Part shown: positions 1 to 64,000 of the stretch, piece after piece | Layout of the letters: each line of letters starts with the position of its first letter | How positions within the stretch are numbered: position 1 is the stretch's first letter | Origin: a virus | Taxonomy: Duplodnaviria > Caudoviricetes | IMG/VR virus record: IMGVR_UViG_3300027255_000165 | Strand: one strand, 5' to 3' | Length of the DNA stretch: 64,000 bases | Notes under the pieces: model-generated | Seen by the model: only the letters and a program-made list of their open reading frames with translations | Told to the model about the DNA's origin: nothing | The model's database searches: none | Made by a program: the position numbers and the translations under genes

Positions 1-390
1 ATACCGTCTGTACCAGAAGAACCCGAAGTACCGTCTGTACCTGAAGAACCTGAAGTACCAGGATCACCTGCTAAACCGTCTGTACCAGAAGAACCCGAAG
101 TACCGTCTGTACCTGAAGAACCTGAAGTACCATCGGTACCTGAAGAGCCCGAAGTACCAGGATCACCTGCTAAACCGTCTGTACCAGAAGAACCCGAAGT
201 ACCGTCTGTACCTGAAGAACCTGAAGTACCAGGATCACCTGCTAAACCGTCTGTACCAGAAGAACCCGAAGTACCATCTGTACCTGAAGAACCTGAAGTA
301 CCATCGGTACCTGAAGAGCCCGAAGTACCAGGATCACCTGCTAAACCATCGGTACCTGAAGTACCTGAAGAACCCGAAGTTCCTTCACCA
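1..390 (-). repeat. Coding tandem repeat (GTSGSSGTDG / GLAGDP units) of the collagen-like protein
   Basis: Near-identical 9-bp-multiple units such as gaagaacctgaagtacc and ggatcacctgctaaaccgtct recur. Confidence 0.9.
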
Positions 391-1298
391 CCTGCACCTG
401 TGCTAGCTCCCCACTTATCTAATTCTACTCTGCGAGAAACGTGATACTGGTTCGTAGCGTGAGTACCTGTAAAATTAATGTCGCCGATCGCGTTAGGTTG
501 AAGATTTGAAACAAGGGTACCATTGATGTTTTCAACTAAAATAACAAAGAAATCTGTACCTCCAAAATTCACAGTGTCTACGTATGCACCAATAACTTCA
601 AGGTGATCATATATTTGTCCATTCGCCGGATTGGTAATATCCAGATCAAATGTGTCCTGTGAAAGAAGGTGTTGTAATCTGCCAGAATGATCAATACCAT
701 TTACGTCAAGATATGGAATCCAAAGTTCACCTGAAAAAGTGTTAAAAGAAATTCTGTCTGCTGTAGGATTAGCTTGTGGAGATCCAGTTGGATTATCGAT
801 TTCATAGTCATAGCTCATTAAAGATGATGAAGTCGGAGTTAAACCACTCGAACCTGAAGTACCATCTGTACCAGATGAACCGCTTGTACCAGAAGAACCA
901 CTCGTACCAGAAGAACCAGATGAACCACTCGTACCATCTGTACCGGATGAACCACTTGAACCAGATGTACCATCAGCGCCAGATGAACCACTAGTTCCTG
1001 AAGAACCTGAAGTACCGGAAGAACCTGAAGTACCACTTCCACCACCTCCTCCGGCTTCACCCGGAACCCAAAACCAATTACCATCAATCTCAGTAAGGAT
1101 CAGAGCCTTGTTCAAGTCAGCTGAAGTCAATTCTCCTTCAGTACCAGAACCTTTAATAGGATAATCATCAACGATATTGTTGATAAGGCGCATGTTATAG
1201 TCCATTTCCTCATGACTTAGAGGACGCTTTAGGACTTTTCTTTCTAGTGGCAATTTACCACCGTTTGAACCCGGGTTTAAGTTTAGATCTTCAAACAT
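1..1298 (-). CDS. Collagen-like (G-X-Y, GTS/GSS/GTD) fibre protein, partial (runs off window start)
   Basis: Not in ORF track because it has no stop in the window. ATG at 1298 reads MFEDLNLNPGSNGGKLPLERKVLKRPLSHEEMDYN..., open to position 1. Two G-X-Y tracts (about 840-1050 and 1-390) flank a globular segment. Confidence 0.85.
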   Translation of the reverse strand, partial: MFEDLNLNPGSNGGKLPLERKVLKRPLSHEEMDYNMRLINNIVDDYPIKGSGTEGELTSADLNKALILTEIDGNWFWVPGEAGGGGGSGTSGSSGTSGSSGTSGSSGADGTSGSSGSSGTDGTSGSSGSSGTSGSSGTSGSSGTDGTSGSSGLTPTSSSLMSYDYEIDNPTGSPQANPTADRISFNTFSGELWIPYLDVNGIDHSGRLQHLLSQDTFDLDITNPANGQIYDHLEVIGAYVDTVNFGGTDFFVILVENINGTLVSNLQPNAIGDINFTGTHATNQYHVSRRVELDKWGASTGAGGEGTSGSSGTSGTDGLAGDPGTSGSSGTDGTSGSSGTDGTSGSSGTDGLAGDPGTSGSSGTDGTSGSSGTDGLAGDPGTSGSSGTDGTSGSSGTDGTSGSSGTDGLAGDPGTSGSSGTDGTSGSSGTDG

Positions 1299-1300
1299 CT

Positions 1301-1810
1301 TTATGGTTTAATGTATTTGTTGTATTCGCCTATTAGAGTGGTGTAGGCATCATTTTTTACTAAATCGTCAATGTAAACACATTCAACATACGTTGGAGTG
1401 GTAGGTGCAACGTAAGGGTCTATAACTAGACCTTTAATTGACTTTTGAATGTTATTCAAGTACGTGCTTAATTCACGCAATCTCTTTTTTGAAATGTTGT
1501 TTAGTGAACCTTTCTTTTCGGTTAACTCAGCCTTAAATTCAACCAAGGTACCGTTATTCTTTTCAACCCAAAATTTAACAACTCCATAAGGGTACCAGTG
1601 ACAAACTTCAAGTTGCTTGGTTTCTATCGCATAGGGATATGTTTTCTGTATAAACGACAACAGGGCATTCAAATCTTTGAATGCCTCTGGGCTAATGATT
1701 GAGTTGGTTGTCTTACGATTTAGAACAATGTCATACAATCTTCCTTCGTTAGTTTCCAACTGCTTTAGCGTCCTGTAGATCGCTATTAGCGTAATTCTTT
1801 CTACAATCAT
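1301..1810 (-). CDS. Hypothetical protein
   Basis: 169-aa ORF with ATGA overlap to the upstream gene. Confidence 0.7.
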   Translation of the reverse strand: MIVERITLIAIYRTLKQLETNEGRLYDIVLNRKTTNSIISPEAFKDLNALLSFIQKTYPYAIETKQLEVCHWYPYGVVKFWVEKNNGTLVEFKAELTEKKGSLNNISKKRLRELSTYLNNIQKSIKGLVIDPYVAPTTPTYVECVYIDDLVKNDAYTTLIGEYNKYIKP

Positions 1811-2217
1811 CCTTTACCTTTAAACACAAATTCAGATAAAATCCATGCAACAACTGCACCGGCTGAAGTTAGGATTGCAACACCCACCTTTTGGATGTTT
1901 GCTTTCCATCTGATAAGAGCCTTGTGCTCTTCGATCATCTTCAATCTCTCAGCTTCGGTTTGAATAGATTCCTTTCTGAACTCAGTGTTCTTTTGTGTTT
2001 CTACAATTACGCCATCGTATGGATTTAACAATTGTTTCTTTAACTCTGAAATATCCTCACGCATGTCTTTCTGACCTTCCATCATCTGACGGACTGCCAT
2101 TTCAAGCTGCACATAGTTAGGATCTTCCAACTTTTGCTTGAAAGAATTAAATGCAGATAAAAGCTGCATTACCAGCTCTCGATTAGAGAAATTGTCTTCG
2201 TTGAAACCGTTTTCCAT
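1807..2217 (-). CDS. Coiled-coil protein with C-terminal TM helix (holin/spanin-like possible)
   Basis: Heptad-rich body, hydrophobic VGVAILTSAGAVVAWIL, GATATATA motif upstream. Confidence 0.6.
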   Translation of the reverse strand: MENGFNEDNFSNRELVMQLLSAFNSFKQKLEDPNYVQLEMAVRQMMEGQKDMREDISELKKQLLNPYDGVIVETQKNTEFRKESIQTEAERLKMIEEHKALIRWKANIQKVGVAILTSAGAVVAWILSEFVFKGKG

Positions 2218-2258
2218 AAAACGTAATTGGGCTTTATTTTAGTCTATATATCAAACTA

Positions 2259-2284
2259 AAAAAGGGCCCAATTGGGCCCTAAAA
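2259..2284 (-). terminator. Intrinsic terminator
   Basis: AGGGCCCA/TGGGCCCT hairpin followed by a T-run on the minus strand. Confidence 0.65.
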
Positions 2285-2309
2285 TTGCTCTTAAAGTAAA
2301 GGCAGTCTG

Positions 2310-2492
2310 TTATTTTACGTCAGATGTGGCGTCATTAGACTCATCGATGCCAGAACCGATAGTTGGGCTAGCATAGTGAGCAACATACTCTTCTCTTGAC
2401 ATACCTAACTTTTCCGCTTGTTGAGCAATAAAATCGTTCTCAAAATGACCAAGTGAATGGTTAAATTGTTCGAATGTACGAAGGTGTTTCAT
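2310..2492 (-). CDS. Small protein with CTS-like N-terminus (MKHLRTFEQF)
   Basis: Shared N-terminal motif; GATATATAAG immediately upstream. Confidence 0.7.
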   Translation of the reverse strand: MKHLRTFEQFNHSLGHFENDFIAQQAEKLGMSREEYVAHYASPTIGSGIDESNDATSDVK

Positions 2493-2504
2493 AACTTATA
2501 TATC

Positions 2505-2636
2505 TTACTTACGCTTTTTCAAGCAAAACTTCATTTTAAGAAGCTCTTGAATTAAAAGACCTGTTGGATTATGTGCAGGTTTTAGCCAATTCACACCACT
2601 CTTAGGATAAAAATCGTATTGTTCCCAGCGTGCCAT
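2505..2636 (-). CDS. Small hypothetical protein (43 aa, MARWEQYDFYPKSG...)
   Basis: Manually translated; fills the gap; TAATG overlap with the upstream ORF. Confidence 0.5.
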   Translation of the reverse strand: MARWEQYDFYPKSGVNWLKPAHNPTGLLIQELLKMKFCLKKRK

Positions 2637-2713
2637 TAGTCCCTACCTTGCATTAGATCACAAAACACTTCGTGATCAGTAAGATTAACGTCAATGTTAA
2701 AATCAAATTCCAT
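2636..2713 (-). CDS. Small hypothetical peptide (25 aa, MEFDFNIDVNLTDHEVFCDLMQGRD)
   Basis: Manually translated; stop/start overlap with the next ORF. Confidence 0.4.
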   Translation of the reverse strand: MEFDFNIDVNLTDHEVFCDLMQGRD

Positions 2714-2723
2714 ACACTATATA

Positions 2724-3284
2724 TTAGTCAAATAATTCTTTCAATCCTTCTCGCTGAATGACGTTTTTCAAAGCATTAACGTAACCGCTATCCTCAGCAT
2801 AGCTGGCCGATAGGTATTGAAAGTATTCTGATTCTGATTTAATACCGTTCAAATAACGACATTGATAGAAGGCGTAATCATAGACTGATTCTCTCCAGTG
2901 GTTGTAATATGCATGATTACGGTTCGTACCTTCAGCGGTTGTGATTCGACGCTGAGCTTCTTTCATTCCAAACAGGTTATGATTCTCCAAGAAGATTCCA
3001 CTCCTCCAATGCCCTGTTTCTTGAATTGATTGTGCCATTACAATGTAAGGGAACTTAACGTTCAAATCTTTCAACATTTGAACGAGTTTTGCCTTTTCAA
3101 ACTCGTCAGTCTTCTTGATGACGATAGCCTTTTCAACTTCAGTTAAGTTTTCAAAACCATGAGTAACACCAGTATAATAGGTTACTGAAGAGATTAGAGC
3201 TGTTGCTGCTAAAATACCGCCAGTCAGCTTTAACATGCTAACTCGACGGTGAATGAGATTCTTTTTGTCGTAGATATAAATCAT
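2724..3284 (-). CDS. Glucosaminidase-domain (FlgJ/GH73-like) peptidoglycan hydrolase with N-terminal TM
   Basis: AQSIQETGHW..NHNLFGMK..Y..WRESVYDY..YAED..Y motifs. Confidence 0.8.
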   Translation of the reverse strand: MIYIYDKKNLIHRRVSMLKLTGGILAATALISSVTYYTGVTHGFENLTEVEKAIVIKKTDEFEKAKLVQMLKDLNVKFPYIVMAQSIQETGHWRSGIFLENHNLFGMKEAQRRITTAEGTNRNHAYYNHWRESVYDYAFYQCRYLNGIKSESEYFQYLSASYAEDSGYVNALKNVIQREGLKELFD

Positions 3285-3339
3285 ATAGATCCTATTAGTT
3301 CAACAAATCAAAGTATTATACCAAGAAATTGAATTTGGT

Positions 3340-3657
3340 TTACAAACCCAAATTCAACATCTTGTTTAATGAATCTTCGAAATCAACACCGGCGATGACG
3401 GTAGGTTCGTCAGCCTGAATTGAGTATTCAATGTACTCAAAACGTTCAACATCAGTGGACTGCTTGTCCAACAACTCCTGGAAGGTCTTCATTAAGACTT
3501 CCTTGTCTGCATAGAACAGATCATCGGAATCGACTCCGTCGACCTGGAAGGTGGTATCACCTTTAGGCTTCCATGCCTCTCCGCCTTCATACCAAGCGGC
3601 GTTATACCATAATTGAGCGATGATGTTTACTTTAACTTTCATAATGTCTATTACCAA
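3340..3657 (-). CDS. Hypothetical protein
   Basis: Acidic 105-aa ORF behind an early-type promoter. Confidence 0.65.
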   Translation of the reverse strand: MVIDIMKVKVNIIAQLWYNAAWYEGGEAWKPKGDTTFQVDGVDSDDLFYADKEVLMKTFQELLDKQSTDVERFEYIEYSIQADEPTVIAGVDFEDSLNKMLNLGL

Positions 3658-3665
3658 TTGTTATA

Positions 3666-3700
3666 AGTAAATATAACCAAAAAATCTGACCCGAAAAAAC
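3666..3700 (-). promoter_or_regulatory. Class E (early/host-RNAP-like) promoter, TTT(C/T)xCGGGTCAG-N-TTGTTATATT(T/A)
   Basis: Same motif at about 7028-7060, 48428-48461, 50600-50633, 50908-50943, 60798-60830 and 61908-61942, each upstream of a gene start. Confidence 0.6.
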
Positions 3701-3728
3701 TTTTGGTGAAAAAAAGTGAACTTTTTTC

Positions 3729-3766
3729 AAAAAAAAGAGAGCCAGACGTAGCGATGTCTGGCTCTC
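3729..3766 (-). terminator. Intrinsic terminator
   Basis: 11-bp stem GAGAGCCAGAC/GTCTGGCTCTC plus T8. Confidence 0.8.
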
Positions 3767-3822
3767 ACTGCCCGGAAGGCGGCCTCCGGAGTCCTAAGGT
3801 GGGCACCCAGTGTGCCCGCCAA

Positions 3823-5382
3823 TTATTTCAATGACAACAAGTACTGTAGCTTGTTTAACATTGATAGAATTTCTTCTACTAAGTTGTAGATTTCTGAGTT
3901 ACCTTCAGTTGGAACAACGGTTGGTAGTTGTAGATCAAATACGTTCTTAGCAGTATTGATGAACTCAATAACCTCAGAATCTGAGTAACCTGCTAGAGTG
4001 ATGGTACCTGATACAAACGCAGGTCTCTCTGATTTACCCATGATGTTTTCCATCAATTCGTCCATTTTACCAACGAAGTCTTCGTAGAATTCACCAAAGG
4101 CCATGTGTTGCTCATAAGATTGAGTTTGCCAATGGAACATGTGAGCTTGATCTCTAATTGCAAGAAGAGATAGAGCTAGTTTTGCTAATGGCTCTTCAGC
4201 TTCAGCTTGAAAAGCTTCATCGATTGAACCTGCAATCAACACGTAACCCCATCTTTTAAGCTTCATTTCAAGCTCTTTCTTGTCTTTAGCTTCAAAGTCA
4301 AATGAGTCATTCTGTCCGTAGTAGCCCTTACCTCTTTTCCAAATTTGAGTTTCGCCAGCATCTCCACGTGGATCAGTATAGATCGCGATTTCACCATCAT
4401 TGAAAGTACCTTCAACGATAATGTCATGCTTCTTTAGAACTTCTTCAACTGCTGCTTTAATTTCAGCTCTTAGCTCAGCTTTGATACCAGGGTTTGTGTT
4501 AAAACCAAACTGCTTCATGATCTTTAGCATCAAAGGATCCATCAGCATCTTTAGAGCTTCATCAACCTTCTCTTCTTCCTTTAATTCGTGGAAGTTATCA
4601 TTAGCTTGCTTTAAGTATTCGTAAGCTGATGTAATGTGAGATTGAATCCAACCTGGAAGATCTCTTTCTTCGGCGCCAATCTTTTCTTGTAATTCAGCTG
4701 CATCCTTGTGAATAGCATCCAATTGACCTTGTGCCATTCCAACCTCATGATCGTTAGCTTCATACGTCATTTTAAAGTTCTTGTCAAACTTTCTAACAAG
4801 CTTTAACAGTTCTGTCTGTGGCATATCAGCCTCTTTTGCAGCATCAGCAAGCGAAATGATCTTGTTAGCTACTTTCTTAGCGTAAGAAAGAGGAGAGAAA
4901 TCATTAATACCCTCCATTACGTAAATGTAATCTTTACCGTCTTCTTTAGCCTTGGCTTTAACCCATTTTGTAGCGTCAGCGTATGACATTGAACCCGGAA
5001 TCTCAAATGGATCATCTCCGTTCTTATTGTAAGAGAACATCCACTTACCGTAACCCTTAGGTTGTTTCATGTGAGATCTGAAATATCTTTCAGTTTCTAC
5101 TTTTGCCGCTTCGTTAGTCGGTTCACCTTCCATCTTAGCAAGCTTTTCATAGTATTGAGGGTCTTCAAGTAGGTGATCTTTGGCGATCTCACGTGCTTTC
5201 TCAGCATCGTCAGTGTGTTCCATTTCTACCTTTTGGCCTTTATCTAATGCAGCTTCGATCTCTTCTAGAGACACGCCGTGCTTGTCAGCGATGTATTGAG
5301 GAGTTAACTTATCAGAAATTCCACCTGGAATCTGATCGTTCAACTCACTTACGAATTGGTCAAGTGATTTAACAATTTTCAT
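3823..5382 (-). CDS. Multi-module putative virion protein: CTS-like N-terminus, DUF5661-like module, C-terminal Dps/ferritin-like module
   Basis: KGQKVEMEHT..AREIAKDHL.EDPQYY motif; C-terminal AHMFHWQTQSYEQHMAFGEFYEDF..DELME four-helix-bundle motif. Confidence 0.65.
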   Translation of the reverse strand: MKIVKSLDQFVSELNDQIPGGISDKLTPQYIADKHGVSLEEIEAALDKGQKVEMEHTDDAEKAREIAKDHLLEDPQYYEKLAKMEGEPTNEAAKVETERYFRSHMKQPKGYGKWMFSYNKNGDDPFEIPGSMSYADATKWVKAKAKEDGKDYIYVMEGINDFSPLSYAKKVANKIISLADAAKEADMPQTELLKLVRKFDKNFKMTYEANDHEVGMAQGQLDAIHKDAAELQEKIGAEERDLPGWIQSHITSAYEYLKQANDNFHELKEEEKVDEALKMLMDPLMLKIMKQFGFNTNPGIKAELRAEIKAAVEEVLKKHDIIVEGTFNDGEIAIYTDPRGDAGETQIWKRGKGYYGQNDSFDFEAKDKKELEMKLKRWGYVLIAGSIDEAFQAEAEEPLAKLALSLLAIRDQAHMFHWQTQSYEQHMAFGEFYEDFVGKMDELMENIMGKSERPAFVSGTITLAGYSDSEVIEFINTAKNVFDLQLPTVVPTEGNSEIYNLVEEILSMLNKLQYLLSLK

Positions 5383-5383
5383 C

Positions 5384-5530
5384 TTATTGTGCAGTTAATT
5401 GTAAGATTGCTTCATTTCTTTGCATTCTTACAAGTTGTTTTTTGTTAGATTTTTGGCTTCTCGGGCCACCGACGTGCTTCAATCTATTAGTTTCCTTTTT
5501 AGATAGAAGTGTATGATTTTTATGTTTCAT
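5384..5530 (-). CDS. Small highly basic peptide (48 aa, MKHKNHTLLSKKETNRLKHVGGPRSQK...)
   Basis: Manually translated; exactly fills the gap between 5382 and 5533. Confidence 0.55.
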   Translation of the reverse strand: MKHKNHTLLSKKETNRLKHVGGPRSQKSNKKQLVRMQRNEAILQLTAQ

Positions 5531-5532
5531 GA

Positions 5533-6090
5533 TTACTTAACTTCCTTGGCAACGTCAGCATCTGCTCCACCCCAAGTTCCTTTTTCTTTTTTAATGAATC
5601 CATTTACTCTTGCGTAACCCCACTGTTCCTGTGTAGTTCCTGCGTAATGAGATCTGTTCCATGCATCCATGCCTCTTCTCATCACAATTCTTAATAGACC
5701 AATATCAATACCGCTTTCTTTAGCTTTTGTTTTTAGGGCTGTTTCAATATCTGGATTGTCAATTGGTCCTCTATCTCCTTTAGCCTTTTCAGCTTCAAAC
5801 ATTTCATGAGATTCTAGAAGATCTTCTCTGCCAAGCTGTTTGTAAACCTCTTTACGTGTCTTTTCCATCTTATCGGCATAGGCCTTATCTTCTCCTCTAT
5901 TGAAGACGATTTGTTGATTTAAAGATCCTGTGATCTTTCTTAGATCTTTATTGCGGGTCTTAATCAACCAAGCCGCAAGATCCTTCGGAGACAGTTCTGC
6001 AAATCGACCTTCAGCGTCCGGAGCATCCGAATCGTGCCACTCAGGTCTTTCTTCATTCAAGAACTCTTCAAAAAGCTTAACGTGTTTCAT
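5533..6090 (-). CDS. CTS-like N-terminus protein with C-terminal DUF5824-like module
   Basis: MKHVKLFEEFLNE start; LK.KAKESG....L..V.RRG..AW...H..GTTQEQWGYARVN motif. Confidence 0.65.
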   Translation of the reverse strand: MKHVKLFEEFLNEERPEWHDSDAPDAEGRFAELSPKDLAAWLIKTRNKDLRKITGSLNQQIVFNRGEDKAYADKMEKTRKEVYKQLGREDLLESHEMFEAEKAKGDRGPIDNPDIETALKTKAKESGIDIGLLRIVMRRGMDAWNRSHYAGTTQEQWGYARVNGFIKKEKGTWGGADADVAKEVK

Positions 6091-6146
6091 AAACTATATA
6101 TTCTGATAATACGACGATGGGGACTACTGTCCCCATCTGGTTCCTT

Positions 6147-6314
6147 TTAGGCTGGCCCACCGACACCGAAAAATGCCCAATTCATACAATCTTCAACTAC
6201 ATCTAGAGCATATATCGCTTGATCAAGCGTATATTCACCAGACTCATAATTGAGTACCGTTTTAGCTGGTACAGTTTCAGGGCTAGCGGACGCCTCTGAA
6301 ATGTAATCAGCCAT
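6147..6314 (-). CDS. Small hypothetical protein (55 aa, MADYISEASASPETVPAK...)
   Basis: Manually translated; preceded by GATATATA and an A-rich leader, followed by a 9-bp hairpin (6116-6137). Confidence 0.6.
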   Translation of the reverse strand: MADYISEASASPETVPAKTVLNYESGEYTLDQAIYALDVVEDCMNWAFFGVGGPA

Positions 6315-6363
6315 TGCTAAAAAGTTTTTGGTTTTGAAGATTATTCTTCTATCTATATATCAA

Positions 6364-6400
6364 AAAAAGGTGTCCTGGTTTCACACCGGGATGACTTTTT
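6364..6400 (-). terminator. Intrinsic terminator
   Basis: Imperfect GC hairpin flanked by A/T runs right after the 6401 stop. Confidence 0.5.
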
Positions 6401-7018
6401 TTACTTTTTTTCAATAGACTTAAACATTTTCTTGTCAGCTTTATAAGTTGACAGCTCAATGTTAGGATATTCTGATCGTAAATCATTAACCAGGTTCAAA
6501 TTTGCCTGATCATCGTCAAAGAATTGGATCTTTTTATAACCCATTTCAATGATCTCTCTAAAAGCTTGTTGTTTCTTTTGAGCAACTGAACCTGTAAACC
6601 CGTGAATAGGATCATTAACTGCGTAAATTAGGTCTCTTGTGATATGAAAGCCAACGTGTTCTTTCATCCATTTGTAGATCATTTCTCTATCGTCCCTTGC
6701 AGTTACGATACCAACAGCTCTCTTAACTTTATAGGCATCTGCTAGGATCTTTAAGTAGTAGTGAATAAGTTGACCTGCCTTCATGATTTCAAGTGATTTG
6801 AAGTCATCAAAGTCTAATTGGTGGTCAGGATGCTTTTCGTATTCGTTAAACTCTTCAGGAGTTAGTTCGTGACAATCACCCGTTACGATGTTGCAAACTT
6901 TAATCTTTGCGTCAGTAATAACGATCGTATCATCTAAATCAAAGATTGAGATTGACGTTTCACTAAACGGTCTCTTTTTCTCGTTCACGAAGGTGGTGTA
7001 GGTTTTAAGCTGCTTCAT
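6401..7018 (-). CDS. HAD-superfamily protein (Swiss Army Knife RNA-repair-like HAD) with CTS-like start
   Basis: IFDLDDT motif I, TAR motif II, FFDDD motif IV. Confidence 0.7.
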   Translation of the reverse strand: MKQLKTYTTFVNEKKRPFSETSISIFDLDDTIVITDAKIKVCNIVTGDCHELTPEEFNEYEKHPDHQLDFDDFKSLEIMKAGQLIHYYLKILADAYKVKRAVGIVTARDDREMIYKWMKEHVGFHITRDLIYAVNDPIHGFTGSVAQKKQQAFREIIEMGYKKIQFFDDDQANLNLVNDLRSEYPNIELSTYKADKKMFKSIEKK

Positions 7019-7081
7019 AATTACTAGGCTAATATAACAAATAAATCTGACCCGTGAAACAGTTTACAGTAATCTTTTTTA

Positions 7082-7405
7082 TTATTTGCCAAACTTTCTG
7101 TTTTGACTGTTCCATAGGGACTTACCGTCCGCTGTTAAAACGTCATCATTCCTTTCAAACTTCATACCAAACTCAGTTTCTGCAAACTGATACATTGATG
7201 TGGCAATCCCTTGTCGACGATAAGATGGATCTACAGCAACGATCGACGCTCTTAAAACCGGCTTGAATTTACTCTTAATAAAATCTAAACGACCGACCTG
7301 TTTGCCAGATTTAGTCGCAATCACTGCGTACTCGTTGTCGTCAATGTGCTTCATTGAAAACTCATACCCTTTGGTAAACTCTTCAAACAATTTTACCTTT
7401 TTCAT
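7082..7405 (-). CDS. GNAT acetyltransferase with CTS-like start
   Basis: VAVDPSYRRQGIATSMY acetyl-CoA motif; start MKKVKLFEEF. Confidence 0.8.
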   Translation of the reverse strand: MKKVKLFEEFTKGYEFSMKHIDDNEYAVIATKSGKQVGRLDFIKSKFKPVLRASIVAVDPSYRRQGIATSMYQFAETEFGMKFERNDDVLTADGKSLWNSQNRKFGK

Positions 7406-8601
7406 TTAATATTAAAATATTTGTCTAAATCTTCAAAGCCTTCTGTTGCAGCTGCATTCTCGTAATCATTCCATCTTGGAATTATAATGCCATCAACTTG
7501 CACACTGGCTCCAACCACAAAGATCTCATACTCAGTTGTAAACGCTGAGATAGAAGTTGTAAATTGTGGATTAAAAAGTGCCTGTGGATGTGTATCTTTA
7601 ATCTTTAAGATGACTGGAATTTTACCGCCTATAGAATTTTGTGATAATCTCTTGACGATGCCATAACCCGGTCTGTATGGCTTGAATTCTTCGTAACTAA
7701 TTTGATCTGCAAACTCTTCTGCAGTTTCGCTAGCGGGTGTAAATGACGTGAATCCTTTATCGCTCTTAAAGCTCCAATTAAATTTAGTGTCCATTTCAAT
7801 GGCATCACCCAATAGACCTACACCCTTATATCTCTTCCATTGCCCTTTGAGATTTAGGACAGTAGCCAGCGGAATCATTGTACCTCTATATAACGTATTG
7901 CCTTCATAAAGGTTTCGGCCCTTTGATGGTTCTAATACTTTAGGAAACTTCTTCTTTAATGGTAAGAGCTGCCATAGGATGCTACCCAGTGCGGATTCTG
8001 CATATTCGTTATTGAACCAATCTTTTAACATTTCGATGAAACGTTGCTCATCGTATGTGTTAGGTTCTTCTGGTAATTTTAGTACTTTTAATCTATCTTT
8101 AAATTGAACACCTTCTGGATCAGTTAACAATTGATCTCCGTATTCGAAAGCTTCGTTCTGTACCTCTGCAAGTCTATCTTTAATCCAGCTTCTATGATTA
8201 ACAATGACATCTGCTATTTGTTCTGCAATATTATTGACATCTTCTTCAGCACCAAACTTTTGAACAACCTCTTTGAATGCTGGAACTTCAGCGATCACAT
8301 CCCTCAGAACAAATTTGTTAAAATACAGTTTGCCTTTGTATTTACCAGTGCTAGTGATCACTTCAAACATTTCTTTGTTAAAAGTTTTGTCTTTACCTAG
8401 CGCTCTAATAACCTTGTGGTGTTTTTGCGGTGAAATCAGTTTCCAGGCTCTTTCAAGCGTTGGCCACAACACATCTATGAATACGTTTATACCATACGCT
8501 AGTACAGCCGCTATCAAAGTGCCTAGTATGTTTCCGGCCTCATTAACTTCTCTGGACTTTTCGTCTTGGATAAACTCTTCGAATAACTTAACACGTTTCA
8601 T
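7402..8601 (-). CDS. Putative ADP-ribosyltransferase (Alt-like) with CTS-like start
   Basis: R-S-E triad candidates LYRG / FTSFT / TEYEI; start MKRVKLFEEFIQDE. Confidence 0.6.
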   Translation of the reverse strand: MKRVKLFEEFIQDEKSREVNEAGNILGTLIAAVLAYGINVFIDVLWPTLERAWKLISPQKHHKVIRALGKDKTFNKEMFEVITSTGKYKGKLYFNKFVLRDVIAEVPAFKEVVQKFGAEEDVNNIAEQIADVIVNHRSWIKDRLAEVQNEAFEYGDQLLTDPEGVQFKDRLKVLKLPEEPNTYDEQRFIEMLKDWFNNEYAESALGSILWQLLPLKKKFPKVLEPSKGRNLYEGNTLYRGTMIPLATVLNLKGQWKRYKGVGLLGDAIEMDTKFNWSFKSDKGFTSFTPASETAEEFADQISYEEFKPYRPGYGIVKRLSQNSIGGKIPVILKIKDTHPQALFNPQFTTSISAFTTEYEIFVVGASVQVDGIIIPRWNDYENAAATEGFEDLDKYFNIK

Positions 8602-9344
8602 TACGCAGGTTGGTTTCTATTTCTATTTTTAGGATCGTTGTCCTTTAACCATCTTTTACCTAGCGGATTCTGAACAGGCGTATTCAAGTGTCTAATAACC
8701 TGCTTTTCAATCTGATCTAACAATTCACCGTCAGTTGAAGAGTTGTCAACGATCAACATCTTACCAACTCCAAATATCTTTTGAAATTTACCTAAGTTAT
8801 TTTGTACTTCTTGCCACATATCTTTAACCATTGAATCTTCAAGCTTACGCTCTCTCATTTGGTTTCTTTCCAGTGCAACTTCAAGTGAAGTGTTAACAAA
8901 AATCATATAAGTATCATAACCCAGATCCTGATAGAGTTGTCTATGACCTTTAATCCTATTGTAATCTTTACCCGTGCCGTCGATCACTTGACCTAACCTA
9001 CCAGTGATGTAATTATCTTGCATTCTCTTGGTCGTACCCTTGGCCTTATTTCTAAGACCCATGATCTCAGCCCATGTTTCTTCGTCCTGTGCATATTGGT
9101 GAAGCTTACCTGCGTCGTAACCAGCATCTTTTAGCATCTTCTCAAACTGATTGTCTGAGTTAACCAATTTTAGGCCTGTTGCGTAAGATACTGATGATTG
9201 TGCTCTCTTTGGAAAGTCAAACAACTCAGTTGCTACAAATGATTTACCTGAACCAGGCCCACCGGCCATGAAAAAGGCCTTTAAGATTCCTGGATCGTAA
9301 TACCCTTCGTTAACGAAGTCTTCAAACAGTTTAATTCTTTTCAT
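8601..9344 (-). CDS. Zeta-toxin-like/AAA_33 P-loop kinase with CTS-like start
   Basis: AGGPGSGKS Walker A, VIDGTG, ALERN..RER lid motif. Confidence 0.75.
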   Translation of the reverse strand: MKRIKLFEDFVNEGYYDPGILKAFFMAGGPGSGKSFVATELFDFPKRAQSSVSYATGLKLVNSDNQFEKMLKDAGYDAGKLHQYAQDEETWAEIMGLRNKAKGTTKRMQDNYITGRLGQVIDGTGKDYNRIKGHRQLYQDLGYDTYMIFVNTSLEVALERNQMRERKLEDSMVKDMWQEVQNNLGKFQKIFGVGKMLIVDNSSTDGELLDQIEKQVIRHLNTPVQNPLGKRWLKDNDPKNRNRNQPA

Positions 9345-9642
9345 CTTCTCCTTGTGGAATTTCTTTCTCGATGTTTAGTGACCATAATCTATCATTTGGA
9401 ACAATAAACTTACGCTGATGATCGTACAGATAGAAGGTAGTCTTATATATTCCTTGACGTACGATTCGAGCTTTTTTATTACCATTAATGTAAACGATAT
9501 CATCATTGTTGAAATCGTTACCCATCATAAACTTCAACCCACTCCAAGTTTGCGAGATTGCATCCTTTGCGGCTAGGATTAACAAACCAGTGATAACCCA
9601 TGCTCCCCACTCACCGAAGTAACGTTGAATTAGTTCTTCCAT
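9331..9642 (-). CDS. Small membrane protein with MscS-like beta domain
   Basis: One TM followed by G....N.DD.V.ING..A.I...G...T. Confidence 0.5.
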   Translation of the reverse strand: MEELIQRYFGEWGAWVITGLLILAAKDAISQTWSGLKFMMGNDFNNDDIVYINGNKKARIVRQGIYKTTFYLYDHQRKFIVPNDRLWSLNIEKEIPQGEDEKN

Positions 9643-10319
9643 TATGATAGTGACTTTAACATTGCGATTAATTCAGGTTGTGGGAATACATCTGATTTGT
9701 CCTTTCTAACTGAATTGTGGGTGTAAACGCCTGGTTCCATTGTGAAAGCTCTTTCAGTTAGACCCCAAATATCTTCATTGTAATCCAATGGAATATCGTA
9801 CACGTCATTCCAGTATAGAAGAAGGTTCTTAACTGACTCAATCTGTGCGTCAGAATACTTGTGATAGTACTTGTGACCCTTAAAAGGTTCTTCTAATTCA
9901 CAAACTTGGTCAGCTGGAACCACAGTATTAACGTAAGTGTAGAACTTACCATCCTTTAGAGTTAGAGGACCCCAAGCACAGATTTCAATACCGATTGAAT
10001 ACTTATCTAATTGCTTATAGGGTGCATTAAACACCTTGAAATGATCCTGCTTTAAGCCTAAGTGATAGGCCCAATACTTTGAAGAGAAACCCTGTACGAT
10101 CTCACCGTCTGGTGAATCTTTAGCACCAGTGTTAGAGATTGTAACACATGTTGCGATTCTACCTCTTTTATCGGCATCCCAGTTTCTCATTGTAGCTCTA
10201 CCCGAGGCGTTACCAGCAGTGTGGTGTAGGTAGATCTGATACTTTGCGCATTCCTCTTGAATGTACTCATCTGAGTTTAGAGGAAGCTGATGAATTGATT
10301 TAATGAATTCTTTGTCCAT
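9642..10319 (-). CDS. N-acetylmuramoyl-L-alanine amidase (Amidase_2, endolysin-like); start likely MDKEFIK at 10319
   Basis: LHHTAG, SIGIEIC, H...RKDKSD motifs; the ORF-track start at 10517 overlaps the neighbouring gene. Confidence 0.8.
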   Translation of the reverse strand: MDKEFIKSIHQLPLNSDEYIQEECAKYQIYLHHTAGNASGRATMRNWDADKRGRIATCVTISNTGAKDSPDGEIVQGFSSKYWAYHLGLKQDHFKVFNAPYKQLDKYSIGIEICAWGPLTLKDGKFYTYVNTVVPADQVCELEEPFKGHKYYHKYSDAQIESVKNLLLYWNDVYDIPLDYNEDIWGLTERAFTMEPGVYTHNSVRKDKSDVFPQPELIAMLKSLS

Positions 10320-10350
10320 TGTCGGTTGTGTTGTAGTTTCTACACTCGGT

Positions 10351-11025
10351 TCAGTAGGAATCGGTGTTGGTGTGGCTTGCGAGCCAGTGTCCGATTTGCT
10401 TTCCGTATTCGATGTCACTCGGGAAGTGGAGACCACCGATGTAACGCGAGTAGCTGACTTTTTCTGGAACAGTTTGAAAAGCATCTCGATGTAGGGGATA
10501 AACTTTTGATAAAACATCTGCTATTAATTGTGATTGTGCCGAATGACCAGAAGGAAATGAAGGTGTTCCAGCCGTGTAAGCTTTACCCACATTCATTTTG
10601 ATACCTAACATTGGTGCCAATTGAAAGGGTCTTGGACGATTCCATTTATACTTCAATTGTAAAATGATGTCACCTGACTCTTCAATCAATCTGTCAACGT
10701 ATTCTTTGTTCCATTTAATTCCAAGATCTTTACAAATCTTTTCAAATTTCCATTCAAAACCAGAATCGTACTTGCTAACAATCTTTTGTTGCTTTTTCTT
10801 ACCAACCGCCTCAATATCTCTTGCCATCTGCAACAACTCTTGACGAGTTTGCGAAGAGGAATTAGAAGGTGGAACTTGGACTGGAGCGTTTTCAGCTTTA
10901 GTGTGAATCAATCCGTTTTCAATTGGATTTTCCATCCTCTCGACGTGCCTAGGTTTAGGCTGTTTAGAAAAAACAGCCCTGTCTAAAGACCAGTTGTCGT
11001 AGCTTTCGAGAATCCTTTTGTCCAT
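10351..11025 (-). CDS. PAP2-superfamily phosphatase / haloperoxidase-like
   Basis: K..WNRPRP, FPSGH and SR..GGLHFPSD motifs. Confidence 0.85.
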   Translation of the reverse strand: MDKRILESYDNWSLDRAVFSKQPKPRHVERMENPIENGLIHTKAENAPVQVPPSNSSSQTRQELLQMARDIEAVGKKKQQKIVSKYDSGFEWKFEKICKDLGIKWNKEYVDRLIEESGDIILQLKYKWNRPRPFQLAPMLGIKMNVGKAYTAGTPSFPSGHSAQSQLIADVLSKVYPLHRDAFQTVPEKVSYSRYIGGLHFPSDIEYGKQIGHWLASHTNTDSY

Positions 11026-11056
11026 CTATTATTTATCTGACAAAAAGAAAGGGGTC

Positions 11057-11353
11057 TTAAGCGACCCCTTTATCATTAAACTTATCTAATTCGTCTTTTA
11101 ATTCAAAGACTCGCCATTCATAATCATACAATTCCTCTTTTGAAATCTTACCATGCTTAAATAGCTTTTTAGCATGATTATATTCTTCAGTGGCCTTTTT
11201 GAGCATATTCTTGATTTGAGACTTGGTCTTATAATCAACACTCTCGTGTAAGTCCTCTTTGGTTGCTTTTTGACGAGCTTCGCTCTTAGGTCTAACAACT
11301 AAACAGAAATTGCTGAATAGGCTACAAAACTTATCAGCGTTATCCATAGACAT
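11057..11353 (-). CDS. Hypothetical protein
   Basis: 98-aa ORF in gene order. Confidence 0.6.
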   Translation of the reverse strand: MSMDNADKFCSLFSNFCLVVRPKSEARQKATKEDLHESVDYKTKSQIKNMLKKATEEYNHAKKLFKHGKISKEELYDYEWRVFELKDELDKFNDKGVA

Positions 11354-11371
11354 GGCGCAATAGAGTTATTT

Positions 11372-11758
11372 TTAAGCGTACTTTTGATACGACTTTTCTT
11401 CGACTAGGTCTGAACCTGTAGCCAAATTGATGTTCTTTTTAATCTCGGCTCTTTCGTCGTTCGTGTAATAAACTGAACGTGCTAACTCAATGAAATCTTG
11501 ACCAAAATTATTATCGCGTTCACAATCGCGAATCAAATCTTCAACATTCCAAAGAGTTTTGTTAATATTAAGAAGGTCTTTGTAAAGGGTTGCAACTGTC
11601 AATGGATTCAATGATTTAATTGATTCCACTGCCTGAGTCAAAGAATCGTACTCGTTTTGTACATTAGCCAATTTGGCCTCGTCTTTAATCTCTTGTAATT
11701 TGATTTCTAGGATACTGTACTTATCCAAGATCTCGCCATTAGATACTTCAATTTTCAT
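11372..11758 (-). CDS. DUF6165-like protein
   Basis: EVSNGEILDKYSILEIK...LW.VED.IR.CE....F...FIELARSVY..NDERA..K pattern. Confidence 0.7.
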   Translation of the reverse strand: MKIEVSNGEILDKYSILEIKLQEIKDEAKLANVQNEYDSLTQAVESIKSLNPLTVATLYKDLLNINKTLWNVEDLIRDCERDNNFGQDFIELARSVYYTNDERAEIKKNINLATGSDLVEEKSYQKYA

Positions 11759-11805
11759 AATGTGTAAAATATATTTACTAGTTATATATCGATGAAAGGA
11801 ATTGT

Positions 11806-13656
11806 TTACTCTACGGTGACAGATTTTGCCAAATTTCTTGGCTTATCAACATTGCATCCACGTTGCACCGCAATCTGATAGGAGAGCAACTGTAGTGGAA
11901 TAACTGTCAATAAAGGAGTTAGCAATTCTTCTGTCTCAGGTATCTCAATGACATCGTCAGCGATCCCTCGAATCAACTCATCTCCTTTTGTCACAATTGC
12001 GATAACTTTACCTTTACGAGCTTTAACCTCTTGCATGTTTGACACCACTTTACCGTATGATGAATCATTTGGAACGATAAAAACCGATGGACACTGTTCG
12101 TCAATTAATGCAATTGGTCCATGTTTCATTTCACCAGCTGGATAACCTTCAGCGTGAATGTATGAGATCTCTTTTAGCTTCAAAGAGCCTTCCAAAGCAA
12201 CCGGGAAGTTAATGCCTCTGGCGAGGTATAGAAAGTCCTGGTATTCATCAATTGCGTACTTATTTGCTACTTCAAATATGTGATTCGTGTCATCCAGGAT
12301 CGTTCTAATCTTGCCTGGGATGTGCTTGAGGGCTAATTTTAGCTTAATGTAATCATTATCGGTGATTGAATTCAATTGACGAGCCATTTTGATCGCCAGC
12401 AGAGAAAGAGCTGCAACTTGACCAGTAAATGCTTTAGTCGAAGCTACTCCAATTTCAATTCCAGAGTGTGTGTAAATGCCTGCATCAGCCAATCGAGAAA
12501 TAGAAGAACCTACAACATTAACGATTCCAAATAGAGTGGCACCTCTTTCACGAGCCATTTCCATCGCCGCCTTTGTATCTGCGGTCTCACCAGACTGAGA
12601 AATTGAGATTACTACATCACCTGGACGAATAATTGGGTCTTTGTACCTGAATTCTGACGCATAATCAACCTCAACTGGGATTCGAGTCAGCTTTTCAATC
12701 ATATTTTTACCAATTAGACCTGCATGCCATGAAGTTCCGCATGCAATGATGAAGATTTTGTTAGCTCGAAGCAATTGAGGCAGCACATTTTCAACTCCAC
12801 CCATCATCAAGGGTTCTTCACCTTCTGTCAAACGTCCACGAAGACAATTCCACACTGAATCTGGCTGTTCGTAGATCTCTTTTAACATGAATGAGTCATA
12901 ACCACCCTTTTCGATCGTATCAAGCTCTAATTCTACCTTTTCGATCACTGGATCTACTTCCGAAGCGTCCAAATTGATGATTCGAAGTGTCTTTTTGTCT
13001 TCGACGACTGCAATTTGCTCATCATTAAGGTAAATTATGTCCTTAGTGTACTCTACAATTGGTGTAGCATCAGACGCGATGATAAATTCGCCTTCTCCGA
13101 TGCCAATTGCAAGGGGAGATGACTTTCGAGCCATTACCATGTCAGTTGAATCAACACTAATAACTAAGATCGCATAAGCACCAACAACATCTTGTAATGC
13201 AAAACGTACTGCATTTGCAAAATCGCAAGTAGATGTAGTCCAAATGTACTCAATCCAGTTGGCTAAAACCTCAGTATCGGTATCAGATTGGAACGTAAAG
13301 CCCTCTTGAATCAGCTTTTTCTTTAGGGTCTCATAGTTTTCAATGATACCGTTGTGAACTAGGGTTACTTTACCCTGCATTGAAGTGTGTGGGTGTGCAT
13401 TTCTAACAGCCGGTTCACCATGGGTTGCCCATCGAGTGTGACCAATTGCACAATCTACTTCCCAACTTTGATCTTCGGGGATGGCTTCATATAGATTATC
13501 GACACCACCGACTGAACGGTGAACTCTGATACCTAATCCGTCTTTAATTGCAATACCCGCAGAATCATATCCTCTATATTCTAGTCTTTGAAGACCTTTA
13601 ATAACTACGCCAGGTCCTACGAGGTCCTTACCAATGTATCCTACGATTCCACACAT
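11806..13656 (-). CDS. glmS: Glutamine-fructose-6-phosphate aminotransferase
   Basis: MCGIVG start, LEYRGYDSAG, GHTRWATHG, VASTKAF, KPRNLAKSVTVE end. Confidence 0.98.
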   Translation of the reverse strand: MCGIVGYIGKDLVGPGVVIKGLQRLEYRGYDSAGIAIKDGLGIRVHRSVGGVDNLYEAIPEDQSWEVDCAIGHTRWATHGEPAVRNAHPHTSMQGKVTLVHNGIIENYETLKKKLIQEGFTFQSDTDTEVLANWIEYIWTTSTCDFANAVRFALQDVVGAYAILVISVDSTDMVMARKSSPLAIGIGEGEFIIASDATPIVEYTKDIIYLNDEQIAVVEDKKTLRIINLDASEVDPVIEKVELELDTIEKGGYDSFMLKEIYEQPDSVWNCLRGRLTEGEEPLMMGGVENVLPQLLRANKIFIIACGTSWHAGLIGKNMIEKLTRIPVEVDYASEFRYKDPIIRPGDVVISISQSGETADTKAAMEMARERGATLFGIVNVVGSSISRLADAGIYTHSGIEIGVASTKAFTGQVAALSLLAIKMARQLNSITDNDYIKLKLALKHIPGKIRTILDDTNHIFEVANKYAIDEYQDFLYLARGINFPVALEGSLKLKEISYIHAEGYPAGEMKHGPIALIDEQCPSVFIVPNDSSYGKVVSNMQEVKARKGKVIAIVTKGDELIRGIADDVIEIPETEELLTPLLTVIPLQLLSYQIAVQRGCNVDKPRNLAKSVTVE

Positions 13657-13662
13657 ATACTT

Positions 13663-14556
13663 TTACTTTATTTTATTTATAAAGCTCAAAACAGTTTCAG
13701 AAGAAGACCATCCAAGCTCTTTTTTAATCTTATCAGTATTAGCACATGATCTTCTGGGCTCTTTTCTGGCCGGAATGTGCTTTATTTCGCCGCCAAAAGC
13801 TTCTGCAATCTCAAGAATAGTTAACTCTTCACCTGTTCCAACGTTCATAACTCTAAATACTGGGCTTGGTTTTTCTGCAGCAGTAACAAAGGCTCGAGCT
13901 ACATCGTTAACGTAAATGTAATCTCTAGTTTGAAGACCGTCTCCGGTTACTGTTATAGGTTCAAATGCCTCAAACTGTTTTAAGAATAGTGCAACGGCTG
14001 GAGCATAAGAACCTGAAGAAGGCTGGCCTTCGCCATAGACGTTAAACAATCTCAGAGCAGTACAATTCATACCAAAATTATTCTGATATGCGGCCATCAA
14101 GTGCTCAGACTTTAACTTCCACTGTGCATACGGTGACATTGGATTCAATTCAATTGATTCCATGACTGGAACTTCAATCGGTTCGCCATATACCGCAGCT
14201 GTTGATGCAAATACAAATCTTTTCACCCTGTTATTCAAGCACCAATCTAACATCCGTTTGGTTGTCATATAACAATGTTGCTCGTATTTCTGAGGGTTCT
14301 CTAATGACTCTTGAACAGAAGTTGTAGCTGCTAAGTGGAAAACTACGTCAACACCTTCAACCTCTGGTAGAAGATCATAAGTTAAGTCTAATTTCTTAAA
14401 CTCAACTGATTTGGATTGTGGAATTGATTTTAACAATCTATCAAGTTTACCGGTTGATAGATTGTCCCAAACCTCAACTTCATAACCTTTTTCTAAAAGA
14501 GACTTAACTAGATGATGACCAATAAAGCCGGCACCTCCTGTTACAAGAGCTTTCAT
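13663..14556 (-). CDS. NAD-dependent epimerase/dehydratase
   Basis: GGAGFIG, SPYAQWK (YxxxK), RDYIYV.D. Confidence 0.92.
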   Translation of the reverse strand: MKALVTGGAGFIGHHLVKSLLEKGYEVEVWDNLSTGKLDRLLKSIPQSKSVEFKKLDLTYDLLPEVEGVDVVFHLAATTSVQESLENPQKYEQHCYMTTKRMLDWCLNNRVKRFVFASTAAVYGEPIEVPVMESIELNPMSPYAQWKLKSEHLMAAYQNNFGMNCTALRLFNVYGEGQPSSGSYAPAVALFLKQFEAFEPITVTGDGLQTRDYIYVNDVARAFVTAAEKPSPVFRVMNVGTGEELTILEIAEAFGGEIKHIPARKEPRRSCANTDKIKKELGWSSSETVLSFINKIK

Positions 14557-14558
14557 AA

Positions 14559-15206
14559 TTATAACTTTTGAAAGAAGGTAATGAAATCAATTCCATTCCA
14601 CTGATCAACTGGAGCGAATTGAATTGGCTTTTGACTTATAACTTTAAATCCTTGAGCTTCAACCATATCTTTCATTTCTTCAGGAGTCATATTAGATCTA
14701 CCCGCGACGTTATTAAATGAAAGTTCAGATCCTCCCATTAGATTAGAGTGATGAATCCAACCGTAACCACCAGGAACCAACACACGTTGCATTTCTTTTA
14801 CGTATTCATTAATTACATTCTTGTGCATGTGAACAAATGAATCAAAAGAAAAAACCAAGTCCTGTGATAGATCTTCAACTCCAACTAGACTTTTTCCATC
14901 TCCAACTCCGTAACTTGCTACATGAGCTCCTAGCTTTTCTTTGGTCTTTTGAATGCATATCGGATTCATATCGACGACAGACAATCTACCCGCAACAATA
15001 GCTAAAAATTGAGTGATGCGACCAAATCCAGGCGCAATTTCAGTGATGTTAGCGCCTCTAAAAGGTTTCAAATCATCAAAGATGTATTTATTCCATAGGT
15101 TTTCAGTGGTGCCAAATGACCCGGACCACTCATGTCCTCCATTAACCCAAATTGATTCGTCATTCCAGAACTTTTGTTCTTCAATGTTATAAAAGGTTGT
15201 TTCCAT
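14559..15206 (-). CDS. Class I SAM-dependent methyltransferase
   Basis: EIAPGFGR motif I; D.VFSFD.FVH. Confidence 0.85.
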   Translation of the reverse strand: METTFYNIEEQKFWNDESIWVNGGHEWSGSFGTTENLWNKYIFDDLKPFRGANITEIAPGFGRITQFLAIVAGRLSVVDMNPICIQKTKEKLGAHVASYGVGDGKSLVGVEDLSQDLVFSFDSFVHMHKNVINEYVKEMQRVLVPGGYGWIHHSNLMGGSELSFNNVAGRSNMTPEEMKDMVEAQGFKVISQKPIQFAPVDQWNGIDFITFFQKL

Positions 15207-15216
15207 AATTTAGTTT

Positions 15217-15894
15217 TTATTTGATAAAGAACCAGCTTTTGGCCCATTCGTTAGTTAGATTTAAGACTTCAATGTTGTTGGTTTCACAAAATTCATCGAC
15301 GGCTGGATTAACTCCAAAAACACCTGCATACTTCAATTCTGCACCCGGTGTCCCATCACTGGTCCACATGTACTTGTCTTTCATGTTAGGATGATCAAGC
15401 TCAGGTTTGTAAGACCAATCAAAGTCAAGATAGTCGTGTCCAGCGAACAAGCCACCCTTTTTCAATTTAGGCCACCACAACTCCATGTCCTGTTTGACGT
15501 AATCGTATGTGTGGTTACCATCAATGTATACGTAATCTAAGGATTCATCTTCAAAGATTTCAACCAATTGTTCACCAAGTCCACGTAGCATAAAAGCACG
15601 ATCTTCAAATCCACGAATCGATTCCATCGTTCTTTCATACGCATCCATGTGATTTGCATGATTTGATGCATCCTCATACTCTTTTCCCAAGGGTCTCCAA
15701 GGATCGATCATGTATAGTGTACCATTCCATCTCTGAAGTACGTGTCGACTCCATTCGCCTTTAAAGACTCCAATTTCAACTCCTTTCTTGGCGCCAATAG
15801 TGGTCAGCATCTCAGGTATAATACCCCTATCAGATGTGTGTACTTTCTTCTGTAACGATACTTTTTCCATAATTCCAATTGTTAACTTGTTCAA
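15217..15894 (-). CDS. Methyltransf_24-type methyltransferase (true start probably ~15870)
   Basis: GVEIGVFKG, YIDGNHTY..V..D...W..K.K.GG..AGHDY. Confidence 0.85.
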   Translation of the reverse strand: MNKLTIGIMEKVSLQKKVHTSDRGIIPEMLTTIGAKKGVEIGVFKGEWSRHVLQRWNGTLYMIDPWRPLGKEYEDASNHANHMDAYERTMESIRGFEDRAFMLRGLGEQLVEIFEDESLDYVYIDGNHTYDYVKQDMELWWPKLKKGGLFAGHDYLDFDWSYKPELDHPNMKDKYMWTSDGTPGAELKYAGVFGVNPAVDEFCETNNIEVLNLTNEWAKSWFFIK

Positions 15895-18800
15895 TTACTG
15901 ACGATGCAGAAATGGTTTTTGTACACTCAAAGTGGCGTTCATTGCCCTTACCAGTTGGACACCAGTTCCAGTCTCCACGGTTAAAGTGGTCCCAAGCCCA
16001 GCAAGAGTTACACACATCTTTGTTAATGATACGAAGGGTCTTATCGTCCATGAACTCGCACTCCTCAGGTGTGAAGCCAGAGATCATCACTACTGGGGTT
16101 TCAGTACACCATGCCAACCAAGATAGGCCAGAAGAAATTCCGTAGAACACTTCAGCACCATTGATGAGGGCAAAAGTTTCGCCCATGTCTTCAGGTCCTT
16201 GAATGAAACCTTTCAAATCGTTGTTACCCTCTTTAGATACATGATACACATCGTAACCTTTAGCCGTATAGTGGTCAATCAGGTCTTGCCAACCGGTAGG
16301 ATTGTTCCAGTATTTGGCTTGTGCGGTCGATTGTGTAGCGATACAAATGTAGGGCCGATCTTGTTGGTGCTTGCTAGTGTATTGTAGTTTAGGAGCTTTT
16401 CTAATCGATGGTAGGCCCAAGTGATCAGTTGCGATGTCACCTAAGTAGATCTTACGCCAATCTCTTTTATTCCTATTAGGGAACCATGGAGTTCCTGGAG
16501 GATCTTCCATGTAAACTCCAACCTCCCATCGAGCGTACGTGTCTTCGGGTGAATCGCCTGGAGCGATAAACTCGACACCTCGTAGGTGGTAGTGGTCCTG
16601 GTCAAACAACCAGTTCTTGTGGGTACTAAGGTACAACTTGCTAAGGCCATGTTTGAACTTAAATTCAACCGCTGCTTCAACCCAACTTAGAGTGTCTCCT
16701 AGAGAACCTGAATTAAATTGAATGTGAGCCACTTTGTCTTCGAGTTCCATCTTGTGCTCCTTGCCGTCAATCTTAACGGTCCAATCTCGGAACCATTCGT
16801 CGGCCGGCCTGCACCAATAGCCCTCAGCTTGTAAGGTACTTTTGTATACCAATTCACCATCAGCCCAAAATTCTACATCAAGTGGGCGGCCGGCCTTTGA
16901 TCGGACAGTTGGGCCGTTGTTCCACTGGATTGTGTACCCATCTCTGATTTGAGCGGTTCTGATCACTGGGCCTTTAAGGGTTTTCATGTAAGCTTGTAAG
17001 TGTTCTTGCTTGAATTTAGCCATGGCTTGGTCGTTTTGTTTTCTATGAATTGGAGATTTTAAGGCTTCAACCAATCGGAGGGGATCGGTGGTGTCTCCTT
17101 GGATTTCTGTGAGCTGCCCTGTATACATTGAGTGGTACTGCGACAGGTTACGAGCCATCACTGGGATTGGGTAGCCTAGGGCCTGACGAAGGGCCAAGGG
17201 GTTACACTCCCAGGTAGAGTTAAAGACCACTCCATCTGCCAGTTGGTAGAATGTGTTGATGTCGTTACGCTCGCCGTGGATGTGGACGTTCGGAGGCAAG
17301 TCCTGCATGATGGGGCCCCAGTAGCTTTCGAAGTTTTCAGCCTGGTTGCCTATGAAGTGGAACTGGTATTGACCGGGGTATTGCTGTTCCAGGGTGCGGG
17401 CCCATTCAACGGCTTCTCCTTGGTTTTTGCCTTGGGTCCAGAGACCGATATTGATTAGATGTTTTGCATCGGATAAATGCTCCAATTCTAAAATTTCCAA
17501 AGATTTTCTCCTTTGCAACTCGGACTTAGTCTGAGGAATGATTGGATAGAAGGCTTCAAACTTCTCGGATGGTTCCTCGGAGAATGTCTCAAGCGTGTGG
17601 TGAGGAGTGACAAACAAATAGGCATCAGGAGAGATGCGTTTGTTTTCTCTCGGATTGAACCAAATGTTGTGACAAGTTTCCACAATCCTCCAAGGATGCG
17701 ATGACTGGTAGATCCATGATTGGCACTCTTCTGACATTTTGTTGAAACCATCAAAGGCCTCTGGACTTTCCTCGATGTGAATAACGTCAGGTTGAATCTG
17801 ACTAATGATTTGCTTTAGACGCTCTTCACGTTCTGAATCTTCCATTGAACCTAGGTGACCAATTTCATGGAATCTATCACCTAACATTTGGCGAATCTGG
17901 TCCCTTTGAACAACGTATGTTGTAGCGTAACATGTGAACTCGACGACATGAAGCTCAACAGAAGGCTCGTCAATCAGGGCCTTTAGTCGACCCAATAGGA
18001 ATTCTGGCATGCCACCCGTTGAAAGGTGAGGGGCCAAGAATAGAATTCTTTTCTTAGAATTACGAGATCTTTCATCGGCGTGAATCTTGTTATAAGAATC
18101 AATAGCAGAAAAACCGTCGGCTTGCAGTGCAACAGGTTGGTCAAAAATACCAATGTTGAACTTGCCCATCATGATGTTGTTTAGATAAATGTCAGCTGCA
18201 GTCCACTTTTGATGAATAAACCTGTCTGAACAATAGTATTGAACTCTATTGTGTAACATTACCAATTGTGCTCCGATAACTTTATTTACCACGTGAATAT
18301 CTCCAATCTTATATCGTGTAGATGAAATTAGATCGTTAAAATCATGCAGAGAATAGCGTGAACCGAATGAAAAATATGAAATGTTATGTAATTCACAAGC
18401 TTCATAAGCACGATTAATATCTTCCACGACCTCGTCGATTGGTTTGGTCAAGAAAGAATCTCCTTCGGCAAAGATTAAAGCATCTATGTCTTCTGTGAAA
18501 TGTTCTAAACCAGAATCAACGAATGCACGATAATTGCCATAATGACCTGGACCGATGGGAACCTTGTCAAACTGATCAGGGTACTCAAAGGTTTCACGAG
18601 GAGGAGCGTCCTTCCAGCGTTCATTCCAAATTTGAATGTATTCAATACCTCGATCTGCAAGTTGAGAAATACTATCGATTGATCTTTGTTGACGTTCAGG
18701 CGAATGATCATCCTTTAAAAGCAAATGAACCAATCTGATCTTTGGTCTAACATCGTATCTTTGACATACTGCCTCGAACACTGGATTCACTCCTGGGTGA

Positions 18801-19687
18801 CATTCCATAGTTGGCTTATTTTCCAAACAGTGAATCTGTGGAGGTACACCGTGGAGGCTGCCATGAACTCTGACATTATAAGCCATGTTTGAACTACAAA
18901 ATAGTCCACAACCACCGGCAATGTATTTGTATTTGTAATCTTGTGAGCCCTTTCGATAAGGTGCTCTTAGCTTTGGATCGATTGAAGATCCTAGTTGAAT
19001 GATTTCAACATCCGTGGTTCCAGCAATGTGAAGAATGCCAGAATCCATTGTTACCACTGCTTTAGCTCGGTGATTCATCATCCAACGTAAAGCTGGAATT
19101 GTAGTAATAGGATTGTTTAGCAAATTAACACCATGTTTGATGTTAATGTCCATTACAGGCTTTTGTACGCTATAGAACCCAACTTCCTTTGAATCATGAC
19201 CAATGGCAACCACTGGAATACCACGATCATTCAACCTGTCCACTAACTCTTGCCAATTAGCCTGATCCCAGGTTCTAGTGGCCCAAGTGTGAGTAGGGTG
19301 AATGATGACGTAATCTTTTACAGGTAATTCAAGTTCCTCTTCAATGTACAAGTCCGTTTCCATCTCATCAGGTGTGAGATTGAAACCTAAACTCATTGCG
19401 TGAAACTGACGAATTTCAGAGTTTGAGTGACGAAACTCAACCTTCTCGCCTTTCAAGTCATAAGTTGCACCAACTAAAGGCGCAAAAGTACGATAAACTT
19501 TGTAATCTGATTTGTCCGCATCTGAGTGAAACGCTTCCTTAACGCAAGGATGTCCTTCAAAGATTGAAGGTAAGCTCGTAAAAACTGTCACAGGCTGATT
19601 ATAGACCTGTGACAGTTTACGAAGCGTTGGAATAGCTGCAATTGTATCGCCCAGCGCAGGAGTATCAATCCATAACGCTACTTGCAT
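15830..19687 (-). CDS. 1285-aa multi-domain glycosyltransferase: GT9-like, GT-A-like, GT4-like and C-terminal Aah/TibC-type O-heptosyltransferase
   Basis: N-terminal ALGDTIA..P.LRKL and DSG.LHIAGT; central HLSTGGMPEF and S.WE..PL; C-terminal SGSLGDTL.W, QSTAQAKYWNNP.GW, GISSGLSWLAW and CNSCW..C..C. Confidence 0.85.
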   Translation of the reverse strand: MQVALWIDTPALGDTIAAIPTLRKLSQVYNQPVTVFTSLPSIFEGHPCVKEAFHSDADKSDYKVYRTFAPLVGATYDLKGEKVEFRHSNSEIRQFHAMSLGFNLTPDEMETDLYIEEELELPVKDYVIIHPTHTWATRTWDQANWQELVDRLNDRGIPVVAIGHDSKEVGFYSVQKPVMDINIKHGVNLLNNPITTIPALRWMMNHRAKAVVTMDSGILHIAGTTDVEIIQLGSSIDPKLRAPYRKGSQDYKYKYIAGGCGLFCSSNMAYNVRVHGSLHGVPPQIHCLENKPTMECHPGVNPVFEAVCQRYDVRPKIRLVHLLLKDDHSPERQQRSIDSISQLADRGIEYIQIWNERWKDAPPRETFEYPDQFDKVPIGPGHYGNYRAFVDSGLEHFTEDIDALIFAEGDSFLTKPIDEVVEDINRAYEACELHNISYFSFGSRYSLHDFNDLISSTRYKIGDIHVVNKVIGAQLVMLHNRVQYYCSDRFIHQKWTAADIYLNNIMMGKFNIGIFDQPVALQADGFSAIDSYNKIHADERSRNSKKRILFLAPHLSTGGMPEFLLGRLKALIDEPSVELHVVEFTCYATTYVVQRDQIRQMLGDRFHEIGHLGSMEDSEREERLKQIISQIQPDVIHIEESPEAFDGFNKMSEECQSWIYQSSHPWRIVETCHNIWFNPRENKRISPDAYLFVTPHHTLETFSEEPSEKFEAFYPIIPQTKSELQRRKSLEILELEHLSDAKHLINIGLWTQGKNQGEAVEWARTLEQQYPGQYQFHFIGNQAENFESYWGPIMQDLPPNVHIHGERNDINTFYQLADGVVFNSTWECNPLALRQALGYPIPVMARNLSQYHSMYTGQLTEIQGDTTDPLRLVEALKSPIHRKQNDQAMAKFKQEHLQAYMKTLKGPVIRTAQIRDGYTIQWNNGPTVRSKAGRPLDVEFWADGELVYKSTLQAEGYWCRPADEWFRDWTVKIDGKEHKMELEDKVAHIQFNSGSLGDTLSWVEAAVEFKFKHGLSKLYLSTHKNWLFDQDHYHLRGVEFIAPGDSPEDTYARWEVGVYMEDPPGTPWFPNRNKRDWRKIYLGDIATDHLGLPSIRKAPKLQYTSKHQQDRPYICIATQSTAQAKYWNNPTGWQDLIDHYTAKGYDVYHVSKEGNNDLKGFIQGPEDMGETFALINGAEVFYGISSGLSWLAWCTETPVVMISGFTPEECEFMDDKTLRIINKDVCNSCWAWDHFNRGDWNWCPTGKGNERHFECTKTISASSVIEQVNNWNYGKSIVTEESTHI

Positions 19688-19700
19688 CCTCTAATTTTTA

Positions 19701-19928
19701 TTAGATGGTACCTGGACGAACTACGCTGATTGCAGAAGCAAGCAGAACAGAATCACGAACGCTTAGAGCGCCAGTCTGTTGTGCTGCCATCGCAGCCTGA
19801 ATCAAAATGTTTAGAGCTGAATCAGCATCGATGTTCTTTGCTTCTTCAAACACTGGAGCGAATTGAGCTTTCAATTGCTCTTCATTAGCTTGATTCAAGT
19901 TTTCTTGAGTTGTTGTTTCTTGTGACAT
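19701..19928 (-). CDS. Hypothetical protein
   Basis: 75-aa ORF behind a TTGAAAC-N17-TATAATC promoter. Confidence 0.7.
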   Translation of the reverse strand: MSQETTTQENLNQANEEQLKAQFAPVFEEAKNIDADSALNILIQAAMAAQQTGALSVRDSVLLASAISVVRPGTI

Positions 19929-19950
19929 AATTAAATTGATTAAATGTATA

Positions 19951-19981
19951 GATTATATAACTTTCTTTAATTTTGTTTCAA
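19951..19981 (-). promoter_or_regulatory. Class M promoter TTGAAA-N18-TATAAT
   Basis: Identical -35/-10 hexamers and 18-bp spacer at 19952-19981, 24165-24194, 30902-30931, 31428-31457 and 44734-44763; variants at 3315-3344 and 37994-38023. Confidence 0.7.
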
Positions 19982-20401
19982 TCGGATGATGAACGCATGA
20001 AGATGTTCATACTGATCCATGATGTCACGGTGTAAATGATTGATGTTAGTGTATTTGTGCTCGAAGGTATAGATCACGTTATGATCCTGTGTTTCGACGA
20101 TAGCCCTTAGAGTCCAATAGGGTTTCTTTCTTAACAGAGATTTCCAGGGCTTGATGTTACCAACTTGAATTCTGGCTTCTCCAGCGTACGCATGTTGCAT
20201 ACGAACGTAAATTCGATATAGAATACCGTCTGCTCTTTGATCCACAATATCGATCTTGGTCAATTGATCGTTTGCTATTTGATACAATCGATCGACCGTA
20301 AAAACGTTGGAGCCCAAAACCTTTTGAACGGTCTTAGGCTCCAACTTTTTAGTTAAGTAAAGCTTGTCTGGAATGTGATTGTTCTGAAACTCTAAAAGCA
20401 T
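19967..20401 (-). CDS. Hypothetical protein
   Basis: 144-aa ORF. Confidence 0.65.
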   Translation of the reverse strand: MLLEFQNNHIPDKLYLTKKLEPKTVQKVLGSNVFTVDRLYQIANDQLTKIDIVDQRADGILYRIYVRMQHAYAGEARIQVGNIKPWKSLLRKKPYWTLRAIVETQDHNVIYTFEHKYTNINHLHRDIMDQYEHLHAFIIRLKQN

Positions 20402-20411
20402 TAACTAGAAC

Positions 20412-21257
20412 TTAATCAATTGCACCCATTGCACCTGGTCCACCTCTCTTAATAACTCGTTGAGATTCTTCTCTACGATTGATTAAACCGGGTTGTGGTT
20501 GTGGTTCTACTTCTTTACTTTTAAGTCCTTTATTCAAAGAAGAAATGCTTTCTGCAAACATTTTACGACCAGCTTCATACGCTGAATCAATCTCTTCCTT
20601 TTTTACAGGTTCTTCGACTGGAGCGTCGAATACGTCTTCACCCTCATCTTCATTATCGACTGTGAATACTTCACCAGCTAAAATTTCATCGATTACCTCT
20701 TCAGGAAGATCTTCAGTCCAATCTTTAGATTCAACTTCTTCAGATCTCATTGATTCATAATCTTCAATCTCTTGATTAAAAACTTCAGCTTCAATTTTAT
20801 CTTCAACTAGAGTGACTTGGGTTTCTGCAGGTTTGATGTAATCAACTAGAGATTTAATGAAACCAAGCGCTACAAGAGGTAGGATTGCTCCCGAAACAAA
20901 GGCAAGCACTCTCTTTTGAGCTAAAGGCTCCCATTCAACTAGATTGAAAAGTTCAATCCAAGATTGATAATCATGTAGATTAGTAAATGCATAATACATG
21001 TTACCTTGCATCTGCATTGCAGTGATCGCAAAGAATAGTAACCACACGATGGTCTTATTCATTTTATCCAGTGCCACTAACGAAGCTAAAGAAGCTGCTG
21101 CACCAAACTCGAACGCAATCGCCAAAGAAACTGCTAACCAGTAAGGATTTGACAGTTCGAAGAAGTCAATTACGTGAATAGTAGAGATAATAGATACGAT
21201 TGCATATAGAACCACAAACGTACTGATTACAAATCTACTTACTAATTTTTCGTTCAT
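20412..21257 (-). CDS. Membrane protein (4 TM) with acidic disordered C-terminus
   Basis: Four hydrophobic helices followed by an E/D-rich tail. Confidence 0.75.
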   Translation of the reverse strand: MNEKLVSRFVISTFVVLYAIVSIISTIHVIDFFELSNPYWLAVSLAIAFEFGAAASLASLVALDKMNKTIVWLLFFAITAMQMQGNMYYAFTNLHDYQSWIELFNLVEWEPLAQKRVLAFVSGAILPLVALGFIKSLVDYIKPAETQVTLVEDKIEAEVFNQEIEDYESMRSEEVESKDWTEDLPEEVIDEILAGEVFTVDNEDEGEDVFDAPVEEPVKKEEIDSAYEAGRKMFAESISSLNKGLKSKEVEPQPQPGLINRREESQRVIKRGGPGAMGAID

Positions 21258-21286
21258 AAGTATTCGCTATAATTTGAACGATTGAA

Positions 21287-21577
21287 TTACTTTTGCTCCT
21301 GAAGGGAGATGATTTCCTTTTCAATCGCATTTTGACGTTGAACGTCCAACATCTTACGATCAGTCGCTTGAATCATTCTCTTCTCAGCTTTTAGGGCTTC
21401 GATTTGAACGTCATTTCGAGTTGGAAGTGCGTCAATGATTTCTTTTTGAGCTCTAAACTCCTTTTTAACAAGAGTAAGTTCAGAGTCTACGCTGCATGAT
21501 TTCATGTAAGTCAAAAGCAATAGTGCAATGATTACTTTAGTGCCATGCTTGGCTAGGAATTGATTTAATTTATCCAT
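21287..21577 (-). CDS. Small lipoprotein/TM coiled-coil protein
   Basis: IIALLLLTYMKSC followed by a coiled coil. Confidence 0.65.
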   Translation of the reverse strand: MDKLNQFLAKHGTKVIIALLLLTYMKSCSVDSELTLVKKEFRAQKEIIDALPTRNDVQIEALKAEKRMIQATDRKMLDVQRQNAIEKEIISLQEQK

Positions 21578-21605
21578 AATAGTGATGTTTTTAATTTACA
21601 CTTGA

Positions 21606-22349
21606 TTATATATTCACTGTTTCTTTATAAGCCTTCAACCTTTCAGTGAAAAGGGTAAAGTAATACTTAATGTCTTCATTCGTTAGAGTGAACGTTTGAG
21701 GCATATTGTCAATCTCGTTAGCGATCCAAATTTCAGCTCCATCAGGTTTTACGCCGCTTCGCTCCCAATATGCAACCCAATACGCTGCAGCCTGCATAAA
21801 GTAATCTTGAATCCATTCATCTCTCTTAGGTTTGCGAGAGTTCTTATAATCAATGATCAGGATTTTACCATCAATCATTTCAGAGACGTTATCAGTGGTT
21901 CCAGCATAACCTCCGCCCTTTGCAGACCAAAGAAAGGTTTCAGCCTCAATCACTCGTTTTACTCGATCAAAGTATCGAGAATGATTATGCCAGAACTTCA
22001 TAAAGAAATCCCAACCATCTTGAACGTAATCAATGTGTTTCTTGATCTCTTTGTCCTTATGCATTAGTGCCTTCAAGAGTTCTAGACGCTCCTCAGGCTC
22101 CCCTTCTAAGGGCTTATATAACTCAAGTAATCGATGTAAGATGTTACCTCGACCTAACGACAGTGACGAGATACGGTTGGCCTCTTCTTCTCCAACTCTC
22201 TTTCTCCATTCATCAAGACCTGACTTATCTGAAGTTTCACCAAGAACGGTGGTGATAGAAGGAAAGAGACCGATGATTTTACCAGTCTCATTCTCCTTTA
22301 CTTCGTAATATCTACGGCCATTGACCTGTTTGCGTCGAATACTATGCAC
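21606..22349 (-). CDS. PD-(D/E)XK exonuclease (phage exonuclease family)
   Basis: PSITTVL, W...VG.EEA......RG..LH, AGTTD, IIDYKNS, Q..AY. Confidence 0.85.
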   Translation of the reverse strand: MHSIRRKQVNGRRYYEVKENETGKIIGLFPSITTVLGETSDKSGLDEWRKRVGEEEANRISSLSLGRGNILHRLLELYKPLEGEPEERLELLKALMHKDKEIKKHIDYVQDGWDFFMKFWHNHSRYFDRVKRVIEAETFLWSAKGGGYAGTTDNVSEMIDGKILIIDYKNSRKPKRDEWIQDYFMQAAAYWVAYWERSGVKPDGAEIWIANEIDNMPQTFTLTNEDIKYYFTLFTERLKAYKETVNI

Positions 22350-22800
22350 CCTTCAAATTATTTACAATTGTAGGAATATCTAACCAGATAAGTCCTTGTA
22401 TGGCCCAATAAATCGAGGTTACGATTAAAGAAGTAACCATGGACTGCCATAAGAATTTCCAAATATTTAGATTGTCTAATTCGGGCCACATCACAACTAA
22501 GAATGAAGCTGAATCAGGAACCTTTGAAATTGAAGGGTATGCGTAATCAGCAATACCGATTTGGAATAGAACGGTATTCATTGGTTTTAATTGACCAATG
22601 ACCCAACCCTGTTGAACGACTTCCATGTTAGTTTGAACCTCTTCAGGCATGTTAACGATGGTGTAAATTCGCCCTAACCAATCAACCCGCATACCGTTAT
22701 CATTAAGCAACTTTTCGCTCTGTTGAGCGGCTTTACGGAATCTCCACCAGATTTTTATCTCTGAAAAGAACTCTGACCAATATGCTAGTAAATTTCTCAT
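22342..22800 (-). CDS. Hypothetical membrane protein
   Basis: C-terminal TM helix. Confidence 0.65.
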   Translation of the reverse strand: MRNLLAYWSEFFSEIKIWWRFRKAAQQSEKLLNDNGMRVDWLGRIYTIVNMPEEVQTNMEVVQQGWVIGQLKPMNTVLFQIGIADYAYPSISKVPDSASFLVVMWPELDNLNIWKFLWQSMVTSLIVTSIYWAIQGLIWLDIPTIVNNLKGA

Positions 22801-22994
22801 TTTCTTTTAGTTGAAAACTTTGGTGTTAAGACCCAAAGAGCAACGTAAGTTATGATTGCTCCCGGAGGGAATAGTAATCCTGAAAGAACAAACGCTGCTC
22901 TTACTAGGATTGGATCTGTATTAAAATAAAATCCAAGACCTTGACAAACACCTGCGATGCTGCCTTTTTCTGGATTCCTTAGTAACTTTTTCAT
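22797..22994 (-). CDS. pspC: PspC-domain protein
   Basis: IAGVC.GLG.YF..DP.LVR..FV......G...Y..LW...P. Confidence 0.88.
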   Translation of the reverse strand: MKKLLRNPEKGSIAGVCQGLGFYFNTDPILVRAAFVLSGLLFPPGAIITYVALWVLTPKFSTKRK

Positions 22995-23926
22995 TTAACT
23001 TGTAATTTATTTATCACCGCACGACCTTCTTGCTCTTCCCAGTCTCTATTAGCACGAACTCGGTTGTTTGTTTCATTTGCACCGTCAAGAACAGGCGTTT
23101 GAACTTCAAATTGTGATGCTACATATCGAAGGGCGGTAAGGTCCTTAGGGAAACAATGGCCTCCGAAGCCACGGTCACCGTCAGGACCTGGAACCATCCA
23201 ATGTGAACCTCCAAGACGCTTGTCAAGTTTAGCTAGTTCAATCATTTTACTGTAGTCAACGTGACTGGCTTTACATAGATCATAGATCTCGTTTGCAAAA
23301 CTGACCTTGACCGATAGAAAGGTGTTGGTGGTGTATTTGACCATTTCAGCTGTAGTTGAATCGGTCGTTTGAATTGGCACGCCTGGAAATGCTGTTTGAA
23401 ATACGTCAACCACTGGTTCGAGGGCTGCCGGCTCGCCACCAAGGATGATTCGATCCTGATTCATAAAATCTTGAATAGCGTTAGCTTCAGTCAAGAACTC
23501 AGGATTAAATGTTACGTTAACGTACTCTGAACGATGATCGTTCAAGAATTTTGTTGTACCCGGAGGTACGGTTGATTTTACCACTAAAGTGATTGGGTGG
23601 TTCAATTCACCTGCATCATGGAGAAGAGTTGCAAGCGCATCTAGTTCTGCAACCACTGATTCAACGATTCCAGTGTGACATTCACCGGTTTCAAGATCCA
23701 TCGGAGTTGGAACGCAAACAAATACAACCTCACACTTGCGAAGAATTTCAGCAGGTTGGTGAGTTGTTTTATTTGTCTCATACTTATCGTATGTCATGAC
23801 ATTGAATTCATTATCTAATCCAACTCGAACGGCCGTGCCAACAAAGCCTTGGCCAATGATACCTACTGGTGTTTTGGTATATCCCATTTGTTTTTGATTT
23901 GTTTGTAATGCGTATTGATCTCTCAT
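22991..23926 (-). CDS. ugd: UDP-glucose/GDP-mannose dehydrogenase family (phage truncated form)
   Basis: GQGFVG, VCVPTP, KSTVPPG, NPEFL, GFGGHCFPKD. Confidence 0.88.
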   Translation of the reverse strand: MRDQYALQTNQKQMGYTKTPVGIIGQGFVGTAVRVGLDNEFNVMTYDKYETNKTTHQPAEILRKCEVVFVCVPTPMDLETGECHTGIVESVVAELDALATLLHDAGELNHPITLVVKSTVPPGTTKFLNDHRSEYVNVTFNPEFLTEANAIQDFMNQDRIILGGEPAALEPVVDVFQTAFPGVPIQTTDSTTAEMVKYTTNTFLSVKVSFANEIYDLCKASHVDYSKMIELAKLDKRLGGSHWMVPGPDGDRGFGGHCFPKDLTALRYVASQFEVQTPVLDGANETNNRVRANRDWEEQEGRAVINKLQVK

Positions 23927-24141
23927 AATGTGTTCTGAATTTTGTCTTCTTCAACGTAAGCTAGAAGACTTGTATAAGCTCTTTCAGTTCCTTCAATATA
24001 GAATACGTCAACCTTACCGGGTAGATCATACTTGTTATGAATCATTTGACCGAATCGAATGTCATTGTTGTTTCTACCCTCACCGAATTCAACAGCCCAT
24101 GAAAGATATTCACCATTAAGACGTTCAAGTGTAAGTTGCAT
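23923..24141 (-). CDS. Hypothetical protein
   Basis: 72-aa ORF behind a class M promoter. Confidence 0.6.
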   Translation of the reverse strand: MQLTLERLNGEYLSWAVEFGEGRNNNDIRFGQMIHNKYDLPGKVDVFYIEGTERAYTSLLAYVEEDKIQNTL

Positions 24142-24180
24142 GCTCTCTATTTTAAAGATTATAGATTATATAGCCCGATT

Positions 24181-24615
24181 TTATTTTGTTTCAAATTCTC
24201 CATCCAACCATCGCTGTTTAACTTTTTCAGCGATTGGAATTGGGTTACCGTCTTCGTCGATTCGAACGAATGTAATTGATGTTGATAGAATAATGTCTTC
24301 GTCTTGAGTGTAAACGTTATACGCTCTAGCTTCTAACATCATTTTGATTGAGGTTGAACCGATATTCATAACCTTACCGTAGATTTTCAACATTGAACCC
24401 TCTTTGGCTGGTTTCTTGAACACACACTCATCGATGCAGATGGTAACCATTCGACGATTTCGACACACTTCCATTGCATAAGCAGCGGCCGCGGTATCGA
24501 TCCACGCCATTAGAATTCCACCAAACAAATTGCCGTGAAACCCAAGGTCACCCTTTTTAATTAACTGTGAAGTAAGTAGCTGCATTCCGTTATCGGCAAT
24601 CACATTCATAATCAC
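24181..24615 (-). CDS. Acyl-CoA thioesterase (hotdog fold)
   Basis: G.LFGG.LMAWID...A; FVRIDE.G.P.P. Confidence 0.88.
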   Translation of the reverse strand: MIMNVIADNGMQLLTSQLIKKGDLGFHGNLFGGILMAWIDTAAAAYAMEVCRNRRMVTICIDECVFKKPAKEGSMLKIYGKVMNIGSTSIKMMLEARAYNVYTQDEDIILSTSITFVRIDEDGNPIPIAEKVKQRWLDGEFETK

Positions 24616-25186
24616 GAAAATCTGAACTGGTTGGAACTTTATTAGGGAACCAAAAACACATCATTGTATCTCCTACCATGATCTGCTTGTAAAAACCTTC
24701 TGGAATCGCGGCACCTGCTAGAACTCTTTTAGGTGAATCTGAGAAGTCAACTTCGATAGTAACGGTAACATCTCCAAACTCTGTAAGATCTCTCTCAAAC
24801 TCTTCTAAATACTTCCAGGTGGTTCTATTCAGCTTCTCCTGTTGTAGAGCACAATTTAAGTACGTAAAGGTTGCATCCATTGCATCTTGATCACATTTGT
24901 AATCAGCCGCAGGAGCTAAATGACCTTTGTCCCATTCGTTCTTATAATAATCTGCATCATCAGAAGTATGGATGTAATCTGGTTTATAGAAATCCAAACC
25001 GTTTCGTGTTGCATCACCCTCTGTACATAGGATAATGTAATTAACCACCAAGGGTTGCTCAAGCTCTTGAGAATACAACCCATCCATATAGGTTGAATAC
25101 CATTCTACTCCGTTGTAATCAGTGTACTGTTGCGCACAGCCTTGAAGCGCAATCAGTGACAGTAATAAAAGACCTAATCTTTTCAT
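24590..25186 (-). CDS. DNA/RNA non-specific endonuclease (NucA-like), lipoprotein signal
   Basis: DKGHLAPAAD, N..TWK.LE..ER, IPEGFYK; LQGC lipobox. Confidence 0.9.
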   Translation of the reverse strand: MKRLGLLLLSLIALQGCAQQYTDYNGVEWYSTYMDGLYSQELEQPLVVNYIILCTEGDATRNGLDFYKPDYIHTSDDADYYKNEWDKGHLAPAADYKCDQDAMDATFTYLNCALQQEKLNRTTWKYLEEFERDLTEFGDVTVTIEVDFSDSPKRVLAGAAIPEGFYKQIMVGDTMMCFWFPNKVPTSSDFRDYECDCR

Positions 25187-25422
25187 TAATCGTTAAATGT
25201 TAAATTGTGATTGTGCATAATTTCTCGAATGTCATCGCGAAGTTTGTAATAGGCTTCCACTACCTTTGGGTCATCTTTATCCGATGAGTACTTGCTTCGA
25301 GCTCGTAAATCTTGATCCAATTCCCACATTGCCATTTTCCATTTACCACCATTAATGGCATCTTCAAATTCAGTGCGGTCAAAGTTATCACCGTTAAAAT
25401 CAAATTCTAAAACTGCTTTCAT
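25186..25422 (-). CDS. Hypothetical phage protein
   Basis: MKAVLEF...D...F.DA.NG.KWK pattern common in phages. Confidence 0.7.
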   Translation of the reverse strand: MKAVLEFDFNGDNFDRTEFEDAINGGKWKMAMWELDQDLRARSKYSSDKDDPKVVEAYYKLRDDIREIMHNHNLTFND

Positions 25423-25619
25423 ATCTCGTTATCAATAATTTCTTCTGGAAGTTTGTTAAGACCATATCCATTAATGTCCATATCGTATTTGTCGCCTCGG
25501 TTGTATTGTTCAATGTTAGCTGCTTTTTTAGCATCTTCAAAATCCTCATACACACCAACCACATAAGAATGTTCACTTAAAGTGGTACGATGTGCAGTTA
25601 CTACCCAGATGTTTTTCAT
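25419..25619 (-). CDS. Hypothetical protein
   Basis: ATGA-coupled ORF. Confidence 0.65.
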   Translation of the reverse strand: MKNIWVVTAHRTTLSEHSYVVGVYEDFEDAKKAANIEQYNRGDKYDMDINGYGLNKLPEEIIDNEI

Positions 25620-26296
25620 TCCTTGATGGTGTTAACGGCTTGTTCTAATTTTTCTAACTGTTCTTCAAATCGTTCAATACTACCCCAGATGATTGAAGCA
25701 TTCGGATCTAATTTTAAGATTTGTTCAACTAACTCTTTTTGTCTTCCACGAGAATAATATCCGTGTTCAATATCATCAGCAAGATCCTGTAAGTGGTTTG
25801 GCCCACTAATAGAAATACGAAGGTCATAATTATACCATTTAGTCTTCCAATCCCAGAACTGAATACCCTTAGTCAGTTTACGATGCAAATTGCTCAATCT
25901 ATGATTACGAACTCGAACCACTGATTTATCATCTCCAAACACGTGTAAGAAACGTAAGAACCATCTAGGGCACCACTTTGGTTTTGCTTCATAATCCATT
26001 GCTAATACCAGTGGCATCAGAGCTCGATAGTATGGACTATCTTCTTGATAGAACGTAATGTTCATGTAACCATAACGTTCCAACTTAGATGGAAAGAAGA
26101 TGTAACGAAGATCGGACCATTCCAAATCGCGAGTGTGGATCAGAACGCGTTTGCGGCCTTTCCAAAATAGAAGAGATTGACCAAAGTCCTTCAACTTTTG
26201 GCTTCGACTACGAGTGTCAATATGCTTGAACTTGCTCTCGATCTTGGTCGATTTGCCCTTTATCTTGTACCATAAATCAGGATTAATAATGCTCAT
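25616..26296 (-). CDS. Hypothetical protein
   Basis: 226-aa coupled ORF. Confidence 0.7.
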   Translation of the reverse strand: MSIINPDLWYKIKGKSTKIESKFKHIDTRSRSQKLKDFGQSLLFWKGRKRVLIHTRDLEWSDLRYIFFPSKLERYGYMNITFYQEDSPYYRALMPLVLAMDYEAKPKWCPRWFLRFLHVFGDDKSVVRVRNHRLSNLHRKLTKGIQFWDWKTKWYNYDLRISISGPNHLQDLADDIEHGYYSRGRQKELVEQILKLDPNASIIWGSIERFEEQLEKLEQAVNTIKE

Positions 26297-26466
26297 ATAA
26301 ACCAGCTTTTATCGTTATTGCCCTTTTCGTTAAACATTAGTGACACGCCCCACTTCAACCAGATCAATTGCACTTCGTGAAAACCATTTAGTAGTCGGTC
26401 ATGAGTGATCTTGACCGTTGGAGTCAAATACGTTTGACTCCAGATGTTGAAGAATTCTAATTTCAT
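26293..26466 (-). CDS. Small hypothetical protein (57 aa, MKLEFFNIWSQ...)
   Basis: Manually translated; ATGA overlap with the 26296 start. Confidence 0.55.
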   Translation of the reverse strand: MKLEFFNIWSQTYLTPTVKITHDRLLNGFHEVQLIWLKWGVSLMFNEKGNNDKSWFI

Positions 26467-26519
26467 ATCCTATTCGCTTAGGATGGTTATACTATAATAG
26501 AACGTAAAGTTTCATCCGT

Positions 26520-28589
26520 CTATTCGCTCAGAACGGTTACTATGAAGTTGTATGTTTCTAATCTTCCACTGTCGGATATTACTAGAACTCCAAAATACAC
26601 TCCATCTGATACTCCACTACCGTTCCAGTCGTTTCGATAGTCCTCAGTCTTGAAGACAATACCTCCCCATCGATTAAAGATGGTTAATGCTCTATTGTCC
26701 CAATTCATTAGATTTTGAATTGTAAGCATATCATTTATACCATCTCCGTTTGGAGTAATGACGTTAGGAATTACGACATAAGGAGGTTCGGGTTGAACAC
26801 ATCTGACATAGTTACTCTCTGAAGTGTATCCTCCATTTGTGGTAACAACTTTCACATCATAATTGCCCACCTCCAAAGTATCGGATTTCATGCAGTATGT
26901 TGTGTCGGTGATTGCAATATCGTTCCACTTGATCCACTGGTTTTGATAGTTTATGTAAACATCATATTGTGGAGTTGGCCAACCGTTGTATTGATTCCAA
27001 ATCAAATACAATGAATCACATTCACCGCTACCTCTTAGCCAAATAGAATGAATTGAATCTGAAGGTCCGAATGTAAATCCACTGTATCTAAAGTCAATCT
27101 TATACGAATATGTTTGATTGCCAACATTAGTGGCAGTTAGATCATCGTAGTGCTTTTTCTTCCAATTAGTAACCAACTGGCGGAATTGATACTGAGTTCC
27201 ATCCCATCTCCAAATACCGTATCCGTCAAAATATGTTGTATCGAATGATGTAGAATCTCTTGTCCATTGTAGAGTAGTGTGGTTATCATTTACCACGCTC
27301 ACATTCTTAAAATCCCACACTGGTTCAAAACAATCATCTACAATGATAACCAACGTGTCGAACTCGTTCATTGGGAATCCACACTTATTGGTTAGGGTGT
27401 TTCCATCGTTACCGGTCTTTGAATAGAGGAAGTATCTGCCATTTACCAACAATGGTTTGAATAGATGAACTCGAATGGCTTGAGTTTCGCCGTTCACATC
27501 ACATGTTGCAGAAAGTTTACTGATTGGAATTGGTTGACCCAATGGATTAGTTAATCGGAAATCAGTTCCATCCTCTGAAATAGATTCACAATCTAATTTA
27601 ACCAAGAAGTTCAAATCAATCACTGAATCTCCACAATCATAATCAATCGCAGGTAACATCGTAACTGAATCAATGTATTGTCCTGGATAGTTGTAATCCA
27701 ACACTACGCCTTGAGATGCTGCCGGTGAACAGTTAGCTGAAATAGAGATCATCATATCTCTTGACGCTGAACCGACTTGATACCAGATATAATAGAGTGA
27801 ATCATACCTGTATTCAGTAATCTTAATGCTCATCACATCAATCTCTTGCTGAGTTGGCAAGAATGAAATGGTTCCAGTCTTTGGATTCAGATTAAAATAG
27901 GTTGAAGTTACTGGCTGAGTTGCTGACCAACCTGCATCAAATGGAATGTTAGTTTGATTAGGATACGCATTCTCTCTACAGTTTATCATTTCATAATGAA
28001 CGCTGTCGCCATCATACTCAACGCTCTTCTGTGCCCAATTAAATGCATTACCCACACAAAATGCACGAACAGGTTCAGATATAAAGATTGGTGAAGAATT
28101 CTCACCTAACATGTTATCTAGGTTTGCATCGAAGAAAAAGCCATCATTACCAAATCCATTTGAGGTATTAATGTTTGTTATACCACCTGGTCTACAGCAA
28201 TTAGAGTACCAAAACTTAAATGTGGAACAAGCGCCTGGTAGTGTTACATACCCTTTATAAGTATAAATTTCAAGTGTTTTGGTTCCAGCGCTACCTACTG
28301 TTACACAATCAAACAATGTTGGAGCAACCAATCCTGAACCCGCTTGTAGAGTCATAGGAACGTTAATGTTTGCATAACAGTTTGATGAAACTGTAACCGT
28401 TTCGGTCGTAGGCATGCCGATTCCTGTGACATCTCTATAAACTCGCAGGATTACCTTATACTGTCTGGCCACGCCAGTTGAATCGCCAATATAGCGGTAT
28501 TGAATGTCGCCGCCTGAAAGGTGACTTGCTTGGGTCATTAGACCGAGGATCATAAAGAGACCCAATAAGAACTTTTTCATACTTATCAC
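26520..28589 (-). CDS. Secreted protein with gliding-motility-associated (T9SS type B, CHU_C) C-terminal domain
   Basis: Signal peptide, SHLSGGDIQY motif, C-terminal PNVITPNGDGIND...IFNRWG..V.....Y.NDW.G...DGVYF. Confidence 0.9.
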   Translation of the reverse strand: MISMKKFLLGLFMILGLMTQASHLSGGDIQYRYIGDSTGVARQYKVILRVYRDVTGIGMPTTETVTVSSNCYANINVPMTLQAGSGLVAPTLFDCVTVGSAGTKTLEIYTYKGYVTLPGACSTFKFWYSNCCRPGGITNINTSNGFGNDGFFFDANLDNMLGENSSPIFISEPVRAFCVGNAFNWAQKSVEYDGDSVHYEMINCRENAYPNQTNIPFDAGWSATQPVTSTYFNLNPKTGTISFLPTQQEIDVMSIKITEYRYDSLYYIWYQVGSASRDMMISISANCSPAASQGVVLDYNYPGQYIDSVTMLPAIDYDCGDSVIDLNFLVKLDCESISEDGTDFRLTNPLGQPIPISKLSATCDVNGETQAIRVHLFKPLLVNGRYFLYSKTGNDGNTLTNKCGFPMNEFDTLVIIVDDCFEPVWDFKNVSVVNDNHTTLQWTRDSTSFDTTYFDGYGIWRWDGTQYQFRQLVTNWKKKHYDDLTATNVGNQTYSYKIDFRYSGFTFGPSDSIHSIWLRGSGECDSLYLIWNQYNGWPTPQYDVYINYQNQWIKWNDIAITDTTYCMKSDTLEVGNYDVKVVTTNGGYTSESNYVRCVQPEPPYVVIPNVITPNGDGINDMLTIQNLMNWDNRALTIFNRWGGIVFKTEDYRNDWNGSGVSDGVYFGVLVISDSGRLETYNFIVTVLSE

Positions 28590-29515
28590 TGGACAAAGAT
28601 TTTTTCAAATCCGGTATTATATTCAACTAGATATAATTGACCGCTTGGAAGATATTCCATATCCTTTTGAATATAACGCCCAAGCATATCATAAACGCCT
28701 AGAACCTTCTTTTCTCTTTCAAACTCAGTAATACCAATCGAAGACGGTGTGATGGTGTACGTCATTTGAACGTAGCACTGTGATGCTTTAATACCACCAC
28801 TTCTCCATTCTGTTAGTTTATAACCTGTAACAAAGTTACCAACGGTTGATGGTGTCCAATTAATCATACCACCACCCATTGTGTAAATACCATAACTTGT
28901 TAATTGGTTGAATGGCGCTAATGGCACAAAGGTGTTGTTTGCATGTTGACCTAAAGCATCCCACATTTCATATTGAATAGAATCATTCTCAAACAGGTTA
29001 TCGTTGATCAAAGCTTTTAAGTCAATCACACTGGTAAAGTTCTGTGGCATCCTACATGTTGGTAGATAGTTTGGCATCGGAGTGTTATTATTCACTGCAT
29101 TCAAACGATCAACATCAAGAGCAATCAAGAAATCACTAGTAAAAGAATTTGATGCATTAACAGTCATGCCTCGGCAACAATGTGAATAGATGAAGCGGTA
29201 CTTACTCATGTAAAACTGCTTGTATCCACTGACGTAGGTTGACAATAGATTACCATCCGCCATTGTGTCAGTACTTGTTAGAGTGACTGTTACGTTCTCT
29301 GAGAACAGATAGAAGCTATTGTTCTCAATATAAACTGCGACTGTTTGGCTTGCGGGTAAGATTCCCTGCGGGTCCGTAATAAGATATAGAGCAACTGACT
29401 GATTGTTAGGTTGAGAAGTTGGATCATGAGTCATGGCCAACATTCCACCTAAGATGTGTGACGCAAAAGCAGTACTATTTACTGCTAATAAAAGGGCTAG
29501 TAAAATCTTTTTCAT
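28586..29515 (-). CDS. Secreted protein with degenerate T9SS type A-like C-terminal domain
   Basis: Signal peptide, SHILGG motif, C-terminal YDMLGR......SGQLYLVEY....KIFVQ. Confidence 0.7.
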   Translation of the reverse strand: MKKILLALLLAVNSTAFASHILGGMLAMTHDPTSQPNNQSVALYLITDPQGILPASQTVAVYIENNSFYLFSENVTVTLTSTDTMADGNLLSTYVSGYKQFYMSKYRFIYSHCCRGMTVNASNSFTSDFLIALDVDRLNAVNNNTPMPNYLPTCRMPQNFTSVIDLKALINDNLFENDSIQYEMWDALGQHANNTFVPLAPFNQLTSYGIYTMGGGMINWTPSTVGNFVTGYKLTEWRSGGIKASQCYVQMTYTITPSSIGITEFEREKKVLGVYDMLGRYIQKDMEYLPSGQLYLVEYNTGFEKIFVQ

Positions 29516-29952
29516 TCTTCGTCACCAAAATCATCCATAAATACTGCTAATCGAGAAGATGGCATCATAATCGATACCATTCGATGATCACCATACTTAG
29601 TGAAAATAAAAGTACATTGATCGCCAGTCTGAACTTCAATACATTCGCATCGAACAAATTCAGTTCCTTCTTCGGTTTTATCGTAATTAACCTGATAAAC
29701 CGTAAAAGTGTATGTAACCTTTGTCTTAATGTCAGTAATAACAATCTTTCCTGTGTTAGATTGATTGACATTAGTTTCAATCATATTGTATTCTTCATAT
29801 CGCGCAAGCTTATTAAAGAACATGTATTTACTTTCAACTTCAGACCAAACCATGTCTTGAGTTGAAGTATGGTCGGTGATCATTCGCCCAGTAATTTGAG
29901 CAGAGAGGTTTGTAGTTAGGACTACGAGCAGGGTTAAAAGTAGCTTTTTCAT
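29512..29952 (-). CDS. Secreted hypothetical protein
   Basis: Signal peptide MKKLLLTLLVVLTTNLSAQ. Confidence 0.7.
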   Translation of the reverse strand: MKKLLLTLLVVLTTNLSAQITGRMITDHTSTQDMVWSEVESKYMFFNKLARYEEYNMIETNVNQSNTGKIVITDIKTKVTYTFTVYQVNYDKTEEGTEFVRCECIEVQTGDQCTFIFTKYGDHRMVSIMMPSSRLAVFMDDFGDEE

Positions 29953-29953
29953 T

Positions 29954-30418
29954 TTAGTTCATGATTACAATATACCAGTTAAGAGAAGATGCGATCATCA
30001 ACCAAATTAGATACGGCATGATCCAGATCATTCGACCCCAACCGTTGATGATTCGTGTAAAGTGTGCCATTACAAAAATAATGATCGATAGTATTGAAAT
30101 CATGATTGCTGCACCGAGCACATGTTGGCCAAAGAACACGTAATTCCAAAAGATGTTTAGTAGCAGAGCTTCAGGAAAAAGGGCATAAGGAAGAGGATTC
30201 TCTTCATCTCTCCATTCATTGGCCATAAAGACTGAGAACGTTACACCAATAATGGTCCAAGCCAAGCCAAAGACCCAACCCGGTGGAGTCCAAGGCGCTT
30301 GATTCAAAGAAGTGTACCAGTCGCTAGTTACACCAGGGCCTGTTGCAAGACCACCGAGCCAAAGCCCTGCAAAGTTCACAGCCATAAAAGCCATGAGGGT
30401 GAGAATGTAGTTCTTCAT
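29954..30418 (-). CDS. tspO: TspO/MBR tryptophan-rich sensory protein
   Basis: WY..L...PWTPPGWVFG.AWT; LN..W...FF; PY..WL..A..LN. Confidence 0.92.
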   Translation of the reverse strand: MKNYILTLMAFMAVNFAGLWLGGLATGPGVTSDWYTSLNQAPWTPPGWVFGLAWTIIGVTFSVFMANEWRDEENPLPYALFPEALLLNIFWNYVFFGQHVLGAAIMISILSIIIFVMAHFTRIINGWGRMIWIMPYLIWLMIASSLNWYIVIMN

Positions 30419-30888
30419 TATTTTGAGGTATTGATAATTCCACCGATGATTTCGGTGTCAGCTAGGTGGTCAAACTCGTTATAAACATTAACGATATAAC
30501 CTTCTTCGGCTGGGGTAAAAGATCGAACGATCAAACCCTTTAATTCTTCGCCAAAGTACTTCATGTCCATGCCAGCAGTAACATAAGGACCGCCAGATGG
30601 ATCAACCATACTGATGGTTTTTGTATCTGAATAGACTAGTGATCGGTACTTCTTAGAGATTTCAGAAAATTCAAATGTGACATTGTCATAGTGGTGTACT
30701 TCCTTCTTAAAGTCCTCAATATGAAGATCACCGCCATCTTTGCGGTATTGTTCGTAAGCCTCTTTATAAACATTAGGCCAACTGAATCGACTGTGATCAA
30801 AGTTGCCTTGCCACAGAATTTTGGTTTCATCTACCTTGGTGAAGGTGTGGACGTCGTTGTAACGATTTGTATATTTTACCATAGTCAT
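30418..30888 (-). CDS. Hypothetical protein
   Basis: 156-aa ORF behind a class M promoter. Confidence 0.65.
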   Translation of the reverse strand: MTMVKYTNRYNDVHTFTKVDETKILWQGNFDHSRFSWPNVYKEAYEQYRKDGGDLHIEDFKKEVHHYDNVTFEFSEISKKYRSLVYSDTKTISMVDPSGGPYVTAGMDMKYFGEELKGLIVRSFTPAEEGYIVNVYNEFDHLADTEIIGGIINTSK

Positions 30889-30941
30889 AAGTTAACTATA
30901 GATTATACACTAGATCCACAAAAAGTTTCAAAGTAAAAAAG

Positions 30942-31100
30942 AAGGACCGCCGTCGGCACCTACTGTGCTCTAACCGCTCTTTACAGCATGCGGTGGGGGG
31001 ACGGTGGCATGCGGTAGGGTTCCGCAGAGGTCGACTTCCAGCCATTTTCCGTCATTTACCCGGCCTTATCCCACACTAGTATCGTGGGAGGGGCGGTCCT
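30942..31100 (-). ncRNA. Candidate structured ncRNA (~160 nt, GC-rich), family unknown
   Basis: Terminal helix AGGACCGCC/GGCGGTCCT with internal helices TCCCAC/GTGGGA, CCG/CGG, GCGG/CCGC, ATGC/GCAT and CTGT/ACAG; no ORF. Confidence 0.6.
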
Positions 31101-31141
31101 ATTTTTAACCGTTGAACTTAGGGCGTCCAACGAACCCATTG

Positions 31142-31215
31142 CGGTGCGGACGGGACTTGAACCCGCGACCCTCGGCGTGACAGGCCGATATTCTGACCAA
31201 CTGAACTACCGCACC
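31142..31215 (-). tRNA. tRNA-Asp(GTC)
   Basis: Acceptor GGTGCGG/CCGCACC, anticodon loop CTGTCAC, T-loop TTCAAG; no encoded CCA. Confidence 0.95.
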
Positions 31216-31224
31216 AGAAGCTGA

Positions 31225-31407
31225 TTACTCAGCTTTAGACTTTTCAGAGATGTCCAAACGAACATCCTGAGCGATCTTTTTAAGGTCTTGCATGGCCTTG
31301 CGAACACGAGTTCCAGCTGCCTTATTCTTTTTGTCGTAAAACTTGATCGCATCAGCTTCTACTGAATCAATCACTTCTTTTAGTTGATTAAAAATATCCA
31401 TATCCAT
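31225..31407 (-). CDS. Bacteroidota-type histone H1-like (Hc1-like) small basic protein
   Basis: DA.KFY.K.NKAAGTRVRK.MQDLK..AQDVR motif. Confidence 0.75.
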   Translation of the reverse strand: MDMDIFNQLKEVIDSVEADAIKFYDKKNKAAGTRVRKAMQDLKKIAQDVRLDISEKSKAE

Positions 31408-31462
31408 TTTAATGTGTATTTAGAGTAATTATATTTAATTATGCCGAAAAGTTTCAACCTTT

Positions 31463-31750
31463 CTATATATTAAAGGTAGAATCTTTAGGTTCAACGATTT
31501 CAACTGTTGAAACAACCTGCTCAATCGGCTTTTGAACGGGTGTTGATTTTGGTTGAACGTGTGGAAGAACACATTCAATTGGAATTTCTTTGATAACTTC
31601 TATAACGATGGTATCGTGAACAACTTCGATTCTTTCTTGACTTTCAAAATATGAAGAAACACCGTAAGTTAGGCCAAAGATGACAGAAGATAATAAAATT
31701 ATTAGGACTGCACCTGCCCAAAATAGATCACCAAATACTTTACCTTTCAT
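31463..31750 (-). CDS. Hypothetical membrane-anchored protein
   Basis: N-terminal TM; VVHDTIVIEV. Confidence 0.6.
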   Translation of the reverse strand: MKGKVFGDLFWAGAVLIILLSSVIFGLTYGVSSYFESQERIEVVHDTIVIEVIKEIPIECVLPHVQPKSTPVQKPIEQVVSTVEIVEPKDSTFNI

Positions 31751-32243
31751 TGACCAAATTATTATAGATTGACTTTAATGAGTGCTCAACGTTATTCTTG
31801 ATTTCAGCTTCCATCTCCTCTCGACGACGCTCAACTTCATTGTCAAAAACCCTAGTGATTTTATCAAATAGATTAGTACCGTTAACTTTAATGTTATAGC
31901 TGTAGGTGTGATTGATAATGTCAATGGTGTCTTTATTGATAACAATAAAGATTTGATTATCTTCGCTCTTAATGTATCGTTTACCCGAAATAGGGGACAT
32001 TAATAGAGTTGATAATGGATTTGAAATTAATTTATGACAGATTCCAAATGTTTCTCTGTAGTAATCTGTGTTTCTTTCAGTATACAATTTCTCTGGATTG
32101 ACCATCTTGGCCACCTTCAAACCCCAATACTGGGTTCGACGACGAAACACATGAAGAAACTTATCTGCGTTAGAACGATTCTGGCCGGTCATCGTTGATT
32201 TGATTTTGAATTTGATCCACCTTTCCACTAACTCGATCTGCAA
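31740..32243 (-). CDS. Hypothetical protein
   Basis: 167-aa ORF; start uncertain. Confidence 0.65.
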   Translation of the reverse strand: MQIELVERWIKFKIKSTMTGQNRSNADKFLHVFRRRTQYWGLKVAKMVNPEKLYTERNTDYYRETFGICHKLISNPLSTLLMSPISGKRYIKSEDNQIFIVINKDTIDIINHTYSYNIKVNGTNLFDKITRVFDNEVERRREEMEAEIKNNVEHSLKSIYNNLVNER

Positions 32244-32574
32244 ATGCAGCTACCTCGGCGATGTTTTGGTTTAGATTAGCCATCATCGCTCGCAAATCGC
32301 TTAATTCCTGAATGTTAGCAATCACATTCTTTTCAAGCGAATCAACGTGTTTAGACAGTTCTTCATCTTTTGATGAATTTTTTCGATCTGCATTACACGC
32401 TTCCATCTGTCCTTCAAGAGTTATAGAGATTGCTTCAAGCTCTAGAACATGATCTTGAAGATCTTCCAAAACCTCAAGGGCTTCGTCGAGTGCTTCGATT
32501 TTACTGTGCATCTTAGCGGCCAATAAGGCGACAAGGGCAGCGCAAATCATTGTAATAATAAACATAATTTCCAT
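32170..32574 (-). CDS. TM-anchored coiled-coil protein
   Basis: N-terminal hydrophobic helix plus heptads. Confidence 0.65.
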   Translation of the reverse strand: MEIMFIITMICAALVALLAAKMHSKIEALDEALEVLEDLQDHVLELEAISITLEGQMEACNADRKNSSKDEELSKHVDSLEKNVIANIQELSDLRAMMANLNQNIAEVAAFADRVSGKVDQIQNQINDDRPESF

Positions 32575-32579
32575 GATAG

Positions 32580-33698
32580 TTATACCTTAAAGAATGAGTT
32601 TGTTTCAAGTTGATGAAGGGCTGCTGCGACAACCTGATGCATATCGTAATAACGATACGTTCCTAATCTTCCTCCAAAGTGAACAGTTGACATTCCTTCA
32701 GCTGAAGCCTTGTATTTTTGATAGATTTGACCATTGGTGTCATCATTCACTGGATAAAAGGGTTCAACATCTTGTGTGTATTCTTGGGGGAATTCCCAGC
32801 TAACATACGTTTTCTTTTGACCATGGTCATCAAACCACTTATGTTCAATGATACGAGTATGTGGAGTTTCTTCGTCCGTATAATTCATGACTGCGCACCC
32901 TTGATAATTATCTTGATCCATCAATTCATTGTGCCACTTAACTGATTTGTATTCCAATAAACCGTGTTTATAATTGAAAAACTTATCGATGGGACCGGTG
33001 TAGATGACTTTCAGCGCTTTGGCGTTCCAATAGTCTTTTTCTGAAAGATAGTCTTCGTTTAATCGAACGTCAATACCATTTAATAATTTTTCAAAGATCT
33101 GAGTGTACCCTCCAATTGGCATTCCCTGATAACGATCATTAAAGTAGTTGTTATCGTATGTGAATCTTACAGGTAGACGTTTGATGATTGCAGCTGGAAG
33201 TTCTGTAGGATCTTTGCGCCATTGTTTGGCAGTGTAACCCTTAATCAATCTTTCGTATACATCTTTTCCTACCAATGACAGGGCTTGTTCTTCGAGATTA
33301 GTAATTTTACCCGTGAATCGTTGTTTTTCAATCATATCTTTTGCCTCTTCCGGAGAGGATACGCCCCAGATCTGATTGAATGTGGTCATATTGAATGGCA
33401 AATTGTAGATACTATTCTTATAATTTGCAATTACGTTATGACTGTACTGTCTAAACTCGGCGAAATTATTGACATAATCCCAGACCCGTTTATCATTAGT
33501 GTGAAAGATATGAGCTCCATACCGATGTACATGCACGCCTTCAACGTTTTCAGTGTAACAGTTTCCGCCGATATGTGCCCTTTTATCAATCACCAAAACT
33601 CGATAACCTTGTTTGGTTAACTCGTGGGCACATATCGAACCATACAGTCCGGCTCCAACGATTAGGAAATCATACTTATCTTGAGATACCGAAGACAC
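32580..33698 (-). CDS. glf: UDP-galactopyranose mutase
   Basis: GAGLYG, HIGGNC, YGAHIFHT, RYQGMP.GGY, FGGRLGTYRYYDMHQV. Confidence 0.97.
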   Translation of the reverse strand: MSSVSQDKYDFLIVGAGLYGSICAHELTKQGYRVLVIDKRAHIGGNCYTENVEGVHVHRYGAHIFHTNDKRVWDYVNNFAEFRQYSHNVIANYKNSIYNLPFNMTTFNQIWGVSSPEEAKDMIEKQRFTGKITNLEEQALSLVGKDVYERLIKGYTAKQWRKDPTELPAAIIKRLPVRFTYDNNYFNDRYQGMPIGGYTQIFEKLLNGIDVRLNEDYLSEKDYWNAKALKVIYTGPIDKFFNYKHGLLEYKSVKWHNELMDQDNYQGCAVMNYTDEETPHTRIIEHKWFDDHGQKKTYVSWEFPQEYTQDVEPFYPVNDDTNGQIYQKYKASAEGMSTVHFGGRLGTYRYYDMHQVVAAALHQLETNSFFKV

Positions 33699-34995
33699 CT
33701 GTTAAAGTAATTGGATTTGGTGTTGTTTCACCGTTAGACAAAACGAAGTCAACTGATTTTTCTGGCGTTGATTGAACAACTGGAGGTGTTGTGCCTTCAA
33801 GATCATCAATGATGTATTGAGGAATCTGATCGTGAACTCTCTTCATCCATTCGATCTCATGATCGTAAGATTTGCCCAAGTATCGTAGAGATTTGATGTG
33901 AAGCCAGAATGGGTGGGCAGACGTATTATAATACGCAGAGTTATGAATCAAGAACGTATATGTTGGGAAGGGATTCTTTCTCTTACTGTCCCTTAGCATT
34001 TTGAATGATAGCTTCATCATCTCTTCATGCCTACCTAATTGCTCTAATAATTCGGTTTGAGCCATCATTGCCTCATTTCGAGCGGGATTAAATTCAAGCG
34101 CCTTTTCATAAGTTTCAAGAGCCATGTCATATTTTCCCATGAATTTATACGCATTACCAATTAAGAACATTGCATAGTAACCCATGTCATCGATATTGGC
34201 TGGCTTTTGGGTTTGAGAATAATTATGAAGCTTGTTCAAGTACATATTAAAATAGAAGATACAGCGACGGGCATATTCTCTTGCGTGATCTATGCCAAAT
34301 GGAAATTCATCAGGATTACCATAAGAATCACTATAAGATTTACCAATGTACCATAAATGATAATCATCTTCAAGAACCTTGTTTGAAGGTACTTTATCGC
34401 TTTCTAATTCGAGAGCATCTTTCAAAAACTTCATTGGAGCGAACCAGGTTTCACCATCATTGGTAATAACCTGACGGAATCCAGTTTCAAGATTAACTCG
34501 ATTAAATCCTTCACCGATCACGGGTAGGTGAATTGTTTCGTGGCGCTTATCGTGAGCAAAGAACCATGGACGGTGAGCGTTCCACATCCATGTACGATAA
34601 TACATTGCATCTCCTGGATCGGCAACAATGTTAAATGAATCGATCATCGTATCGTTAAATGGACTCCAATCGAAATTTTCATCAACCGAAAGCTGCTCGT
34701 CGGCATCCATACGTAAGATCCAATCGCATCCATGATCCGCCTCTAGAGCAGTTTGAAGAGTGTGATCTCGGTTCCAACCTGGATAATCCCAATCAATTTC
34801 ATAGGTAAATCCTGGAACTCCATTTTGAGCAAAGAAATCATCAATGATTTGTTTGGTGTTATCGATTTTACCGTTACATTGAATTACGTAATAGTCAACG
34901 TAACCTACAACGGATTTTAACATTCTGGTGATAGTGGCTTCTTCATTGCCCACCATCGCATTTAAACAGATTTTTACGTTCTTTGGCTTTTTCAT
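33676..34995 (-). CDS. GT2-like glycosyltransferase with TPR
   Basis: ICLNAMVGNE...I.RML.S, WILRMDADE, C-terminal TPR. Confidence 0.75.
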   Translation of the reverse strand: MKKPKNVKICLNAMVGNEEATITRMLKSVVGYVDYYVIQCNGKIDNTKQIIDDFFAQNGVPGFTYEIDWDYPGWNRDHTLQTALEADHGCDWILRMDADEQLSVDENFDWSPFNDTMIDSFNIVADPGDAMYYRTWMWNAHRPWFFAHDKRHETIHLPVIGEGFNRVNLETGFRQVITNDGETWFAPMKFLKDALELESDKVPSNKVLEDDYHLWYIGKSYSDSYGNPDEFPFGIDHAREYARRCIFYFNMYLNKLHNYSQTQKPANIDDMGYYAMFLIGNAYKFMGKYDMALETYEKALEFNPARNEAMMAQTELLEQLGRHEEMMKLSFKMLRDSKRKNPFPTYTFLIHNSAYYNTSAHPFWLHIKSLRYLGKSYDHEIEWMKRVHDQIPQYIIDDLEGTTPPVVQSTPEKSVDFVLSNGETTPNPITLTGVFGISR

Positions 34996-36668
34996 TTTCG
35001 AGTAATTAGATAATTATTAAGCACCAATGCGTATAAGTTTCTTTTTAGGAACGTATTTATTGCATTGGTAGGAGTTTCAACGATAGGTTCTTCAGGTCCA
35101 TTGAATGAAGTGTTCAACACGACTGGAACGCCTGACACTTCATTGAATTTACTGATTAGCTTGTGATATTTTGGATTGTTATCTGGTGTAACTGATTGAT
35201 AGCGGGCAGTTCCGTCAATGTGAGTAACTGCTGGAATCTTGCTTCTCCATTCTGGTTTAACTTCAGTGGTAACCAGCATGTATGGAGAATACGTATCAAG
35301 TTCGAAGATTTCGGCCTGTTTTTCATATAGCACCGAAGGCGCAAATGGGCGATACCATTCCCTGAGTTTGATTTCACTATTAATGTACTGTGGCATCCAA
35401 GCCTGTTTTGGTGAGGCCAAGATTGAACGACAACCTAGAGCACGTGGACCCATTTCGGAACCCTTCTGAAACCATCCGATGACTCTATTTTCATTCAATA
35501 AATTAGCAACAGTATCTACCATTTCATCTTCTTCAAGTTTTATTACATTAATTGAAGAAGAATAAAGGTCAATTGCATCATTGATTTCTTGTTCAGTATA
35601 TGTTTTTCCAAGATACGCTGTCATCCATCCTTCAGAAGTTGGAATTTTACCCATCAATACATGCGAACCGTAATATGCACAGCCGATGGGAATACCACTG
35701 TCATCAGCAGGAGGCATGAAGTATGCATTATCGTAAATACCTTCTCTAATAATAAGCTCATTAGTGTTACAATTTAAGAAAGATCCGCCAGCTACACAAA
35801 TGTTATTTGAATTGGTTATTTTCTTTGCCATCTTTGCAAGGTGAAGGGACGACAATTCCTGTTCACGCTGATAGAGGCCTGCAACGTTAGCCTTTTGTTG
35901 AAAGTTTGATTGCCATGTTACTTCGGGATAAAAGGTCTGCACCATAACGTACATATCTTCATCTTCAAATCTCGTTTGAATCGGGTGGGAATCAACCCAC
36001 TCCTTATTAGCATAAGATGCAAGCCCCATTAACTTTCCAGCTTGCCACGTATTGTGAACGGGGTTATATACAAGTTGCTTTGAACCCATTCCATATTTAT
36101 GACCAATTGATGTTTCAGCTTCAGGATCTCCTTCTCTAAAAGGATAAACCACCCACTTACAATATGATTGATTGATGGTTTGATCTTTTCTTGAAAAATG
36201 ATAAATTGAGTAACCTTCTGCTAAATGTTCTCCTGGATTCAACCCTGATTCATCGACCTTAAACCAATCTTTAATTGGGGTTTCGTCATTATAAACTGAT
36301 CCCATTGCGTCTGCAACTACAACTGCAGCCTCATCAAAGTCAGAAGCACAGAAAGTTGAATAGGCATGAGCCAGATGGTGAGGAACAAAGTTTAATCTGT
36401 CTCTTGACATACCGGTTTCAATCTCAAACTCTTCTGGAGCCCTATTGATGTCTTCGGTGGTGTTATAGATAAACGCATCTATGTCTTTATACTCCAGGTT
36501 TAATGCCTCTAGACAATATCTCATTGATTCTAGTGGTAAACTATCGGAATGATCAGTTTTAATGCGAGTAACTCTTTCATTGCTGATTGCAACTTTAAGA
36601 TCTCCGTTGATTGTGATTGCAGCTCCTCGATTGTGACCAATCGAGATTCCCATTACTATGTTATTCAT
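34992..36668 (-). CDS. NodU/CmcH-family carbamoyltransferase
   Basis: HHLAHAYS, GKLMGLASY, PPADDSG, E.GPRALG.RS, RE.YRPFAP, LNTSFN..EEPIVETP. Confidence 0.92.
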   Translation of the reverse strand: MNNIVMGISIGHNRGAAITINGDLKVAISNERVTRIKTDHSDSLPLESMRYCLEALNLEYKDIDAFIYNTTEDINRAPEEFEIETGMSRDRLNFVPHHLAHAYSTFCASDFDEAAVVVADAMGSVYNDETPIKDWFKVDESGLNPGEHLAEGYSIYHFSRKDQTINQSYCKWVVYPFREGDPEAETSIGHKYGMGSKQLVYNPVHNTWQAGKLMGLASYANKEWVDSHPIQTRFEDEDMYVMVQTFYPEVTWQSNFQQKANVAGLYQREQELSSLHLAKMAKKITNSNNICVAGGSFLNCNTNELIIREGIYDNAYFMPPADDSGIPIGCAYYGSHVLMGKIPTSEGWMTAYLGKTYTEQEINDAIDLYSSSINVIKLEEDEMVDTVANLLNENRVIGWFQKGSEMGPRALGCRSILASPKQAWMPQYINSEIKLREWYRPFAPSVLYEKQAEIFELDTYSPYMLVTTEVKPEWRSKIPAVTHIDGTARYQSVTPDNNPKYHKLISKFNEVSGVPVVLNTSFNGPEEPIVETPTNAINTFLKRNLYALVLNNYLITRK

Positions 36669-37975
36669 TTGTAAATGTAATTAAGCTTTTGTTCTTCTTC
36701 AAAATACTTTTGATTAGGCGTGACGATTTGAAATAGAGTTGAAGTTTTGGTTTCTTCGTTCCAATCCCAATCTACACAGCCGAGTTGTTCGATTCGATTG
36801 TGAATCTGTTGGTTATAATGGTCTCGAATCAAACGTGATTTTCTATTAATGTCAGTTGCATTGTTATCAACCGTTGAGTTACGATTATTGTACTGTAAGT
36901 ACAACATTTTCTTGATGTGAATCATTTTTGTTTCTAGAAACGTTCTAATGATTAACTCAAAATCATCAGCCACAGAAATGAATCGATTATGCTTTCCAAT
37001 TTTATTGTACACGTCTTTACGCCAGATTCGAGCATGGTTTGGCATACCAATGTTGAATCGAATAGTTCTGGGATTGATGTCAGGATATGAGTGACACAGG
37101 TATTCAGTACCATTCCATTCAACCCATTCGTGACCACCATATCCCCATACAAATCCGTTTTCAGGGTGTGCATACCAATACTCTTCAGGTCCAATGGTGC
37201 TAGTGTACTTTCTCATTTCACCGTCTTCAAATGGTTCTGCGACGTCAGTGTAGACAAAACCAGCGTCAGGATATTGATTGATGGCCTTTATGGTTTCAGC
37301 AAACAATTCTGGTAAGAAAAAGTCATCATGATCTAGTTCAGCGAACCAGTTTCCATTGGCCATTGAACATGCTCTATTTTTAACTTCACCGATATTACCG
37401 CCAGAAATTGGAGTTATCTTATAAGGTCTAACTCGATAGTCTTTTTTGGCCAATTCTTGTAGAATGGTCCATGTTTCAGTGTGATCTTCTGGAGAATCAT
37501 CAATTACGATCCATTCCCAATTGGGATAGGTTTGATTTTTAATACCTTCGTAAGTTCGATACAATCTATCTCCCGTCTTATAAGCACCTGTGAAAACTGA
37601 AAAATAAGGTCGATTTGGATCATCAAAAACCTTGTCTAATGAAAAGCAAGCCCAATTAGTTGCATGTGAAACAATATCGTTTGCAAGTTGAAAATCAACA
37701 GGTAGTTGACTATAATGACACCACTTAGTGGTGATAAAAGTTTCATTGATGCGAGACACAAGTTGTGTCCAATCCTGTCGATTACCGCCGATGGTAACAA
37801 TAACATCAGGTCGATGGCGAGCAAAATCCTCAGCAAATGAAGAAGAGTCTGGATACGAATAACACAGAACATTCTCCTGAAGGTTTTCTTCATGATAGAG
37901 TGATGTCAATAAACGATGCTCACCAACTCGATCCCAACCATAAATAAGTGCAGAGGGTAACCCTACTTTGATCAT
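36665..37975 (-). CDS. GT2 glycosyltransferase
   Basis: WEWIVIDDSP, ELDHDD, DDFEL..RTF. Confidence 0.88.
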   Translation of the reverse strand: MIKVGLPSALIYGWDRVGEHRLLTSLYHEENLQENVLCYSYPDSSSFAEDFARHRPDVIVTIGGNRQDWTQLVSRINETFITTKWCHYSQLPVDFQLANDIVSHATNWACFSLDKVFDDPNRPYFSVFTGAYKTGDRLYRTYEGIKNQTYPNWEWIVIDDSPEDHTETWTILQELAKKDYRVRPYKITPISGGNIGEVKNRACSMANGNWFAELDHDDFFLPELFAETIKAINQYPDAGFVYTDVAEPFEDGEMRKYTSTIGPEEYWYAHPENGFVWGYGGHEWVEWNGTEYLCHSYPDINPRTIRFNIGMPNHARIWRKDVYNKIGKHNRFISVADDFELIIRTFLETKMIHIKKMLYLQYNNRNSTVDNNATDINRKSRLIRDHYNQQIHNRIEQLGCVDWDWNEETKTSTLFQIVTPNQKYFEEEQKLNYIYK

Positions 37976-38024
37976 ATTGAATCTATTTACAGGGTTATAC
38001 TACAAAAAACTGAAAAGTTTAGAT

Positions 38025-38089
38025 TAGAGGGGACATTGTTAGGGGCTCCCACCCACTCGGCTTTCGACTCCAATGTTATTTCCCCTCTA
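38025..38089 (-). ncRNA. Candidate small structured RNA element
   Basis: TAGAGGGG/CCCCTCTA and ACATTG/CAATGT helices closing GAAA/GGGA-looped hairpins; no U-tract. Confidence 0.35.
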
Positions 38090-38107
38090 GGGTGAAATGC
38101 AAGGTAT

Positions 38108-38293
38108 TTATTCACGAAACCGGGCCTTCTTGATGTTCTTTCCCTTGCGACTACGAACCTTACCTTGCTCTAAGATAACTGATCCGCAAACATCACATTT
38201 TAGAACACCTGAATGTGTTTCATGATAATCAGAAGATCCACATTTTGAACAGTGGGTCTCGTTTCCAATATCTTCAAAATTCCATTTCGGCAT
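38108..38293 (-). CDS. Small zinc-ribbon protein
   Basis: CSKC...CDVC. Confidence 0.65.
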   Translation of the reverse strand: MPKWNFEDIGNETHCSKCGSSDYHETHSGVLKCDVCGSVILEQGKVRSRKGKNIKKARFRE

Positions 38294-38624
38294 CTTCTAC
38301 GTCCTCAATTAAGTCAATCCATTCCTCATGTCCTCTCTCAAGGGCTTGAGTTTTGAATTCAATATTAGACATTAGGCAAAGACGAACTTCCTTGCCAAAA
38401 TAATCATCTACCAAATTCATGAATTCAAGACATCTATTGAAATCTTGATAACGAAGAGCCATAATCTCTCCATCTCCAAATTCAATTTTTAAGACCCATG
38501 GTGCTGCACCCGTTCTGACATCAATTCTTTCGCGATACATTTTTCCAACGCTTTTTATTTTATATACCGCACTTTGAAAGAGTTTACAAACGAATCCAAT
38601 TGTACCACGCTCTTTCATGTGCAT
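38274..38624 (-). CDS. Hypothetical protein
   Basis: 116-aa ORF; true start likely internal. Confidence 0.55.
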   Translation of the reverse strand: MHMKERGTIGFVCKLFQSAVYKIKSVGKMYRERIDVRTGAAPWVLKIEFGDGEIMALRYQDFNRCLEFMNLVDDYFGKEVRLCLMSNIEFKTQALERGHEEWIDLIEDVEDAEMEF

Positions 38625-38781
38625 AGTATAATATGGATTTCGTAACTATTTCGATCATACCGATGGCTAAACCTGTACTAAACTCTCCGGTGACCAACCA
38701 ACTCAGAAAAATGGTATCTAAGGTACCGATGATTCTCCATGAGATTGTCTTCAGTATGTGTCTAATTTTATCTTTGCTCAT
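38584..38781 (-). CDS. DUF2061 membrane protein
   Basis: RH..KTISWRI.GTLDT..L.W..TG...G..I...E..TK..LYY.HER.W. Confidence 0.88.
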   Translation of the reverse strand: MSKDKIRHILKTISWRIIGTLDTIFLSWLVTGEFSTGLAIGMIEIVTKSILYYAHERAWYNWIRL

Positions 38782-39164
38782 AACTCTCCTCGTTTCTTCA
38801 TTTCCTGTCTGATCTTGGTGGCAGATATTTCACCAACTTCTGTCGGTGGAACGTGTTCAACTACATCGTATCCCACACCTCGACCGAAATTGATCGATGA
38901 AATATCTGGAATAACCGTCACAATCACTTTGCCCTGTTCCATTAGATCATACAATTCGGTTTCAATGTTCATTTGAACCTGTGATGCAGCGAATGGGTTC
39001 TTCTCGTCTGGTTCCATATCTCGAATGGCGATCCAAACTTTGTTACCTTGTCCCAACTGTTGGTCAATTAACCATCTGTGACCTCCATGCCATGGCTGCC
39101 AACGACCAATGTAAAGTGCCCATCCATCTTTTGAGGGCTTGTCTGCTTTTGTAATGTATTTCAT
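38778..39164 (-). CDS. HIGH-motif nucleotidylyltransferase (cytidylyltransferase-like; possible minimal sulfate adenylyltransferase)
   Basis: GRWQPWHGGH, ISATKIR. Confidence 0.75.
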   Translation of the reverse strand: MKYITKADKPSKDGWALYIGRWQPWHGGHRWLIDQQLGQGNKVWIAIRDMEPDEKNPFAASQVQMNIETELYDLMEQGKVIVTVIPDISSINFGRGVGYDVVEHVPPTEVGEISATKIRQEMKKRGEL

Positions 39165-39209
39165 ATTATAAAATTAAATCCTGTGTGTCTATCTAATGGA
39201 TTTACAATC

Positions 39210-39662
39210 CTATCTAATGGCCTCTAAGATTTTAGTTAGAGTTTGTGAAGGTATGTCGTCAGTTGTGTCGACATCTACGAAGTTTTGTTGGGGCGGTTGG
39301 TAACCCTTGACCGCAAAGTGATCTCTTTCTCGAGATTCAGTAGTGTGGACGTAGAATTCAATCATTCCATCTCCAATCACCTGCTTAAACTCTTCTCGTT
39401 GATCTAGGTATGGAGATACTAATGATACGATCACAATCTTACCTTGATTATGCAGGTAATGAGCAATCTTTTGAGCTGCATCGATGTTCTTAATTCGACC
39501 ATTCATAGAATAGTCTTTGTTTGTAAACAAATCTCTCATTTCATCACCATCAATTCTGAAAACCTGATCTTCAGGAGTTCCGTGATCGATAATGAATTTC
39601 TTTAATCTGTCTGCTAGTACGGTCTTACCGTGTGATGGTTGTCCAGTGAACCAATATATCAT
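39210..39662 (-). CDS. cysC: Adenylyl-sulfate kinase
   Basis: WFTG.P..GKT.LA, IDGD.MR, VSLVSPY...RE. Confidence 0.88.
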   Translation of the reverse strand: MIYWFTGQPSHGKTVLADRLKKFIIDHGTPEDQVFRIDGDEMRDLFTNKDYSMNGRIKNIDAAQKIAHYLHNQGKIVIVSLVSPYLDQREEFKQVIGDGMIEFYVHTTESRERDHFAVKGYQPPQQNFVDVDTTDDIPSQTLTKILEAIR

Positions 39663-40543
39663 ATAAAATTACTAAAGTACCTTTCGCCTCGATCACAAAG
39701 AATGGTAACTGCATTCTTGTAATCATTATCTCGGAGCCATTCAAAAGCTCCTCTAACGTTTGCACCAGCTGAAATGCCTAAGAAAAGACCTTGTGTTTTT
39801 GCTAAGTACATTGCATGCTGAATTGCACAATCGGTTGGAACAGTGACAACTTGGTCAACTTCATTTAGATCAACCAAGAATTTTGAACCGTCGCCAATGC
39901 CTTGAATTCCATGTAAACCTGGTTGACCACCACTCATAACTGGAGATTCAGCGGGTTCAATTGCCACAATCTTGATGTTTGGAAAAGTCTCTTTGATACG
40001 CTTACTTGCTCCCATCAGAGTTCCACCGGTTCCAGTTCCAAGAATGAATACGTCAGGTGTTACACCCTCGGCTTTTAGCTGCTCAACTATTTCTAAACCA
40101 GTAGTGTTGTAATGCGCTTCAATGTTCCATTCAGAATGAAATTGGTTACCATTAAACCATCCATTCTTTTCGCACAACTCGTTTCGGGTTTGAATCGCCA
40201 GGTCAAAATTACCTGCGTCAACTTCAATCAGTTTAGCGCCATAAACCTGGAACATTTTCTTACGTTCTTCGCTCATGTTACTTGGCATCACAATCACGCA
40301 CTTGTATCCGAGGTGGGCTGCAAACATTGCAAATGCAATGCCAGTGTTACCTGAAGTTGCCTCGCAAATTGTATCACCTTTCTTCAATTGCCCTGATTTC
40401 TCGGCTTGTTGAATAATATGAAGAACTGGACGATCTTTAACTGATCCACCAGGGTTCATGAATTCTGCTTTGCCCCATACGGTCAAATCAGCCTCCTCCA
40501 ATTTGATCATTGGAGTGTTACCTACGTTTTCAACAAGTCCCAT
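39659..40543 (-). CDS. cysK: Cysteine synthase
   Basis: VGNTP, NPGGSVKDR, EATSGNTGI, GTGGT, GIQGIG. Confidence 0.93.
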   Translation of the reverse strand: MGLVENVGNTPMIKLEEADLTVWGKAEFMNPGGSVKDRPVLHIIQQAEKSGQLKKGDTICEATSGNTGIAFAMFAAHLGYKCVIVMPSNMSEERKKMFQVYGAKLIEVDAGNFDLAIQTRNELCEKNGWFNGNQFHSEWNIEAHYNTTGLEIVEQLKAEGVTPDVFILGTGTGGTLMGASKRIKETFPNIKIVAIEPAESPVMSGGQPGLHGIQGIGDGSKFLVDLNEVDQVVTVPTDCAIQHAMYLAKTQGLFLGISAGANVRGAFEWLRDNDYKNAVTILCDRGERYFSNFI

Positions 40544-41128
40544 TTAGTGCTGAGTGTCGAAGAAGAATGTTTGGAACAGACGACCATCATACATATCCTT
40601 ACCGAAGTAGTCAAGCGAAGTATGAAATAAATCTCCCGGGTAAAGGATCAATCGATTGTATACGTTACCAACGAAGTTGGTCATTTCCCACTTCGTCATG
40701 TCCTGTGAATCTTGGCCAATTAGGGCTAAACCTTCTTCGTTATAAGATCCGTCATCTTTTCGAGGGGCGGTTGTCCAACCCGTCGCCTTATGGCGGAAAA
40801 GACCCGTTCCACCTGAAAGTGGAGCATCGGGTGTTAAGTAACAAACTCCTGCCCATTTAGTGGTTTGATCGGCGTGAATCCACGAACGATCCCTTTGTGT
40901 GGTGTATTGAAACGCACCAGTATATTCATACTGTTCCCATGCTGTGATTTTACCAGCGTAAGGAGAAATGATAGCCTGAATTAAGTTTTTAACTCCTTCG
41001 TTATAAACCTGTACGGTGCGTTGGCCTGGGTAATTACCTCGAACACCAAATTCCATACCTAGAGCCATTTCTCTAACGGCATCTACGTCATTATAAAAAT
41101 CGTCGACAACTATTGCGCTTACTTGCAT
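40544..41128 (-). CDS. DUF6445-like 2OG-Fe(II) oxygenase
   Basis: VVDDFY, NYPG.RT, WIHAD, GT.LFRH, YNRLILY.G..FH. Confidence 0.78.
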   Translation of the reverse strand: MQVSAIVVDDFYNDVDAVREMALGMEFGVRGNYPGQRTVQVYNEGVKNLIQAIISPYAGKITAWEQYEYTGAFQYTTQRDRSWIHADQTTKWAGVCYLTPDAPLSGGTGLFRHKATGWTTAPRKDDGSYNEEGLALIGQDSQDMTKWEMTNFVGNVYNRLILYPGDLFHTSLDYFGKDMYDGRLFQTFFFDTQH

Positions 41129-41129
41129 T

Positions 41130-42050
41130 TTAATCTTGTTTTTGATATACGTTAAAGCTACGAATGATCATTTCACTTTCATCAGGGTTTTCAGGATAGT
41201 CCATGTGAAGACCGTGATTGAAAATAACATACTGTCTTGCGTCAGCTCTATTGAACCATTGTAGTACGTTATGTGATTTTGTTTCAAAAATCAATAGACC
41301 ATCGTAGTAAATTCTAATAAAATCCTTTTCCCAGTGACAAACATATTGGACCAATCTTTTGGTTGCATCTGCAACTGGAACATCGTAAGATGAATAATCT
41401 TCTTTGTTATTTTGTTCTATTTGACCATAATGAATGTTAGGCCTAATTCTTCTATTAGGCCTTTTAAACCAACGATCTAATAGAGTGTATGAATCGTATT
41501 TTGGGCCCATGTGAGAGTATCCTTCAAAGACATCAATTTCAGGTGGCCATGTATCATAACCTGAAAACCAGAATGCAGGCCAATATGACTGTCCTTCTGG
41601 AAGTTGAATCCATGCTTCAAACCAACCGTATTGCCAAACCTGCTTTGAAGAAACAAAACCAACGCCAGTTGGAATTGTAAATTCTTCTGGCATCGACTCA
41701 TTCTGTCTCCAACTTGGAAGATCAGACTTTTTCCAAGTCTTAGGAGTGTTTTTAAGGGCCAACACCAGACCTCGAGTATCAATGTAACTTAGCGTTCCAT
41801 CGTTATCATAGTATTGGTGTAAAGAACCCGGGTGAAAGTCTCCCCATGGCATTGCATAACGCCACTCATCTTTGTTCAAGCGTGTTAAGAAGTAATCTGA
41901 AAACACTTTATCATAACCTTCAGGTGCTTGAACCTTACGTTCTTCACCTTTGTAATTTGAATAGTGCCTTTCAGCCCTAAACAATTTAACCATGTTCAAT
42001 AGAACTTCTTTGAACGGATGTTTTAGAAATTGAGAAAAGTTTAAGTTCAT
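41130..42050 (-). CDS. GH16 glycoside hydrolase
   Basis: YGWFEA.IQLP....WPAFW; EIDVFE catalytic motif. Confidence 0.88.
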   Translation of the reverse strand: MNLNFSQFLKHPFKEVLLNMVKLFRAERHYSNYKGEERKVQAPEGYDKVFSDYFLTRLNKDEWRYAMPWGDFHPGSLHQYYDNDGTLSYIDTRGLVLALKNTPKTWKKSDLPSWRQNESMPEEFTIPTGVGFVSSKQVWQYGWFEAWIQLPEGQSYWPAFWFSGYDTWPPEIDVFEGYSHMGPKYDSYTLLDRWFKRPNRRIRPNIHYGQIEQNNKEDYSSYDVPVADATKRLVQYVCHWEKDFIRIYYDGLLIFETKSHNVLQWFNRADARQYVIFNHGLHMDYPENPDESEMIIRSFNVYQKQD

Positions 42051-42060
42051 AGATTATTTA

Positions 42061-42486
42061 TCAACCTTCCCTTTCAGCAACTCTTTTACGTAATTCGGAT
42101 GATGAAAAAGAGTGATCTCTTTTGTTAAAAATTAATTCAATACCGCGATTGTTACAAATCTGTCGGCCTGTGAATTCTTTTTCGCGATATTCTTCACCTA
42201 AAATTCTAACATCAATTTTAAAGCTTGCTAGAATGTCTTCAAGATCTTTTTCGGTTGCATAAGGAATGATCTCGTTAACCCACTTACAACCATCTACTTG
42301 AATATACCTTTCAACGATAGATTGCACTGGTTTATTCTTTTCAGGACGGTCAATCGTAGGATCCGTCTGAAGAGCAATGATCAGATAATCACAATGCTGC
42401 TTAGCTTCTTCAAGCATTTTAACGTGCCCTGCATGAAACAGGTCAAACGTAGATGCAGTGATGCCAACTATTTTCAATTCTTTCAT
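42061..42486 (-). CDS. Glycerol-3-phosphate cytidylyltransferase-like (TagD)
   Basis: FDLFHAGHV, KPVQSIVERY, SSSELR. Confidence 0.85.
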   Translation of the reverse strand: MKELKIVGITASTFDLFHAGHVKMLEEAKQHCDYLIIALQTDPTIDRPEKNKPVQSIVERYIQVDGCKWVNEIIPYATEKDLEDILASFKIDVRILGEEYREKEFTGRQICNNRGIELIFNKRDHSFSSSELRKRVAEREG

Positions 42487-42812
42487 GCTTCAATCTCTAC
42501 TCGCTCGACTGATTCTAAACTCTGAAGAATGTCAACCATGTTAGCCGAAATGGGCTCTTCAGTTTCAGCGTTCAACTCCACTGCGATCTTACACTCAAAA
42601 TTGTTTTCAGAGTGTTGAAGGTTAACAGCCTCTTTAGCTGCTTCATACGCTGCTGTAAAACCTTCAGAACGAACATGATAGACTGACCTTCTACCCGTTT
42701 CAGGGCAATGAAATTCAAATCTAAACAAACGCTTACCAATTCTATTCTGAGTTGCAATAACGTACATTGCGATTCCTGTTGCCGTGATGGCAATTAACAT
42801 GATTGTGACCAT
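42483..42812 (-). CDS. Hypothetical TM-anchored protein
   Basis: N-terminal TM. Confidence 0.6.
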   Translation of the reverse strand: MVTIMLIAITATGIAMYVIATQNRIGKRLFRFEFHCPETGRRSVYHVRSEGFTAAYEAAKEAVNLQHSENNFECKIAVELNAETEEPISANMVDILQSLESVERVEIEA

Positions 42813-43180
42813 TACTTTCTTAATTCAAAGCCCTTTTCGGCTATTCTTTCTAATAGTATCTCTCGATCTCGCTTTGTTTCAACGTAATCGTTCATCAGTT
42901 CATCTGGCACACCGTTCCAGGCATCAGTCCAATCACTGACGTTAAATCCACGGTACAGGGCCTCCCATCTAAGAGAGTTGTAACGATTCAACAGGTACTC
43001 TAATTTATTATAGAAGAATTTGACGTGACCTTGGCCGAGTGTGAATTCTTCAGGAATACCATTCATATTGTACTTACCCTGACGAATGACGTTTGGAATA
43101 CGCTTGATCTCGCGAAGTTCTGCCAATAACAGTTTATCGGGCAATTCTTCAGGTTTGATGCCAGTATTAATTCTTGTCAT
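42812..43180 (-). CDS. denV: Pyrimidine-dimer DNA glycosylase (T4 endonuclease V family)
   Basis: MTRIN..I.P.EL.D..LLAE.RE..RIP, FTLG.GHVKFFYNKL. Confidence 0.93.
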   Translation of the reverse strand: MTRINTGIKPEELPDKLLLAELREIKRIPNVIRQGKYNMNGIPEEFTLGQGHVKFFYNKLEYLLNRYNSLRWEALYRGFNVSDWTDAWNGVPDELMNDYVETKRDREILLERIAEKGFELRK

Positions 43181-43236
43181 TGGTCAATACATAAACGAAT
43201 GGAACATCTCCAAATGTCGTGGTAGTGTAATAGTAA

Positions 43237-44322
43237 TTAGAGTTCAAGGATACCAGTGTTTAAGGGGTTGTTGATGTTATCGATCCACTCGTCGTCAATA
43301 TCTTTCAAGAATGCGATGTACAACTTGATACAGTTTTCAACGTCATCTCGATGAACCATCTCGACTGTGGTGTGCATGTACTTCAGCGGTGAGGCCAAGA
43401 TTGCAGTTGGAGTGTTTTCCAAAAAGAAAGCCATCGTGTCGTTGCCGTAAGATCCAACATGATGTTGTAATGGCAGCTCATTGGCTTTAGCAACCTCTTT
43501 CAGCTTGTTTAGAATGCCACGGTGATTCTGTGAAGTGTACTCTAATGAAGGACCTTTACCACCTTCAACTGGTCCGTGCTTGGCTTTATCCATCTTTGGG
43601 TGAGCCACGTTGTGACAAACATCATGCACTAGGGCCAAATCAGCTTGCAGTTCTTTTGCAATCTTCTTTGCACCGTACAAGCCAACTTCTTCTTGAACCG
43701 AGTTAACCACGTACAGGTCAAAATCCAACTTCTCACCATCAAGCGCCATGCGCTTTAGGACCTCAGCAATAATATAACCTCCAATCTTATTGTCCAACGA
43801 ACGGCCAACGTAGTAATCTCCAATCATGCTGAATTGTGTATCGAACGTAGCCAAGCATCCAACTTCAACTCCCAATTCAGCAGCTTGCTCGTCTGAAGAA
43901 ACACCTACATCAATCCACAATTCATGCGGTTCGTAACCTTTAGAAGTACGTTCGGTACGTGTGTGGATCGCAGGCCAACCAAACACACCTTTAACCTGTC
44001 GACCGTCGTGCGTATGAATGATAACTGTTTTAGAAGGGGCGATCATATTGTCTGAACCTCCATGGTGACGAACGCGGATGTAGCCGTCTTTTTCAATGTG
44101 TGTAATGATCCATGAGATCTCATCGCAGTGTGCTTCAATCACAACTTTCTTGGCTCCTTCTTTACCGCAACGGTAAACACCATAACCAGTGCCGTATGCG
44201 TCCATGTGAAGTGAATGTGAAAAGTCTGAAATGTAACGCATCCACATCTTTTGACCTTCTGTTTCCTGTGCAACAGGAGCGTAAGCATTTAAGTACGCTT
44301 CTAAAAACTTATGACTTTTCAT
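43237..44322 (-). CDS. M42 family metallopeptidase
   Basis: EAHCDE, SLDNKIG, VQEEVG, DVCH, KYMHT..E. Confidence 0.92.
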   Translation of the reverse strand: MKSHKFLEAYLNAYAPVAQETEGQKMWMRYISDFSHSLHMDAYGTGYGVYRCGKEGAKKVVIEAHCDEISWIITHIEKDGYIRVRHHGGSDNMIAPSKTVIIHTHDGRQVKGVFGWPAIHTRTERTSKGYEPHELWIDVGVSSDEQAAELGVEVGCLATFDTQFSMIGDYYVGRSLDNKIGGYIIAEVLKRMALDGEKLDFDLYVVNSVQEEVGLYGAKKIAKELQADLALVHDVCHNVAHPKMDKAKHGPVEGGKGPSLEYTSQNHRGILNKLKEVAKANELPLQHHVGSYGNDTMAFFLENTPTAILASPLKYMHTTVEMVHRDDVENCIKLYIAFLKDIDDEWIDNINNPLNTGILEL

Positions 44323-44326
44323 TATG

Positions 44327-44710
44327 TTATATGTTAAAGAATGAGTAAAGAACCGTTACGATTGCGGCGGCCGCAGCTAAAGAAAGGATAGCGTTGACTA
44401 CCATTTCTGAGTATTGAACTTGGTTTGGAGTGCGACCTTGATTCCAATTAGCAAAAGGCTCTTCAATTAAGACAAAGATAGCTTCAGTTGGACCAAAACT
44501 TTGAAGCTCTAAACCACGCATTTCAAGAATATCATCCAATAATTCGGGCTCATTCTCAACCATGTACGATACTTCATCGTATTCCTGAGTTGTCCAATCC
44601 TGGGATGGATCTAAGTTCAAAAAGCCCATGTAATCTTCTGAGCTTGAATCAAATTGATAATCGCTACGAATGCGATCGATTAGGGTGTTCAAAGTCTTTA
44701 AGTCTCTCAT
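44327..44710 (-). CDS. Hypothetical protein with C-terminal TM
   Basis: Behind a class M promoter. Confidence 0.65.
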   Translation of the reverse strand: MRDLKTLNTLIDRIRSDYQFDSSSEDYMGFLNLDPSQDWTTQEYDEVSYMVENEPELLDDILEMRGLELQSFGPTEAIFVLIEEPFANWNQGRTPNQVQYSEMVVNAILSLAAAAAIVTVLYSFFNI

Positions 44711-44765
44711 CAGTTAATCCTTTAAATGTATTGATTATACTATGAGATCGTAAAAAGTTTCAAAC

Positions 44766-44800
44766 AAAAAGAGTCCAGATTTAAGTAAACCTGGACTCTA
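44766..44800 (-). terminator. Terminator after tRNA-Asn
   Basis: AGAGTCCAG/CTGGACTCT plus T5. Confidence 0.7.
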
Positions 44801-44805
44801 GATTG

Positions 44806-44879
44806 CTCCCTCTGCTGGACTTGAACCAGCGACCCTCTGATTAACAGTCAGATGCTCTAACCAACTGAGCTAAGAAGGA
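44806..44879 (-). tRNA. tRNA-Asn(GTT)
   Basis: Cloverleaf; anticodon loop CTGTTAA; no CCA. Confidence 0.93.
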
Positions 44880-44898
44880 ATTCTTGCATGGCATGCTG

Positions 44899-44969
44899 TT
44901 ACCCCGGATAGATTCGAACTACCATTAAGTGGACCAAAACCACTTGTCCTGCCATTAGACGACGGGGTA
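44899..44969 (-). tRNA. tRNA-Gln(TTG)
   Basis: Acceptor TACCCCG/CGGGGTA; loop TTTTGGT. Confidence 0.92.
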
Positions 44970-44974
44970 ATATG

Positions 44975-45048
44975 TAGTCCTGACTGGACTCGAACCAGTG
45001 ACCCTTCGCGTATCAGGCGAATGCTCTAACCAACTGAGCTACAAGACT
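44975..45048 (-). tRNA. tRNA-Ile(GAT)
   Basis: Cloverleaf; loop CTGATAC. Confidence 0.94.
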
Positions 45049-45075
45049 AAAAGAAATTATATAACTCTTTTTTTG

Positions 45076-45148
<73 letters not shown>

Positions 45149-45207
45149 TGGTTATTCCGAAGAACAGTATTTATATACTAGATCTAAGGGTTGTTTCATT
45201 TGATAAT

Positions 45208-45240
45208 AAAAAAGCCCGGTCAAAGACCGGGCTTTAAAAA
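45208..45240 (-). terminator. Terminator after the 45260 gene
   Basis: AAAGCCCGGTC/GACCGGGCTTT plus T-run. Confidence 0.8.
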
Positions 45241-45259
45241 TAGTTAGTATGAAGTTAGA

Positions 45260-46966
45260 TTATTGAATATACTTGTAAATTCTAAGTTCAACAGTAGCTC
45301 CGGCAGCGTTAAGTGAAGTCTCAACACCTGCAACAATTGGACCTGTAAGAGCTGCATGCCTCGTAGGGTCAATAGAATAATTACCAGCGACAATTTCACC
45401 ATCTGCAATCGTTTCAAAATACTTCCCACCGTAACCGGTAAAATACACCGAGTAAGGTACTATGTTCTTAGAACCGTCAAATTGGTGATTAACTCCAGTG
45501 AATTTAATGTATCCTCCCGGTGCAATGCTTAACCATTCAGCTTGAACAGCTCCAGGAATATCACCGACACCCGCTGCTTTATAGGTACCTGCGCCGGATC
45601 CAGGCATAATACCTTTAATGCTTATGTCAGTGTGGTTGTGTACAATCAGAGTGTGAGGGCCTGTTCCTACGTTAACTTCAGTATATGTTGTAGGGAAATA
45701 AGATCCTGCAACTGAACCCGCAGGTGGCATTGGATCTGGTAGAGTAGTTGGTCTGTATACATTTACAAGTGTAACGTCAAAATGCGCAGGCGATGTAATC
45801 GCAATTCCGCCAGTGGCATTGCCAAGTGTGAATAGATTATTTCCAGAAACTGCTGAAATAAAGCTTATGTTGTTTTGTGCTCTGTTAGTTGATGCATAAA
45901 TCCATTTACCTGACGCATTTGCAAGCTCCAAGTTCATAGTGAATTTGTTAATATCGCTCAAAGGTACGTCAGTTAGAGTAACTGAATGACCAGGTCTAAT
46001 TGGAAGCCATGGAGCCGCAGTATTGCCGTTTCCCAAAGGAGTACCGCTAGGAACGCCATAAGACGCTAACCATGCCTTACCAGCTCCTGATCCAATCGCA
46101 GCATCTTCAATCCACACCTTTACAATAGGTTCAGTTGCTGATGCGTTAGTGATTGTAAGAGAGTGTCCACCCGCTGCACCCAAAGAATATGTAGGTTCTA
46201 CAGGAGCTGTTTGGAACTTAAGTGTTGTAGGAAGAGATGTATTAAGTACACCTGACGCTTCAACCACAACTAACATAGGATTGTAGCCCTGTCCAGTGCC
46301 TCCACCTGTAAGACTTAAATTAGTGTGCCAGATATCTCTGGCTATCCAACATACTGCATAATCACCAGAAGGCTGTTCAAGTCTAACAATATCGCCAGCT
46401 CTTAGATCAGCAAATGCAGCTGTAGCTGCGTTTTTAGTAAAAAAGATGCTAAATGAGTTAACCCCATTCACAGCTGGATAAGCCATAGTAGCCCATATGT
46501 TAGAGACCAGATCATTAGTTGAAGCTGTGAATCCACCGTCAGACCATGGTCTGAATTCTACTGTGTTGTCCCATCCTGCAGGACCTGGAGCAACAGCTGC
46601 AGCCCATGAAGAATAAAGACCAGCTGCGGTTTCAGCCCATACTTTTGCGGCAACAACGTCAGAGAAAAGAGGTTGACCAAGTCTACCTGCAAAGTGATTA
46701 ATCATTTCAAGAACTTTAGCATCACCTGCTCCGCCGTCTGACCAGAACATCGGGTGAGCATCGGCTTCGTTCGTGTAACCTAGTGTGAAAGAATCCGACC
46801 AAATTGTCGTTTCACCTGAAATTTCAGCAGGTGGCATAGCACCTTTGCCTAGAGCAAGTTCGGCTGGCATTGCACCCGTTCCGTCCCACTCGTAAAGTTT
46901 GTTTGCTTTAGCGTTAACGCTGCCTAGACCTGGATTAGAAGATCTAAAATATAATGGATTTGGCAT
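45260..46966 (-). CDS. 568-aa Gly/Ala/Thr-rich beta-type protein (putative virion structural/adhesin) with internal domain duplication
   Basis: GATATATA promoter upstream; segments G.HSLTITN...WL.I.PG.SV...V and G.HTLIVHN...WL.I.PGG.I...V repeat. Confidence 0.7.
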   Translation of the reverse strand: MPNPLYFRSSNPGLGSVNAKANKLYEWDGTGAMPAELALGKGAMPPAEISGETTIWSDSFTLGYTNEADAHPMFWSDGGAGDAKVLEMINHFAGRLGQPLFSDVVAAKVWAETAAGLYSSWAAAVAPGPAGWDNTVEFRPWSDGGFTASTNDLVSNIWATMAYPAVNGVNSFSIFFTKNAATAAFADLRAGDIVRLEQPSGDYAVCWIARDIWHTNLSLTGGGTGQGYNPMLVVVEASGVLNTSLPTTLKFQTAPVEPTYSLGAAGGHSLTITNASATEPIVKVWIEDAAIGSGAGKAWLASYGVPSGTPLGNGNTAAPWLPIRPGHSVTLTDVPLSDINKFTMNLELANASGKWIYASTNRAQNNISFISAVSGNNLFTLGNATGGIAITSPAHFDVTLVNVYRPTTLPDPMPPAGSVAGSYFPTTYTEVNVGTGPHTLIVHNHTDISIKGIMPGSGAGTYKAAGVGDIPGAVQAEWLSIAPGGYIKFTGVNHQFDGSKNIVPYSVYFTGYGGKYFETIADGEIVAGNYSIDPTRHAALTGPIVAGVETSLNAAGATVELRIYKYIQ

Positions 46967-47032
46967 TTTAACTTAAATGTTTTTTGTTTCTGTATATATC
47001 ACATTTAAGACGGTAAAACTTCATCGAGATGA

Positions 47033-47060
47033 AAAAACCCGGTCAAAAAGACCGGGTTTG
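47033..47060 (-). terminator. Terminator after tRNA-His
   Basis: AAACCCGGTC/GACCGGGTTT plus T-run. Confidence 0.8.
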
Positions 47061-47117
47061 ACGGGGGACCGCGTAAAAGCCGTTGCGATCGGCTTGTTGA
47101 TACGCAATTTATATATC

Positions 47118-47195
47118 TGGGGTGACTGATCGGAATCGAACCGACGACCTCTTGAACCACAATCAAGCGCTCTAACCAACTGAGCTACAACCACC
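47118..47195 (-). tRNA. tRNA-His(GTG) with encoded G-1 and CCA
   Basis: G+GTGGTTG/CAGTCAC C CCA; loop TTGTGGT. Confidence 0.95.
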
Positions 47196-47201
47196 ATTTA
47201 C

Positions 47202-47430
47202 ATTAACACTAGTAACCGGGATTCTGTTTTATTCCACCATTAATCTAAGCCACTACCTTGCCCAGGCTGCTCACCCCTATGGACTATTACGTGTTGCATC
47301 CTCGGTGGTATAACGGTTATAACCTTTCCAAAACTCTGTTTTTTTACTAGTTTTGGAAAGGTTATAACCTTCCACCTTAAGCAGTGATGTCCCGAGTTTC
47401 CTCTCTTTCGAGCGATGGATCAGTGTTAAT
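47202..47430 (-). ncRNA. rnpB: RNase P RNA (type A-like, ~229 nt, S-domain replaced by a 21-bp hairpin)
   Basis: P4 strands GAGGAAACTCGGGAC and AACAGAATCCCGGTTAC; P1 ATTAACACT/AGTGTTAAT; P2 TCCATC/GGTGGA; P3 CTC-GAAA-GAG; P5 CATC/GATG; P6 CTGCT/AGCAG; P7 GGTGG/CCACC; P15 CAC/GTG with AGGTA. Confidence 0.85.
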
Positions 47431-47433
47431 TAT

Positions 47434-47637
47434 TTATTCAAAGCTAACGTGGCTGTGAATAGATGTAATTGTACAATGTGGATCAAACTGACATGTTTGT
47501 TTAGAAGCCCACGTTGAAGTGTCAACTAAATCATGATTAGAAGAGCATGAAGTAGATAACATTAGTGTTGCCAATGAAATTGACGCGATAGATAGTGTTG
47601 AAAAAATCATCACTAAAAAGTTCTTAAGATGTTTCAT
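47434..47637 (-). CDS. Small lipoprotein-like protein
   Basis: Hydrophobic signal ending LSTSC; GATATATAAG upstream. Confidence 0.65.
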   Translation of the reverse strand: MKHLKNFLVMIFSTLSIASISLATLMLSTSCSSNHDLVDTSTWASKQTCQFDPHCTITSIHSHVSFE

Positions 47638-47712
47638 AGTCCCAATGTTATTTTAATGTTATTAACTTATATATCAGTATTAACATATTGTTTACATTGG
47701 GTTAGATCTTAG

Positions 47713-47787
47713 TAGCGGGTGTGGGAGTCGAACCCACGTCGTTTGGCTTATGAGACCAGGCTGGAACCACCTCCAGTCCAACCCGCA
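47713..47787 (-). tRNA. tRNA-Met(CAT), initiator-like (1:72 mismatch)
   Basis: TGCGGGT/ACCCGCT, loop CTCATAA; lacks the three G-C anticodon-stem pairs. Confidence 0.85.
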
Positions 47788-47794
47788 ATGTTAG

Positions 47795-47867
47795 TGGACT
47801 CGGGCAGAATCGAACTGCCGACACATGGATTTTCAGTCCATTGCTCTACCAACTGAGCTACGAGTCC
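47795..47867 (-). tRNA. tRNA-Phe(GAA)
   Basis: GGACTCG/CGAGTCC; loop CTGAAAA. Confidence 0.95.
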
Positions 47868-47871
47868 ATGG

Positions 47872-47990
47872 GGAAGAGGCTCTGGGTCTTTCAGGGTTTC
47901 TGATAGATGATTTGTTTACGCTCTGATTACTCCAAACCCTTTTTCACCATTTTAACACCATCATCTATTACAGCTTGCACTGCCTCTTCC
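47872..47990 (-). ncRNA. Candidate ~120-nt structured RNA between tRNA-Tyr and tRNA-Phe
   Basis: Closing helix GGAAGAGGC/GCCTCTTCC, inner helix ATAGATGAT/ATCATCTAT, complementary AGGGTTT/AAACCCT. Confidence 0.6.
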
Positions 47991-47993
47991 TTG

Positions 47994-48075
47994 TGGGAGT
48001 AGAAGGACTCGAACCTCCGATGTCGTTAGACGATTGATTTACAGTCAACTGCAATAGCCACTATGCGATACTCCC
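47994..48075 (-). tRNA. tRNA-Tyr(GTA)
   Basis: GGGAGTA/TACTCCC; loop CTGTAAA; long variable arm. Confidence 0.94.
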
Positions 48076-48079
48076 ATTG

Positions 48080-48152
48080 TGATCCCTCCGGGGCTAGAAC
48101 CCGGGACCCGTACATTAAAAGTGTACTGCTCTACCAACTGAGCTAAAGAATC
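48080..48152 (-). tRNA. tRNA-Lys(TTT)
   Basis: GATTCTT/AGGGATC; loop CTTTTAA; T-loop TTCTAG variant. Confidence 0.92.
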
Positions 48153-48173
48153 ATTACCACCAAGTCAAAGACC

Positions 48174-48368
48174 TCAGACATCCATCTGCAATTCGTGAAA
48201 GCACTCTTTGCAAAGGAACATCATGTTGTGTTCGTTACGGACATCTGCATCAAAAGGATTCTCAGTCCAAACTCCCAACTTTTGTTCGCAACTTTCGCAA
48301 GTATCAACCAGGTGGCCGAACATTTGCTTAGCTGTTTCTTCGTTTGTCATCATCGTTTTCATAGTCAT
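48174..48368 (-). CDS. Small zinc-finger-like protein
   Basis: CESC...CKEC; class E promoter upstream. Confidence 0.6.
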   Translation of the reverse strand: MTMKTMMTNEETAKQMFGHLVDTCESCEQKLGVWTENPFDADVRNEHNMMFLCKECFHELQMDV

Positions 48369-48491
48369 AAATTTAATTAAGGTTTACTGTCTCCGTTAAA
48401 TTTGAACCACTATCTGATGATTACTGGGCTAATATACAACAAAAACTTGACCCGGTAAAACTTTTACGAAACTTTTTTACGGTTGCGATTG

Positions 48492-48565
48492 AGGTGAGTA
48501 GTGGATTCGAACCACTGAACGTCTGTTTTGCAAACAGCTCCCTTAGGCCACTCGAGCAACTCACC
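48492..48565 (-). tRNA. tRNA-Cys(GCA)
   Basis: GGTGAGT/ACTCACC; loop TTGCAAA; starts directly after the terminator U-tract. Confidence 0.92.
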
Positions 48566-48649
48566 AAAAAAAGAAAGGCCTCAATCTTTCGATGAGGCCT
48601 TTCAAGAACGTTAAGTAAAACAGTACTTACATTTTCACATAGGCCTCAT
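48566..48649 (-). promoter_or_regulatory. Terminator/antiterminator pair (attenuator) in front of tRNA-Cys
   Basis: Terminator GAAAGGCCTCA/TGAGGCCTTTC plus T7 (48566-48603); ATGAGGCCT at 48641-48649, inside the leader ORF, is complementary to the terminator 5' arm. Confidence 0.75.
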
Positions 48650-48704
48650 TCTCACCTGGATACCAGATGCAGAATTTATTGTTATGTTGAATTAGTGTAC
48701 GCAT
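48627..48704 (-). CDS. Leader peptide MRTLIQHNNKFCIWYPGENEAYVKM
   Basis: Manually translated; GATATATAAG and an A-rich leader lie upstream. Confidence 0.7.
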   Translation of the reverse strand: MRTLIQHNNKFCIWYPGENEAYVKM

Positions 48705-48725
48705 TGTTTTAGCTTTGTTTGAGAC

Positions 48726-48878
48726 TTATATATCTGAATCTTTCTTTGTTTCACCACAGTCACATGGTTTAATTGTGGCGATGGTTGTATTAACTACCCA
48801 TGCAACACACATAACCAAGAATAGTGATGCGAATGGGTGTTCTGCGATAATGTCTACGAGTTGTGCTAACGAGTTCAT
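48726..48878 (-). CDS. Small TM protein (50 aa, MNSLAQLVDIIAEHPFASLFLVMC...)
   Basis: Manually translated; its last codons GAT ATA TAA coincide with the GATATATA motif. Confidence 0.55.
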   Translation of the reverse strand: MNSLAQLVDIIAEHPFASLFLVMCVAWVVNTTIATIKPCDCGETKKDSDI

Positions 48879-48882
48879 GTCT

Positions 48883-49665
48883 TTAAAAGTCTACGCCTTC
48901 TACTGGCTGAGTTTGAGAATTGCCAGCTGCTTCAAACCGGAGCTGACTTACGGGATTCCACTTTAATGCTAACGCGCTCATGTTTTGATTGTACATTGAG
49001 CGAAGATCTTGTCGTGGGTGCCAAGTATACGTTGCTGGCAAAAATTCGTCTGATACGATGATATTTTGCTTTAACGTCTGTAGATTGGTTTCAACCAGCT
49101 TGCTGATTCCAGATTTATTCAATACATAACAATGTGTTTGATATGAGTAACCTGGACGAATAAAGTTAGTTAAACCTACGTTGAAATCTTTGACCATTGG
49201 ATGATTAACCAACAATCTCGATAAGAAGATGAGATCCCAATCATAGTTCTGTAATTCAGTAAAGACGCTCCAATCTATCGTTTCGATTGGATTGAAGTCA
49301 TCTTCTATGATTAAGATGTTTTCATAACCATTTCGGTATGCATCTTCCCAGATTTTAATGTGGGAGCAGATTCCACCGGCTTCACCAGTTGTTACTGGCC
49401 GATTCCACCATTCGTTGTTAGTGCCTTGAGCCCAATTATCATAGAACTTGATTCCATATTCATTTCGACCCTCCTCTGTCTTAAATAACTGGCGACCATT
49501 AACTCCTTCAATAATTTTATAAGGTGTTCCTGTGGGAACCCCTAGCCTGTTTAAACGATCAATTAACGAGTCATAACTCTGTTGACTATGATCTAAGGTA
49601 ATCAGGTAAATGTTATCAATCTTCATTCTTCTTGAAAATGATTTCTTCACCGTTCTCGTCATCAA
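48883..49665 (-). CDS. GT25 glycosyltransferase, procollagen-galactosyltransferase (COLGALT)-like
   Basis: GVNG, T.GE.G...SH..IW, ILIIEDD, WDLIFL.R, YSY.TH.Y.L...G..KL, DEFLP....HP. Confidence 0.85.
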   Translation of the reverse strand: MMTRTVKKSFSRRMKIDNIYLITLDHSQQSYDSLIDRLNRLGVPTGTPYKIIEGVNGRQLFKTEEGRNEYGIKFYDNWAQGTNNEWWNRPVTTGEAGGICSHIKIWEDAYRNGYENILIIEDDFNPIETIDWSVFTELQNYDWDLIFLSRLLVNHPMVKDFNVGLTNFIRPGYSYQTHCYVLNKSGISKLVETNLQTLKQNIIVSDEFLPATYTWHPRQDLRSMYNQNMSALALKWNPVSQLRFEAAGNSQTQPVEGVDF

Positions 49666-49960
49666 TCCAATCTATCACACCGTCTTGACGAAGACGAAGT
49701 AACGATTCATAGATGTCAATCTTAATTGTAATGTCATCGAATGCTTCAGCATCTAATTGTAGGTCTCCGTAATTGACTAGATTATCGGTCGCGGCTTCAC
49801 AAACCAAATCATGAAAAATATCTTCATGGGTTTGTGTTTTGAACAATACGTCATCATGGTGAACATGTTCATCAATGTGACGAACTCCCTGCACCATCTT
49901 GTCAGCGTATTCTTTAACTCGAGGAGTCCATTCGGTTGTGAAAAGATCTTCTAGTTTCAT
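49616..49960 (-). CDS. Hypothetical protein
   Basis: Acidic 114-aa ORF. Confidence 0.65.
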   Translation of the reverse strand: MKLEDLFTTEWTPRVKEYADKMVQGVRHIDEHVHHDDVLFKTQTHEDIFHDLVCEAATDNLVNYGDLQLDAEAFDDITIKIDIYESLLRLRQDGVIDWIDDENGEEIIFKKNED

Positions 49961-49962
49961 GA

Positions 49963-50613
49963 TTAAAAGTTTACTTCTACTCCGATTGCTTCAACAATTA
50001 GTGTACGGCCACGACGAATACGATTCTTAATGGTTTGAAGAGGAAGGTCGTGCTTCTTGGCAATGTCTTCATACTTCATGTTACCGATCAAACGATCAAC
50101 TAAGATGTCTTTGTATAAAGGCTTGAGCTCGCGAATTGCTTTCAATGCATTTTCATACGTATCGTTCAATTCACTTTCTTCTTCGTACCAATCCATTTCA
50201 GATTTGTAAGCTGCATCATCGATTAATTCTTCAAGAGCACGTACATTATTCATGCTTGTAACTTCTACTCCGTATTCGTCACGAAGACGATCGATTGAAG
50301 TCTTACGATTACGTTCGCGAATGTAGTACAAAGATTCGTTGTAAGCAATGCGATATAACCAAGTGGTGATCTGATACTGTGGATCATACTGATCGATCTT
50401 AGTCCACATCTTAATTAAAGTGTTGACTGCGATGTCTTCAGCGATATCACTATCTTTGATGATATTCTTGACGTAGTTTTGAAGGCCTGGCTTTACCTTA
50501 CGGTAGAGAGCGGTGTAATCTTCGTGTGAACGAGTTGCAATGTAATTTTCTGTGAGTTCGCGATAAGTTGCCATATTCTTTGTTTTTTGGTGGTTACTGG
50601 GTAAATATAACAA
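49963..50613 (-). CDS. Sigma-70/ECF-family RNA polymerase sigma factor
   Basis: Region 2 AEDIA...LIKMW.KI..YD....TTWLYRIAYN; region 4 HTH Y.DIA.....PL.TIKNRIRRGR. Confidence 0.92.
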   Translation of the reverse strand: MLYLPSNHQKTKNMATYRELTENYIATRSHEDYTALYRKVKPGLQNYVKNIIKDSDIAEDIAVNTLIKMWTKIDQYDPQYQITTWLYRIAYNESLYYIRERNRKTSIDRLRDEYGVEVTSMNNVRALEELIDDAAYKSEMDWYEEESELNDTYENALKAIRELKPLYKDILVDRLIGNMKYEDIAKKHDLPLQTIKNRIRRGRTLIVEAIGVEVNF

Positions 50614-50660
50614 AAAAATCTGAACCGTGAAACAGTTCAGTGAAAAAAGTTCAAACTTTT

Positions 50661-50885
50661 TTACTTTTGGTTCTTAGAGACGACCCCGTGGTTCTTGAAC
50701 AACAGGCTGAAAAGGACACTAATGCCCATGGCCTGCCAAAAAGAAACCGGGTTAACCGCATCAACTGCGGGAACGAGACAGTAATTCCAAAGGAACATTA
50801 CTGGCAATGCAAATAAGACCGCAGCTAGAGCGACTAAAACAATCACTACTACTGAGGCTCCGACAAGTTTGGTAAGATCTTCCAT
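50661..50885 (-). CDS. Small membrane protein
   Basis: Hydrophobic; M.LWN..VPA....P.SFWQA.G pattern. Confidence 0.7.
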   Translation of the reverse strand: MEDLTKLVGASVVVIVLVALAAVLFALPVMFLWNYCLVPAVDAVNPVSFWQAMGISVLFSLLFKNHGVVSKNQK

Positions 50886-50967
50886 CTATCTAAATAACTA
50901 ATTACTAGGTAAATATAACAAATTCCGGTGACCCGGAGAAACAATTGCGCAAAAAGTTATTAACAAT

Positions 50968-51495
50968 TTACTCAATGTCTTTATCTTCAAACAGCTTGAT
51001 CAGGTTACCAATCTTCATTGGTGTGTAATTCCAAAACTCACAAGCCATGTTAATCATCTTCTTCTTATGGTCAGGTTTGTACTTAGGGCTATAGAAACCA
51101 TAGTATAGGAAGTGTCCCTTTGACTTCTGGGGCCATTCCATCAGTGGCCAATAGGCAAATGTAGCATTCAGCTGAGGTTGCTCGAAGATACGGTTAATGA
51201 TCTGAGCGTTAGTCGGTAGAGCCTGCTTACCCTGCATGTCAAGGATTGCACTATCAAACTCAGCTGGAACCATTAGGATTCTACGACCGTTCAATTGCAT
51301 TAACACTTCTTCAGTGGTACTTGGATCCCATGCAAAGTTACCTAGATGAATGACATCATCTTCATCAGTAACTACTGAGTTCCAGCGCTGAATCATTTCT
51401 TCGTTCATTTCTTGAACGTTATCGAAAGGACGCTTGTTTTGCTTAATAATGGTGGCCCTGCCAAACTGGCAGTTACCAATCAGATATGTTGCCAT
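50968..51495 (-). CDS. Calcineurin-like metallophosphoesterase family (some metal ligands degenerate)
   Basis: RPF..V.EMN...I.RWNSVV...D.V.HLG.FA. Confidence 0.8.
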   Translation of the reverse strand: MATYLIGNCQFGRATIIKQNKRPFDNVQEMNEEMIQRWNSVVTDEDDVIHLGNFAWDPSTTEEVLMQLNGRRILMVPAEFDSAILDMQGKQALPTNAQIINRIFEQPQLNATFAYWPLMEWPQKSKGHFLYYGFYSPKYKPDHKKKMINMACEFWNYTPMKIGNLIKLFEDKDIE

Positions 51496-52073
51496 TAAAT
51501 GGTGATGAATTTGATGTTATAATTCTTCCACAAAGTATCCATGAAATGGTATTCATTCGAACCAGATCTTGCGTTATGAACTCTTTTGTCTTCTGATGTA
51601 TCAATAAACAAACAGATCACGAAGTCATAATGAGTTGCATAGATCATTGACTGACCGATGCCAGATCTAAGATCCGAGCCTGAAGCTCCTCTCTTAACTT
51701 CAATCGCGATGCGAAGATCGCCAAATTCAAAGACCATGTCTGGGCGGTTTTGAGTGCCCATGAAAACGATGTTGTGAACGGTAGTATTAACGTTACCCTC
51801 CCATTTCAAAGCTTTCTTAACCTTGTCCTTGGCCTCATTGCGGCCAATGGCCTCGCTATCGATCAAGTATTGAGTCATGGCCTCAACTATGTGAGGATAC
51901 ATGAACTGTTTGATCTTATCTTCGTTCTGTTTCTTGTAGTCGATAGTTCCAAATATCTCGTCATGTGTGATTCCCTCACACAGCGCATCAAGAATTTGTA
52001 ACCTCTTCTTCGATTTGCTCGCTATCTTCATTGGTTGAAAGATTAAATTCGGACTCTTGCAATTGTTGCTCAA
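51495..52073 (-). CDS. PD-(D/E)XK nuclease-fold protein
   Basis: RPDM...IAIEVK...GIGQSM.Y. Confidence 0.6.
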   Translation of the reverse strand: MSNNCKSPNLIFQPMKIASKSKKRLQILDALCEGITHDEIFGTIDYKKQNEDKIKQFMYPHIVEAMTQYLIDSEAIGRNEAKDKVKKALKWEGNVNTTVHNIVFMGTQNRPDMVFEFGDLRIAIEVKRGASGSDLRSGIGQSMIYATHYDFVICLFIDTSEDKRVHNARSGSNEYHFMDTLWKNYNIKFITI

Positions 52074-52515
52074 GTTCCTGTAATTGTGCGTGAAGTTCTC
52101 TAACTTCTGCGTTTCTTTCAGCCAATTGATCTAGTGCCGATGTGACCTGCTGGCCGACGTTGGTCAATAGACGGGTGAAAGAACGTGCTTTTTCAACACC
52201 CGTTCCTGAAATGTTTAGAAGGATATTGTAAAGGCCTGTCAACTCAGTTGATCTCATCATGATTGAAAAAGCATCTTCGTCAGATGTTTGAGTTGCCTTT
52301 GATGCTTTGTATTGCTCCTTCAGTTTATCATATACGTAAACTGCTAAAGCTGCGTTTTTAGATTCCCACTGGTAATCTTTATCGATGTGTTGAAGAATTT
52401 TGGATACGTGTGAATAATCTTCAAAATTTAGTTCAAACTCGTGGTTTGCAATTTCTACCTGAAGATCAGTTGTCTTCTTCTCTAGTTCTTGGATTTGTGA
52501 TTTTAAGTCTTGCAT
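51988..52515 (-). CDS. Coiled-coil hypothetical protein
   Basis: Heptads; GATATATA upstream. Confidence 0.7.
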   Translation of the reverse strand: MQDLKSQIQELEKKTTDLQVEIANHEFELNFEDYSHVSKILQHIDKDYQWESKNAALAVYVYDKLKEQYKASKATQTSDEDAFSIMMRSTELTGLYNILLNISGTGVEKARSFTRLLTNVGQQVTSALDQLAERNAEVRELHAQLQELEQQLQESEFNLSTNEDSEQIEEEVTNS

Positions 52516-52539
52516 GTTAAGTGATTTAGATTTTATATA

Positions 52540-53013
52540 TCAAAAGTCCGGATTTGTTACACGGACATCAAAATTTTCGAAACCAACATATTGTTGCTCA
52601 TCGGCATTAATTCTACGCTCTAAGCTATCAACTGTATCGTTTCGTTCTTTCATTCTTTCAAGACGGGTGTCCCTATCAATATCAAGAAACATAACCATAC
52701 ACTTAAGTCTGATTTCTTCAGGTAGCATATCGACCGCTTCACGGTTTAGGATGATAACCTCGCTATTCTCAAATTCTTCACGAGTTAAACCGTAAAACCA
52801 ACCGTTAAATTGTTGGTACTCGATCATGTCACCTGTGTTAATCAGCCCTAAGAACTGATCTTCAGTCAAAAAGAAATAGTCTTTACCATTTTGTTCTCCT
52901 ACTCGAGGAGGACGAGTGGTACAAGAAACACCAAACTTAAATCCACGTTCAATCAAACGCTTTCTAAGGTGGTCTTTACCTGCAGCTGCTTTACCTACTA
53001 AAACGAGTTTCAT
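52540..53013 (-). CDS. gmk: Guanylate kinase
   Basis: G...AGKD, SCTTRPPR.GE..G.DYFF, F.GW.YG. Confidence 0.88.
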   Translation of the reverse strand: MKLVLVGKAAAGKDHLRKRLIERGFKFGVSCTTRPPRVGEQNGKDYFFLTEDQFLGLINTGDMIEYQQFNGWFYGLTREEFENSEVIILNREAVDMLPEEIRLKCMVMFLDIDRDTRLERMKERNDTVDSLERRINADEQQYVGFENFDVRVTNPDF

Positions 53014-53894
53014 TTATTTAATACCTCAGTTTGGATATATTGTTTCAGATCTTGTGTTGCTTGCCAACCTAAAGTTTCGGTTGTATTGTTCGGAATCTCA
53101 ATCGCTTCCTTACGTTCACCTCTTTTTTCAGGAATAAACTTCCAGTCAGATTCAAACATCTGTGCAAGTTCAACAATCGTGTAAGGTTGACCTCTGCGAA
53201 GGAACCATTCTCCTTGATTACCGTTTTCATAAGCTGCGATCAAACCTGATACGATGTCATCAATGTGGGTGAAATCTCGAGTTTGAGTTCCGGGTTCAGT
53301 TACAGTTAGTTCTTTACCTTCACGGCGAAGTCGTTCAAAGATTCCAACGACGGTAGCGTAAGGACCTTTCTCGATTTGACCCTTGCCGTATACGTTAAAG
53401 AAGTAACAGATCTCGTATCGAAGACCGTACCATTCGGCGTAGTTCTTGATTAGTTCGACCATCTTAGCCTTTGACCAAGCGTAAGGTGAAAGGTTTTCAA
53501 GTGAACCGTTACGACCAAACTTTGAGCTTGAAGCTGAATAGATCAACTTAGCTCCCCAGTGACGACACAGTTCAAGGATTTGAGTGGTTCCATCAAGGTT
53601 AGATTCCCACACCTGTTCAGGTTGGTCAAAAGATACATCAATACGTGCAAACTCACCAAAGTGAAACACCACATCAAACTTTTGATCTAACCAATACTGC
53701 CGTTCTCTATCGTTCAGTAATCTATATGTTGAAATATCAAAGTATGTTACACGAGAATCGTTAACTTCATTTGATTTAGATCCACTCATATAGTTGTCTA
53801 CAGATTGAATCTGAATGTCTTTATACTTCTTTAAAAGTGCCTTGATTAGGTTTGAACCCACAAAACCTGAACCACCTGTTACTAATACTTTCAT
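53010..53894 (-). CDS. NAD-dependent epimerase (HldD/GalE-like)
   Basis: GGSGFVG, SPYAWSK, FFNVYG, RDFTH..D. Confidence 0.9.
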   Translation of the reverse strand: MKVLVTGGSGFVGSNLIKALLKKYKDIQIQSVDNYMSGSKSNEVNDSRVTYFDISTYRLLNDRERQYWLDQKFDVVFHFGEFARIDVSFDQPEQVWESNLDGTTQILELCRHWGAKLIYSASSSKFGRNGSLENLSPYAWSKAKMVELIKNYAEWYGLRYEICYFFNVYGKGQIEKGPYATVVGIFERLRREGKELTVTEPGTQTRDFTHIDDIVSGLIAAYENGNQGEWFLRRGQPYTIVELAQMFESDWKFIPEKRGERKEAIEIPNNTTETLGWQATQDLKQYIQTEVLNK

Positions 53895-53925
53895 CTTAAA
53901 TTATACCCATTGATGGGTGTTTTGT

Positions 53926-54372
53926 TTAATCTTTAGCTGCATTAATTAAGTCAGATGAAGATTGAATCTTTTCACCTCCAATGTTCCACAACATATCGAT
54001 CTTATAAGCCGAGCAGAATCCTGATTCTGGAGTGTTATTTTTAACTCTATCACCTCCGTTTGCAAATGCAATCGTACACTCAGGATACATCGTTTGAACT
54101 CGAACTAATAGATTGATTGCTGAATCATCATCGTCGTTAAACGCCATCACTTCATCGATCGAACGAAAAGATCGTAAGATCTCTGCTCGTTCTGCAAAAT
54201 TCATGAAAGCTTTACCCTTCTTGCGAACCAACCAACCGTCTGAATTAGCTCCCGCAATTACTTTATGACCAATCTCTTTGGCAGTGTTAAACATTCGGAC
54301 GTGACCCTTATGAACTGGGTCAAATCCACCACTTACAACTACAATGTCGTATTTCTTATCTCCTTCTATCAT
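53926..54372 (-). CDS. Nucleotidylyltransferase (HldE-C/FAD-synthetase-like)
   Basis: SGGFDPVHKGH, FANGGDR, K.QSSS.L. Confidence 0.85.
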   Translation of the reverse strand: MIEGDKKYDIVVVSGGFDPVHKGHVRMFNTAKEIGHKVIAGANSDGWLVRKKGKAFMNFAERAEILRSFRSIDEVMAFNDDDDSAINLLVRVQTMYPECTIAFANGGDRVKNNTPESGFCSAYKIDMLWNIGGEKIQSSSDLINAAKD

Positions 54373-54974
54373 TTTTCGTAATTAAACGTTTCAAAATCTC
54401 TTTTGTATAATTCGTAAACCATTTTCTTGGTTTCTGGTGTGTAATACTCTTCCCAGTGTCTTCCTTCTCGATGTAGTGTTATGTTAGATTTGCACATTGA
54501 TCTAGCAGGTGTTGAAAATCCTTCAGGAATGTTGTTTTTAATTTCATCAACTATTTCTGGCCATTCTTTATCTAGGGTTTCAAACCTAATAATTTTATCA
54601 ACTAATATGTTCTTTTTGATGGCAATGAAACGGGCTTGAGGCCACCAGTGTCTATTTTCAGTGGTATAAAAGAATCTGCCTCTTTCATAAAACATCTTAA
54701 CCACATCTTCAAATTCAACAGACCATCTATAATCATTATCTGGATCTCGATAATACTCAAAGTTAGATACAAATCGATCGTATGGGTTTCGAACACATGC
54801 AAAAGAAAAGTAACTTTCAATCAGCTCAGGATCGTTCTTAGATAGAGTTTCAATGTACATTTCATGTTCATGGTTATCGCAATCCGTTGGATTGCTTAAA
54901 ACCGAATGAATTGAAGTTGAGGCGTTCTTTGGGATTTGCACAAAGACTGTGCGCCATTTATGATATGTGCTCAT
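54369..54974 (-). CDS. Sulfotransferase family 2
   Basis: FVQIPKNASTSI (5'-PSB), RNPYDRFVS (3'-PB), Y..DF..F.Y. Confidence 0.88.
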   Translation of the reverse strand: MSTYHKWRTVFVQIPKNASTSIHSVLSNPTDCDNHEHEMYIETLSKNDPELIESYFSFACVRNPYDRFVSNFEYYRDPDNDYRWSVEFEDVVKMFYERGRFFYTTENRHWWPQARFIAIKKNILVDKIIRFETLDKEWPEIVDEIKNNIPEGFSTPARSMCKSNITLHREGRHWEEYYTPETKKMVYELYKRDFETFNYEK

Positions 54975-55761
54975 GTTGTTTTGACCATTTTGGATTAAAC
55001 CAGAATCTACGACCGTTCCTGTCTATGATGTTATCCATTGCTGGATTTCCATAACATAGCATAAACTCGTCCCAGTTTTGGGGTTGAATGTTGTAAGGGT
55101 TCTCCCAGTCTTTGATTGAACCTCCTCCGAGTTTATAGGCTTCTAAGGGTATTCTTCGACACAATTCCAGAATTTCGGGCCCCTGTTCAATTGCATCCTT
55201 AGTTGAAAGGAATGGATTCACATCAGCTCGATACAGGATCTCTGCTCGAAGATAGTTACCAATGCCATTAAAGTACTTTTGATTCATCATCACCTCGTGA
55301 ATGGGCTTCTTAAACTCCTTTGATAGGATGTGACGGTCAATGTTCTTAAAAAATGATTCGTAATCTGCGGTTGGATCTGGGCCTCGATTATCTGACCAGT
55401 TGAGTGTTTTCTTCCACTTACCAAATCGACGAACATCCACAAAACACAAGGCAACTGAACCATGTGCATAAAAGATTAGATGTGCATGTTTTGGGATCTC
55501 GTTCAGAGGAACCAGCTTAAAGTATCCGCTCATTCCCATTGTCATTAGCAATGTGGTTGAATTACCCCTTGAAAGGCCATCTGACAGAGTTAGCATTAAT
55601 TCTTTACCCCTGCTCTTGGCAGATACGGTAAACTTATGAAATGGAACTTCAACCTTCTCACCCTTGTGTTGAGGATTCTTTTCAATCCTCTGAAAGGTAA
55701 GACCTTCGCACATCTCATTGATGTAATCGGCGGTGATTTTAAGCTCTGCTAACTCTGGCAT
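54958..55761 (-). CDS. mutM: Fpg/Nei-family DNA glycosylase
   Basis: MPELAE start, RGKE, MGMSG, D.RRFG, NQ..F.GIGNY.R.EIL. Confidence 0.88.
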   Translation of the reverse strand: MPELAELKITADYINEMCEGLTFQRIEKNPQHKGEKVEVPFHKFTVSAKSRGKELMLTLSDGLSRGNSTTLLMTMGMSGYFKLVPLNEIPKHAHLIFYAHGSVALCFVDVRRFGKWKKTLNWSDNRGPDPTADYESFFKNIDRHILSKEFKKPIHEVMMNQKYFNGIGNYLRAEILYRADVNPFLSTKDAIEQGPEILELCRRIPLEAYKLGGGSIKDWENPYNIQPQNWDEFMLCYGNPAMDNIIDRNGRRFWFNPKWSKQHEHIS

Positions 55762-55791
55762 GGTGATTATATTTGTTGTGGTTTAATTGTT

Positions 55792-56004
55792 TCATTTTAC
55801 GTGGAACAGCACCCAAAATAGAGCATCAACAAATTCGCACCACACGTACATAATAACCCAATAGATCAGGAATTTAGACCATTCGGGTAGGTGAACCTCT
55901 ACTCGTTCTTTTTCAGGATGCTTCTTTTTAGAGCGATGACGTAACCATCTACTTACAGTTGCAAGTGCTCCAGCATAAAAGAAGTTCTGAGGGAAATCTA
56001 TCAC
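55792..56004 (-). CDS. Small membrane protein
   Basis: Hydrophobic segments. Confidence 0.55.
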   Translation of the reverse strand: MIDFPQNFFYAGALATVSRWLRHRSKKKHPEKERVEVHLPEWSKFLIYWVIMYVWCEFVDALFWVLFHVK

Positions 56005-56345
56005 GCCTTAACAAAGATTTGAACGAATATTAGCGCTAATGCTAGCACCAATGAAATGCCAGTCTTAACATTAACACCTTCTCCCATAAATGCCCATGTC
56101 ATTAGTGCAAACACAATCATGCCGCTGGAAAAACCAATGAATCGACCAGGCCACAACACTCCATCAAAGTGTTCAACTACCATTCGAGTGGCGTAAATGA
56201 CAATGTAAGAAATGACTGAACCTGTGATAATTGAAACCGCAATTGGATGCTTCTTAAACCAGGGCCAAATGAATTGACCATTAGTTTGAATCCAAATCAA
56301 CGATTGGCCTAACATGAACAACAAGAAACCCCAGAACAGCTTCAA
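56001..56345 (-). CDS. 4-TM membrane protein
   Basis: Hydrophobic, SMR-like size. Confidence 0.65.
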   Translation of the reverse strand: MKLFWGFLLFMLGQSLIWIQTNGQFIWPWFKKHPIAVSIITGSVISYIVIYATRMVVEHFDGVLWPGRFIGFSSGMIVFALMTWAFMGEGVNVKTGISLVLALALIFVQIFVKA

Positions 56346-56971
56346 AACAATGAAGAGGTTGTAGTCAACATGTGACTGATGAATGACATACGGTGGTGCT
56401 TGCTAGCACCTTCAGATACAATGGCATTACGATGCTGAGCAGAACCGTAACCCTTGTTTGAAGCCCAACCGTATTCGGGCTCTTCCTTTGACAGCTCACG
56501 CATCAGGTTGTCTCGCTCAGTTTTAGCCAAGATTGATGCAGCTGCAATGTTAACGTATTTGTTGTCTCCGCCAACTACACAAACGAAAGGAACTCCATGA
56601 AAACCATGAAACTGATCACCGTCAATGGTGATAAAGTCAAACATAATCTTCTTGTGAACCTCTGTCAGGCAGATTTCCATGCCTTTTAGGGTAGCATTCA
56701 AGATGTTATAGTTCTCAATATCTTCGATTGAAATGTGCTCGATATGATACGCCAGGACATTGTCAAGGACCATCTTACGTGCCTCGGCACGTTGACCTTC
56801 ATTAAGCAATTTTGAATCTCGAATCAATTCATGTTGAAAGCCTGGAGGCATGATACACGCTGCAACTGTCACTGGACCAGCAAGAGCCCCACGACCAGCT
56901 TCATCAACTCCAACCTCTACACCAGATTCATGGTAGGTGGACTTTAAAAGAATGTGCTTACCGGTAGTCAT
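56342..56971 (-). CDS. rnhB: Ribonuclease HII
   Basis: GVDEAGRGALAGPV, RDSK.L, IDG, IAAASILAK..RD, HR.SF. Confidence 0.95.
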   Translation of the reverse strand: MTTGKHILLKSTYHESGVEVGVDEAGRGALAGPVTVAACIMPPGFQHELIRDSKLLNEGQRAEARKMVLDNVLAYHIEHISIEDIENYNILNATLKGMEICLTEVHKKIMFDFITIDGDQFHGFHGVPFVCVVGGDNKYVNIAAASILAKTERDNLMRELSKEEPEYGWASNKGYGSAQHRNAIVSEGASKHHRMSFISHMLTTTSSLF

Positions 56972-57012
56972 ATAAGATAATTTAGATCTTATACAACGTA
57001 TATGTAAAAAGT

Positions 57013-57705
57013 TTACTTGTTATTGTCGACTTTCCACTTGTCGTACTTGTTAACGATCTCTTGTAGAATTTTAGCGCGAACAATATCTTTTTCGCCGAAC
57101 ACATGAAAACCAACACCTTTGATTCCTCTTAGCATATCCATGAATGAAGGTAGAGAAACCTTTGACTTAATAATGTCATGTTGAGAAACATCGCCTGCAA
57201 CCACAACTTTAGAATCTTTACCCATACGAGTAACAAATAGCATCAACTGTTTGTAATCGGCGTTTTGGGCCTCATCTAGAATCATCAGCGCATTATCGTA
57301 GGTGTTACCTCTCATGTACGCTAAGGGTTCAAAGTCAAAGATTTTCTTTTCAAACATGATCTTGGTCTTTTCAGGCCCAATGATCTTTTCAATGTTTGAC
57401 TTATAAGATTGAATGTAAGGAGCGATCTTTTCGTCTACCTCACCTGGAAGAAAACCAAGCTTTTCGCCGGCTTCCTGAATTGGCTTACAAAGAATGACCC
57501 TTTCAATCTCCTTTGCTTCCAACATTTTTAGAGCGGCATAACATGCCGTGTAAGTTTTTGATGTTCCGGCTGGACCGTAACAGAATGTAATTTGATTATC
57601 GTTAATGGTATGTAAGTATTGTTGCTGAGTTTGACGAAGTTGAACTCCCTTAAGGCTTGTTCCGTCAAAAACTCTGCGGCTGGATTGACCGTTTCGTTCT
57701 GCCAT
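57013..57705 (-). CDS. phoH: PhoH-family ATPase
   Basis: GPAGTSKT, LGFLPG, PLAYMRG, ILDEAQN, GD..Q.D. Confidence 0.95.
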   Translation of the reverse strand: MAERNGQSSRRVFDGTSLKGVQLRQTQQQYLHTINDNQITFCYGPAGTSKTYTACYAALKMLEAKEIERVILCKPIQEAGEKLGFLPGEVDEKIAPYIQSYKSNIEKIIGPEKTKIMFEKKIFDFEPLAYMRGNTYDNALMILDEAQNADYKQLMLFVTRMGKDSKVVVAGDVSQHDIIKSKVSLPSFMDMLRGIKGVGFHVFGEKDIVRAKILQEIVNKYDKWKVDNNK

Positions 57706-57719
57706 TTTATGTACTTTGT

Positions 57720-57980
57720 TTAGTCACCGGCCATTATGACCAGTTCCTTCAGTTTTACAAGCTTGTCACATTTCTCATATTCTTCAAGATCTTCAAAATA
57801 ATTCACCAATACATCGATAAACTTAGATCTTTGACCAATGCCATGAGGGATTTCAACGACATTCTCTCCGTCCTTAAATACAACAAACCTGTTGACTGTC
57901 TTGGTGAAATTACGAGTCAAGGTATAATATGCTGCTCTCATCAGAGAGTCTTTCTCCTCGTTTGAAATCTCGAATGACAT
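57720..57980 (-). CDS. Small protein with UvrB/C (UVR)-like motif
   Basis: FEDLEEYEKCDKL. Confidence 0.65.
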   Translation of the reverse strand: MSFEISNEEKDSLMRAAYYTLTRNFTKTVNRFVVFKDGENVVEIPHGIGQRSKFIDVLVNYFEDLEEYEKCDKLVKLKELVIMAGD

Positions 57981-58070
57981 TGTGTTCTCCTCTTTGTTTG
58001 AATTTGTGTGTTATGGTATATATTTTGTATCAAGTGATACGGTTGCCAAATTCAAACTTTAAATAAGATA

Positions 58071-58265
58071 TTACAATTGTCCGTTATTCTTTAACCACTG
58101 TTGGGTTTTCTTTATCTTAAGCTTCTTAATACGTCTTTCAGTCGTTGGCTTGATGTAGTCTTGTTTTTCACGAAGACTTTTCAACTGACGGGTCTTAATG
58201 ACCTTTGACTTGTATTTCTTAAGAGCTTGTTCGATGTTACCGTTTTTAACGTCTATCTTAAGCAT
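58071..58265 (-). CDS. rpsU: Ribosomal protein bS21
   Basis: IEQALKKYK.KV.K...L..LRE...Y.KP...RR. Confidence 0.88.
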   Translation of the reverse strand: MLKIDVKNGNIEQALKKYKSKVIKTRQLKSLREKQDYIKPTTERRIKKLKIKKTQQWLKNNGQL

Positions 58266-58504
58266 TCTTTAATCTGTTTTATTTTTTGACACTGTTCGTA
58301 TCTTTCTTTTTGTTCGAACCACTGGATTAAGTTGTCTAAAGCGTTTTCAACTTCTTGACGTGGAACGTTATTTTGATTTAGGATTTTCTCGTGATTTTCA
58401 ATCAGGGTATTATATAGGGCTTGGTACATCGCATCTTTTGAGACCGTCGATAGGTCCATCAAATACGAAAAGAAACCCGCACTATCACCGTCCTTCCAAT
58501 TCAT
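58253..58504 (-). CDS. Small protein with UVR-like motif
   Basis: [13 protein letters not shown]. Confidence 0.65.
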
Positions 58505-59306
58505 TGATTTTATCCTTCATTTTTTGAACCTCTTCGATTTGTTGTTGATTCAGATTCGGGTAAGAAGCATTTAATTGAATCATCATGGAACCGCGTTGAT
58601 TTGTATTATATATTGGCCACCCATGATCTTTAATTCTTAAAGTCTTACCGTGAAAACTATTGACTGGAACGGAAACCTTAATAGATCTTCCATCCATGGT
58701 GTCAACTTGAATTTTTGTACCAACTACAAGGTCCCACCATGGTATGTCATAACCGATGTAAATATCATCACCTCGTAGGATGAAGCGCGAATTCATTAGG
58801 ACTTCAAACTCAACAATCAGGTCTCCAGGACCAGCCGTTGGGTTATATGGATTGATTTGGCCTTTGCCAGGAAGTTTGAACTTCATGCCAGTCTTAATAC
58901 CTGGAATCAATCGAACGTCAATGTTTTGACCATTAATGTTAATGGTTCTCATTCCTCCTTTGAACGCATCTTCAAACGGTAGAGTCATTGTAACTCGAAT
59001 GTCCTGTCCTCGACGTTGGCGAGGATCACCTCCAAAGAATTGATTGAATAAGTCAGAGAAATTACCATCTGCGCCAAATCCATTTTGGCCCATGAATGGA
59101 TTAACCAGACTGGCATCGTATTTGATGCGTTCGGTATCATCGCTGAGAGTTGAATAAGCTGTTGAAATTTCTTTAAACTTTTCCTCAGCTGTAGTATCCC
59201 CTTGATTCGCATCAGGATGATACTTTTTAGCAAGGTCCCGATACGCTTTTTTGATTGTTTCCTTATCAGCATGCTGAGTGACCCCTAAAACGTCATATAG
59301 GGTCAT
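58485..59306 (-). CDS. dnaJ: DnaJ/CbpA-like co-chaperone (no Zn finger)
   Basis: J-domain YHPD, G/F region, DnaJ_C (GDL.V). Confidence 0.92.
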
Positions 59307-59482
59307 CCTTCTTTATTAATAATAGGACTTGACTTGATGACTTTCTTGGCGTCAACTTTCAGGTTCTCATAAGTTGCACGGTCCAACTTACGCTGGCGCA
59401 ACTCTTGATTTTCCATCAACTGATTTTGACGTTCTAGCGCTGAAGCAATTCGCTCTAGAATCATTAACATTTCATCATTCAT
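59303..59482 (-). CDS. Small coiled-coil protein (59 aa, [17 protein letters not shown]...)
   Basis: Manually translated; ATGA-coupled to dnaJ. Confidence 0.6.
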
Positions 59483-59628
59483 TGCTGATCTTTTAGGTTG
59501 CTATTTGGATTTATAGATCCCTGTGCGGCCTTTGTTTCAGCTTCCTTTGATTTAATGAAATCAGTAAGATCTTTGATTGAGCCCTGATAAAGGCGGATTC
59601 TTTCTAAACGAGGGTCTTGGTGTTTCAT
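59479..59628 (-). CDS. Small hypothetical protein (49 aa, MKHQDPRLERIR...)
   Basis: Manually translated; coupled; AATATATA upstream. Confidence 0.5.
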   Translation of the reverse strand: MKHQDPRLERIRLYQGSIKDLTDFIKSKEAETKAAQGSINPNSNLKDQQ

Positions 59629-59631
59629 ACC

Positions 59632-59943
59632 TTATATATTCTGAGGTTGAAAGGCTCGTCGATCAATTAGTGCTTGACGAGCTTGAGTTAGAACAGCACA
59701 CTTTTCGTACTCTTCCTCTTCTTCGAACTCGGAAATCATGTAGTTAAAAGTTTCAATCAGGGTTTCAATCTGAATCTTGTCCCACATCTTTACCTGCTCA
59801 CCATCAATACCCTGGTTTGACAACTTTTCAAAGTTCTCTTCAACCAGGCGACGCATCATCATGCGCTGCCAGTTTTGAATGATGTGGTCAATATTCTGTG
59901 AACCACTGTCGTTAAAATCGAAATCGTCTTGATCTTCAAACAT
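59632..59943 (-). CDS. Small protein with UVR-like motif
   Basis: FEEEEEYEKCAVL. Confidence 0.65.
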   Translation of the reverse strand: MFEDQDDFDFNDSGSQNIDHIIQNWQRMMMRRLVEENFEKLSNQGIDGEQVKMWDKIQIETLIETFNYMISEFEEEEEYEKCAVLTQARQALIDRRAFQPQNI

Positions 59944-60002
59944 ATCTTATATATTGAATTTTCCTAGGTGAGAACGAAACTCTTCCATGAAAAAGTTTCA
60001 AC

Positions 60003-60230
60003 TTATTTTTCAGATGTCCATGGACCTTTCTTTTTAAAGTCAGGATCCCATGGTTTTGGCTCATTACGAGTCTTTTCAAGTTCTTGACGCCATGTATTAG
60101 GATACATGTCCTGGAATTGTTCAAGTAAGGTGCGCAACTTTGGTGCTTTGGTTTTGTTCTTGCTCATGAACTTGTCCATCTTGTCAGCTGCTCGATCGGT
60201 GTGGCTTTGGCCAATTGTTCCTTTTCCCAT
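60003..60230 (-). CDS. Basic hypothetical protein
   Basis: 75-aa ORF. Confidence 0.55.
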   Translation of the reverse strand: MGKGTIGQSHTDRAADKMDKFMSKNKTKAPKLRTLLEQFQDMYPNTWRQELEKTRNEPKPWDPDFKKKGPWTSEK

Positions 60231-60249
60231 TTTATTGTGTTTAAATTTA

Positions 60250-60480
60250 TTATACCCTGTTTTTCAAAAAAGTTCTTAAAAGATGTCCGCCATTAATGGC
60301 TAGGATGCCAATGTTAGTGATGATAACCGGATTGGATTCCAACATTACACCATACGCTATCCACGCTGTGCATCCAATTGCATTAATGATTCGAAGGCGA
60401 GTGACATCCTTCATTACAAAAGACATCATCACCAAGAACGTTGCAATATAACCTACAATCTCGATCATGCTACAAACCAA
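60250..60480 (-). CDS. YgjV-like small inner-membrane protein
   Basis: GY.AT......SF......LR..N..GC..W..YG......P....N. Confidence 0.75.
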   Translation of the reverse strand: MVCSMIEIVGYIATFLVMMSFVMKDVTRLRIINAIGCTAWIAYGVMLESNPVIITNIGILAINGGHLLRTFLKNRV

Positions 60481-60851
60481 TCGGCTTCGTTAAACACTTC
60501 TACATTTTCGGAACCATCGTATTCGTTAATTCGAAACTTTTGTCCTTCTTCAACCCACACAACATGAAGTTTTTCAAAGCCTGTAAAGTATAAGCTACCT
60601 TCATTATCGTATTTTTCAGTGAGAATGTATTCAAATCGAGAAATATCACCTGCGAGGAATGCGTCAATCAAATCAAAGTCAATTGCCATTTCTGGAGAAT
60701 TCCAAGTGCTAAATCCAGCGCCGAATGGTGGGCTTACTAAAACCGCGGTCTTACCGTCTTTTTTAAACATCTTCATAGATCTTCTTTTAATTATAAGGCT
60801 AATATACAACAAAAACCCGAGATAAAAAAATCCGGGTTGAACTTTTTTCAA
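60465..60851 (-). CDS. Hypothetical phage protein (true start probably MFKKDG)
   Basis: AVL.SP.FGAG.STWN...W...G..FRI.EYDG.E pattern. Confidence 0.65.
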   Translation of the reverse strand: MKKVQPGFFYLGFLLYISLIIKRRSMKMFKKDGKTAVLVSPPFGAGFSTWNSPEMAIDFDLIDAFLAGDISRFEYILTEKYDNEGSLYFTGFEKLHVVWVEEGQKFRINEYDGSENVEVFNEADWFVA

Positions 60852-60914
60852 CCCGGACTAAAAAAACTTACATGATCTCTTCATTTGGAGTAATTTCTGT
60901 AATTCTCATTTCTA

Positions 60915-61634
60915 TTACACTAATTCGTACTGACCCATTGATAAAATGACATTTGCAGTGGCTCGAACGTCACCTTCACAGTAGTCCTTGATCTCTTCTA
61001 GTCGACCTTGCCAATAAGCTCGAGCAACTTCACCGCCATACATGTTCTCCTTAGGTGAAGGGATACCCAGTAAATCACAGATCAGAGCCAGTGAAGCACC
61101 GTTCCAAGAACCAAACTTCCAAATCTCTGCCGTATCGAGAAGACAGTTCTCCCAGGGTTTAACGTTTTGAAGGTGAAGTTGAGGAGGAACCGTAACCTTG
61201 TTGATTAGAGATCGACGAATCAAGAATGGAGCGTCAAATCCTTTAACATTATGTCCAACTAGCTTCAACCCTGGAGCACGTCTGAATAAGGCCGATAGAG
61301 CAGCCATAAGTTGCTCTAGAACGTCTTTCTCATTGTCGCCATAGAACGATTTAACCTTGAATTGAGGCTTATCGAAGTCATCGAAAACAACCTGACCAAT
61401 CGATACCACGATGACTTTACCAAACTCCGGGTACAGGGCCGAATCTAATTGATAGACCTCACCGGCTTCCATGTCAACATACTCTGCTTTATCCTTCCTG
61501 ATATAGCCCAGTTTCTTTTCCCAGTGACCCTGGACACCTGGAAACTGAGCGTTGTATTCTTCAATAGTATCGCACGCTGATGTTGTCTCAATGTCTAGAA
61601 ACAGCATATTTTTAATCTGATCTTTACTGTACAT
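60915..61634 (-). CDS. DEDD 3'-5' exonuclease (PolB-related, Bacteroidota type)
   Basis: FLDIET, GHN.KGFD.PF, SL......LGIP.PK, YCE.DV. Confidence 0.85.
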   Translation of the reverse strand: MYSKDQIKNMLFLDIETTSACDTIEEYNAQFPGVQGHWEKKLGYIRKDKAEYVDMEAGEVYQLDSALYPEFGKVIVVSIGQVVFDDFDKPQFKVKSFYGDNEKDVLEQLMAALSALFRRAPGLKLVGHNVKGFDAPFLIRRSLINKVTVPPQLHLQNVKPWENCLLDTAEIWKFGSWNGASLALICDLLGIPSPKENMYGGEVARAYWQGRLEEIKDYCEGDVRATANVILSMGQYELV

Positions 61635-61929
61635 TATGTTCTGCTATTATGTTATAGATTGAAACGGGGTATCTGACGTCACGTGCTGTATGACTTCCTG
61701 AACTGTAAGACCTATTAGATGGAACTCGCATCCAGAACCAAGCAACTCCATAAAGGTTTGTGAGTTTGTCGTTCTTCTGATCTAAAATACCTAGAAGAGG
61801 TCCACCTGCGAACGTGAAGGTGTACCAGTTGCCAATTTTTGGTTTGGTGACCGTTGCCTTTGGTTTAGCTTTTGCTTTCTTTGCCATATTCTTTTGCTGG
61901 GTTATAGGGCTAATATAACAAAAACCCAC
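61624..61929 (-). CDS. Hypothetical protein (true start probably MAKKAK)
   Basis: Class E promoter sits inside the 5' part of the ORF-track call. Confidence 0.55.
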   Translation of the reverse strand: MGFCYISPITQQKNMAKKAKAKPKATVTKPKIGNWYTFTFAGGPLLGILDQKNDKLTNLYGVAWFWMRVPSNRSYSSGSHTARDVRYPVSIYNIIAEHNVQ

Positions 61930-61965
61930 GACCCGGTAAAATTATATGATAAAAAAATAAAAAGT

Positions 61966-62322
61966 TTATTGTTCGTCAACGAAATCTTCCCAATCATCGC
62001 CGAGATGATCTAGACCATCGCTCAATGTAACGTCCCATTCAGTTTCTTCTAACTCTTCTCTAAAAGAAGCGAAATGATTTCTCTCTTGGGCAAATGGATC
62101 CTCCCAATCTCTAATCGATCTTAATCGACTAAAAGCTTCATACGTTAAATTGATTGCAGTGTAACCGCCGGTGACCGTGTAAGGACACTCTTCGTGATTG
62201 TACCAAAACGGAGGTGGCATATCGATTCTACTAGTCATAAAATCAAACAGTTCATCAATCTGCATGTGATGAACCCAAATCGTAATGTACATACATTTCA
62301 TGTCAGGATAGCCCATAATCAT
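61966..62322 (-). CDS. Hypothetical protein
   Basis: 118-aa ORF. Confidence 0.6.
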   Translation of the reverse strand: MIMGYPDMKCMYITIWVHHMQIDELFDFMTSRIDMPPPFWYNHEECPYTVTGGYTAINLTYEAFSRLRSIRDWEDPFAQERNHFASFREELEETEWDVTLSDGLDHLGDDWEDFVDEQ

Positions 62323-63251
62323 CTTCGTTTAAACCTTCCAGGTTCTGATGCGATTGTTGCATCAATGTCCTGTTGAATCCATTTGTTAATTTGTTCATAA
62401 ATCGCAAGTTGTAATTCTTGACCATGGTGATCTACGTACATTCTTTTGTACACTTCACCTAGAATTCCAAAGATTGGTCCAGGTTCAGATGACATTTCAA
62501 TTACATATAGATCGCCATTGTTTGCTCTTGCGAAATCAACGGAATAGAAATCTAAGTCAGAATGTTTTGCATTGAACTCTTTGATAGGTTCAAATGCGTC
62601 TTGCGGTATATTATCTGCAAGCTCATAATTAAATTTAAGCTTGTCTTTTGGATCTTTTGAAAGGTTCTCAGTTTCGTCGTTGGCTGGAACTCGATAAACA
62701 GTCATTAGAGGTTCGCCTCTCCAGCAGAACACTCTAAATTCTTCTTTAATGTCAATCTTTTCTGAAAAGACTGCGAACTGTTCCATCTGTACGCCTTTAG
62801 TATCTTCAGCTCTATCAAAAACCACAATGCCTTGACCGGCGTATCTGTTATCTGGTTTTGCGACAACTGGAAATGAAAGGTTCTTAATGTCTGAAGGCGC
62901 GTACACTGATTTTGGAAGGTAAGCCGAACCTTCGTGCAAAACGTGCCAATCTTTCTTTGATGAAACCTTTTCTTTAGCGATAACTGAGTTGTAAACGAGT
63001 GATGAATCGTATCCTTGGTCGATTAAACGATCGGTGTTCCAGTTCGAGTAGTTTAGAACGGGTTGAGTAGTTTCACCGATGTGTTTTTCTTCTTTTGTAA
63101 TCAACTTCCACATTCGACCAGTACTGAAAGCTGGATCATAGATATACTTGTTATCAGGCATATCCACAGCAACGGTCAAAGCCAGCTGTTGCAGCTGGCC
63201 TTGAACTTGCTTTTCGTTAACGAATTGTGAATACTTCTTGATTAACTCCAT
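62319..63251 (-). CDS. ATP-grasp (RimK-like) protein with CTS-like start MELIKKYSQFVNE
   Basis: FPVVAKP....G.GI, E.RV, YS.DF......LYVIEMSS.P; GATATATA at 63256-63263 supports the 63251 start. Confidence 0.75.
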   Translation of the reverse strand: MELIKKYSQFVNEKQVQGQLQQLALTVAVDMPDNKYIYDPAFSTGRMWKLITKEEKHIGETTQPVLNYSNWNTDRLIDQGYDSSLVYNSVIAKEKVSSKKDWHVLHEGSAYLPKSVYAPSDIKNLSFPVVAKPDNRYAGQGIVVFDRAEDTKGVQMEQFAVFSEKIDIKEEFRVFCWRGEPLMTVYRVPANDETENLSKDPKDKLKFNYELADNIPQDAFEPIKEFNAKHSDLDFYSVDFARANNGDLYVIEMSSEPGPIFGILGEVYKRMYVDHHGQELQLAIYEQINKWIQQDIDATIASEPGRFKRR

Positions 63252-63265
63252 AGAGTATATATCAA

Positions 63266-63697
63266 TCACCTGTCTTCGAACACCTCTACAGTCTTTTCGC
63301 GCTTGACCAGGTTTGACCATACACCATTATAGCGAGTTGCTTTAACGATATGATTGTCAATCCAGTGATAATTGCCACCTCGAGGTTTGTTCATCAACAT
63401 ACCGTGGTATTTAAAGCCGTGTTTGTTTAACCACTCTTCAGTGATTTGACGGTGCTCCTCGGTACGAGATGTGAAGAACGTAATGATGTGACCTTCGTCA
63501 AACCATTGATTCAGAATATCGCGTGATTCTGGGTAAGGAAGCACGTATTTCATTCTCTCTGGTTCTTCGTTTGGCACGTCATCGGTAATAGTACCGTCGA
63601 TGTCAATCAAGTAATTCTTGATTCCTTCGGGTAGATGTGGGCTAATTAGATTGCCATCATCTCCAAAAGCGGATTGCAAGTTAAGGTCCTGCTTCAT
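63266..63697 (-). CDS. HAD-family phosphatase (capsule-phosphatase-like)
   Basis: IDIDGTI, FFTSR, KPRGG.Y.WID. Confidence 0.8.
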   Translation of the reverse strand: MKQDLNLQSAFGDDGNLISPHLPEGIKNYLIDIDGTITDDVPNEEPERMKYVLPYPESRDILNQWFDEGHIITFFTSRTEEHRQITEEWLNKHGFKYHGMLMNKPRGGNYHWIDNHIVKATRYNGVWSNLVKREKTVEVFEDR

Positions 63698-64000
63698 TTA
63701 CTTAAAGATTTTCGTGTTGCGAATAAATGATACCGTAATGTAACGGGTACCACTATAAACTGGTCGACCTCCGTGGCGGTGACTAATCATACCTGGGTGT
63801 AGAATTGCGTTACCTACTCGTTTTGGATTAGCGTTCAACTTGTAAGCTGGGAAATAGGTTCCACCGCCTTCAAACTCATCGTTCAATTTTACTGCTATCG
63901 TATAGGATGAATGATCGTGATGTAGTGAGAGATGACCCTGTTTATCTGCACGATAGCGAATTATGAATGTTTCGTCTTCAACTGTGTCCCATCCCTGGCC
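63698..64000 (-). CDS. 2OG-Fe(II) dioxygenase, PLOD (lysyl hydroxylase) C-terminal-like; partial
   Basis: Frame open to the window end: FIIRYRADKQGHLSLHHDHSSYT...EFEGGGTYF...HPG..SHRHGG.PV..GTRYI.VSF. Confidence 0.85.
   Translation of the reverse strand, partial: GQGWDTVEDETFIIRYRADKQGHLSLHHDHSSYTIAVKLNDEFEGGGTYFPAYKLNANPKRVGNAILHPGMISHRHGGRPVYSGTRYITVSFIRNTKIFK

Follow-up and report, generated by a model that had tools for sequence, protein, structure and literature searches.

A phage-encoded, type A-derived minimal RNase P RNA with a single long helix in place of the specificity domain

RNase P RNA has, to our knowledge, so far been treated as a strictly cellular gene. In bacterial type A RNAs, represented by the Rfam model RF00010 and by M1 RNA of E. 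coli (gene rnpB), the L15 GGU strand binds the 3' end of the tRNA, and P2-P3, J18/2 and J2/4 bind protein in bacterial holoenzymes. Outside one archaeal family and a set of engineered constructs, no RNase P RNA without a specificity domain (S-domain) is known to us (PMC3579882, PMC5839562). The archaeal family, type T, has an archaeal-type core with a 3-bp P2, a shortened P15 and a contracted P5/P15 linker, and it works with archaeal protein subunits; in Caldivirga P9 and P10 give way to an extended P7 stem whose loop is not of the GNRA type, and in Pyrobaculum and Vulcanisaeta a GNRA L9 is kept, which contacts P1 (PMC3579882). Among the engineered constructs, the catalytic domain of the E. 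coli RNA alone (Eco CP RPR; Mao et al. 2018) cleaves substrates; P18 adds nothing once the S-domain is removed, and P6-type pairing is important (PMC5839562). Reduced bacterial RNAs are also known from CPR bacteria, in which RNase P RNAs without P12-P14 and P18 were found only below Rfam cut-offs (PMC8172020). In phages, theta (HDV-like) ribozymes adjoin tRNAs and have been proposed to free the phage from the tRNA-processing RNases of its host (PMC10879173). A phage-encoded RNase P RNA is not described in the full-text literature that we searched, including a 2024 RNase P review, and Rfam 15 holds no family for such a minimal form. The RNA analysed here is apparently a member of an undescribed phage RNA family, within which its special feature is a long perfect arm.

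The window, by which we mean the whole 64-kb stretch of DNA analysed, comes from a large marine phage deposited in IMG/VR as a record of 170,561 bp, which CheckV estimates to be ~70% complete. Outside the window the record codes for a tail sheath, a head maturation protease, tail fibres and a ribonucleotide reductase, and we regard it as a phage because of the first three of these. One protein of the window (689 aa) contains a type IX secretion CHU_C domain, which points to a putative host among the Bacteroidota. The gene for the mini RNase P RNA runs from 47431 to 47196 on the minus strand (~236 nt), its 5' end being the start of P1 and its 3' end being predicted at 47196. An earlier note on this DNA had placed the RNA here without naming a strand; its coordinates and helices hold, and the strand is now assigned. 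No ORF of at least 50 aa overlaps the RNA. The gene shares its strand with an array of 11 tRNA genes, all on the minus strand and spanning 31141-48565, and is flanked by tRNA-Met (47787-47712) and tRNA-His (47194-47118), likewise on the minus strand. P1 is followed by a 6-nt 3' tail, directly after which tRNA-His begins; both its G-1 (47195) and its CCA are encoded, so that with G-1 it covers 47118-47195. An intrinsic terminator on the same strand (47035-47059; a 10-bp stem with six G-C pairs and a U tail) closes the unit after tRNA-His. CCA is encoded in tRNA-His only, and the other 10 of the 11 tRNAs have a single C after the discriminator, followed by A-rich sequence.

At the default gathering threshold an Rfam scan gave no match at this locus. 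In a permissive cmscan, RF00010 aligned over model positions 1-367 to 47431-47197 on the minus strand with 46.2 bits (E 5.2e-13 when the region is scanned, 2.6e-14 over the complete 170,561-bp record), a score that is under half the gathering score of 100 bits. The idea that a covariance model would recognise the locus is thus borne out by a match over the full model, though not at the 100-bit cut-off. The bacterial type A model was the best match within the RNase P clan, and lower-scoring clan matches were dropped. Both strands at the locus fold far better than shuffled sequence because of a 21-bp hairpin, the minus strand with z = -6.1.

The catalytic-domain helices P1-P3, P5, P7 and P15-P17 and the P6 pseudoknot are all present; every helix listed in the earlier note, including both P4 strands, was found where it had been placed, on the minus strand. 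P1 (47430-47422 / 47210-47202) has 9 bp, P2 (47419-47414 / 47239-47234) has 6 bp, and P3 (47412-47403) is reduced to 3 bp with a GAAA loop. The 5' strand of P4, AAC(U)CGGG (47391-47398), lies inside GAGGAAACUCGGG with its bulged U at 47395 and pairs with the 3' strand CCCGGUU (47214-47220), which lies inside ACAGAAUCCCGGUUA and is preceded by J2/4, ACAGAAU (47221-47227); P4 with its bulged U is accordingly flanked by GAGGAAA and ACAGAA. Compared with the E. coli sequence, two pairs of P4 are swapped. P5 (47389-47386 / 47300-47297) has 4 bp and P7, GGUGG/CCACC (47376-47372 / 47308-47304), has five pairs, while the P6 pseudoknot CUGCU/AGCAG (47384-47380 / 47271-47267) has its 3' strand in the loop of P17. 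P15 (47293-47291 / 47253-47251) closes the P15-P16-P17 element (47251-47293), which holds the L15 GGU (47255-47257). J5/15, GCAA (47294-47297), agrees with the Rfam consensus and holds the equivalent of E. coli A248, which contacts substrate residue -1. J18/2 reads UUAGAUUAAUG on the minus strand.

Two parts of a type A RNA are missing, as had been proposed. The S-domain is absent: the RF00010 alignment puts 33 nt for the 103 model positions that would hold P8-P14 and CR-II/CR-III, and no CR-II-like block was found in the RNA even with one mismatch allowed. P18 is absent too, 24 model positions being set against 0 nt. In place of the S-domain, the RNA has AA after the P7 5' strand, then a perfect 21-bp helix with a 13-nt loop, then GUUAUA.

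Relatives of the RNA were not found by simple sequence similarity. A blastn search with the window RNA and two relatives against GenBank phages gave no match, the method being too insensitive for this family, and a search for homologous loci through the neighbouring 568-aa protein also found none. Exact 16- and 17-mer matches in IMG/VR to the two P4 strands were discarded as chance, since 0 loci had an Rfam match. Relatives were instead collected with a two-anchor pattern that combined both P4 strands, left the covarying positions free and set the anchors 148-178 nt apart, a spacing that excludes full-size RNase P RNAs. This pattern matched 25 loci in IMG/VR, 37 in metagenomes and 46 in bacterial and archaeal genome assemblies, and a shorter spacing added 10 further IMG/VR loci; by a back-of-envelope estimate, less than one chance match would be expected in IMG/VR.

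The window RNA and 11 close relatives were aligned without regard to structure (A3; 12 sequences, mean column identity 86%). From this alignment RNAalifold, given no information on RNase P, recovered P1, P2, P5, P7 and P15-P17. With the full RNase P fold imposed, pseudoknots included, 97.4% of cells pair, compared with 32-48% when the partners are slid, and both sides change in 19 of 49 pairs, a number equalled by none of 500 shuffles. At least one compensatory pair occurs in every helix except the invariant 3-bp P3, P4 contributing an A-U/G-C exchange. P6 is paired in 100% of cells with one A-U/U-A swap, and the AAGGU of L15 is invariant in this 12-sequence clade. A covariance model built from the alignment (R1) matches the window at 47198-47433, a match that arises by construction because the window RNA is included. 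In all, R1 matches 52 RNAs among the loci collected, short forms and that of phage DLP6 included; these relatives had been gathered independently of R1, by the two-anchor pattern.

Fifty distinct family sequences were then fitted to the model structure (A4). In this alignment, which by its making leans towards the structure, 94.2% of cells pair compared with 35-47% for slid partners, both sides change in 36 of 37 pairs, and all aligned cells of P6 are paired. Two P4 pairs that the search pattern had left free on both sides show clean covariation: pair 36-216 is CG in 30 sequences, GC in 16, UA in one and UG in one, and pair 39-214 is AU in 26, GC in 13 and CG in nine, with one mismatch. All 50 sequences have the bulged U of P4, and J5/15 GCAA is near-invariant; the invariance of GAGGAAA and ACAGAA is partly by construction because the search pattern fixes both for most members. 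Covariation across phage homologues, named as a check in the earlier note, is thus seen in both alignments, and together with the covariance-model match it identifies the RNA as a type A-derived RNase P RNA. That it is a conserved, structured RNA derived from RNase P appears to us nearly certain. The sequence evidence further supports the reading of a phage-encoded, type A-derived RNase P RNA in which the catalytic domain is retained and one helix stands for P8-P14; the stripped catalytic domain described in the earlier note thus stands, both on the full-model match and on the covariation.

The family extends to a phage in culture. Stenotrophomonas phage DLP6 (KU682439.2) gives a full-model RF00010 match of 54.7 bits over 249 nt at 105774-106022, in an unannotated gap, and the copy stops 3 nt before a tRNA-Arg; a complete 96-kb phage genome holds a 203-nt copy scoring 58.9 bits. 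Negatives of the RF00010 genome search carry little weight, as the search missed a clear family member in the record behind L010. Most pattern matches in bacterial genomes were rejected as family members and are cellular small type A RNAs. Many of these loci (L071-L116) are in Elusimicrobiota and Patescibacteria MAGs, where small type A RNAs with 148-178 nt between the P4 strands contain blocks resembling CR-II/III and lie outside tRNA arrays; two loci, L084 (with 11 tRNAs within 8 kb) and L097, resemble the phage type and seem to have been binned into MAGs. Separately, P3 is a second variable expansion site of the phage RNA family: in L032, L039 and L046 it has grown to ~55 nt upstream of GAGGAAA, compared with 3 bp and GAAA in the window.

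The setting of the gene recurs among the relatives. In 12 of the 14 that have tRNAs in the stretch fetched, a tRNA (His, Arg or Lys) begins 1-3 nt past the 3' boundary of the RNA; L026 and L029 have a spacer of ~80 nt between RNA and tRNA, and in several relatives a tRNA also precedes the RNA. Each locus has one ribozyme and 10-24 tRNAs. A tRNA array on the same strand with a tRNA directly downstream was found in the window, in these 12 of 14 relatives and in DLP6.

The helix that occupies the place of the S-domain (47315-47369, minus strand) pairs 47369-47349 with 47335-47315, as the earlier description of a perfect 21-bp inverted repeat with the palindrome GGTTATAACC in each arm had it. Its A-rich loop AGUAAAAAAACAG (47348-47336, 13 nt) includes the segment AGUAAAAAAA, and the joining strand GUUAUA (47309-47314) lies between the arm and the 3' strand of P7. 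It is the only perfect hairpin of at least 18 bp in the 170-kb genome, and the 10-mer palindrome occurs once in each arm strand and nowhere else in that genome. Contigs from two runs show zero differences over the hairpin (X1, 47169-47415; X12, 47170-47391); as these runs may include the sample of origin, they demonstrate reproducibility rather than full independence. A third contig variant has paired changes at 47331/47353 and 47323/47361. A sister strain from the same samples has 12 nt for 47310-47368, reading GGUGGAAG-CGAAAGCG-UUUG-ACCACC on the RNA strand, which forms a GAAA-capped stub.

Across the family, the space between the P7 strands falls into length classes. Members with 16-22 nt have a stub of 2-4 bp, often with a GNRA tetraloop (GGG-GAAA-CCC, GAC-GAAA-GUC and GGC-GUAA-GCC are examples); others have 33-44 nt, or 51-64 nt forming long arms, and in those with more than 70 nt pieces of the S-domain are still present. 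A strand of the type G(U/A)UU usually stands 3' of the stub or arm, and equivalents of the joining strand (GUUAUA, GUUAGA, GAUUGCA or similar) occur in most members, beside stubs and arms alike. The clade of the window (L039, L041, L046, L056, L059, L068, L070) has arms of 61-63 nt with a conserved loop core, GUAAAAAAA. In L039, L041, L046, L056 and L070 the arm is 63 nt long, as in the window, and pairs imperfectly: 4 bp are followed by a 2-nt bulge, 3 bp, a 3x3 internal loop and another 10 bp. TTAAGG and GAGG delimit a span of exactly 81 nt, both in the window and in each of the relatives in which it was measured (L039, L041, L046, L056). L059 and L068 have a different 21-bp arm, likewise perfect: relative to the window, a C-G pair has become U-A, and both strands carry a 1-bp indel. 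The comparison indicates selection at the RNA level on the helix, on its length and on its loop.

P7 carries a variable element, in most members a stub of 2-4 bp, of which the 21-bp arm is the long form. The arm is dispensable, or at least interchangeable with a stub, because the sister strain has a GAAA stub at this place. The earlier proposal that a single hairpin replaces the specificity domain therefore holds as far as position is concerned, and fails for a fixed replacement domain. A necessary new specificity role for the arm is unlikely, since the hairpin is an expanded variable stub and the sister strain manages with a GAAA-capped stub alone. Templated correction of an imperfect palindrome is the most likely origin of the flawless pairing. 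Bacterial RNase III cuts perfect duplexes of about two helical turns; by analogy, the perfect 21-bp duplex would be an RNase III-type substrate, and the bulged arms of relatives would resist.

Taking these data together, we consider it probable that the RNA is a functional minimal RNase P RNA of type A descent that uses host RnpA and matures phage tRNAs, its catalysis being predicted from what the gene has kept. That it is an active minimal ribozyme is suggested by the loss of the S-domain and P18 along with retention of P6 with covariation, which matches the published results on the isolated catalytic domain. The RNA would pair with the RnpA of the host, as no RnpA gene was found in the phage record: a profile search with PF00825 found none in this record, ~70% complete, so that the missing part could still encode a protein cofactor. 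The absence fits a borrowed host RnpA without proving it. The holoenzyme would remove the 5' leaders of the phage's own pre-tRNAs and so add processing capacity during infection. Because the downstream tRNA abuts, cleavage by RNase P at G-1 of tRNA-His most likely generates the 3' end of the ribozyme itself; the host enzyme, a second copy of the RNA or possibly the ribozyme in cis could make this cut. The stub or arm may act as a structural brace through a loop-helix contact like that of L9 with P1 in full-size RNAs, rather than as a new reader of the tRNA elbow, and this would fit the GAAA stub of the sister strain. A dependence of the ribozyme on encoded CCA was also considered and dropped, as only tRNA-His encodes CCA; for the same reason an L15-CCA contact is impossible on the other ten primary transcripts as encoded.

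Several other readings of the locus were weighed. In the one that grants the arm the largest role, the RNA would be transcribed as a leader 5' of the tRNA and cut itself free in cis, and the 21-bp arm, constant in length and with a conserved A-rich loop in this clade, would be an RNA-only substitute for the S-domain, reaching the tRNA elbow or docking on P1 of the ribozyme; we regard this as rather unlikely, and if the arm did restore substrate positioning, RNase P would have a third natural means of measuring tRNAs, possibly independent of protein. A cis-only processing element, in which one self-cleavage frees the 3'-fused tRNA and no activity in trans exists, would account for the tRNA that lies within 1-3 nt of P1 in the window, in 12 of 14 relatives and in DLP6, and tethering could offset the weak substrate binding expected in the absence of an S-domain. 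Yet the downstream tRNA varies among relatives (His, Arg, Lys), L026 and L029 have their ~80-nt spacer, a single ribozyme accompanies 10-24 tRNAs at a locus, and a whole catalytic domain is a large cost for one cut that the host enzyme can make, so that we hold this reading to be unlikely. The RNA could also be a non-catalytic sponge or decoy that titrates host RnpA and thereby shuts down or redirects host tRNA maturation. Retention of the protein-binding regions P2-P3, J18/2 and J2/4 would suit such a role, as would the fact that no RnpA gene was found in the phage record; however, the substrate side is kept too, in J5/15 GCAA, the bulged U of P4, the P6 pseudoknot and, within the window clade, L15 GGU, and the position of the gene among tRNA genes, directly upstream of one, fits an enzyme beside its substrates. 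Because the substrate-contacting elements (J5/15 GCAA, and L15 GGU in the window clade) are conserved, a decoy is disfavoured and seems distinctly unlikely.

Two further explanations would deny the locus, or its arm, a role as RNA, and both are extremely improbable. A functionless, decaying fragment of a captured host rnpB would be expected to score below the Rfam threshold and to have lost large parts, as is seen here, but in the 52 related RNAs, which come from many phage contigs, the fold persists through hundreds of compensatory changes; these RNAs carry the same deletions everywhere (S-domain and P18) and differ so widely in sequence that they are not recent copies of a single one. As for the hairpin, assembly errors can yield flawless inverted repeats, a possibility raised in the earlier note, and the 10-bp palindrome in its arms could suggest a protein site at the DNA level, outside any RNA. 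Against an artefact, contigs of two runs, which may include the sample of origin, reproduce the hairpin without a difference, and homologous arms of the same length with compensatory changes occur in independent contigs; a DNA-level site is opposed by the lack of the palindrome anywhere else in the genome. The probable reading thus remains that of a minimal RNase P RNA acting with host RnpA on phage tRNAs.

How this RNA relates to the described systems can be stated closely. Bacterial type A RNAs have the same catalytic domain in the same order, and they share with the phage RNA the P4 and P6 pseudoknots, the bulged U, the GAGGAAA...ACAGAA flanks, J5/15 GCAA and L15 GGU. In contrast to them, the phage RNA measures 236 nt against a model of 367 positions, is without P8-P14, CR-II/CR-III and P18, has a P3 cut to 3 bp, scores 46 bits against a cut-off of 100 and resides in a phage tRNA array. 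Archaeal type T is the nearest natural analogue: both are natural RNAs with a normal catalytic domain and almost no S-domain, and the phage family shows both type T solutions, the long arm and the GNRA stub, on a bacterial-type core. Type T is, however, the only RNase P RNA of its cell and not of bacterial descent, whereas the phage RNA scores best with the bacterial model and, with its 6-bp P2, J5/15 GCAA and P6 pseudoknot, falls outside type T. With respect to Eco CP RPR, the P18 found dispensable is what the phage RNA has dropped and the P6-type pairing is what it has kept; that RNA is a laboratory construct of reduced efficiency, whereas the phage RNA is a natural conserved gene with a stub or arm on P7. 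The reduced RNAs of Mycoplasma fermentans and CPR bacteria are, like the phage RNA, bacterial, without P12-P14 and P18, and below the cut-off, but they serve as the only such enzyme of the cell and retain some of the S-domain, which the phage RNA has lost altogether. Theta ribozymes have an unrelated fold, cleave themselves and deal with 3' trailers, whereas the phage RNase P derivative is predicted to act at 5' ends.

A conserved phage family of bacterial-type RNase P RNAs reduced to the catalytic domain would mean that large phages supply, besides tRNAs, the catalyst for their maturation, and that the joint dispensability of the S-domain and P18, found in the laboratory, has a counterpart in nature. 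It would offer dozens of natural minimal ribozymes of 180-250 nt for structural and kinetic work, with long-arm and stub versions as ready-made comparison pairs, and since one copy resides in DLP6, a cultured phage of Stenotrophomonas maltophilia, function can be tested by ordinary genetics. The Rfam gathering threshold hides such phage mini RNase P genes from standard phage annotation.

Some features of the locus stand apart from this argument. A sigma-70 promoter scan at the locus gave scores no better than shuffles. The sequence TAGCTTTG at 47439-47446 on the minus strand, 8 nt upstream of P1, fits TAnnTTTG, the consensus of the Bacteroidota -7 promoter box; boxes of this type number 25 on the minus strand of the 64 kb, the one at 47439-47446 is not conserved in relatives, and several relatives have a tRNA directly upstream of the RNA at the place of the -7-like box. 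Contigs from RNA libraries (runs X20 and X22) were considered as evidence of expression and dropped, as contigs cannot show transcription, ends or strand; in run X22 the contig cover of the flanks equals that of the ribozyme locus. A 67-aa ORF (47434-47637, minus strand), whose N-terminus resembles a signal peptide or that of a lipoprotein, stops 3 nt short of the ribozyme, and in a relative from run X22 an extra 968 bases separate this ORF from the RNA. One contig of run X1 joins 47200 to 47434 and skips the whole ribozyme; it could stem from a strain that lacks the RNA gene or that carries a diverged version of it. More widely, genes for sugar modification abound in the part of the window from 3800 to 55800 (glycosyltransferases, a nucleotide-sugar epimerase, a Nol-like carbamoyltransferase), which also encodes a GH16 protein, an M42 peptidase, an ECF-type sigma factor and the 689-aa CHU_C protein.

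What the first reader, a model, noticed from the sequence alone, without database searches (positions are those of the whole stretch)
47872..47990. tRNA-sized slot occupied by a non-tRNA rod with bubble and possible pseudoknot
Seen: spaced 3-4 nt from tRNA-Tyr and tRNA-Phe like an array member, with two 9-bp helices, an asymmetric internal bubble, and AGGGTTT in the apical region complementary to AAACCCT in the bubble. Flanking tRNA processing would excise it cleanly. Established: 6S RNAs are bubble-containing rods, and short Flavobacterial 6S RNAs exist. Inference: a 6S-like RNAP decoy or a new ncRNA class.
Basis: partly seen in the sequence, partly recalled or inferred. Interest (0 to 1): 0.6.

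Follow-up and report, generated by a model that had tools for sequence, protein, structure and literature searches.

The report
Conserved knotted RNA in phage tRNA-array
The 119-base stretch between two tRNA genes of this large marine phage is a real, strongly conserved folded RNA gene: it belongs to a family of at least 99 distinct versions found almost only in phages, is missing from the RNA catalogue Rfam, is not a 6S RNA, and has no known job.

Summary
On the minus strand at 47872-47990, between tRNA-Tyr and tRNA-Phe, lies a 119-nt rod with two 9-bp helices, an asymmetric bubble, and an apical-loop AGGGUUU complementary to AAACCCU in the bubble.

It is not a lone oddity. Pattern scans and a covariance model recovered 99 distinct relatives in phage contigs and two groups of cultured phages (Pseudomonas phage Milchi, Flavobacterium phage immuto).
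- There is one copy per genome, and 57 of 99 abut a same-strand tRNA.
- Across the family 97.7% of cells pair and 23 of 28 pairs show compensating changes.
- The loop-bubble pairing itself covaries (GGGUUU/AAACCC, AGGUUU/AAACCU, GGGUUA/UAACCC).
- Circularly permuted stand-alone forms exist.

The family matches no Rfam model, 6S, tRNA and RNase P included. It is essentially absent from 185,579 cellular genomes, and its carriers share no detectable protein.

The 6S reading is not supported; "new ncRNA class" is supported. Function is unknown. My best guess is a trans-acting RNA cut out by tRNA-processing enzymes. The loop-bubble pairing may be intermolecular, because rod length varies about twofold while the loop linkers stay fixed.

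This scan met the same family before on other DNA (e1-5366136, e1-5366148, e1-5755828, e1-5761762), with the same verdict.

The parts
47993..48075 (-). tRNA-Tyr (GUA), upstream neighbour. Its discriminator A is at 47994, followed by CAA and then the element.
   Evidence: ARAGORN; Rfam RF00005 57.6 bits
47982..47990 (-). P1 5' strand, GGAAGAGGC (purine-rich, as in most members)
   Evidence: All nine P1 pairs covary across the family. There are 56 distinct P1 sequences.
47974..47981 (-). J1/2, AGUGCAAG: the 5' part of the conserved block (A)GUG(C)AAGCUGUAAU
   Evidence: conserved block in alignments A2-A4
47954..47973 (-). 5' strands of P2a (CUG 47973-47971), P2b (AUAGAUGAU 47968-47960) and P2c (UGUU 47957-47954)
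   Evidence: P2a covaries as CUG/CAG, CAG/CUG and CUU/AAG.
47946..47949 (-). P3 5' strand, UGGU
   Evidence: all four P3 pairs covary
47928..47945 (-). L3, the 18-nt apical loop GAAAAAGGGUUUGGAGUA. AGGGUUU (47940-47934) is the 5' strand of the loop-bubble pairing.
   Evidence: L3 is 18 nt in 94 of 99 members, with a 5-nt and a 6-nt linker. Covariation of the pairing.
47900..47927 (-). 3' strands of P3 (AUCA 47927-47924), P2c (AACA 47916-47913), P2b (AUCAUCUAU 47911-47903) and P2a (CAG 47902-47900)
47881..47899 (-). 3' strand of the bubble: AAACCCU (47899-47893, partner of L3), then GAAAGACC (47892-47885), present in all 99 members though part of both search patterns, then CAGA
47872..47880 (-). 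P1 3' strand, GCCUCUUCC
47868..47871 (-). 4-nt trailer CCAU before tRNA-Phe. The CCA is not conserved in relatives (their trailers are U/A-rich), so it is probably chance.
47794..47867 (-). tRNA-Phe (GAA), downstream neighbour. RNase P cleavage at its 5' end would create the element's 3' end (inference).

Best explanation
SHOWN: The element is a gene for a non-coding, non-decoding structured RNA and a typical member of a large, uncatalogued, phage-restricted RNA family.
- Architecture: a closing helix P1 made by the two ends; an asymmetric bubble carrying invariant blocks (5' AGUGAAGCUGUAAU-like, 3' CAG-AAACCCU-GAAAGACC); and a rod of P2 and P3 with a variable middle part.
- The rod ends in an 18-nt loop, GAAAA-AGGGUUU-NNAGUA, whose AGGGUUU pairs with the bubble's AAACCCU.
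- There is no promoter or terminator next to it, so in this phage it is co-transcribed with tRNA-Lys, Tyr, Phe and Met.

INFERRED: The enzymes that mature the neighbouring tRNAs release it as a 119-126-nt stable RNA. The 3'-end maturation nuclease of tRNA-Tyr would act on its 5' side, and RNase P cutting at tRNA-Phe +1 on its 3' side.
- It then acts in trans. Unrelated carrier phages share no protein, and the invariant nucleotides are kept across phages of hosts from different phyla. Its partner is therefore most likely a conserved host component, or the RNA itself.
- The rod between bubble and loop varies from 45 to 81 enclosed nucleotides while the loop linkers stay at 5 and 6 nt. I therefore think the loop-bubble pairing is at least as likely to be intermolecular as to be an internal pseudoknot.
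- What the particle does in infection is unknown.
For: - Family and structure: one pattern matched 105 stretches in viral contigs, against roughly 6 expected by my own rough estimate. A second pattern that leaves the pairing letters free gave 93 stretches. In all there are 99 distinct members with a P1 helix.
- Covariation in 13 close relatives: 97% of cells paired, 14 pairs with double changes, 0 of 500 shuffles as high, slid controls 39-51%.
- Covariation in 99 members: 97.7% paired, 23 of 28 pairs with double changes, 601 doubly changed cells, 0 of 500 shuffles, slid controls 37-50%.
- Loop-bubble pairing covaries: GGGUUU/AAACCC 17, AGGUUU/AAACCU 16, GGGUUA/UAACCC 15, AGGUUA/UAACCU 6, and AGGAUU/AAUCCU, UGGUUU/AAACCA and GGGUUC/GAACCC once each. 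This pairing was not part of the covariance model, so the alignment is not fitted to it.
- tRNA-slot context: 57 of 99 members abut a same-strand tRNA within 10 nt, 21 on both sides. Gaps are 0-5 nt upstream and 3-6 nt downstream.
- No promoter or terminator flanks the window element.
- One copy per record in 19 of 20 whole virus records.
- Phage-restricted: only 1 true member (a 606-nt contig in a MAG) in 185,579 species genomes.
- No shared protein among five carrier phages of 47-171 kb and 31-50% GC.
- Stand-alone and permuted copies exist, with their own sigma-70-like promoter (L065) or a likely terminator (L119), next to DNA polymerase genes and without tRNAs.
- Constant linkers against a variable rod.
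- Precedents: the pRNA ring forms by base pairing of two interlocking loops, with paired 5'/3' ends (PMC2582624). ROOL and GOLLD are phage RNAs near tRNA islands that form RNA-only assemblies (PMC12286853).
Against: - No expression, processing or binding data exist for any member.
- The release mechanism is inferred from general tRNA-processing knowledge.
- The cis-versus-trans argument is a back-of-envelope steric estimate. Internal loops could fold the rod back on itself, and covariation cannot tell the two apart.
- The nested helices in the 99-member alignment were aligned to the model, which favours them. The 13-member MAFFT alignment and the pairing outside the model do not have this bias.
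- Both search patterns demanded some invariant blocks, so 'invariance' of GAAAGACC and of parts of L3 is partly by selection.
- The absence of a shared protein rests on BLASTP at 1e-4 among five genomes, which misses remote homologues.
Confidence: 0.55

Rival explanations
1. A new class of small ribozyme, self-cleaving or otherwise, sitting in tRNA arrays. For example, it could help separate or trim neighbouring tRNAs, as HDV-like theta ribozymes do at phage tRNA 3' ends.
For: - The family shows traits typical of small ribozymes: invariant junction nucleotides, a long-range loop-internal-loop pairing, optional helices at three sites, natural circular permutation, and no partner protein.
- Its distribution mirrors that of theta ribozymes, of which 58% are tRNA-associated and the rest isolated, nearly all in Caudoviricetes and almost none in bacteria (PMC10879173).
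- A faint twister-P3 hit was seen: 15.3 bits, E 1.1.
Against: - No known ribozyme model matches. The twister hit is far below its 39.9-bit cut-off, and nothing is found at E <= 10 for a permuted member.
- The nested P1 > P2 > P3 topology is not the HDV-like fold, in which P1 and P2 cross.
- Gaps to the tRNAs vary (0-5 and 3-10 nt), so it cannot define exact tRNA ends.
- Copies without any tRNA nearby exist.
- No cleavage site can be named.
Confidence: 0.15
2. A small-molecule-binding aptamer expressed at tRNA-like levels, acting as a sponge or sensor for a metabolite or a defence signalling nucleotide.
For: - The conservation pattern resembles a riboswitch aptamer: invariant junctions, variable helices and a pseudoknot.
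- The family is phage-only and portable, with no protein partner.
- Some permuted copies lie 40-70 nt upstream of an ORF.
Against: - No Rfam riboswitch matches.
- A 9-bp P1 and a position between tRNAs leave no expression platform.
- Downstream genes of the stand-alone copies are unrelated.
- From my own knowledge, circular permutation is unusual for riboswitch aptamers.
Confidence: 0.1
3. A cis-acting element of the tRNA precursor with no role after excision, such as a folding insulator or a processing or stability module.
For: The element is always on the tRNA strand with tRNA-like spacing, and 48 of 99 members have a tRNA starting 3-10 nt after P1.
Against: - 23 of 99 loci have no tRNA at all.
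- Stand-alone permuted copies have their own promoter or terminator.
- About 35 invariant nucleotides and a covarying tertiary pairing are far more than an insulator hairpin needs.
Confidence: 0.1
4. A 6S-like decoy of RNA polymerase holoenzyme.
For: It is a rod with an internal bubble and is highly expressed as part of a stable-RNA operon.
Against: - No 6S or 6S-Flavo match at E <= 10.
- It is 90-132 nt long.
- The bubble is strongly asymmetric, and its 3' strand pairs with the apical loop.
- The bubble sequence is invariant across phages of hosts from different phyla, whereas the 6S bubble is conserved in shape rather than sequence (established knowledge).
Confidence: 0.03
5. A decayed tRNA or other junk spacer that happens to fold.
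For: It occupies a tRNA slot, and the single-sequence z-score is only -2.26.
Against: - There are 99 distinct relatives with compensating changes in every helix.
- There is no cloverleaf, T-arm or anticodon arm.
- The same RNA occurs in unrelated phages and in non-tRNA contexts.
Confidence: 0.01

Closest known systems
Phage T4 small stable RNAs rnaC (species 1, 139 nt) and rnaD (species 2, 119 nt)
   Same: They are non-tRNA RNAs encoded inside a phage tRNA cluster on the tRNA strand, a few nt from the neighbouring tRNA. They are of similar size, and the T4 record annotates them only as small, stable RNAs; no function is known for them (my own knowledge).
   Different: There is no sequence or structure homology. 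The family model finds nothing in the T4 tRNA region at E <= 1, and the T4 sequences lack the family's blocks. rnaC carries a tRNA-type T-arm and this RNA does not.
phi29 packaging RNA (pRNA, Rfam RF00044)
   Same: It is a phage RNA of about 120 nt whose 5' and 3' ends pair in a helix. From my own knowledge, engineered circularly permuted pRNAs remain active, and the wild-type loops read AACC/GGUU.
   Different: No match to the pRNA model. pRNA is confined to phi29-like Bacillus phages and works with their connector and ATPase. This family sits in unrelated phages that share no protein, mostly in tRNA arrays. Intermolecular pairing is only inferred here.
Theta ribozymes (minimal HDV-like ribozymes next to phage tRNAs)
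   Same: They are small structured RNAs abutting phage tRNA genes. About half are tRNA-associated and the rest isolated, and they are almost confined to Caudoviricetes (PMC10879173).
   Different: Theta ribozymes have the HDV double-pseudoknot fold, with the cleavage site within 1 nt of the tRNA 3' end. This RNA has nested helices plus one loop-bubble pairing, variable gaps to the tRNAs, and no demonstrated catalysis.
ROOL and GOLLD RNAs
   Same: They are phage or prophage RNAs of unknown function, often near tRNA islands, with no protein partner. They self-assemble through RNA-RNA contacts (PMC12286853).
   Different: They are much larger (GOLLD often exceeds 800 nt), are catalogued in Rfam, and also occur in bacterial prophages. 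This RNA is 90-132 nt, uncatalogued, and absent from cellular genomes.
6S RNA (RF00013, 6S-Flavo RF01685)
   Same: It is a rod-like stable RNA with an internal bubble.
   Different: See the membership test: no model match, the wrong size, and a bubble strand that is base-paired to the loop.

Membership tests
6S RNA / 6S-Flavo | Match to the family covariance models (RF00013, RF01685) | tested here: not met
   cmscan of the element alone at E <= 10 gives no 6S hit. There is none in the window at gathering score, and none for ten relatives at E <= 1.
6S RNA / 6S-Flavo | Rod of about 180 nt with a large central bubble left single-stranded as an open-promoter mimic | tested here: not met
   The RNA is 119 nt here and 89-132 nt across the family. 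The 3' bubble strand pairs with the apical loop, with covariation.
6S RNA / 6S-Flavo | Binds RNA polymerase holoenzyme and templates product RNA | not testable with these tools
   Needs biochemistry.
tRNA | Cloverleaf with anticodon and T arms | tested here: not met
   ARAGORN finds nothing in the slot, even with intron, low-score and mitochondrial settings. There is no RF00005 hit there.
Uncatalogued phage loop-bubble pseudoknot RNA family (this report) | P1 formed by the two ends; 5' block RGUGAAGCUGUAAU; loop GAAAA-RGGUUN-NNAGUA; 3' block CAG-NAACCY-UGAAAGACC; loop-bubble complementarity | tested here: met
   The window element has all blocks. It scores 140 bits with model R1, though it was one of the 13 seed sequences. 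Independent members found by pattern alone share the architecture.
T4 rnaC / rnaD | Sequence and structure homology to the T4 RNAs | tested here: not met
   Model R1 finds nothing in T4 69000-75000 at E <= 1. The T4 sequences were read directly.
T4 rnaC / rnaD | Non-tRNA stable RNA encoded within a phage tRNA cluster on the same strand | tested here: met
Bacterial RNase P RNA specificity domain, supplied in trans to the phage's mini RNase P RNA | Similarity to the S-domain of RF00010, and co-occurrence with S-domain-less phage RNase P RNAs | tested here: not met
   No RF00010 hit on the element at E <= 10. Of 50 whole virus records (48 carrying the family, 2 chance hits), 0 have an RF00010 match, while the window's own genome scores E 2.6e-14 with the same tool.
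Twister ribozyme | Match to the twister models with the conserved core | tested here: not met
   Twister-P3 scores 15.3 bits against a 39.9-bit cut-off, E 1.1. It is not seen in ten other members.
HDV-like / theta ribozyme | Nested double pseudoknot in which P1 and P2 cross, with the cleavage site at the 5' end of P1 | tested here: not met
   Covariation supports nested P1 > P2 > P3. No HDV-type Rfam hit.
phi29 pRNA | Match to RF00044 | tested here: not met
   No hit at E <= 10.
phi29 pRNA | Complementary loops that pair between molecules to build dimers or rings | not testable with these tools
   Complementarity and covariation are shown. Cis versus trans cannot be told from sequence.
5S rRNA | Match to RF00001; three-way junction | tested here: not met
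   No hit for standard or permuted members. The fold is an unbranched rod.

The most novel reading that the evidence does not exclude
The covarying loop-bubble pairing is intermolecular. Such RNAs would be made in bulk from tRNA operons and would act on a conserved host machine without any phage protein.
Probability: 0.3. Interest if true: 0.8.

Novelty: new variant of a known kind. Interest (0 to 1): 0.65.

Why it matters
Phage tRNA clusters have been known since T4 to hide small stable RNAs with no known function.

This element belongs to a much larger family that is strongly constrained. About 35 nucleotides are near-invariant across phages that share no protein, and the family occurs only in viruses.

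That pattern usually marks an RNA that docks on universal cell machinery, binds a ligand, catalyses a reaction or self-assembles. The family offers a clean consensus, natural circular permutations, and two groups of cultured carrier phages (Flavobacterium phage immuto; Pseudomonas phages Milchi and Astolliot). The question 'what are the non-tRNA RNAs in phage tRNA arrays for?' can therefore be tested directly.

It also corrects annotation. In phage immuto a 33-aa 'hypothetical protein' is called on the opposite strand across this RNA.

Tried and rejected
1. RNase P specificity domain supplied in trans to the phage's S-domain-less RNase P RNA (47431-47197). By eye, motifs resembled the E. coli M1 S-domain. 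However, RF00010 does not hit the element, and 0 of 50 whole records tested (48 of them carriers) have any RF00010 match.

2. 5S rRNA-like RNA. It shares short motifs (AGUGAAGC/AGUUAAGC, CCGAA) and is about 120 nt with paired ends. There is no RF00001 hit, including for a permuted member, and no three-way junction.

3. Mimic of the 23S peptidyl-transferase ring. GAAAGACCC equals 23S 2057-2065 and GGGUUUAGA equals 2581-2589. But k-mer matches to E. coli rRNA are scattered: twelve 9-mers, many of them overlapping, against about 4 expected. nhmmer finds nothing, and block-wise shuffle tests were mostly not significant.

4. Twister or another known ribozyme: 15 bits only.

5. tRNA with an intron, or a decayed tRNA.

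6. MITE or repeat: a single copy in the 170-kb record.

7. Encoded CCA as a tRNA-like 3' end: not conserved in relatives.

8. Close relatives of the phage itself.
- The neighbouring 568-aa protein has no relative in viral contigs.
- Exact 20-mer and 17-mer scans were empty or gave chance hits.
- blastn of the element against cultured phages found nothing.
- The first relative (L023) was found through a scan for the identical tRNA-Tyr 3' end.

9. A conserved partner protein: none by all-against-all BLASTP of five carrier genomes.

The metagenome scan was not used.

Full report
**Setting.** The window is the minus strand of bases 104841-168840 of a 170,561-bp IMG/VR virus record estimated to be 70% complete. 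Many glycosyltransferases and a CHU_C type IX secretion domain point to a large phage of a Bacteroidota host. Eleven tRNA genes lie on the minus strand. The local order is:
- tRNA-Cys, a 64-aa ORF, then tRNA-Lys and tRNA-Tyr
- the element
- tRNA-Phe, tRNA-Met and a 67-aa ORF
- a 235-nt RNase P RNA that lacks the specificity domain (47431-47197; RF00010 46.2 bits, E 1.6e-13), then tRNA-His

**The observation.**
- A 9-bp terminal helix, GGAAGAGGC/GCCUCUUCC (47990-47982 with 47880-47872).
- A second 9-bp helix, AUAGAUGAU/AUCAUCUAU (47968-47960 with 47911-47903).
- A 13-nt by 22-nt bubble between the two helices.
- AGGGUUU (47940-47934) in the apical loop, complementary to AAACCCU (47899-47893) in the bubble.

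The spacing to the tRNAs is 2-3 nt upstream and 4 nt downstream. The single-sequence fold is only mildly unusual (z = -2.26). There is no tRNA in the slot under any ARAGORN setting, no ORF, and no promoter or terminator beside it.

**Finding relatives.** The phage has no close relatives in the collections. A scan for the exact 3' end of its tRNA-Tyr brought in contig L023. There, a 119-nt element directly after tRNA-His shares three sequence blocks with ours. Its outer helix has a completely different sequence that still pairs.

Two patterns built from the shared blocks recovered many more copies in viral contigs:
- AAGGGTT-N20-50-ACCCTGAAAGACC matched 105 stretches, against roughly 6 expected by my own rough estimate.
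- A second pattern that leaves the loop and bubble pairing letters free matched 93 stretches.

After removing duplicates and two coding-like chance hits, there are 99 distinct members with a detectable P1.

Cultured carriers are Pseudomonas phages Milchi and Astolliot and the Flavobacterium phage immuto isolates.
- In Milchi the covariance model scores the copy at 53 bits. The locus is unannotated in both Pseudomonas phages; Astolliot was matched by blastn only.
- In immuto the copy carries an extra hairpin between ACCCUG and CUGAAAGACC. A 33-aa CDS is annotated across it on the opposite strand.

**Structure.** In a MAFFT alignment of 13 window-like members I imposed P1, P2a, P2b, P2c, P3 and the loop-bubble pairing. 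The result was 97.0% of cells paired and 14 pairs with changes on both sides. None of 500 shuffles scored as high, and slid controls gave 39-51%.

A covariance model built from that alignment aligned 99 members. On that alignment:
- 97.7% of cells pair and 23 of 28 pairs have double changes, in 601 cells.
- None of 500 shuffles reaches this, and slid controls give 37-50%.
- All nine P1 pairs, all five proximal P2b pairs and all four P3 pairs covary.
- P2a shows CUG/CAG, CAG/CUG and CUU/AAG.

The nested helices in this alignment are fitted to the model. The loop-bubble pairing was not in the model, and it still covaries at three of its seven positions. Seen as haplotypes, the counts are:
- GGGUUU/AAACCC 17
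- AGGUUU/AAACCU 16
- GGGUUA/UAACCC 15
- AGGUUA/UAACCU 6
- AGGAUU/AAUCCU, UGGUUU/AAACCA and GGGUUC/GAACCC, one each

Frequent G-U pairs fix the strand as the tRNA strand.

**Variants.** Type a (81 members) has the 5' block AGUGAAGCUGUAAU, the 3' block GACC-CGAA, and a P1 whose 5' strand is 84% purine, with 56 different P1 sequences. Type b (18 members) has P1 UUACCAAU/GUUGGUAA and often opens a tRNA array. Short forms of about 90 nt have a single apical hairpin, and long forms reach 132 nt.

Several copies are circularly permuted (L065, L069, L081, L105, L126, L129). In these, P1 is replaced by a short loop or hairpin, and the ends open next to the apical loop. In L081 the new ends are closed by a new 8-bp helix.

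These permuted copies are not next to tRNAs. They lie in replication-gene regions, for example after DNA polymerase A or B genes. L065 has a TTGACA-17-TATAAT promoter placed to start the RNA. L119, which is not permuted and has no tRNA nearby, is followed by a likely terminator. The RNA is therefore an autonomous module, and the tRNA array is one way of expressing it.

**Distribution.**
- 76 of 99 loci contain tRNAs.
- 57 members abut a same-strand tRNA within 10 nt, 21 of them on both sides. Upstream gaps are mostly 2 nt and downstream gaps 3-6 nt. The neighbouring tRNAs are of many identities.
- There is one copy per record in 19 of 20 whole virus records; the twentieth holds a permuted copy that scores below threshold.
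- In 185,579 cellular species genomes the strict pattern finds nothing. The loose pattern gives 27 hits against about 34 expected by chance. Only one of these, a 606-nt contig in a Bacteroidia MAG, is a true member by the model.
- Five carrier phages (47, 66, 93, 166 and 171 kb; GC 31-50%) share no protein family at BLASTP 1e-4. The RNA is therefore far better conserved than anything else they encode, and it has no obvious phage-encoded partner.

**What it is not.**
- No Rfam 15 family matches it. The element alone was scanned at E <= 10, ten other members at E <= 1 and a permuted member at E <= 10. That excludes 6S, 6S-Flavo, tRNA-like families, pRNA, 5S, RNase P and the known ribozymes and riboswitches.
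- T4 rnaC and rnaD are not members.
- It is not the missing specificity domain of the phage's mini RNase P RNA. None of 50 whole records tested, 48 of them carriers, has any RNase P RNA.
- Short identities to 5S rRNA and to the 23S peptidyl-transferase ring are at chance level.
- I found no paper describing the family.

**How it probably works.** What is shown is that this is a conserved, compactly folded, non-coding RNA, co-transcribed here with four tRNAs. The rest is inferred.

The nucleases that mature the flanking tRNAs would release it with only a few extra nucleotides. These are RNase Z or RNase E plus exonucleases at the 3' end of tRNA-Tyr, and RNase P at the 5' end of tRNA-Phe. Both roles are established knowledge of bacterial tRNA processing.

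Its roughly 35 near-invariant nucleotides sit in the bubble strands and the apical loop, and carrier phages share no protein. It therefore most likely works on a conserved host component or as an RNA-only particle.

One structural point bears on mechanism. The number of nucleotides enclosed between the bubble and the apical loop ranges from 45 to 81. Yet the loop is 18 nt in 94 of 99 members, with a 5-nt linker before the pairing strand in all 99 and a 6-nt linker after it in 97. The bubble strand of the pairing follows the P2a strand with no spacer.
- An internal pseudoknot would need 5-6-nt linkers to span a rod of about 12 to more than 20 bp, or the rod would have to fold back on itself.
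- Pairing between two antiparallel copies, or round a ring, fits any rod length.

That is how phi29 pRNA assembles (PMC2582624). RNA-only assemblies of phage RNAs encoded near tRNA islands are now documented for ROOL and GOLLD (PMC12286853). I rate the intermolecular reading at about 0.3-0.45. It is an inference from geometry, not a result.

**Rivals.** A new small ribozyme is the strongest rival. Theta ribozymes set a precedent for ribozymes abutting phage tRNAs, and they have the same distribution pattern (PMC10879173). Against it, the fold differs and no cleavage site can be named. A ligand-binding aptamer, a purely cis-acting precursor element, a 6S-like decoy and a decayed tRNA are progressively less likely, for the reasons given under rival explanations.

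**Relation to earlier notes of this scan.** The same family was met before on other DNA. They reached the same verdict: a new family, not 6S, with T4 rnaC/rnaD as the closest analogue. I reached it independently before reading them.

This report adds several points:
- the covariation of the loop-bubble pairing
- the near-absence from cellular genomes
- single-copy status
- the lack of any shared protein
- the lack of a link to phage RNase P RNAs
- the linker-versus-rod argument for intermolecular pairing

Note e1-5368323 (mini RNase P RNA at 47203-47429) was checked and confirmed.

**Limits.** There are no expression data. The search patterns fix some of the 'invariant' blocks.

Noticed in passing
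window 47197-47431 (-): A 235-nt RNase P RNA lies between the 67-aa ORF and tRNA-His. It has the full catalytic domain but a hairpin in place of the specificity domain. RF00010 scores 46.2 bits, E 1.6e-13, below the 100-bit cut-off, so it is invisible at gathering score.
   Followed up: partly
L023:7286-7372 (+): Directly after the family member in contig IMGVR_UViG_3300016710_000060 lies a tRNA-like gene of about 87 nt. It has a 7-bp acceptor-type helix (GGAAGUU/GACUUCC) and a canonical T-arm (GUGUUUCGAAUACAC). Neither ARAGORN nor Rfam tRNA calls it.
   Followed up: no
L147:2519-2620 (MW353175.1 20131-20232, Flavobacterium phage immuto): The annotated 33-aa 'hypothetical protein' immuto26A_31 lies on the strand opposite to a type-b family member and is probably a spurious call. 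This member also carries an extra hairpin inserted between ACCCUG and CUGAAAGACC.
   Followed up: partly
L148:2350-2436 (PQ464597.1, Pseudomonas phage Milchi): An unannotated tRNA-like sequence with a T-arm (GGUUCGAUUCCUACC) and an encoded CCA sits immediately upstream of the unannotated family member at L148:2438-2537.
   Followed up: no
family-wide; window 47982-47990: The 5' strand of P1 is 84% purine and the 3' strand 84% pyrimidine in 81 type-a members, despite 56 different sequences. Many read like Shine-Dalgarno/anti-Shine-Dalgarno pairs, for example AGGAGGGGU and AAGGAGAGGU paired with CCUCUCC-type strands followed by a U/A-rich tail. This is unexplained.
   Followed up: partly
window 47885-47893 and 47934-47942: GAAAGACCC is identical to E. 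coli 23S rRNA 2057-2065 (the A2058 macrolide/Erm site). In many relatives GGGUUUAGA equals 23S 2581-2589 (the U2585 strand). k-mer statistics put these matches at about chance level, but both fall in the peptidyl-transferase ring.
   Followed up: yes
window 47991-47994, 48076-48080, and relatives: tRNA 3' ends in these arrays lack an encoded CCA. The discriminator A is very often followed by CAA (ACAA), both before the RNA and between ordinary tRNAs. This may be a shared 3'-processing signal.
   Followed up: no
window 22836-22902 (+): A weak second hit of the family model (19.4 bits, E 0.2), probably chance.
   Followed up: no
window 45260-46966 (-): The 568-aa protein inside the tRNA region has no Pfam or PHROG match. 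Its N-terminal 110 residues or so are 66-73% identical to the N-termini of otherwise different 400-540-aa metagenomic proteins (P0004, P0006-P0008). This suggests a modular protein with a conserved anchor domain.
   Followed up: partly

Follow-up and report, generated by a model that had tools for sequence, protein, structure and literature searches.

The leader-peptide attenuators of the amino-acid operons are represented in E. coli by trpL, hisL, pheL, leuL, thrL and ilvL, and the same kind of control acts on pheST, a gene of the translation apparatus. A run of cognate regulatory codons is the hallmark of the trp, his, phe and leu leaders. The locus described here shares with all of these systems a promoter-proximal short ORF, a predicted intrinsic terminator placed before the regulated genes, an antiterminator strand near the 3' end of the ORF that excludes the terminator and, possibly, an upstream sequestering strand. 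It is unlike them in that the ORF carries no run of cognate codons and no Shine-Dalgarno sequence, the products are tRNAs and not enzymes, and the whole unit is phage-borne and apparently driven by a late phage promoter. Further, the antiterminator lies inside the ORF, whereas in the amino-acid attenuators it follows the stop codon.

Since the phage leader is devoid of a cognate codon run, it is functionally nearer to leaders that respond to translation slowing down in general, such as the ermC leader, cited in PMC2965389. Both ermC-type and pyrBI-type coupling share with the phage leader an outcome set by the position and speed of the ribosome on an ORF without an amino-acid-specific run, and slowdown sensing of this type appears to be the best functional analogy. 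The likeness is partial, as ermC acts on translation rather than on termination and reacts to a ribosome that has bound a drug, pyrBI senses a polymerase-ribosome gap set by UTP, and neither of them gates tRNA genes. T-box riboswitches also use alternative terminator and antiterminator helices, report tRNA status and control translation-related genes, but they bind uncharged tRNA directly, extend over ~200-300 nt, carry a conserved T-box sequence and a specifier loop, and need no ORF. An Rfam scan of positions 44000-50000 at E<=1 placed neither a T-box nor any other leader family over 48566-48735.

In the tRNA clusters of phages T4 and T5, tRNA genes stand among small ORFs, promoters, terminators and stable non-tRNA RNAs, and the array studied here resembles them in its interspersed small ORFs, promoters, terminators and non-tRNA RNAs; we know of no leader-ORF attenuator for clusters of this type. 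Phage tRNA genes are usually viewed as constitutive supplements to codon usage or as decoys against tRNA-cleaving defences, and to our knowledge almost nothing is known about the control of their expression. Full-text literature searches returned no description of an attenuator in tRNA operons, be they of phages or of cells. In favor of an attenuator, control by leader peptides has been proposed for Flavobacterium, likewise devoid of Shine-Dalgarno sequences (PMC9723704). Based on the comparative data presented below, we favor, at a probability of roughly 0.6, the reading that a tRNA array of a marine phage is headed by a ribosome-dependent (leader-ORF) transcription attenuator. If so, it would be the first case known to us of tRNA genes under ribosome-mediated attenuation, it would show that a virus is able to couple tRNA supply to translation performance late in infection, and it would extend leader-peptide attenuation to a Shine-Dalgarno-less system, probably in a Bacteroidota host.

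Genome setting and layout of the leader unit

The 64,000-nt stretch analysed (the window) corresponds to positions 104841-168840, read on the minus strand, in an IMG/VR virus record of 170,561 bp, which has a GC content of 39.8% and an estimated completeness of 70%, and in which nearly all genes are oriented on one strand. The Shine-Dalgarno sequence is essentially absent upstream of real genes (GGAG in 1/122) and the upstream regions are A-rich, a pattern typical of Bacteroidota and their phages, which makes a Bacteroidota host probable. The whole record encodes 18 tRNA genes, 11 of them in the window and the others in a second cluster outside it (Arg, Leu, Ser, Thr, Gly, Ala, Glu). The phage encodes a sigma factor (49963-50613) just upstream of the leader unit, and other RNA elements were seen near the unit in the Rfam scan.

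As the original prediction had it, a short motif, a 25-aa ORF and a terminator follow each other on the minus strand, and all of these features are present (Table 1). The entire element is only ~170 nt long.

Table 1. Features of the leader unit and of the adjoining array (positions in the window)
Feature	Position	Strand	Remarks
Late promoter motif GATATATAA	48726..48734	-	Overlap with the stop codon that ends the 50-aa ORF upstream
A-rich 5' leader without Shine-Dalgarno sequence	48705..48725	-	Conserved block AAAGCTAAAACA ahead of the ATG
Leader ORF MRTLIQHNNKFCIWYPGENEAYVKM, 25 codons + TAA	48627..48704	-	From ORF listing; frame conserved
Segment 1 TTCAACATA, codons 5-8	48683..48691	-	Candidate anti-antiterminator strand; pairs just 3' of the antiterminator
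Central hairpin core CATCTGGTATCCAG, inside ORF	48656..48669	-	Possible pause hairpin; predicted in every fold
Antiterminator strand ATGAGGCCT, codons 19-22	48641..48649	-	Perfect complement of AGGCCTCAT
Predicted intrinsic terminator stem-loop	48573..48603	-	AGGCCTCAT (48600-48592) is part of the 5' arm
T7 tract of the terminator	48566..48572	-	Directly abuts the tRNA
tRNA-Cys(GCA), first gene that would be gated	48491..48565	-	ARAGORN; Rfam 50.6 bits
Second-class promoter-like element (AAAAAAGTTT ... GTATATTA)	48430..48478	-	Before the 64-aa gene; candidate independent entry point for downstream tRNAs
Predicted read-through stretch	47035..48368	-	64-aa ORF, tRNA-Lys, Tyr, Phe, Met, 67-aa ORF, RNase P-like RNA, tRNA-His

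The motif GATATATA occurs 25 times on the coding strand of the genome and not once on the opposite strand. Nearly all copies are intergenic and lie 4-56 nt, typically 18-31 nt, upstream of an ATG, and among the genes behind them are those for a tail sheath, a head maturation protease, virion structural proteins and tail fibres. Because the motif precedes virion structural genes, we take it to be a late-gene promoter motif, comparable to TATAAATA of T4. At the leader unit, it is found at the same distance from the leader in all relatives that carry the unit. The leader ATG, 22 nt past the motif, is the first ATG on the predicted transcript and stands at the usual (modal) spacing for genes of this phage; moreover, the AAAGCTAAAACA block is identical in the window and in L016, a relative of ~80% identity. 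The short ORF is, in other words, promoter-proximal and equipped with credible start signals.

Between the leader ORF and tRNA-Cys lies a predicted intrinsic terminator with an 11-13-bp GC-rich stem, a GAAA loop and a T7 tract (-20.5 kcal/mol, z -5.3), which none of 200 shuffles could equal. It is unchanged in the two closest relatives (L014 and L017), and in L016 a single stem pair has changed from A-U to G-C in a compensatory manner. Contrary to the initial description, in which 1 nt separates the two, the T-run directly adjoins the tRNA, and as this leaves no space for a promoter between terminator and gene, tRNA-Cys would be made only by transcription passing the hairpin. The sequence GTTCTTTGAC, which recurs before tRNAs, was considered as a tRNA-Cys promoter and rejected, being too near the mature 5' ends and showing no strand enrichment in the genome. 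In 7/7 variants tRNA-Cys is the first gene past the leader. In the other cluster, tRNA-Leu and tRNA-Thr are likewise abutted by terminator-like hairpins that have T-runs but no ORF; hairpins of this kind may thus have a role in processing instead of termination, which we count against the attenuator.

Further downstream, the second-class element is conserved ahead of the homologous gene in L008, L009 and L018, and the next terminator lies past tRNA-His at 47059-47035. In L152 the second-class element is located between the terminator and tRNA-Cys. With a promoter of its own past the terminator, the L152 array is independent of read-through, which we count against an attenuator. One 184-nt contig from an RNA library covers the antiterminator, the terminator and tRNA-Cys and is a weak hint at read-through, keeping in mind that metatranscriptome evidence of this kind consists of contigs, which show neither RNA ends nor regulation.

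Conservation of the ORF and of its match to the terminator

The leader/terminator/tRNA architecture heads tRNA arrays, always before tRNA-Cys, in six related metagenomic sequences that fall into two diverged subfamilies. To the subfamily of the window belong L017 (98.6% identical, without the upstream 50-aa gene), L014 with its fragment L015 (~95% identical, with an extra tRNA-Trp after tRNA-Cys) and L016, in which the upstream gene is different. The diverged subfamily, represented by L018, L036 and L152, has a GATATATAG promoter and a 29-34-codon ORF starting M(R/Q)..QHI, followed by a different terminator and a different tRNA-Cys; arrays headed in this way comprise 10 or more tRNAs (18 in L036). 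A scan of IMG/VR with the promoter-plus-leader pattern gave 27 matches, of which L036 was the only real one, and the same scan of prokaryote genomes gave 89 matches, none of them real. GenBank phage records yielded no match by megablast, blastn or tblastn, and a 20-mer of tRNA-Cys had no match in IMG/VR. According to the original prediction, loss of the ORF and of the complement in relatives that keep the array would speak against an attenuator. Both are kept in the six relatives; more distant ones with 59-77% protein identity, found via the neighbouring GT25 and 64-aa genes, have tRNA arrays without the unit. We count this against the attenuator, and the element is therefore confined to two sublineages.

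Across all 6 variants frame 0 of the leader is free of stops, with 1-6 stops in each of frames 1 and 2, and in each variant the ORF ends within the complementary segment or 6-16 nt beyond it. Between the window and L016, indels are codon-sized and synonymous changes are found in Leu, Ile, His and Val codons, and the L036 and L152 leader ORFs differ by 4 synonymous and 2 non-synonymous changes. Counted against the attenuator reading are the 3 substitutions that separate L014/L017 from the window, all of which are non-synonymous second-position changes. A natural variant present in two metatranscriptome assemblies carries a 1-nt insertion after codon 17, which brings a UGA into the antiterminator; the C-terminal part of the peptide is therefore dispensable and the ORF still reaches the switch. 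From these patterns the leader ORF is probably translated and the peptide as such seems unimportant. What appears to be conserved is an open frame running from a conserved start into or just past the switch, a property that suits a leader ORF and would not be tolerated by a functional micro-protein.

The 9-nt perfect complement of the terminator 5' arm within codons 19-22, on which the original prediction was built, was confirmed. The duplex has a predicted energy of -16.4 kcal/mol, a value reached by 0/2000 dinucleotide shuffles (p<0.0005). When the same test was applied to 28 terminator-like hairpins on the coding strand of the 170-kb genome, the leader terminator was the only outlier (z -5.4), with the rest distributed uniformly and a next-best p of 0.01. 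Every relative also pairs with its own terminator arm: the duplex amounts to -13.7 kcal/mol in L014 and L017 (shuffle p 0.003-0.006), -15.3 kcal/mol in L016 (p 0.0045), -13.1 kcal/mol in L018 (p 0.01), -18.0 kcal/mol in L036 (p 0.0005) and -18.3 kcal/mol in L152 (p<0.0005), and the complementary segment is always in the last third of the ORF. If the arms are swapped between the subfamilies, pairing falls to -4 to -11 kcal/mol.

The antiterminator segment of L014 and L017 carries a C-to-U change that retains a G-U pair, and along the series L018, L152, L036 one position of the antiterminator helix reads A-U, G-U and G-C as the terminator stem there changes from U-A to C-G. Covariation of single positions across the subfamilies, for which four compensatory pairs could be picked by eye, was discarded, since the MAFFT alignment shifts the helices by one column relative to each other. 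We therefore limit the claim to the complementarity within each sequence, the outcome of swapping the arms and the A-U/G-U/G-C series inside one subfamily, and no inter-subfamily covariation is claimed. All seven variants (7/7) thus have a complementary strand that would exclude the terminator and could be masked by a ribosome on the ORF, with the stop codon 0-16 nt downstream. The variability of this distance counts against the attenuator, and in L036 a terminating ribosome may fail to cover the antiterminator segment.

RNA folding and the proposed switch

When the nascent RNA was cut just past the 5' arm of the terminator, it was predicted to fold with the antiterminator pairing, and the full-length RNA to fold into the terminator. 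In the full-length leader the terminator state is ~13.6 kcal/mol more stable than the antiterminator state, so the switch would depend on unproven kinetics, which we count against the attenuator. The leader as a whole is strongly structured (z -6.6). The window and L016 agree at 100% of positions in the 14-nt core of the central hairpin despite diverged flanks; in L018, L036 and L152 the corresponding place is taken by another hairpin, and consensus folds give an in-ORF central hairpin in both subfamilies. The helix formed by segment 1 (RNAalifold columns 37-41:86-90) shows one compensatory change, U-A to C-G, in L016 and, as judged from few sequences, adjoins rather than overlaps the antiterminator. 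In L018 and L036, again few sequences, a helix AGAGC:GCTCT joins codons 4-6 to the antiterminator strand, as in the classic 1:2 pairing. A long-range helix between the start region and the post-stop region, present in single-sequence folds, was rejected as unsupported by the consensus fold.

We propose that the attenuator would work as follows. Transcription would start at the late promoter GATATATAA, and the first ATG would open the 25-codon ORF, the last third of which contains the 9-nt segment able to pair with the 5' arm of the strong terminator abutting tRNA-Cys. The antiterminator pairing would be the first to form in the nascent RNA. A ribosome translating smoothly to the end of the ORF would occupy or melt the segment, which would let the terminator fold and transcription stop at 48566-48572; with the ribosome absent, or held in the first ~14 codons, the segment would stay free and polymerase would read through from tRNA-Cys to tRNA-His, passing the putatively independent second-class promoter at 48478-48430 and continuing until it meets the terminator at 47059-47035. 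Overall, this would amount to negative feedback, in which poor translation leads to more phage tRNA.

Alternative readings and the nature of the signal

The attenuator architecture originally predicted, namely a promoter, a leader ORF and an in-ORF antiterminator excluding the terminator, is supported by its conservation, by the open frame 0 and by the matching of each antiterminator to its own arm. Promoter, ORF and terminator nevertheless resemble a complete gene, and the unit could be a self-contained late one that has its own promoter and terminator and encodes a micro-protein or a small structured RNA, with tRNA-Cys derived only from leaky read-through or upstream transcripts and the complement serving another purpose, for example stabilizing the transcript or controlling how the ORF itself is translated. 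The motif QH...[IL]W[FY]...P common to the subfamilies, the identity of L036 and L152 over 23 residues, the strong overall structure of the leader, the separate promoter of the L152 array and an ORF-less analogue after tRNA-His (late promoter, ~60 nt and a terminator, 47117-47035) are in keeping with this idea. We hold it to be unlikely, given that the natural frameshift variant swaps the C-terminal third of the peptide, that close relatives differ by non-synonymous changes only, and that the conserved blocks of the peptide show the same degree of conservation at the nucleotide level and coincide with predicted helices. It also leaves unexplained why a segment of the ORF tracks the terminator 5' arm in every lineage and why the unit keeps a constant position before the tRNA-Cys that heads the array.

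The invariance of the hairpin core at 48669-48656 between the window and L016, with diverging flanks, would be expected as well if a trans-acting factor set the switch, that is, if the central hairpin or the antiterminator were bound by an RNA-binding protein of phage or host origin, by a small RNA or by a tRNA, and the ORF were incidental. Attenuators under protein or RNA control, such as TRAP, PyrR and T-box, just as typically have alternative terminator and antiterminator helices, and the phage-encoded sigma factor and the nearby RNA elements may be listed on the same side. An incidental ORF is difficult to reconcile with a start codon at the standard promoter distance and with frame 0 alone being kept open through codon-sized indels and synonymous changes; further, the sequence of the central hairpin differs in the second subfamily, and at E<=1 the leader had no Rfam match, T-box included, apart from noise. 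We regard this reading as distinctly improbable. Chance juxtaposition, in which the hairpin is the terminator of the upstream operon and both the ORF and the complement are accidental, draws on the palindromic nature of AGGCCT, by which the upstream 9-mer is also a near-repeat of the terminator 3' arm, and on the probability of ~0.15 that a single 25-codon frame is open by chance. On the comparative data it is very unlikely, as the leader terminator is the sole outlier among 28 in the genome, six further sequences from the two subfamilies repeat the arrangement with matched changes, and a dedicated late promoter stands between the upstream gene and the hairpin.

To return to the attenuator, the original prediction further held that the leader monitors a panel of tRNAs matching the genes downstream, such that depletion of any of them, e.g. 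by host anticodon nucleases, stalls the ribosome and brings about replenishment. The observation behind it stands: 11 of codons 5-16 in the window (12 counting Trp) are read by tRNAs encoded downstream, with p 0.002 for the best 12-codon run and p 0.03 for the whole ORF against dinucleotide shuffles that stay open, in a test framed after the pattern had been seen. Only 0.015% of the 12-codon windows in the real genes of the phage reach the level of the leader, L016 retains the enrichment via different codons (p 0.004-0.013), and the tRNA-Trp right after tRNA-Cys in L014 and L016 matches a conserved TGG. The enrichment is, however, found in the window/L016 subfamily only, and neither a cluster of cognate regulatory codons nor tandem runs are present, one Asn pair being the sole repeated codon. 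Leaders of L018 and L036 are not enriched for the codons of their own arrays (p 0.3-0.6), contrary to the expectation that leader codons co-vary with the array. Moreover, Asn and Ile codons became AGC (Ser) in close relatives, a codon read by no tRNA found in the genome or on the sequenced parts of L014 and L017. All ten downstream tRNA identities do occur in the leader, as had been pointed out, but this is less specific than it looked, because the genome encodes 18 tRNAs in total and not 11; with 18 tRNAs, 70% of all genome codons are 'matched', and the enriched set is simply that of AT-rich two-codon amino acids. Nothing in the data ties the unit to anticodon nucleases. We therefore regard a defined panel as unsupported and improbable.

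The signal would most likely be overall elongation capacity rather than such a panel. As a tentative extension, to which we give a low probability, the leader might act as a homeostatic sensor of decoding capacity, in which scarce tRNAs slow ribosomes on the leader and thereby raise late transcription of the phage tRNA array. The scarcity could stem from codon-usage mismatch, host shut-off or host tRNA-cleaving defences, and tRNA supply would then be an on-demand counter-measure rather than a constitutive one. Candidates for the sensed tRNAs are Cys, Trp and those of the AT-rich two-codon families. Rare Cys and Trp codons are present in all leaders, with at least one Cys codon per leader at non-homologous positions, a point that also favors a panel; Cys makes up 0.6% of the proteome.

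Leader alleles and the site after tRNA-Cys

Two alleles of the leader region (window 48652-48774) were found to co-exist within each of the DNA sequencing runs X11 and X13. The variable positions are 48682 (Asn8Ser), two sites of the 5' leader (48712 and 48715) and 48744. The leader is polymorphic inside single samples. Against the matching stretch of the genome record, the window itself differs at 56 of 64,000 positions, and the 401 bases around the leader unit (48400-48800) are identical in the two.

In the metagenomic relatives L014 and L016, which carry the same type of leader unit, tRNA-Trp(CCA) is present 26 nt 3' of tRNA-Cys. At this site about 93 nt have been cleanly deleted from the window and from a third such relative, L017 (L014:1667-1764 vs. 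window 48480-48491), and the window phage is therefore without tRNA-Trp. Despite the absence of this tRNA, the conserved TGG codon is kept in the window leader.

Promoter-like and other motifs near tRNA genes

The coordinates of the elements described here and in the following section are collected in the table. The motif TATAAATA occurs in the whole virus record (G000) seven times on the coding strand vs. none on the other, and four of the seven copies lie 5' of tRNA genes. With this distribution, TATAAATA appears to form a second class of strand-specific promoters, serving tRNA genes. Many otherwise unrelated contigs in the DNA runs have nothing in common but the 30-45 nt of the second-class promoter element 3' of tRNA-Cys; this putative promoter is a highly repeated regulatory sequence among related phages.

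A further motif, GTTCTTTGACAT(A/G)TT(G/A)G, is found repeatedly in the phage group, including members of the diverged subfamily (L018, L152), at 15-45 nt 5' of several tRNA genes, and its genome-wide count shows no strand bias. The sites are too near the mature tRNA 5' ends for a promoter; GTTCTTTGACAT(A/G)TT(G/A)G may instead act in processing or mark the edge of a cassette.

Elements in and around the tRNA array
Feature	Location	Strand	Context
RNase P RNA class A (RF00010) match, 235 nt	window 47197-47431	-	directly 5' of tRNA-His
Second GATATATAA copy, about 60 nt and terminator	window 47035-47117 (terminator 47059-47035)	-	directly 3' of tRNA-His
Second-class promoter element	window 48430-48478	-	3' of tRNA-Cys
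TATAAATA copies	G000 69509, 69686, 71380, 123666 (last = window about 45175)		5' of tRNA-Arg, Leu, Glu, Pro
GC-rich hairpin and T/A-run	within G000 69686-69765 (outside window)		abuts mature 5' end of tRNA-Leu(UAG)
GC-rich hairpin and T/A-run	G000 about 70225-70271 (outside window)		abuts mature 5' end of tRNA-Thr(UGU)
GTTCTTTGACAT(A/G)TT(G/A)G sites	L018:1325-1345, L018:1672-1692, L152:1350-1370, L014 about 1670-1690, G000 69874

Candidate RNA elements in the tRNA array

The match to RF00010 covers model positions 1-367 with an E-value of 3.8e-12 and a score of 46.2 bits, which is below the gathering score of 100. The element may represent a miniaturised phage RNase P-like RNA within the tRNA array. 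On the other side of tRNA-His, the second copy of the late promoter motif GATATATAA is separated from the terminator by a stretch that holds a small hairpin and no ORF. This unit is a candidate for either a decoy or a short non-coding RNA made late.

Elsewhere in the phage genome, too, hairpins lie directly against the 5' ends of tRNAs, as seen at tRNA-Leu(UAG) and tRNA-Thr(UGU); the former hairpin sits 3' of a TATAAATA promoter-like motif, with no ORF there.
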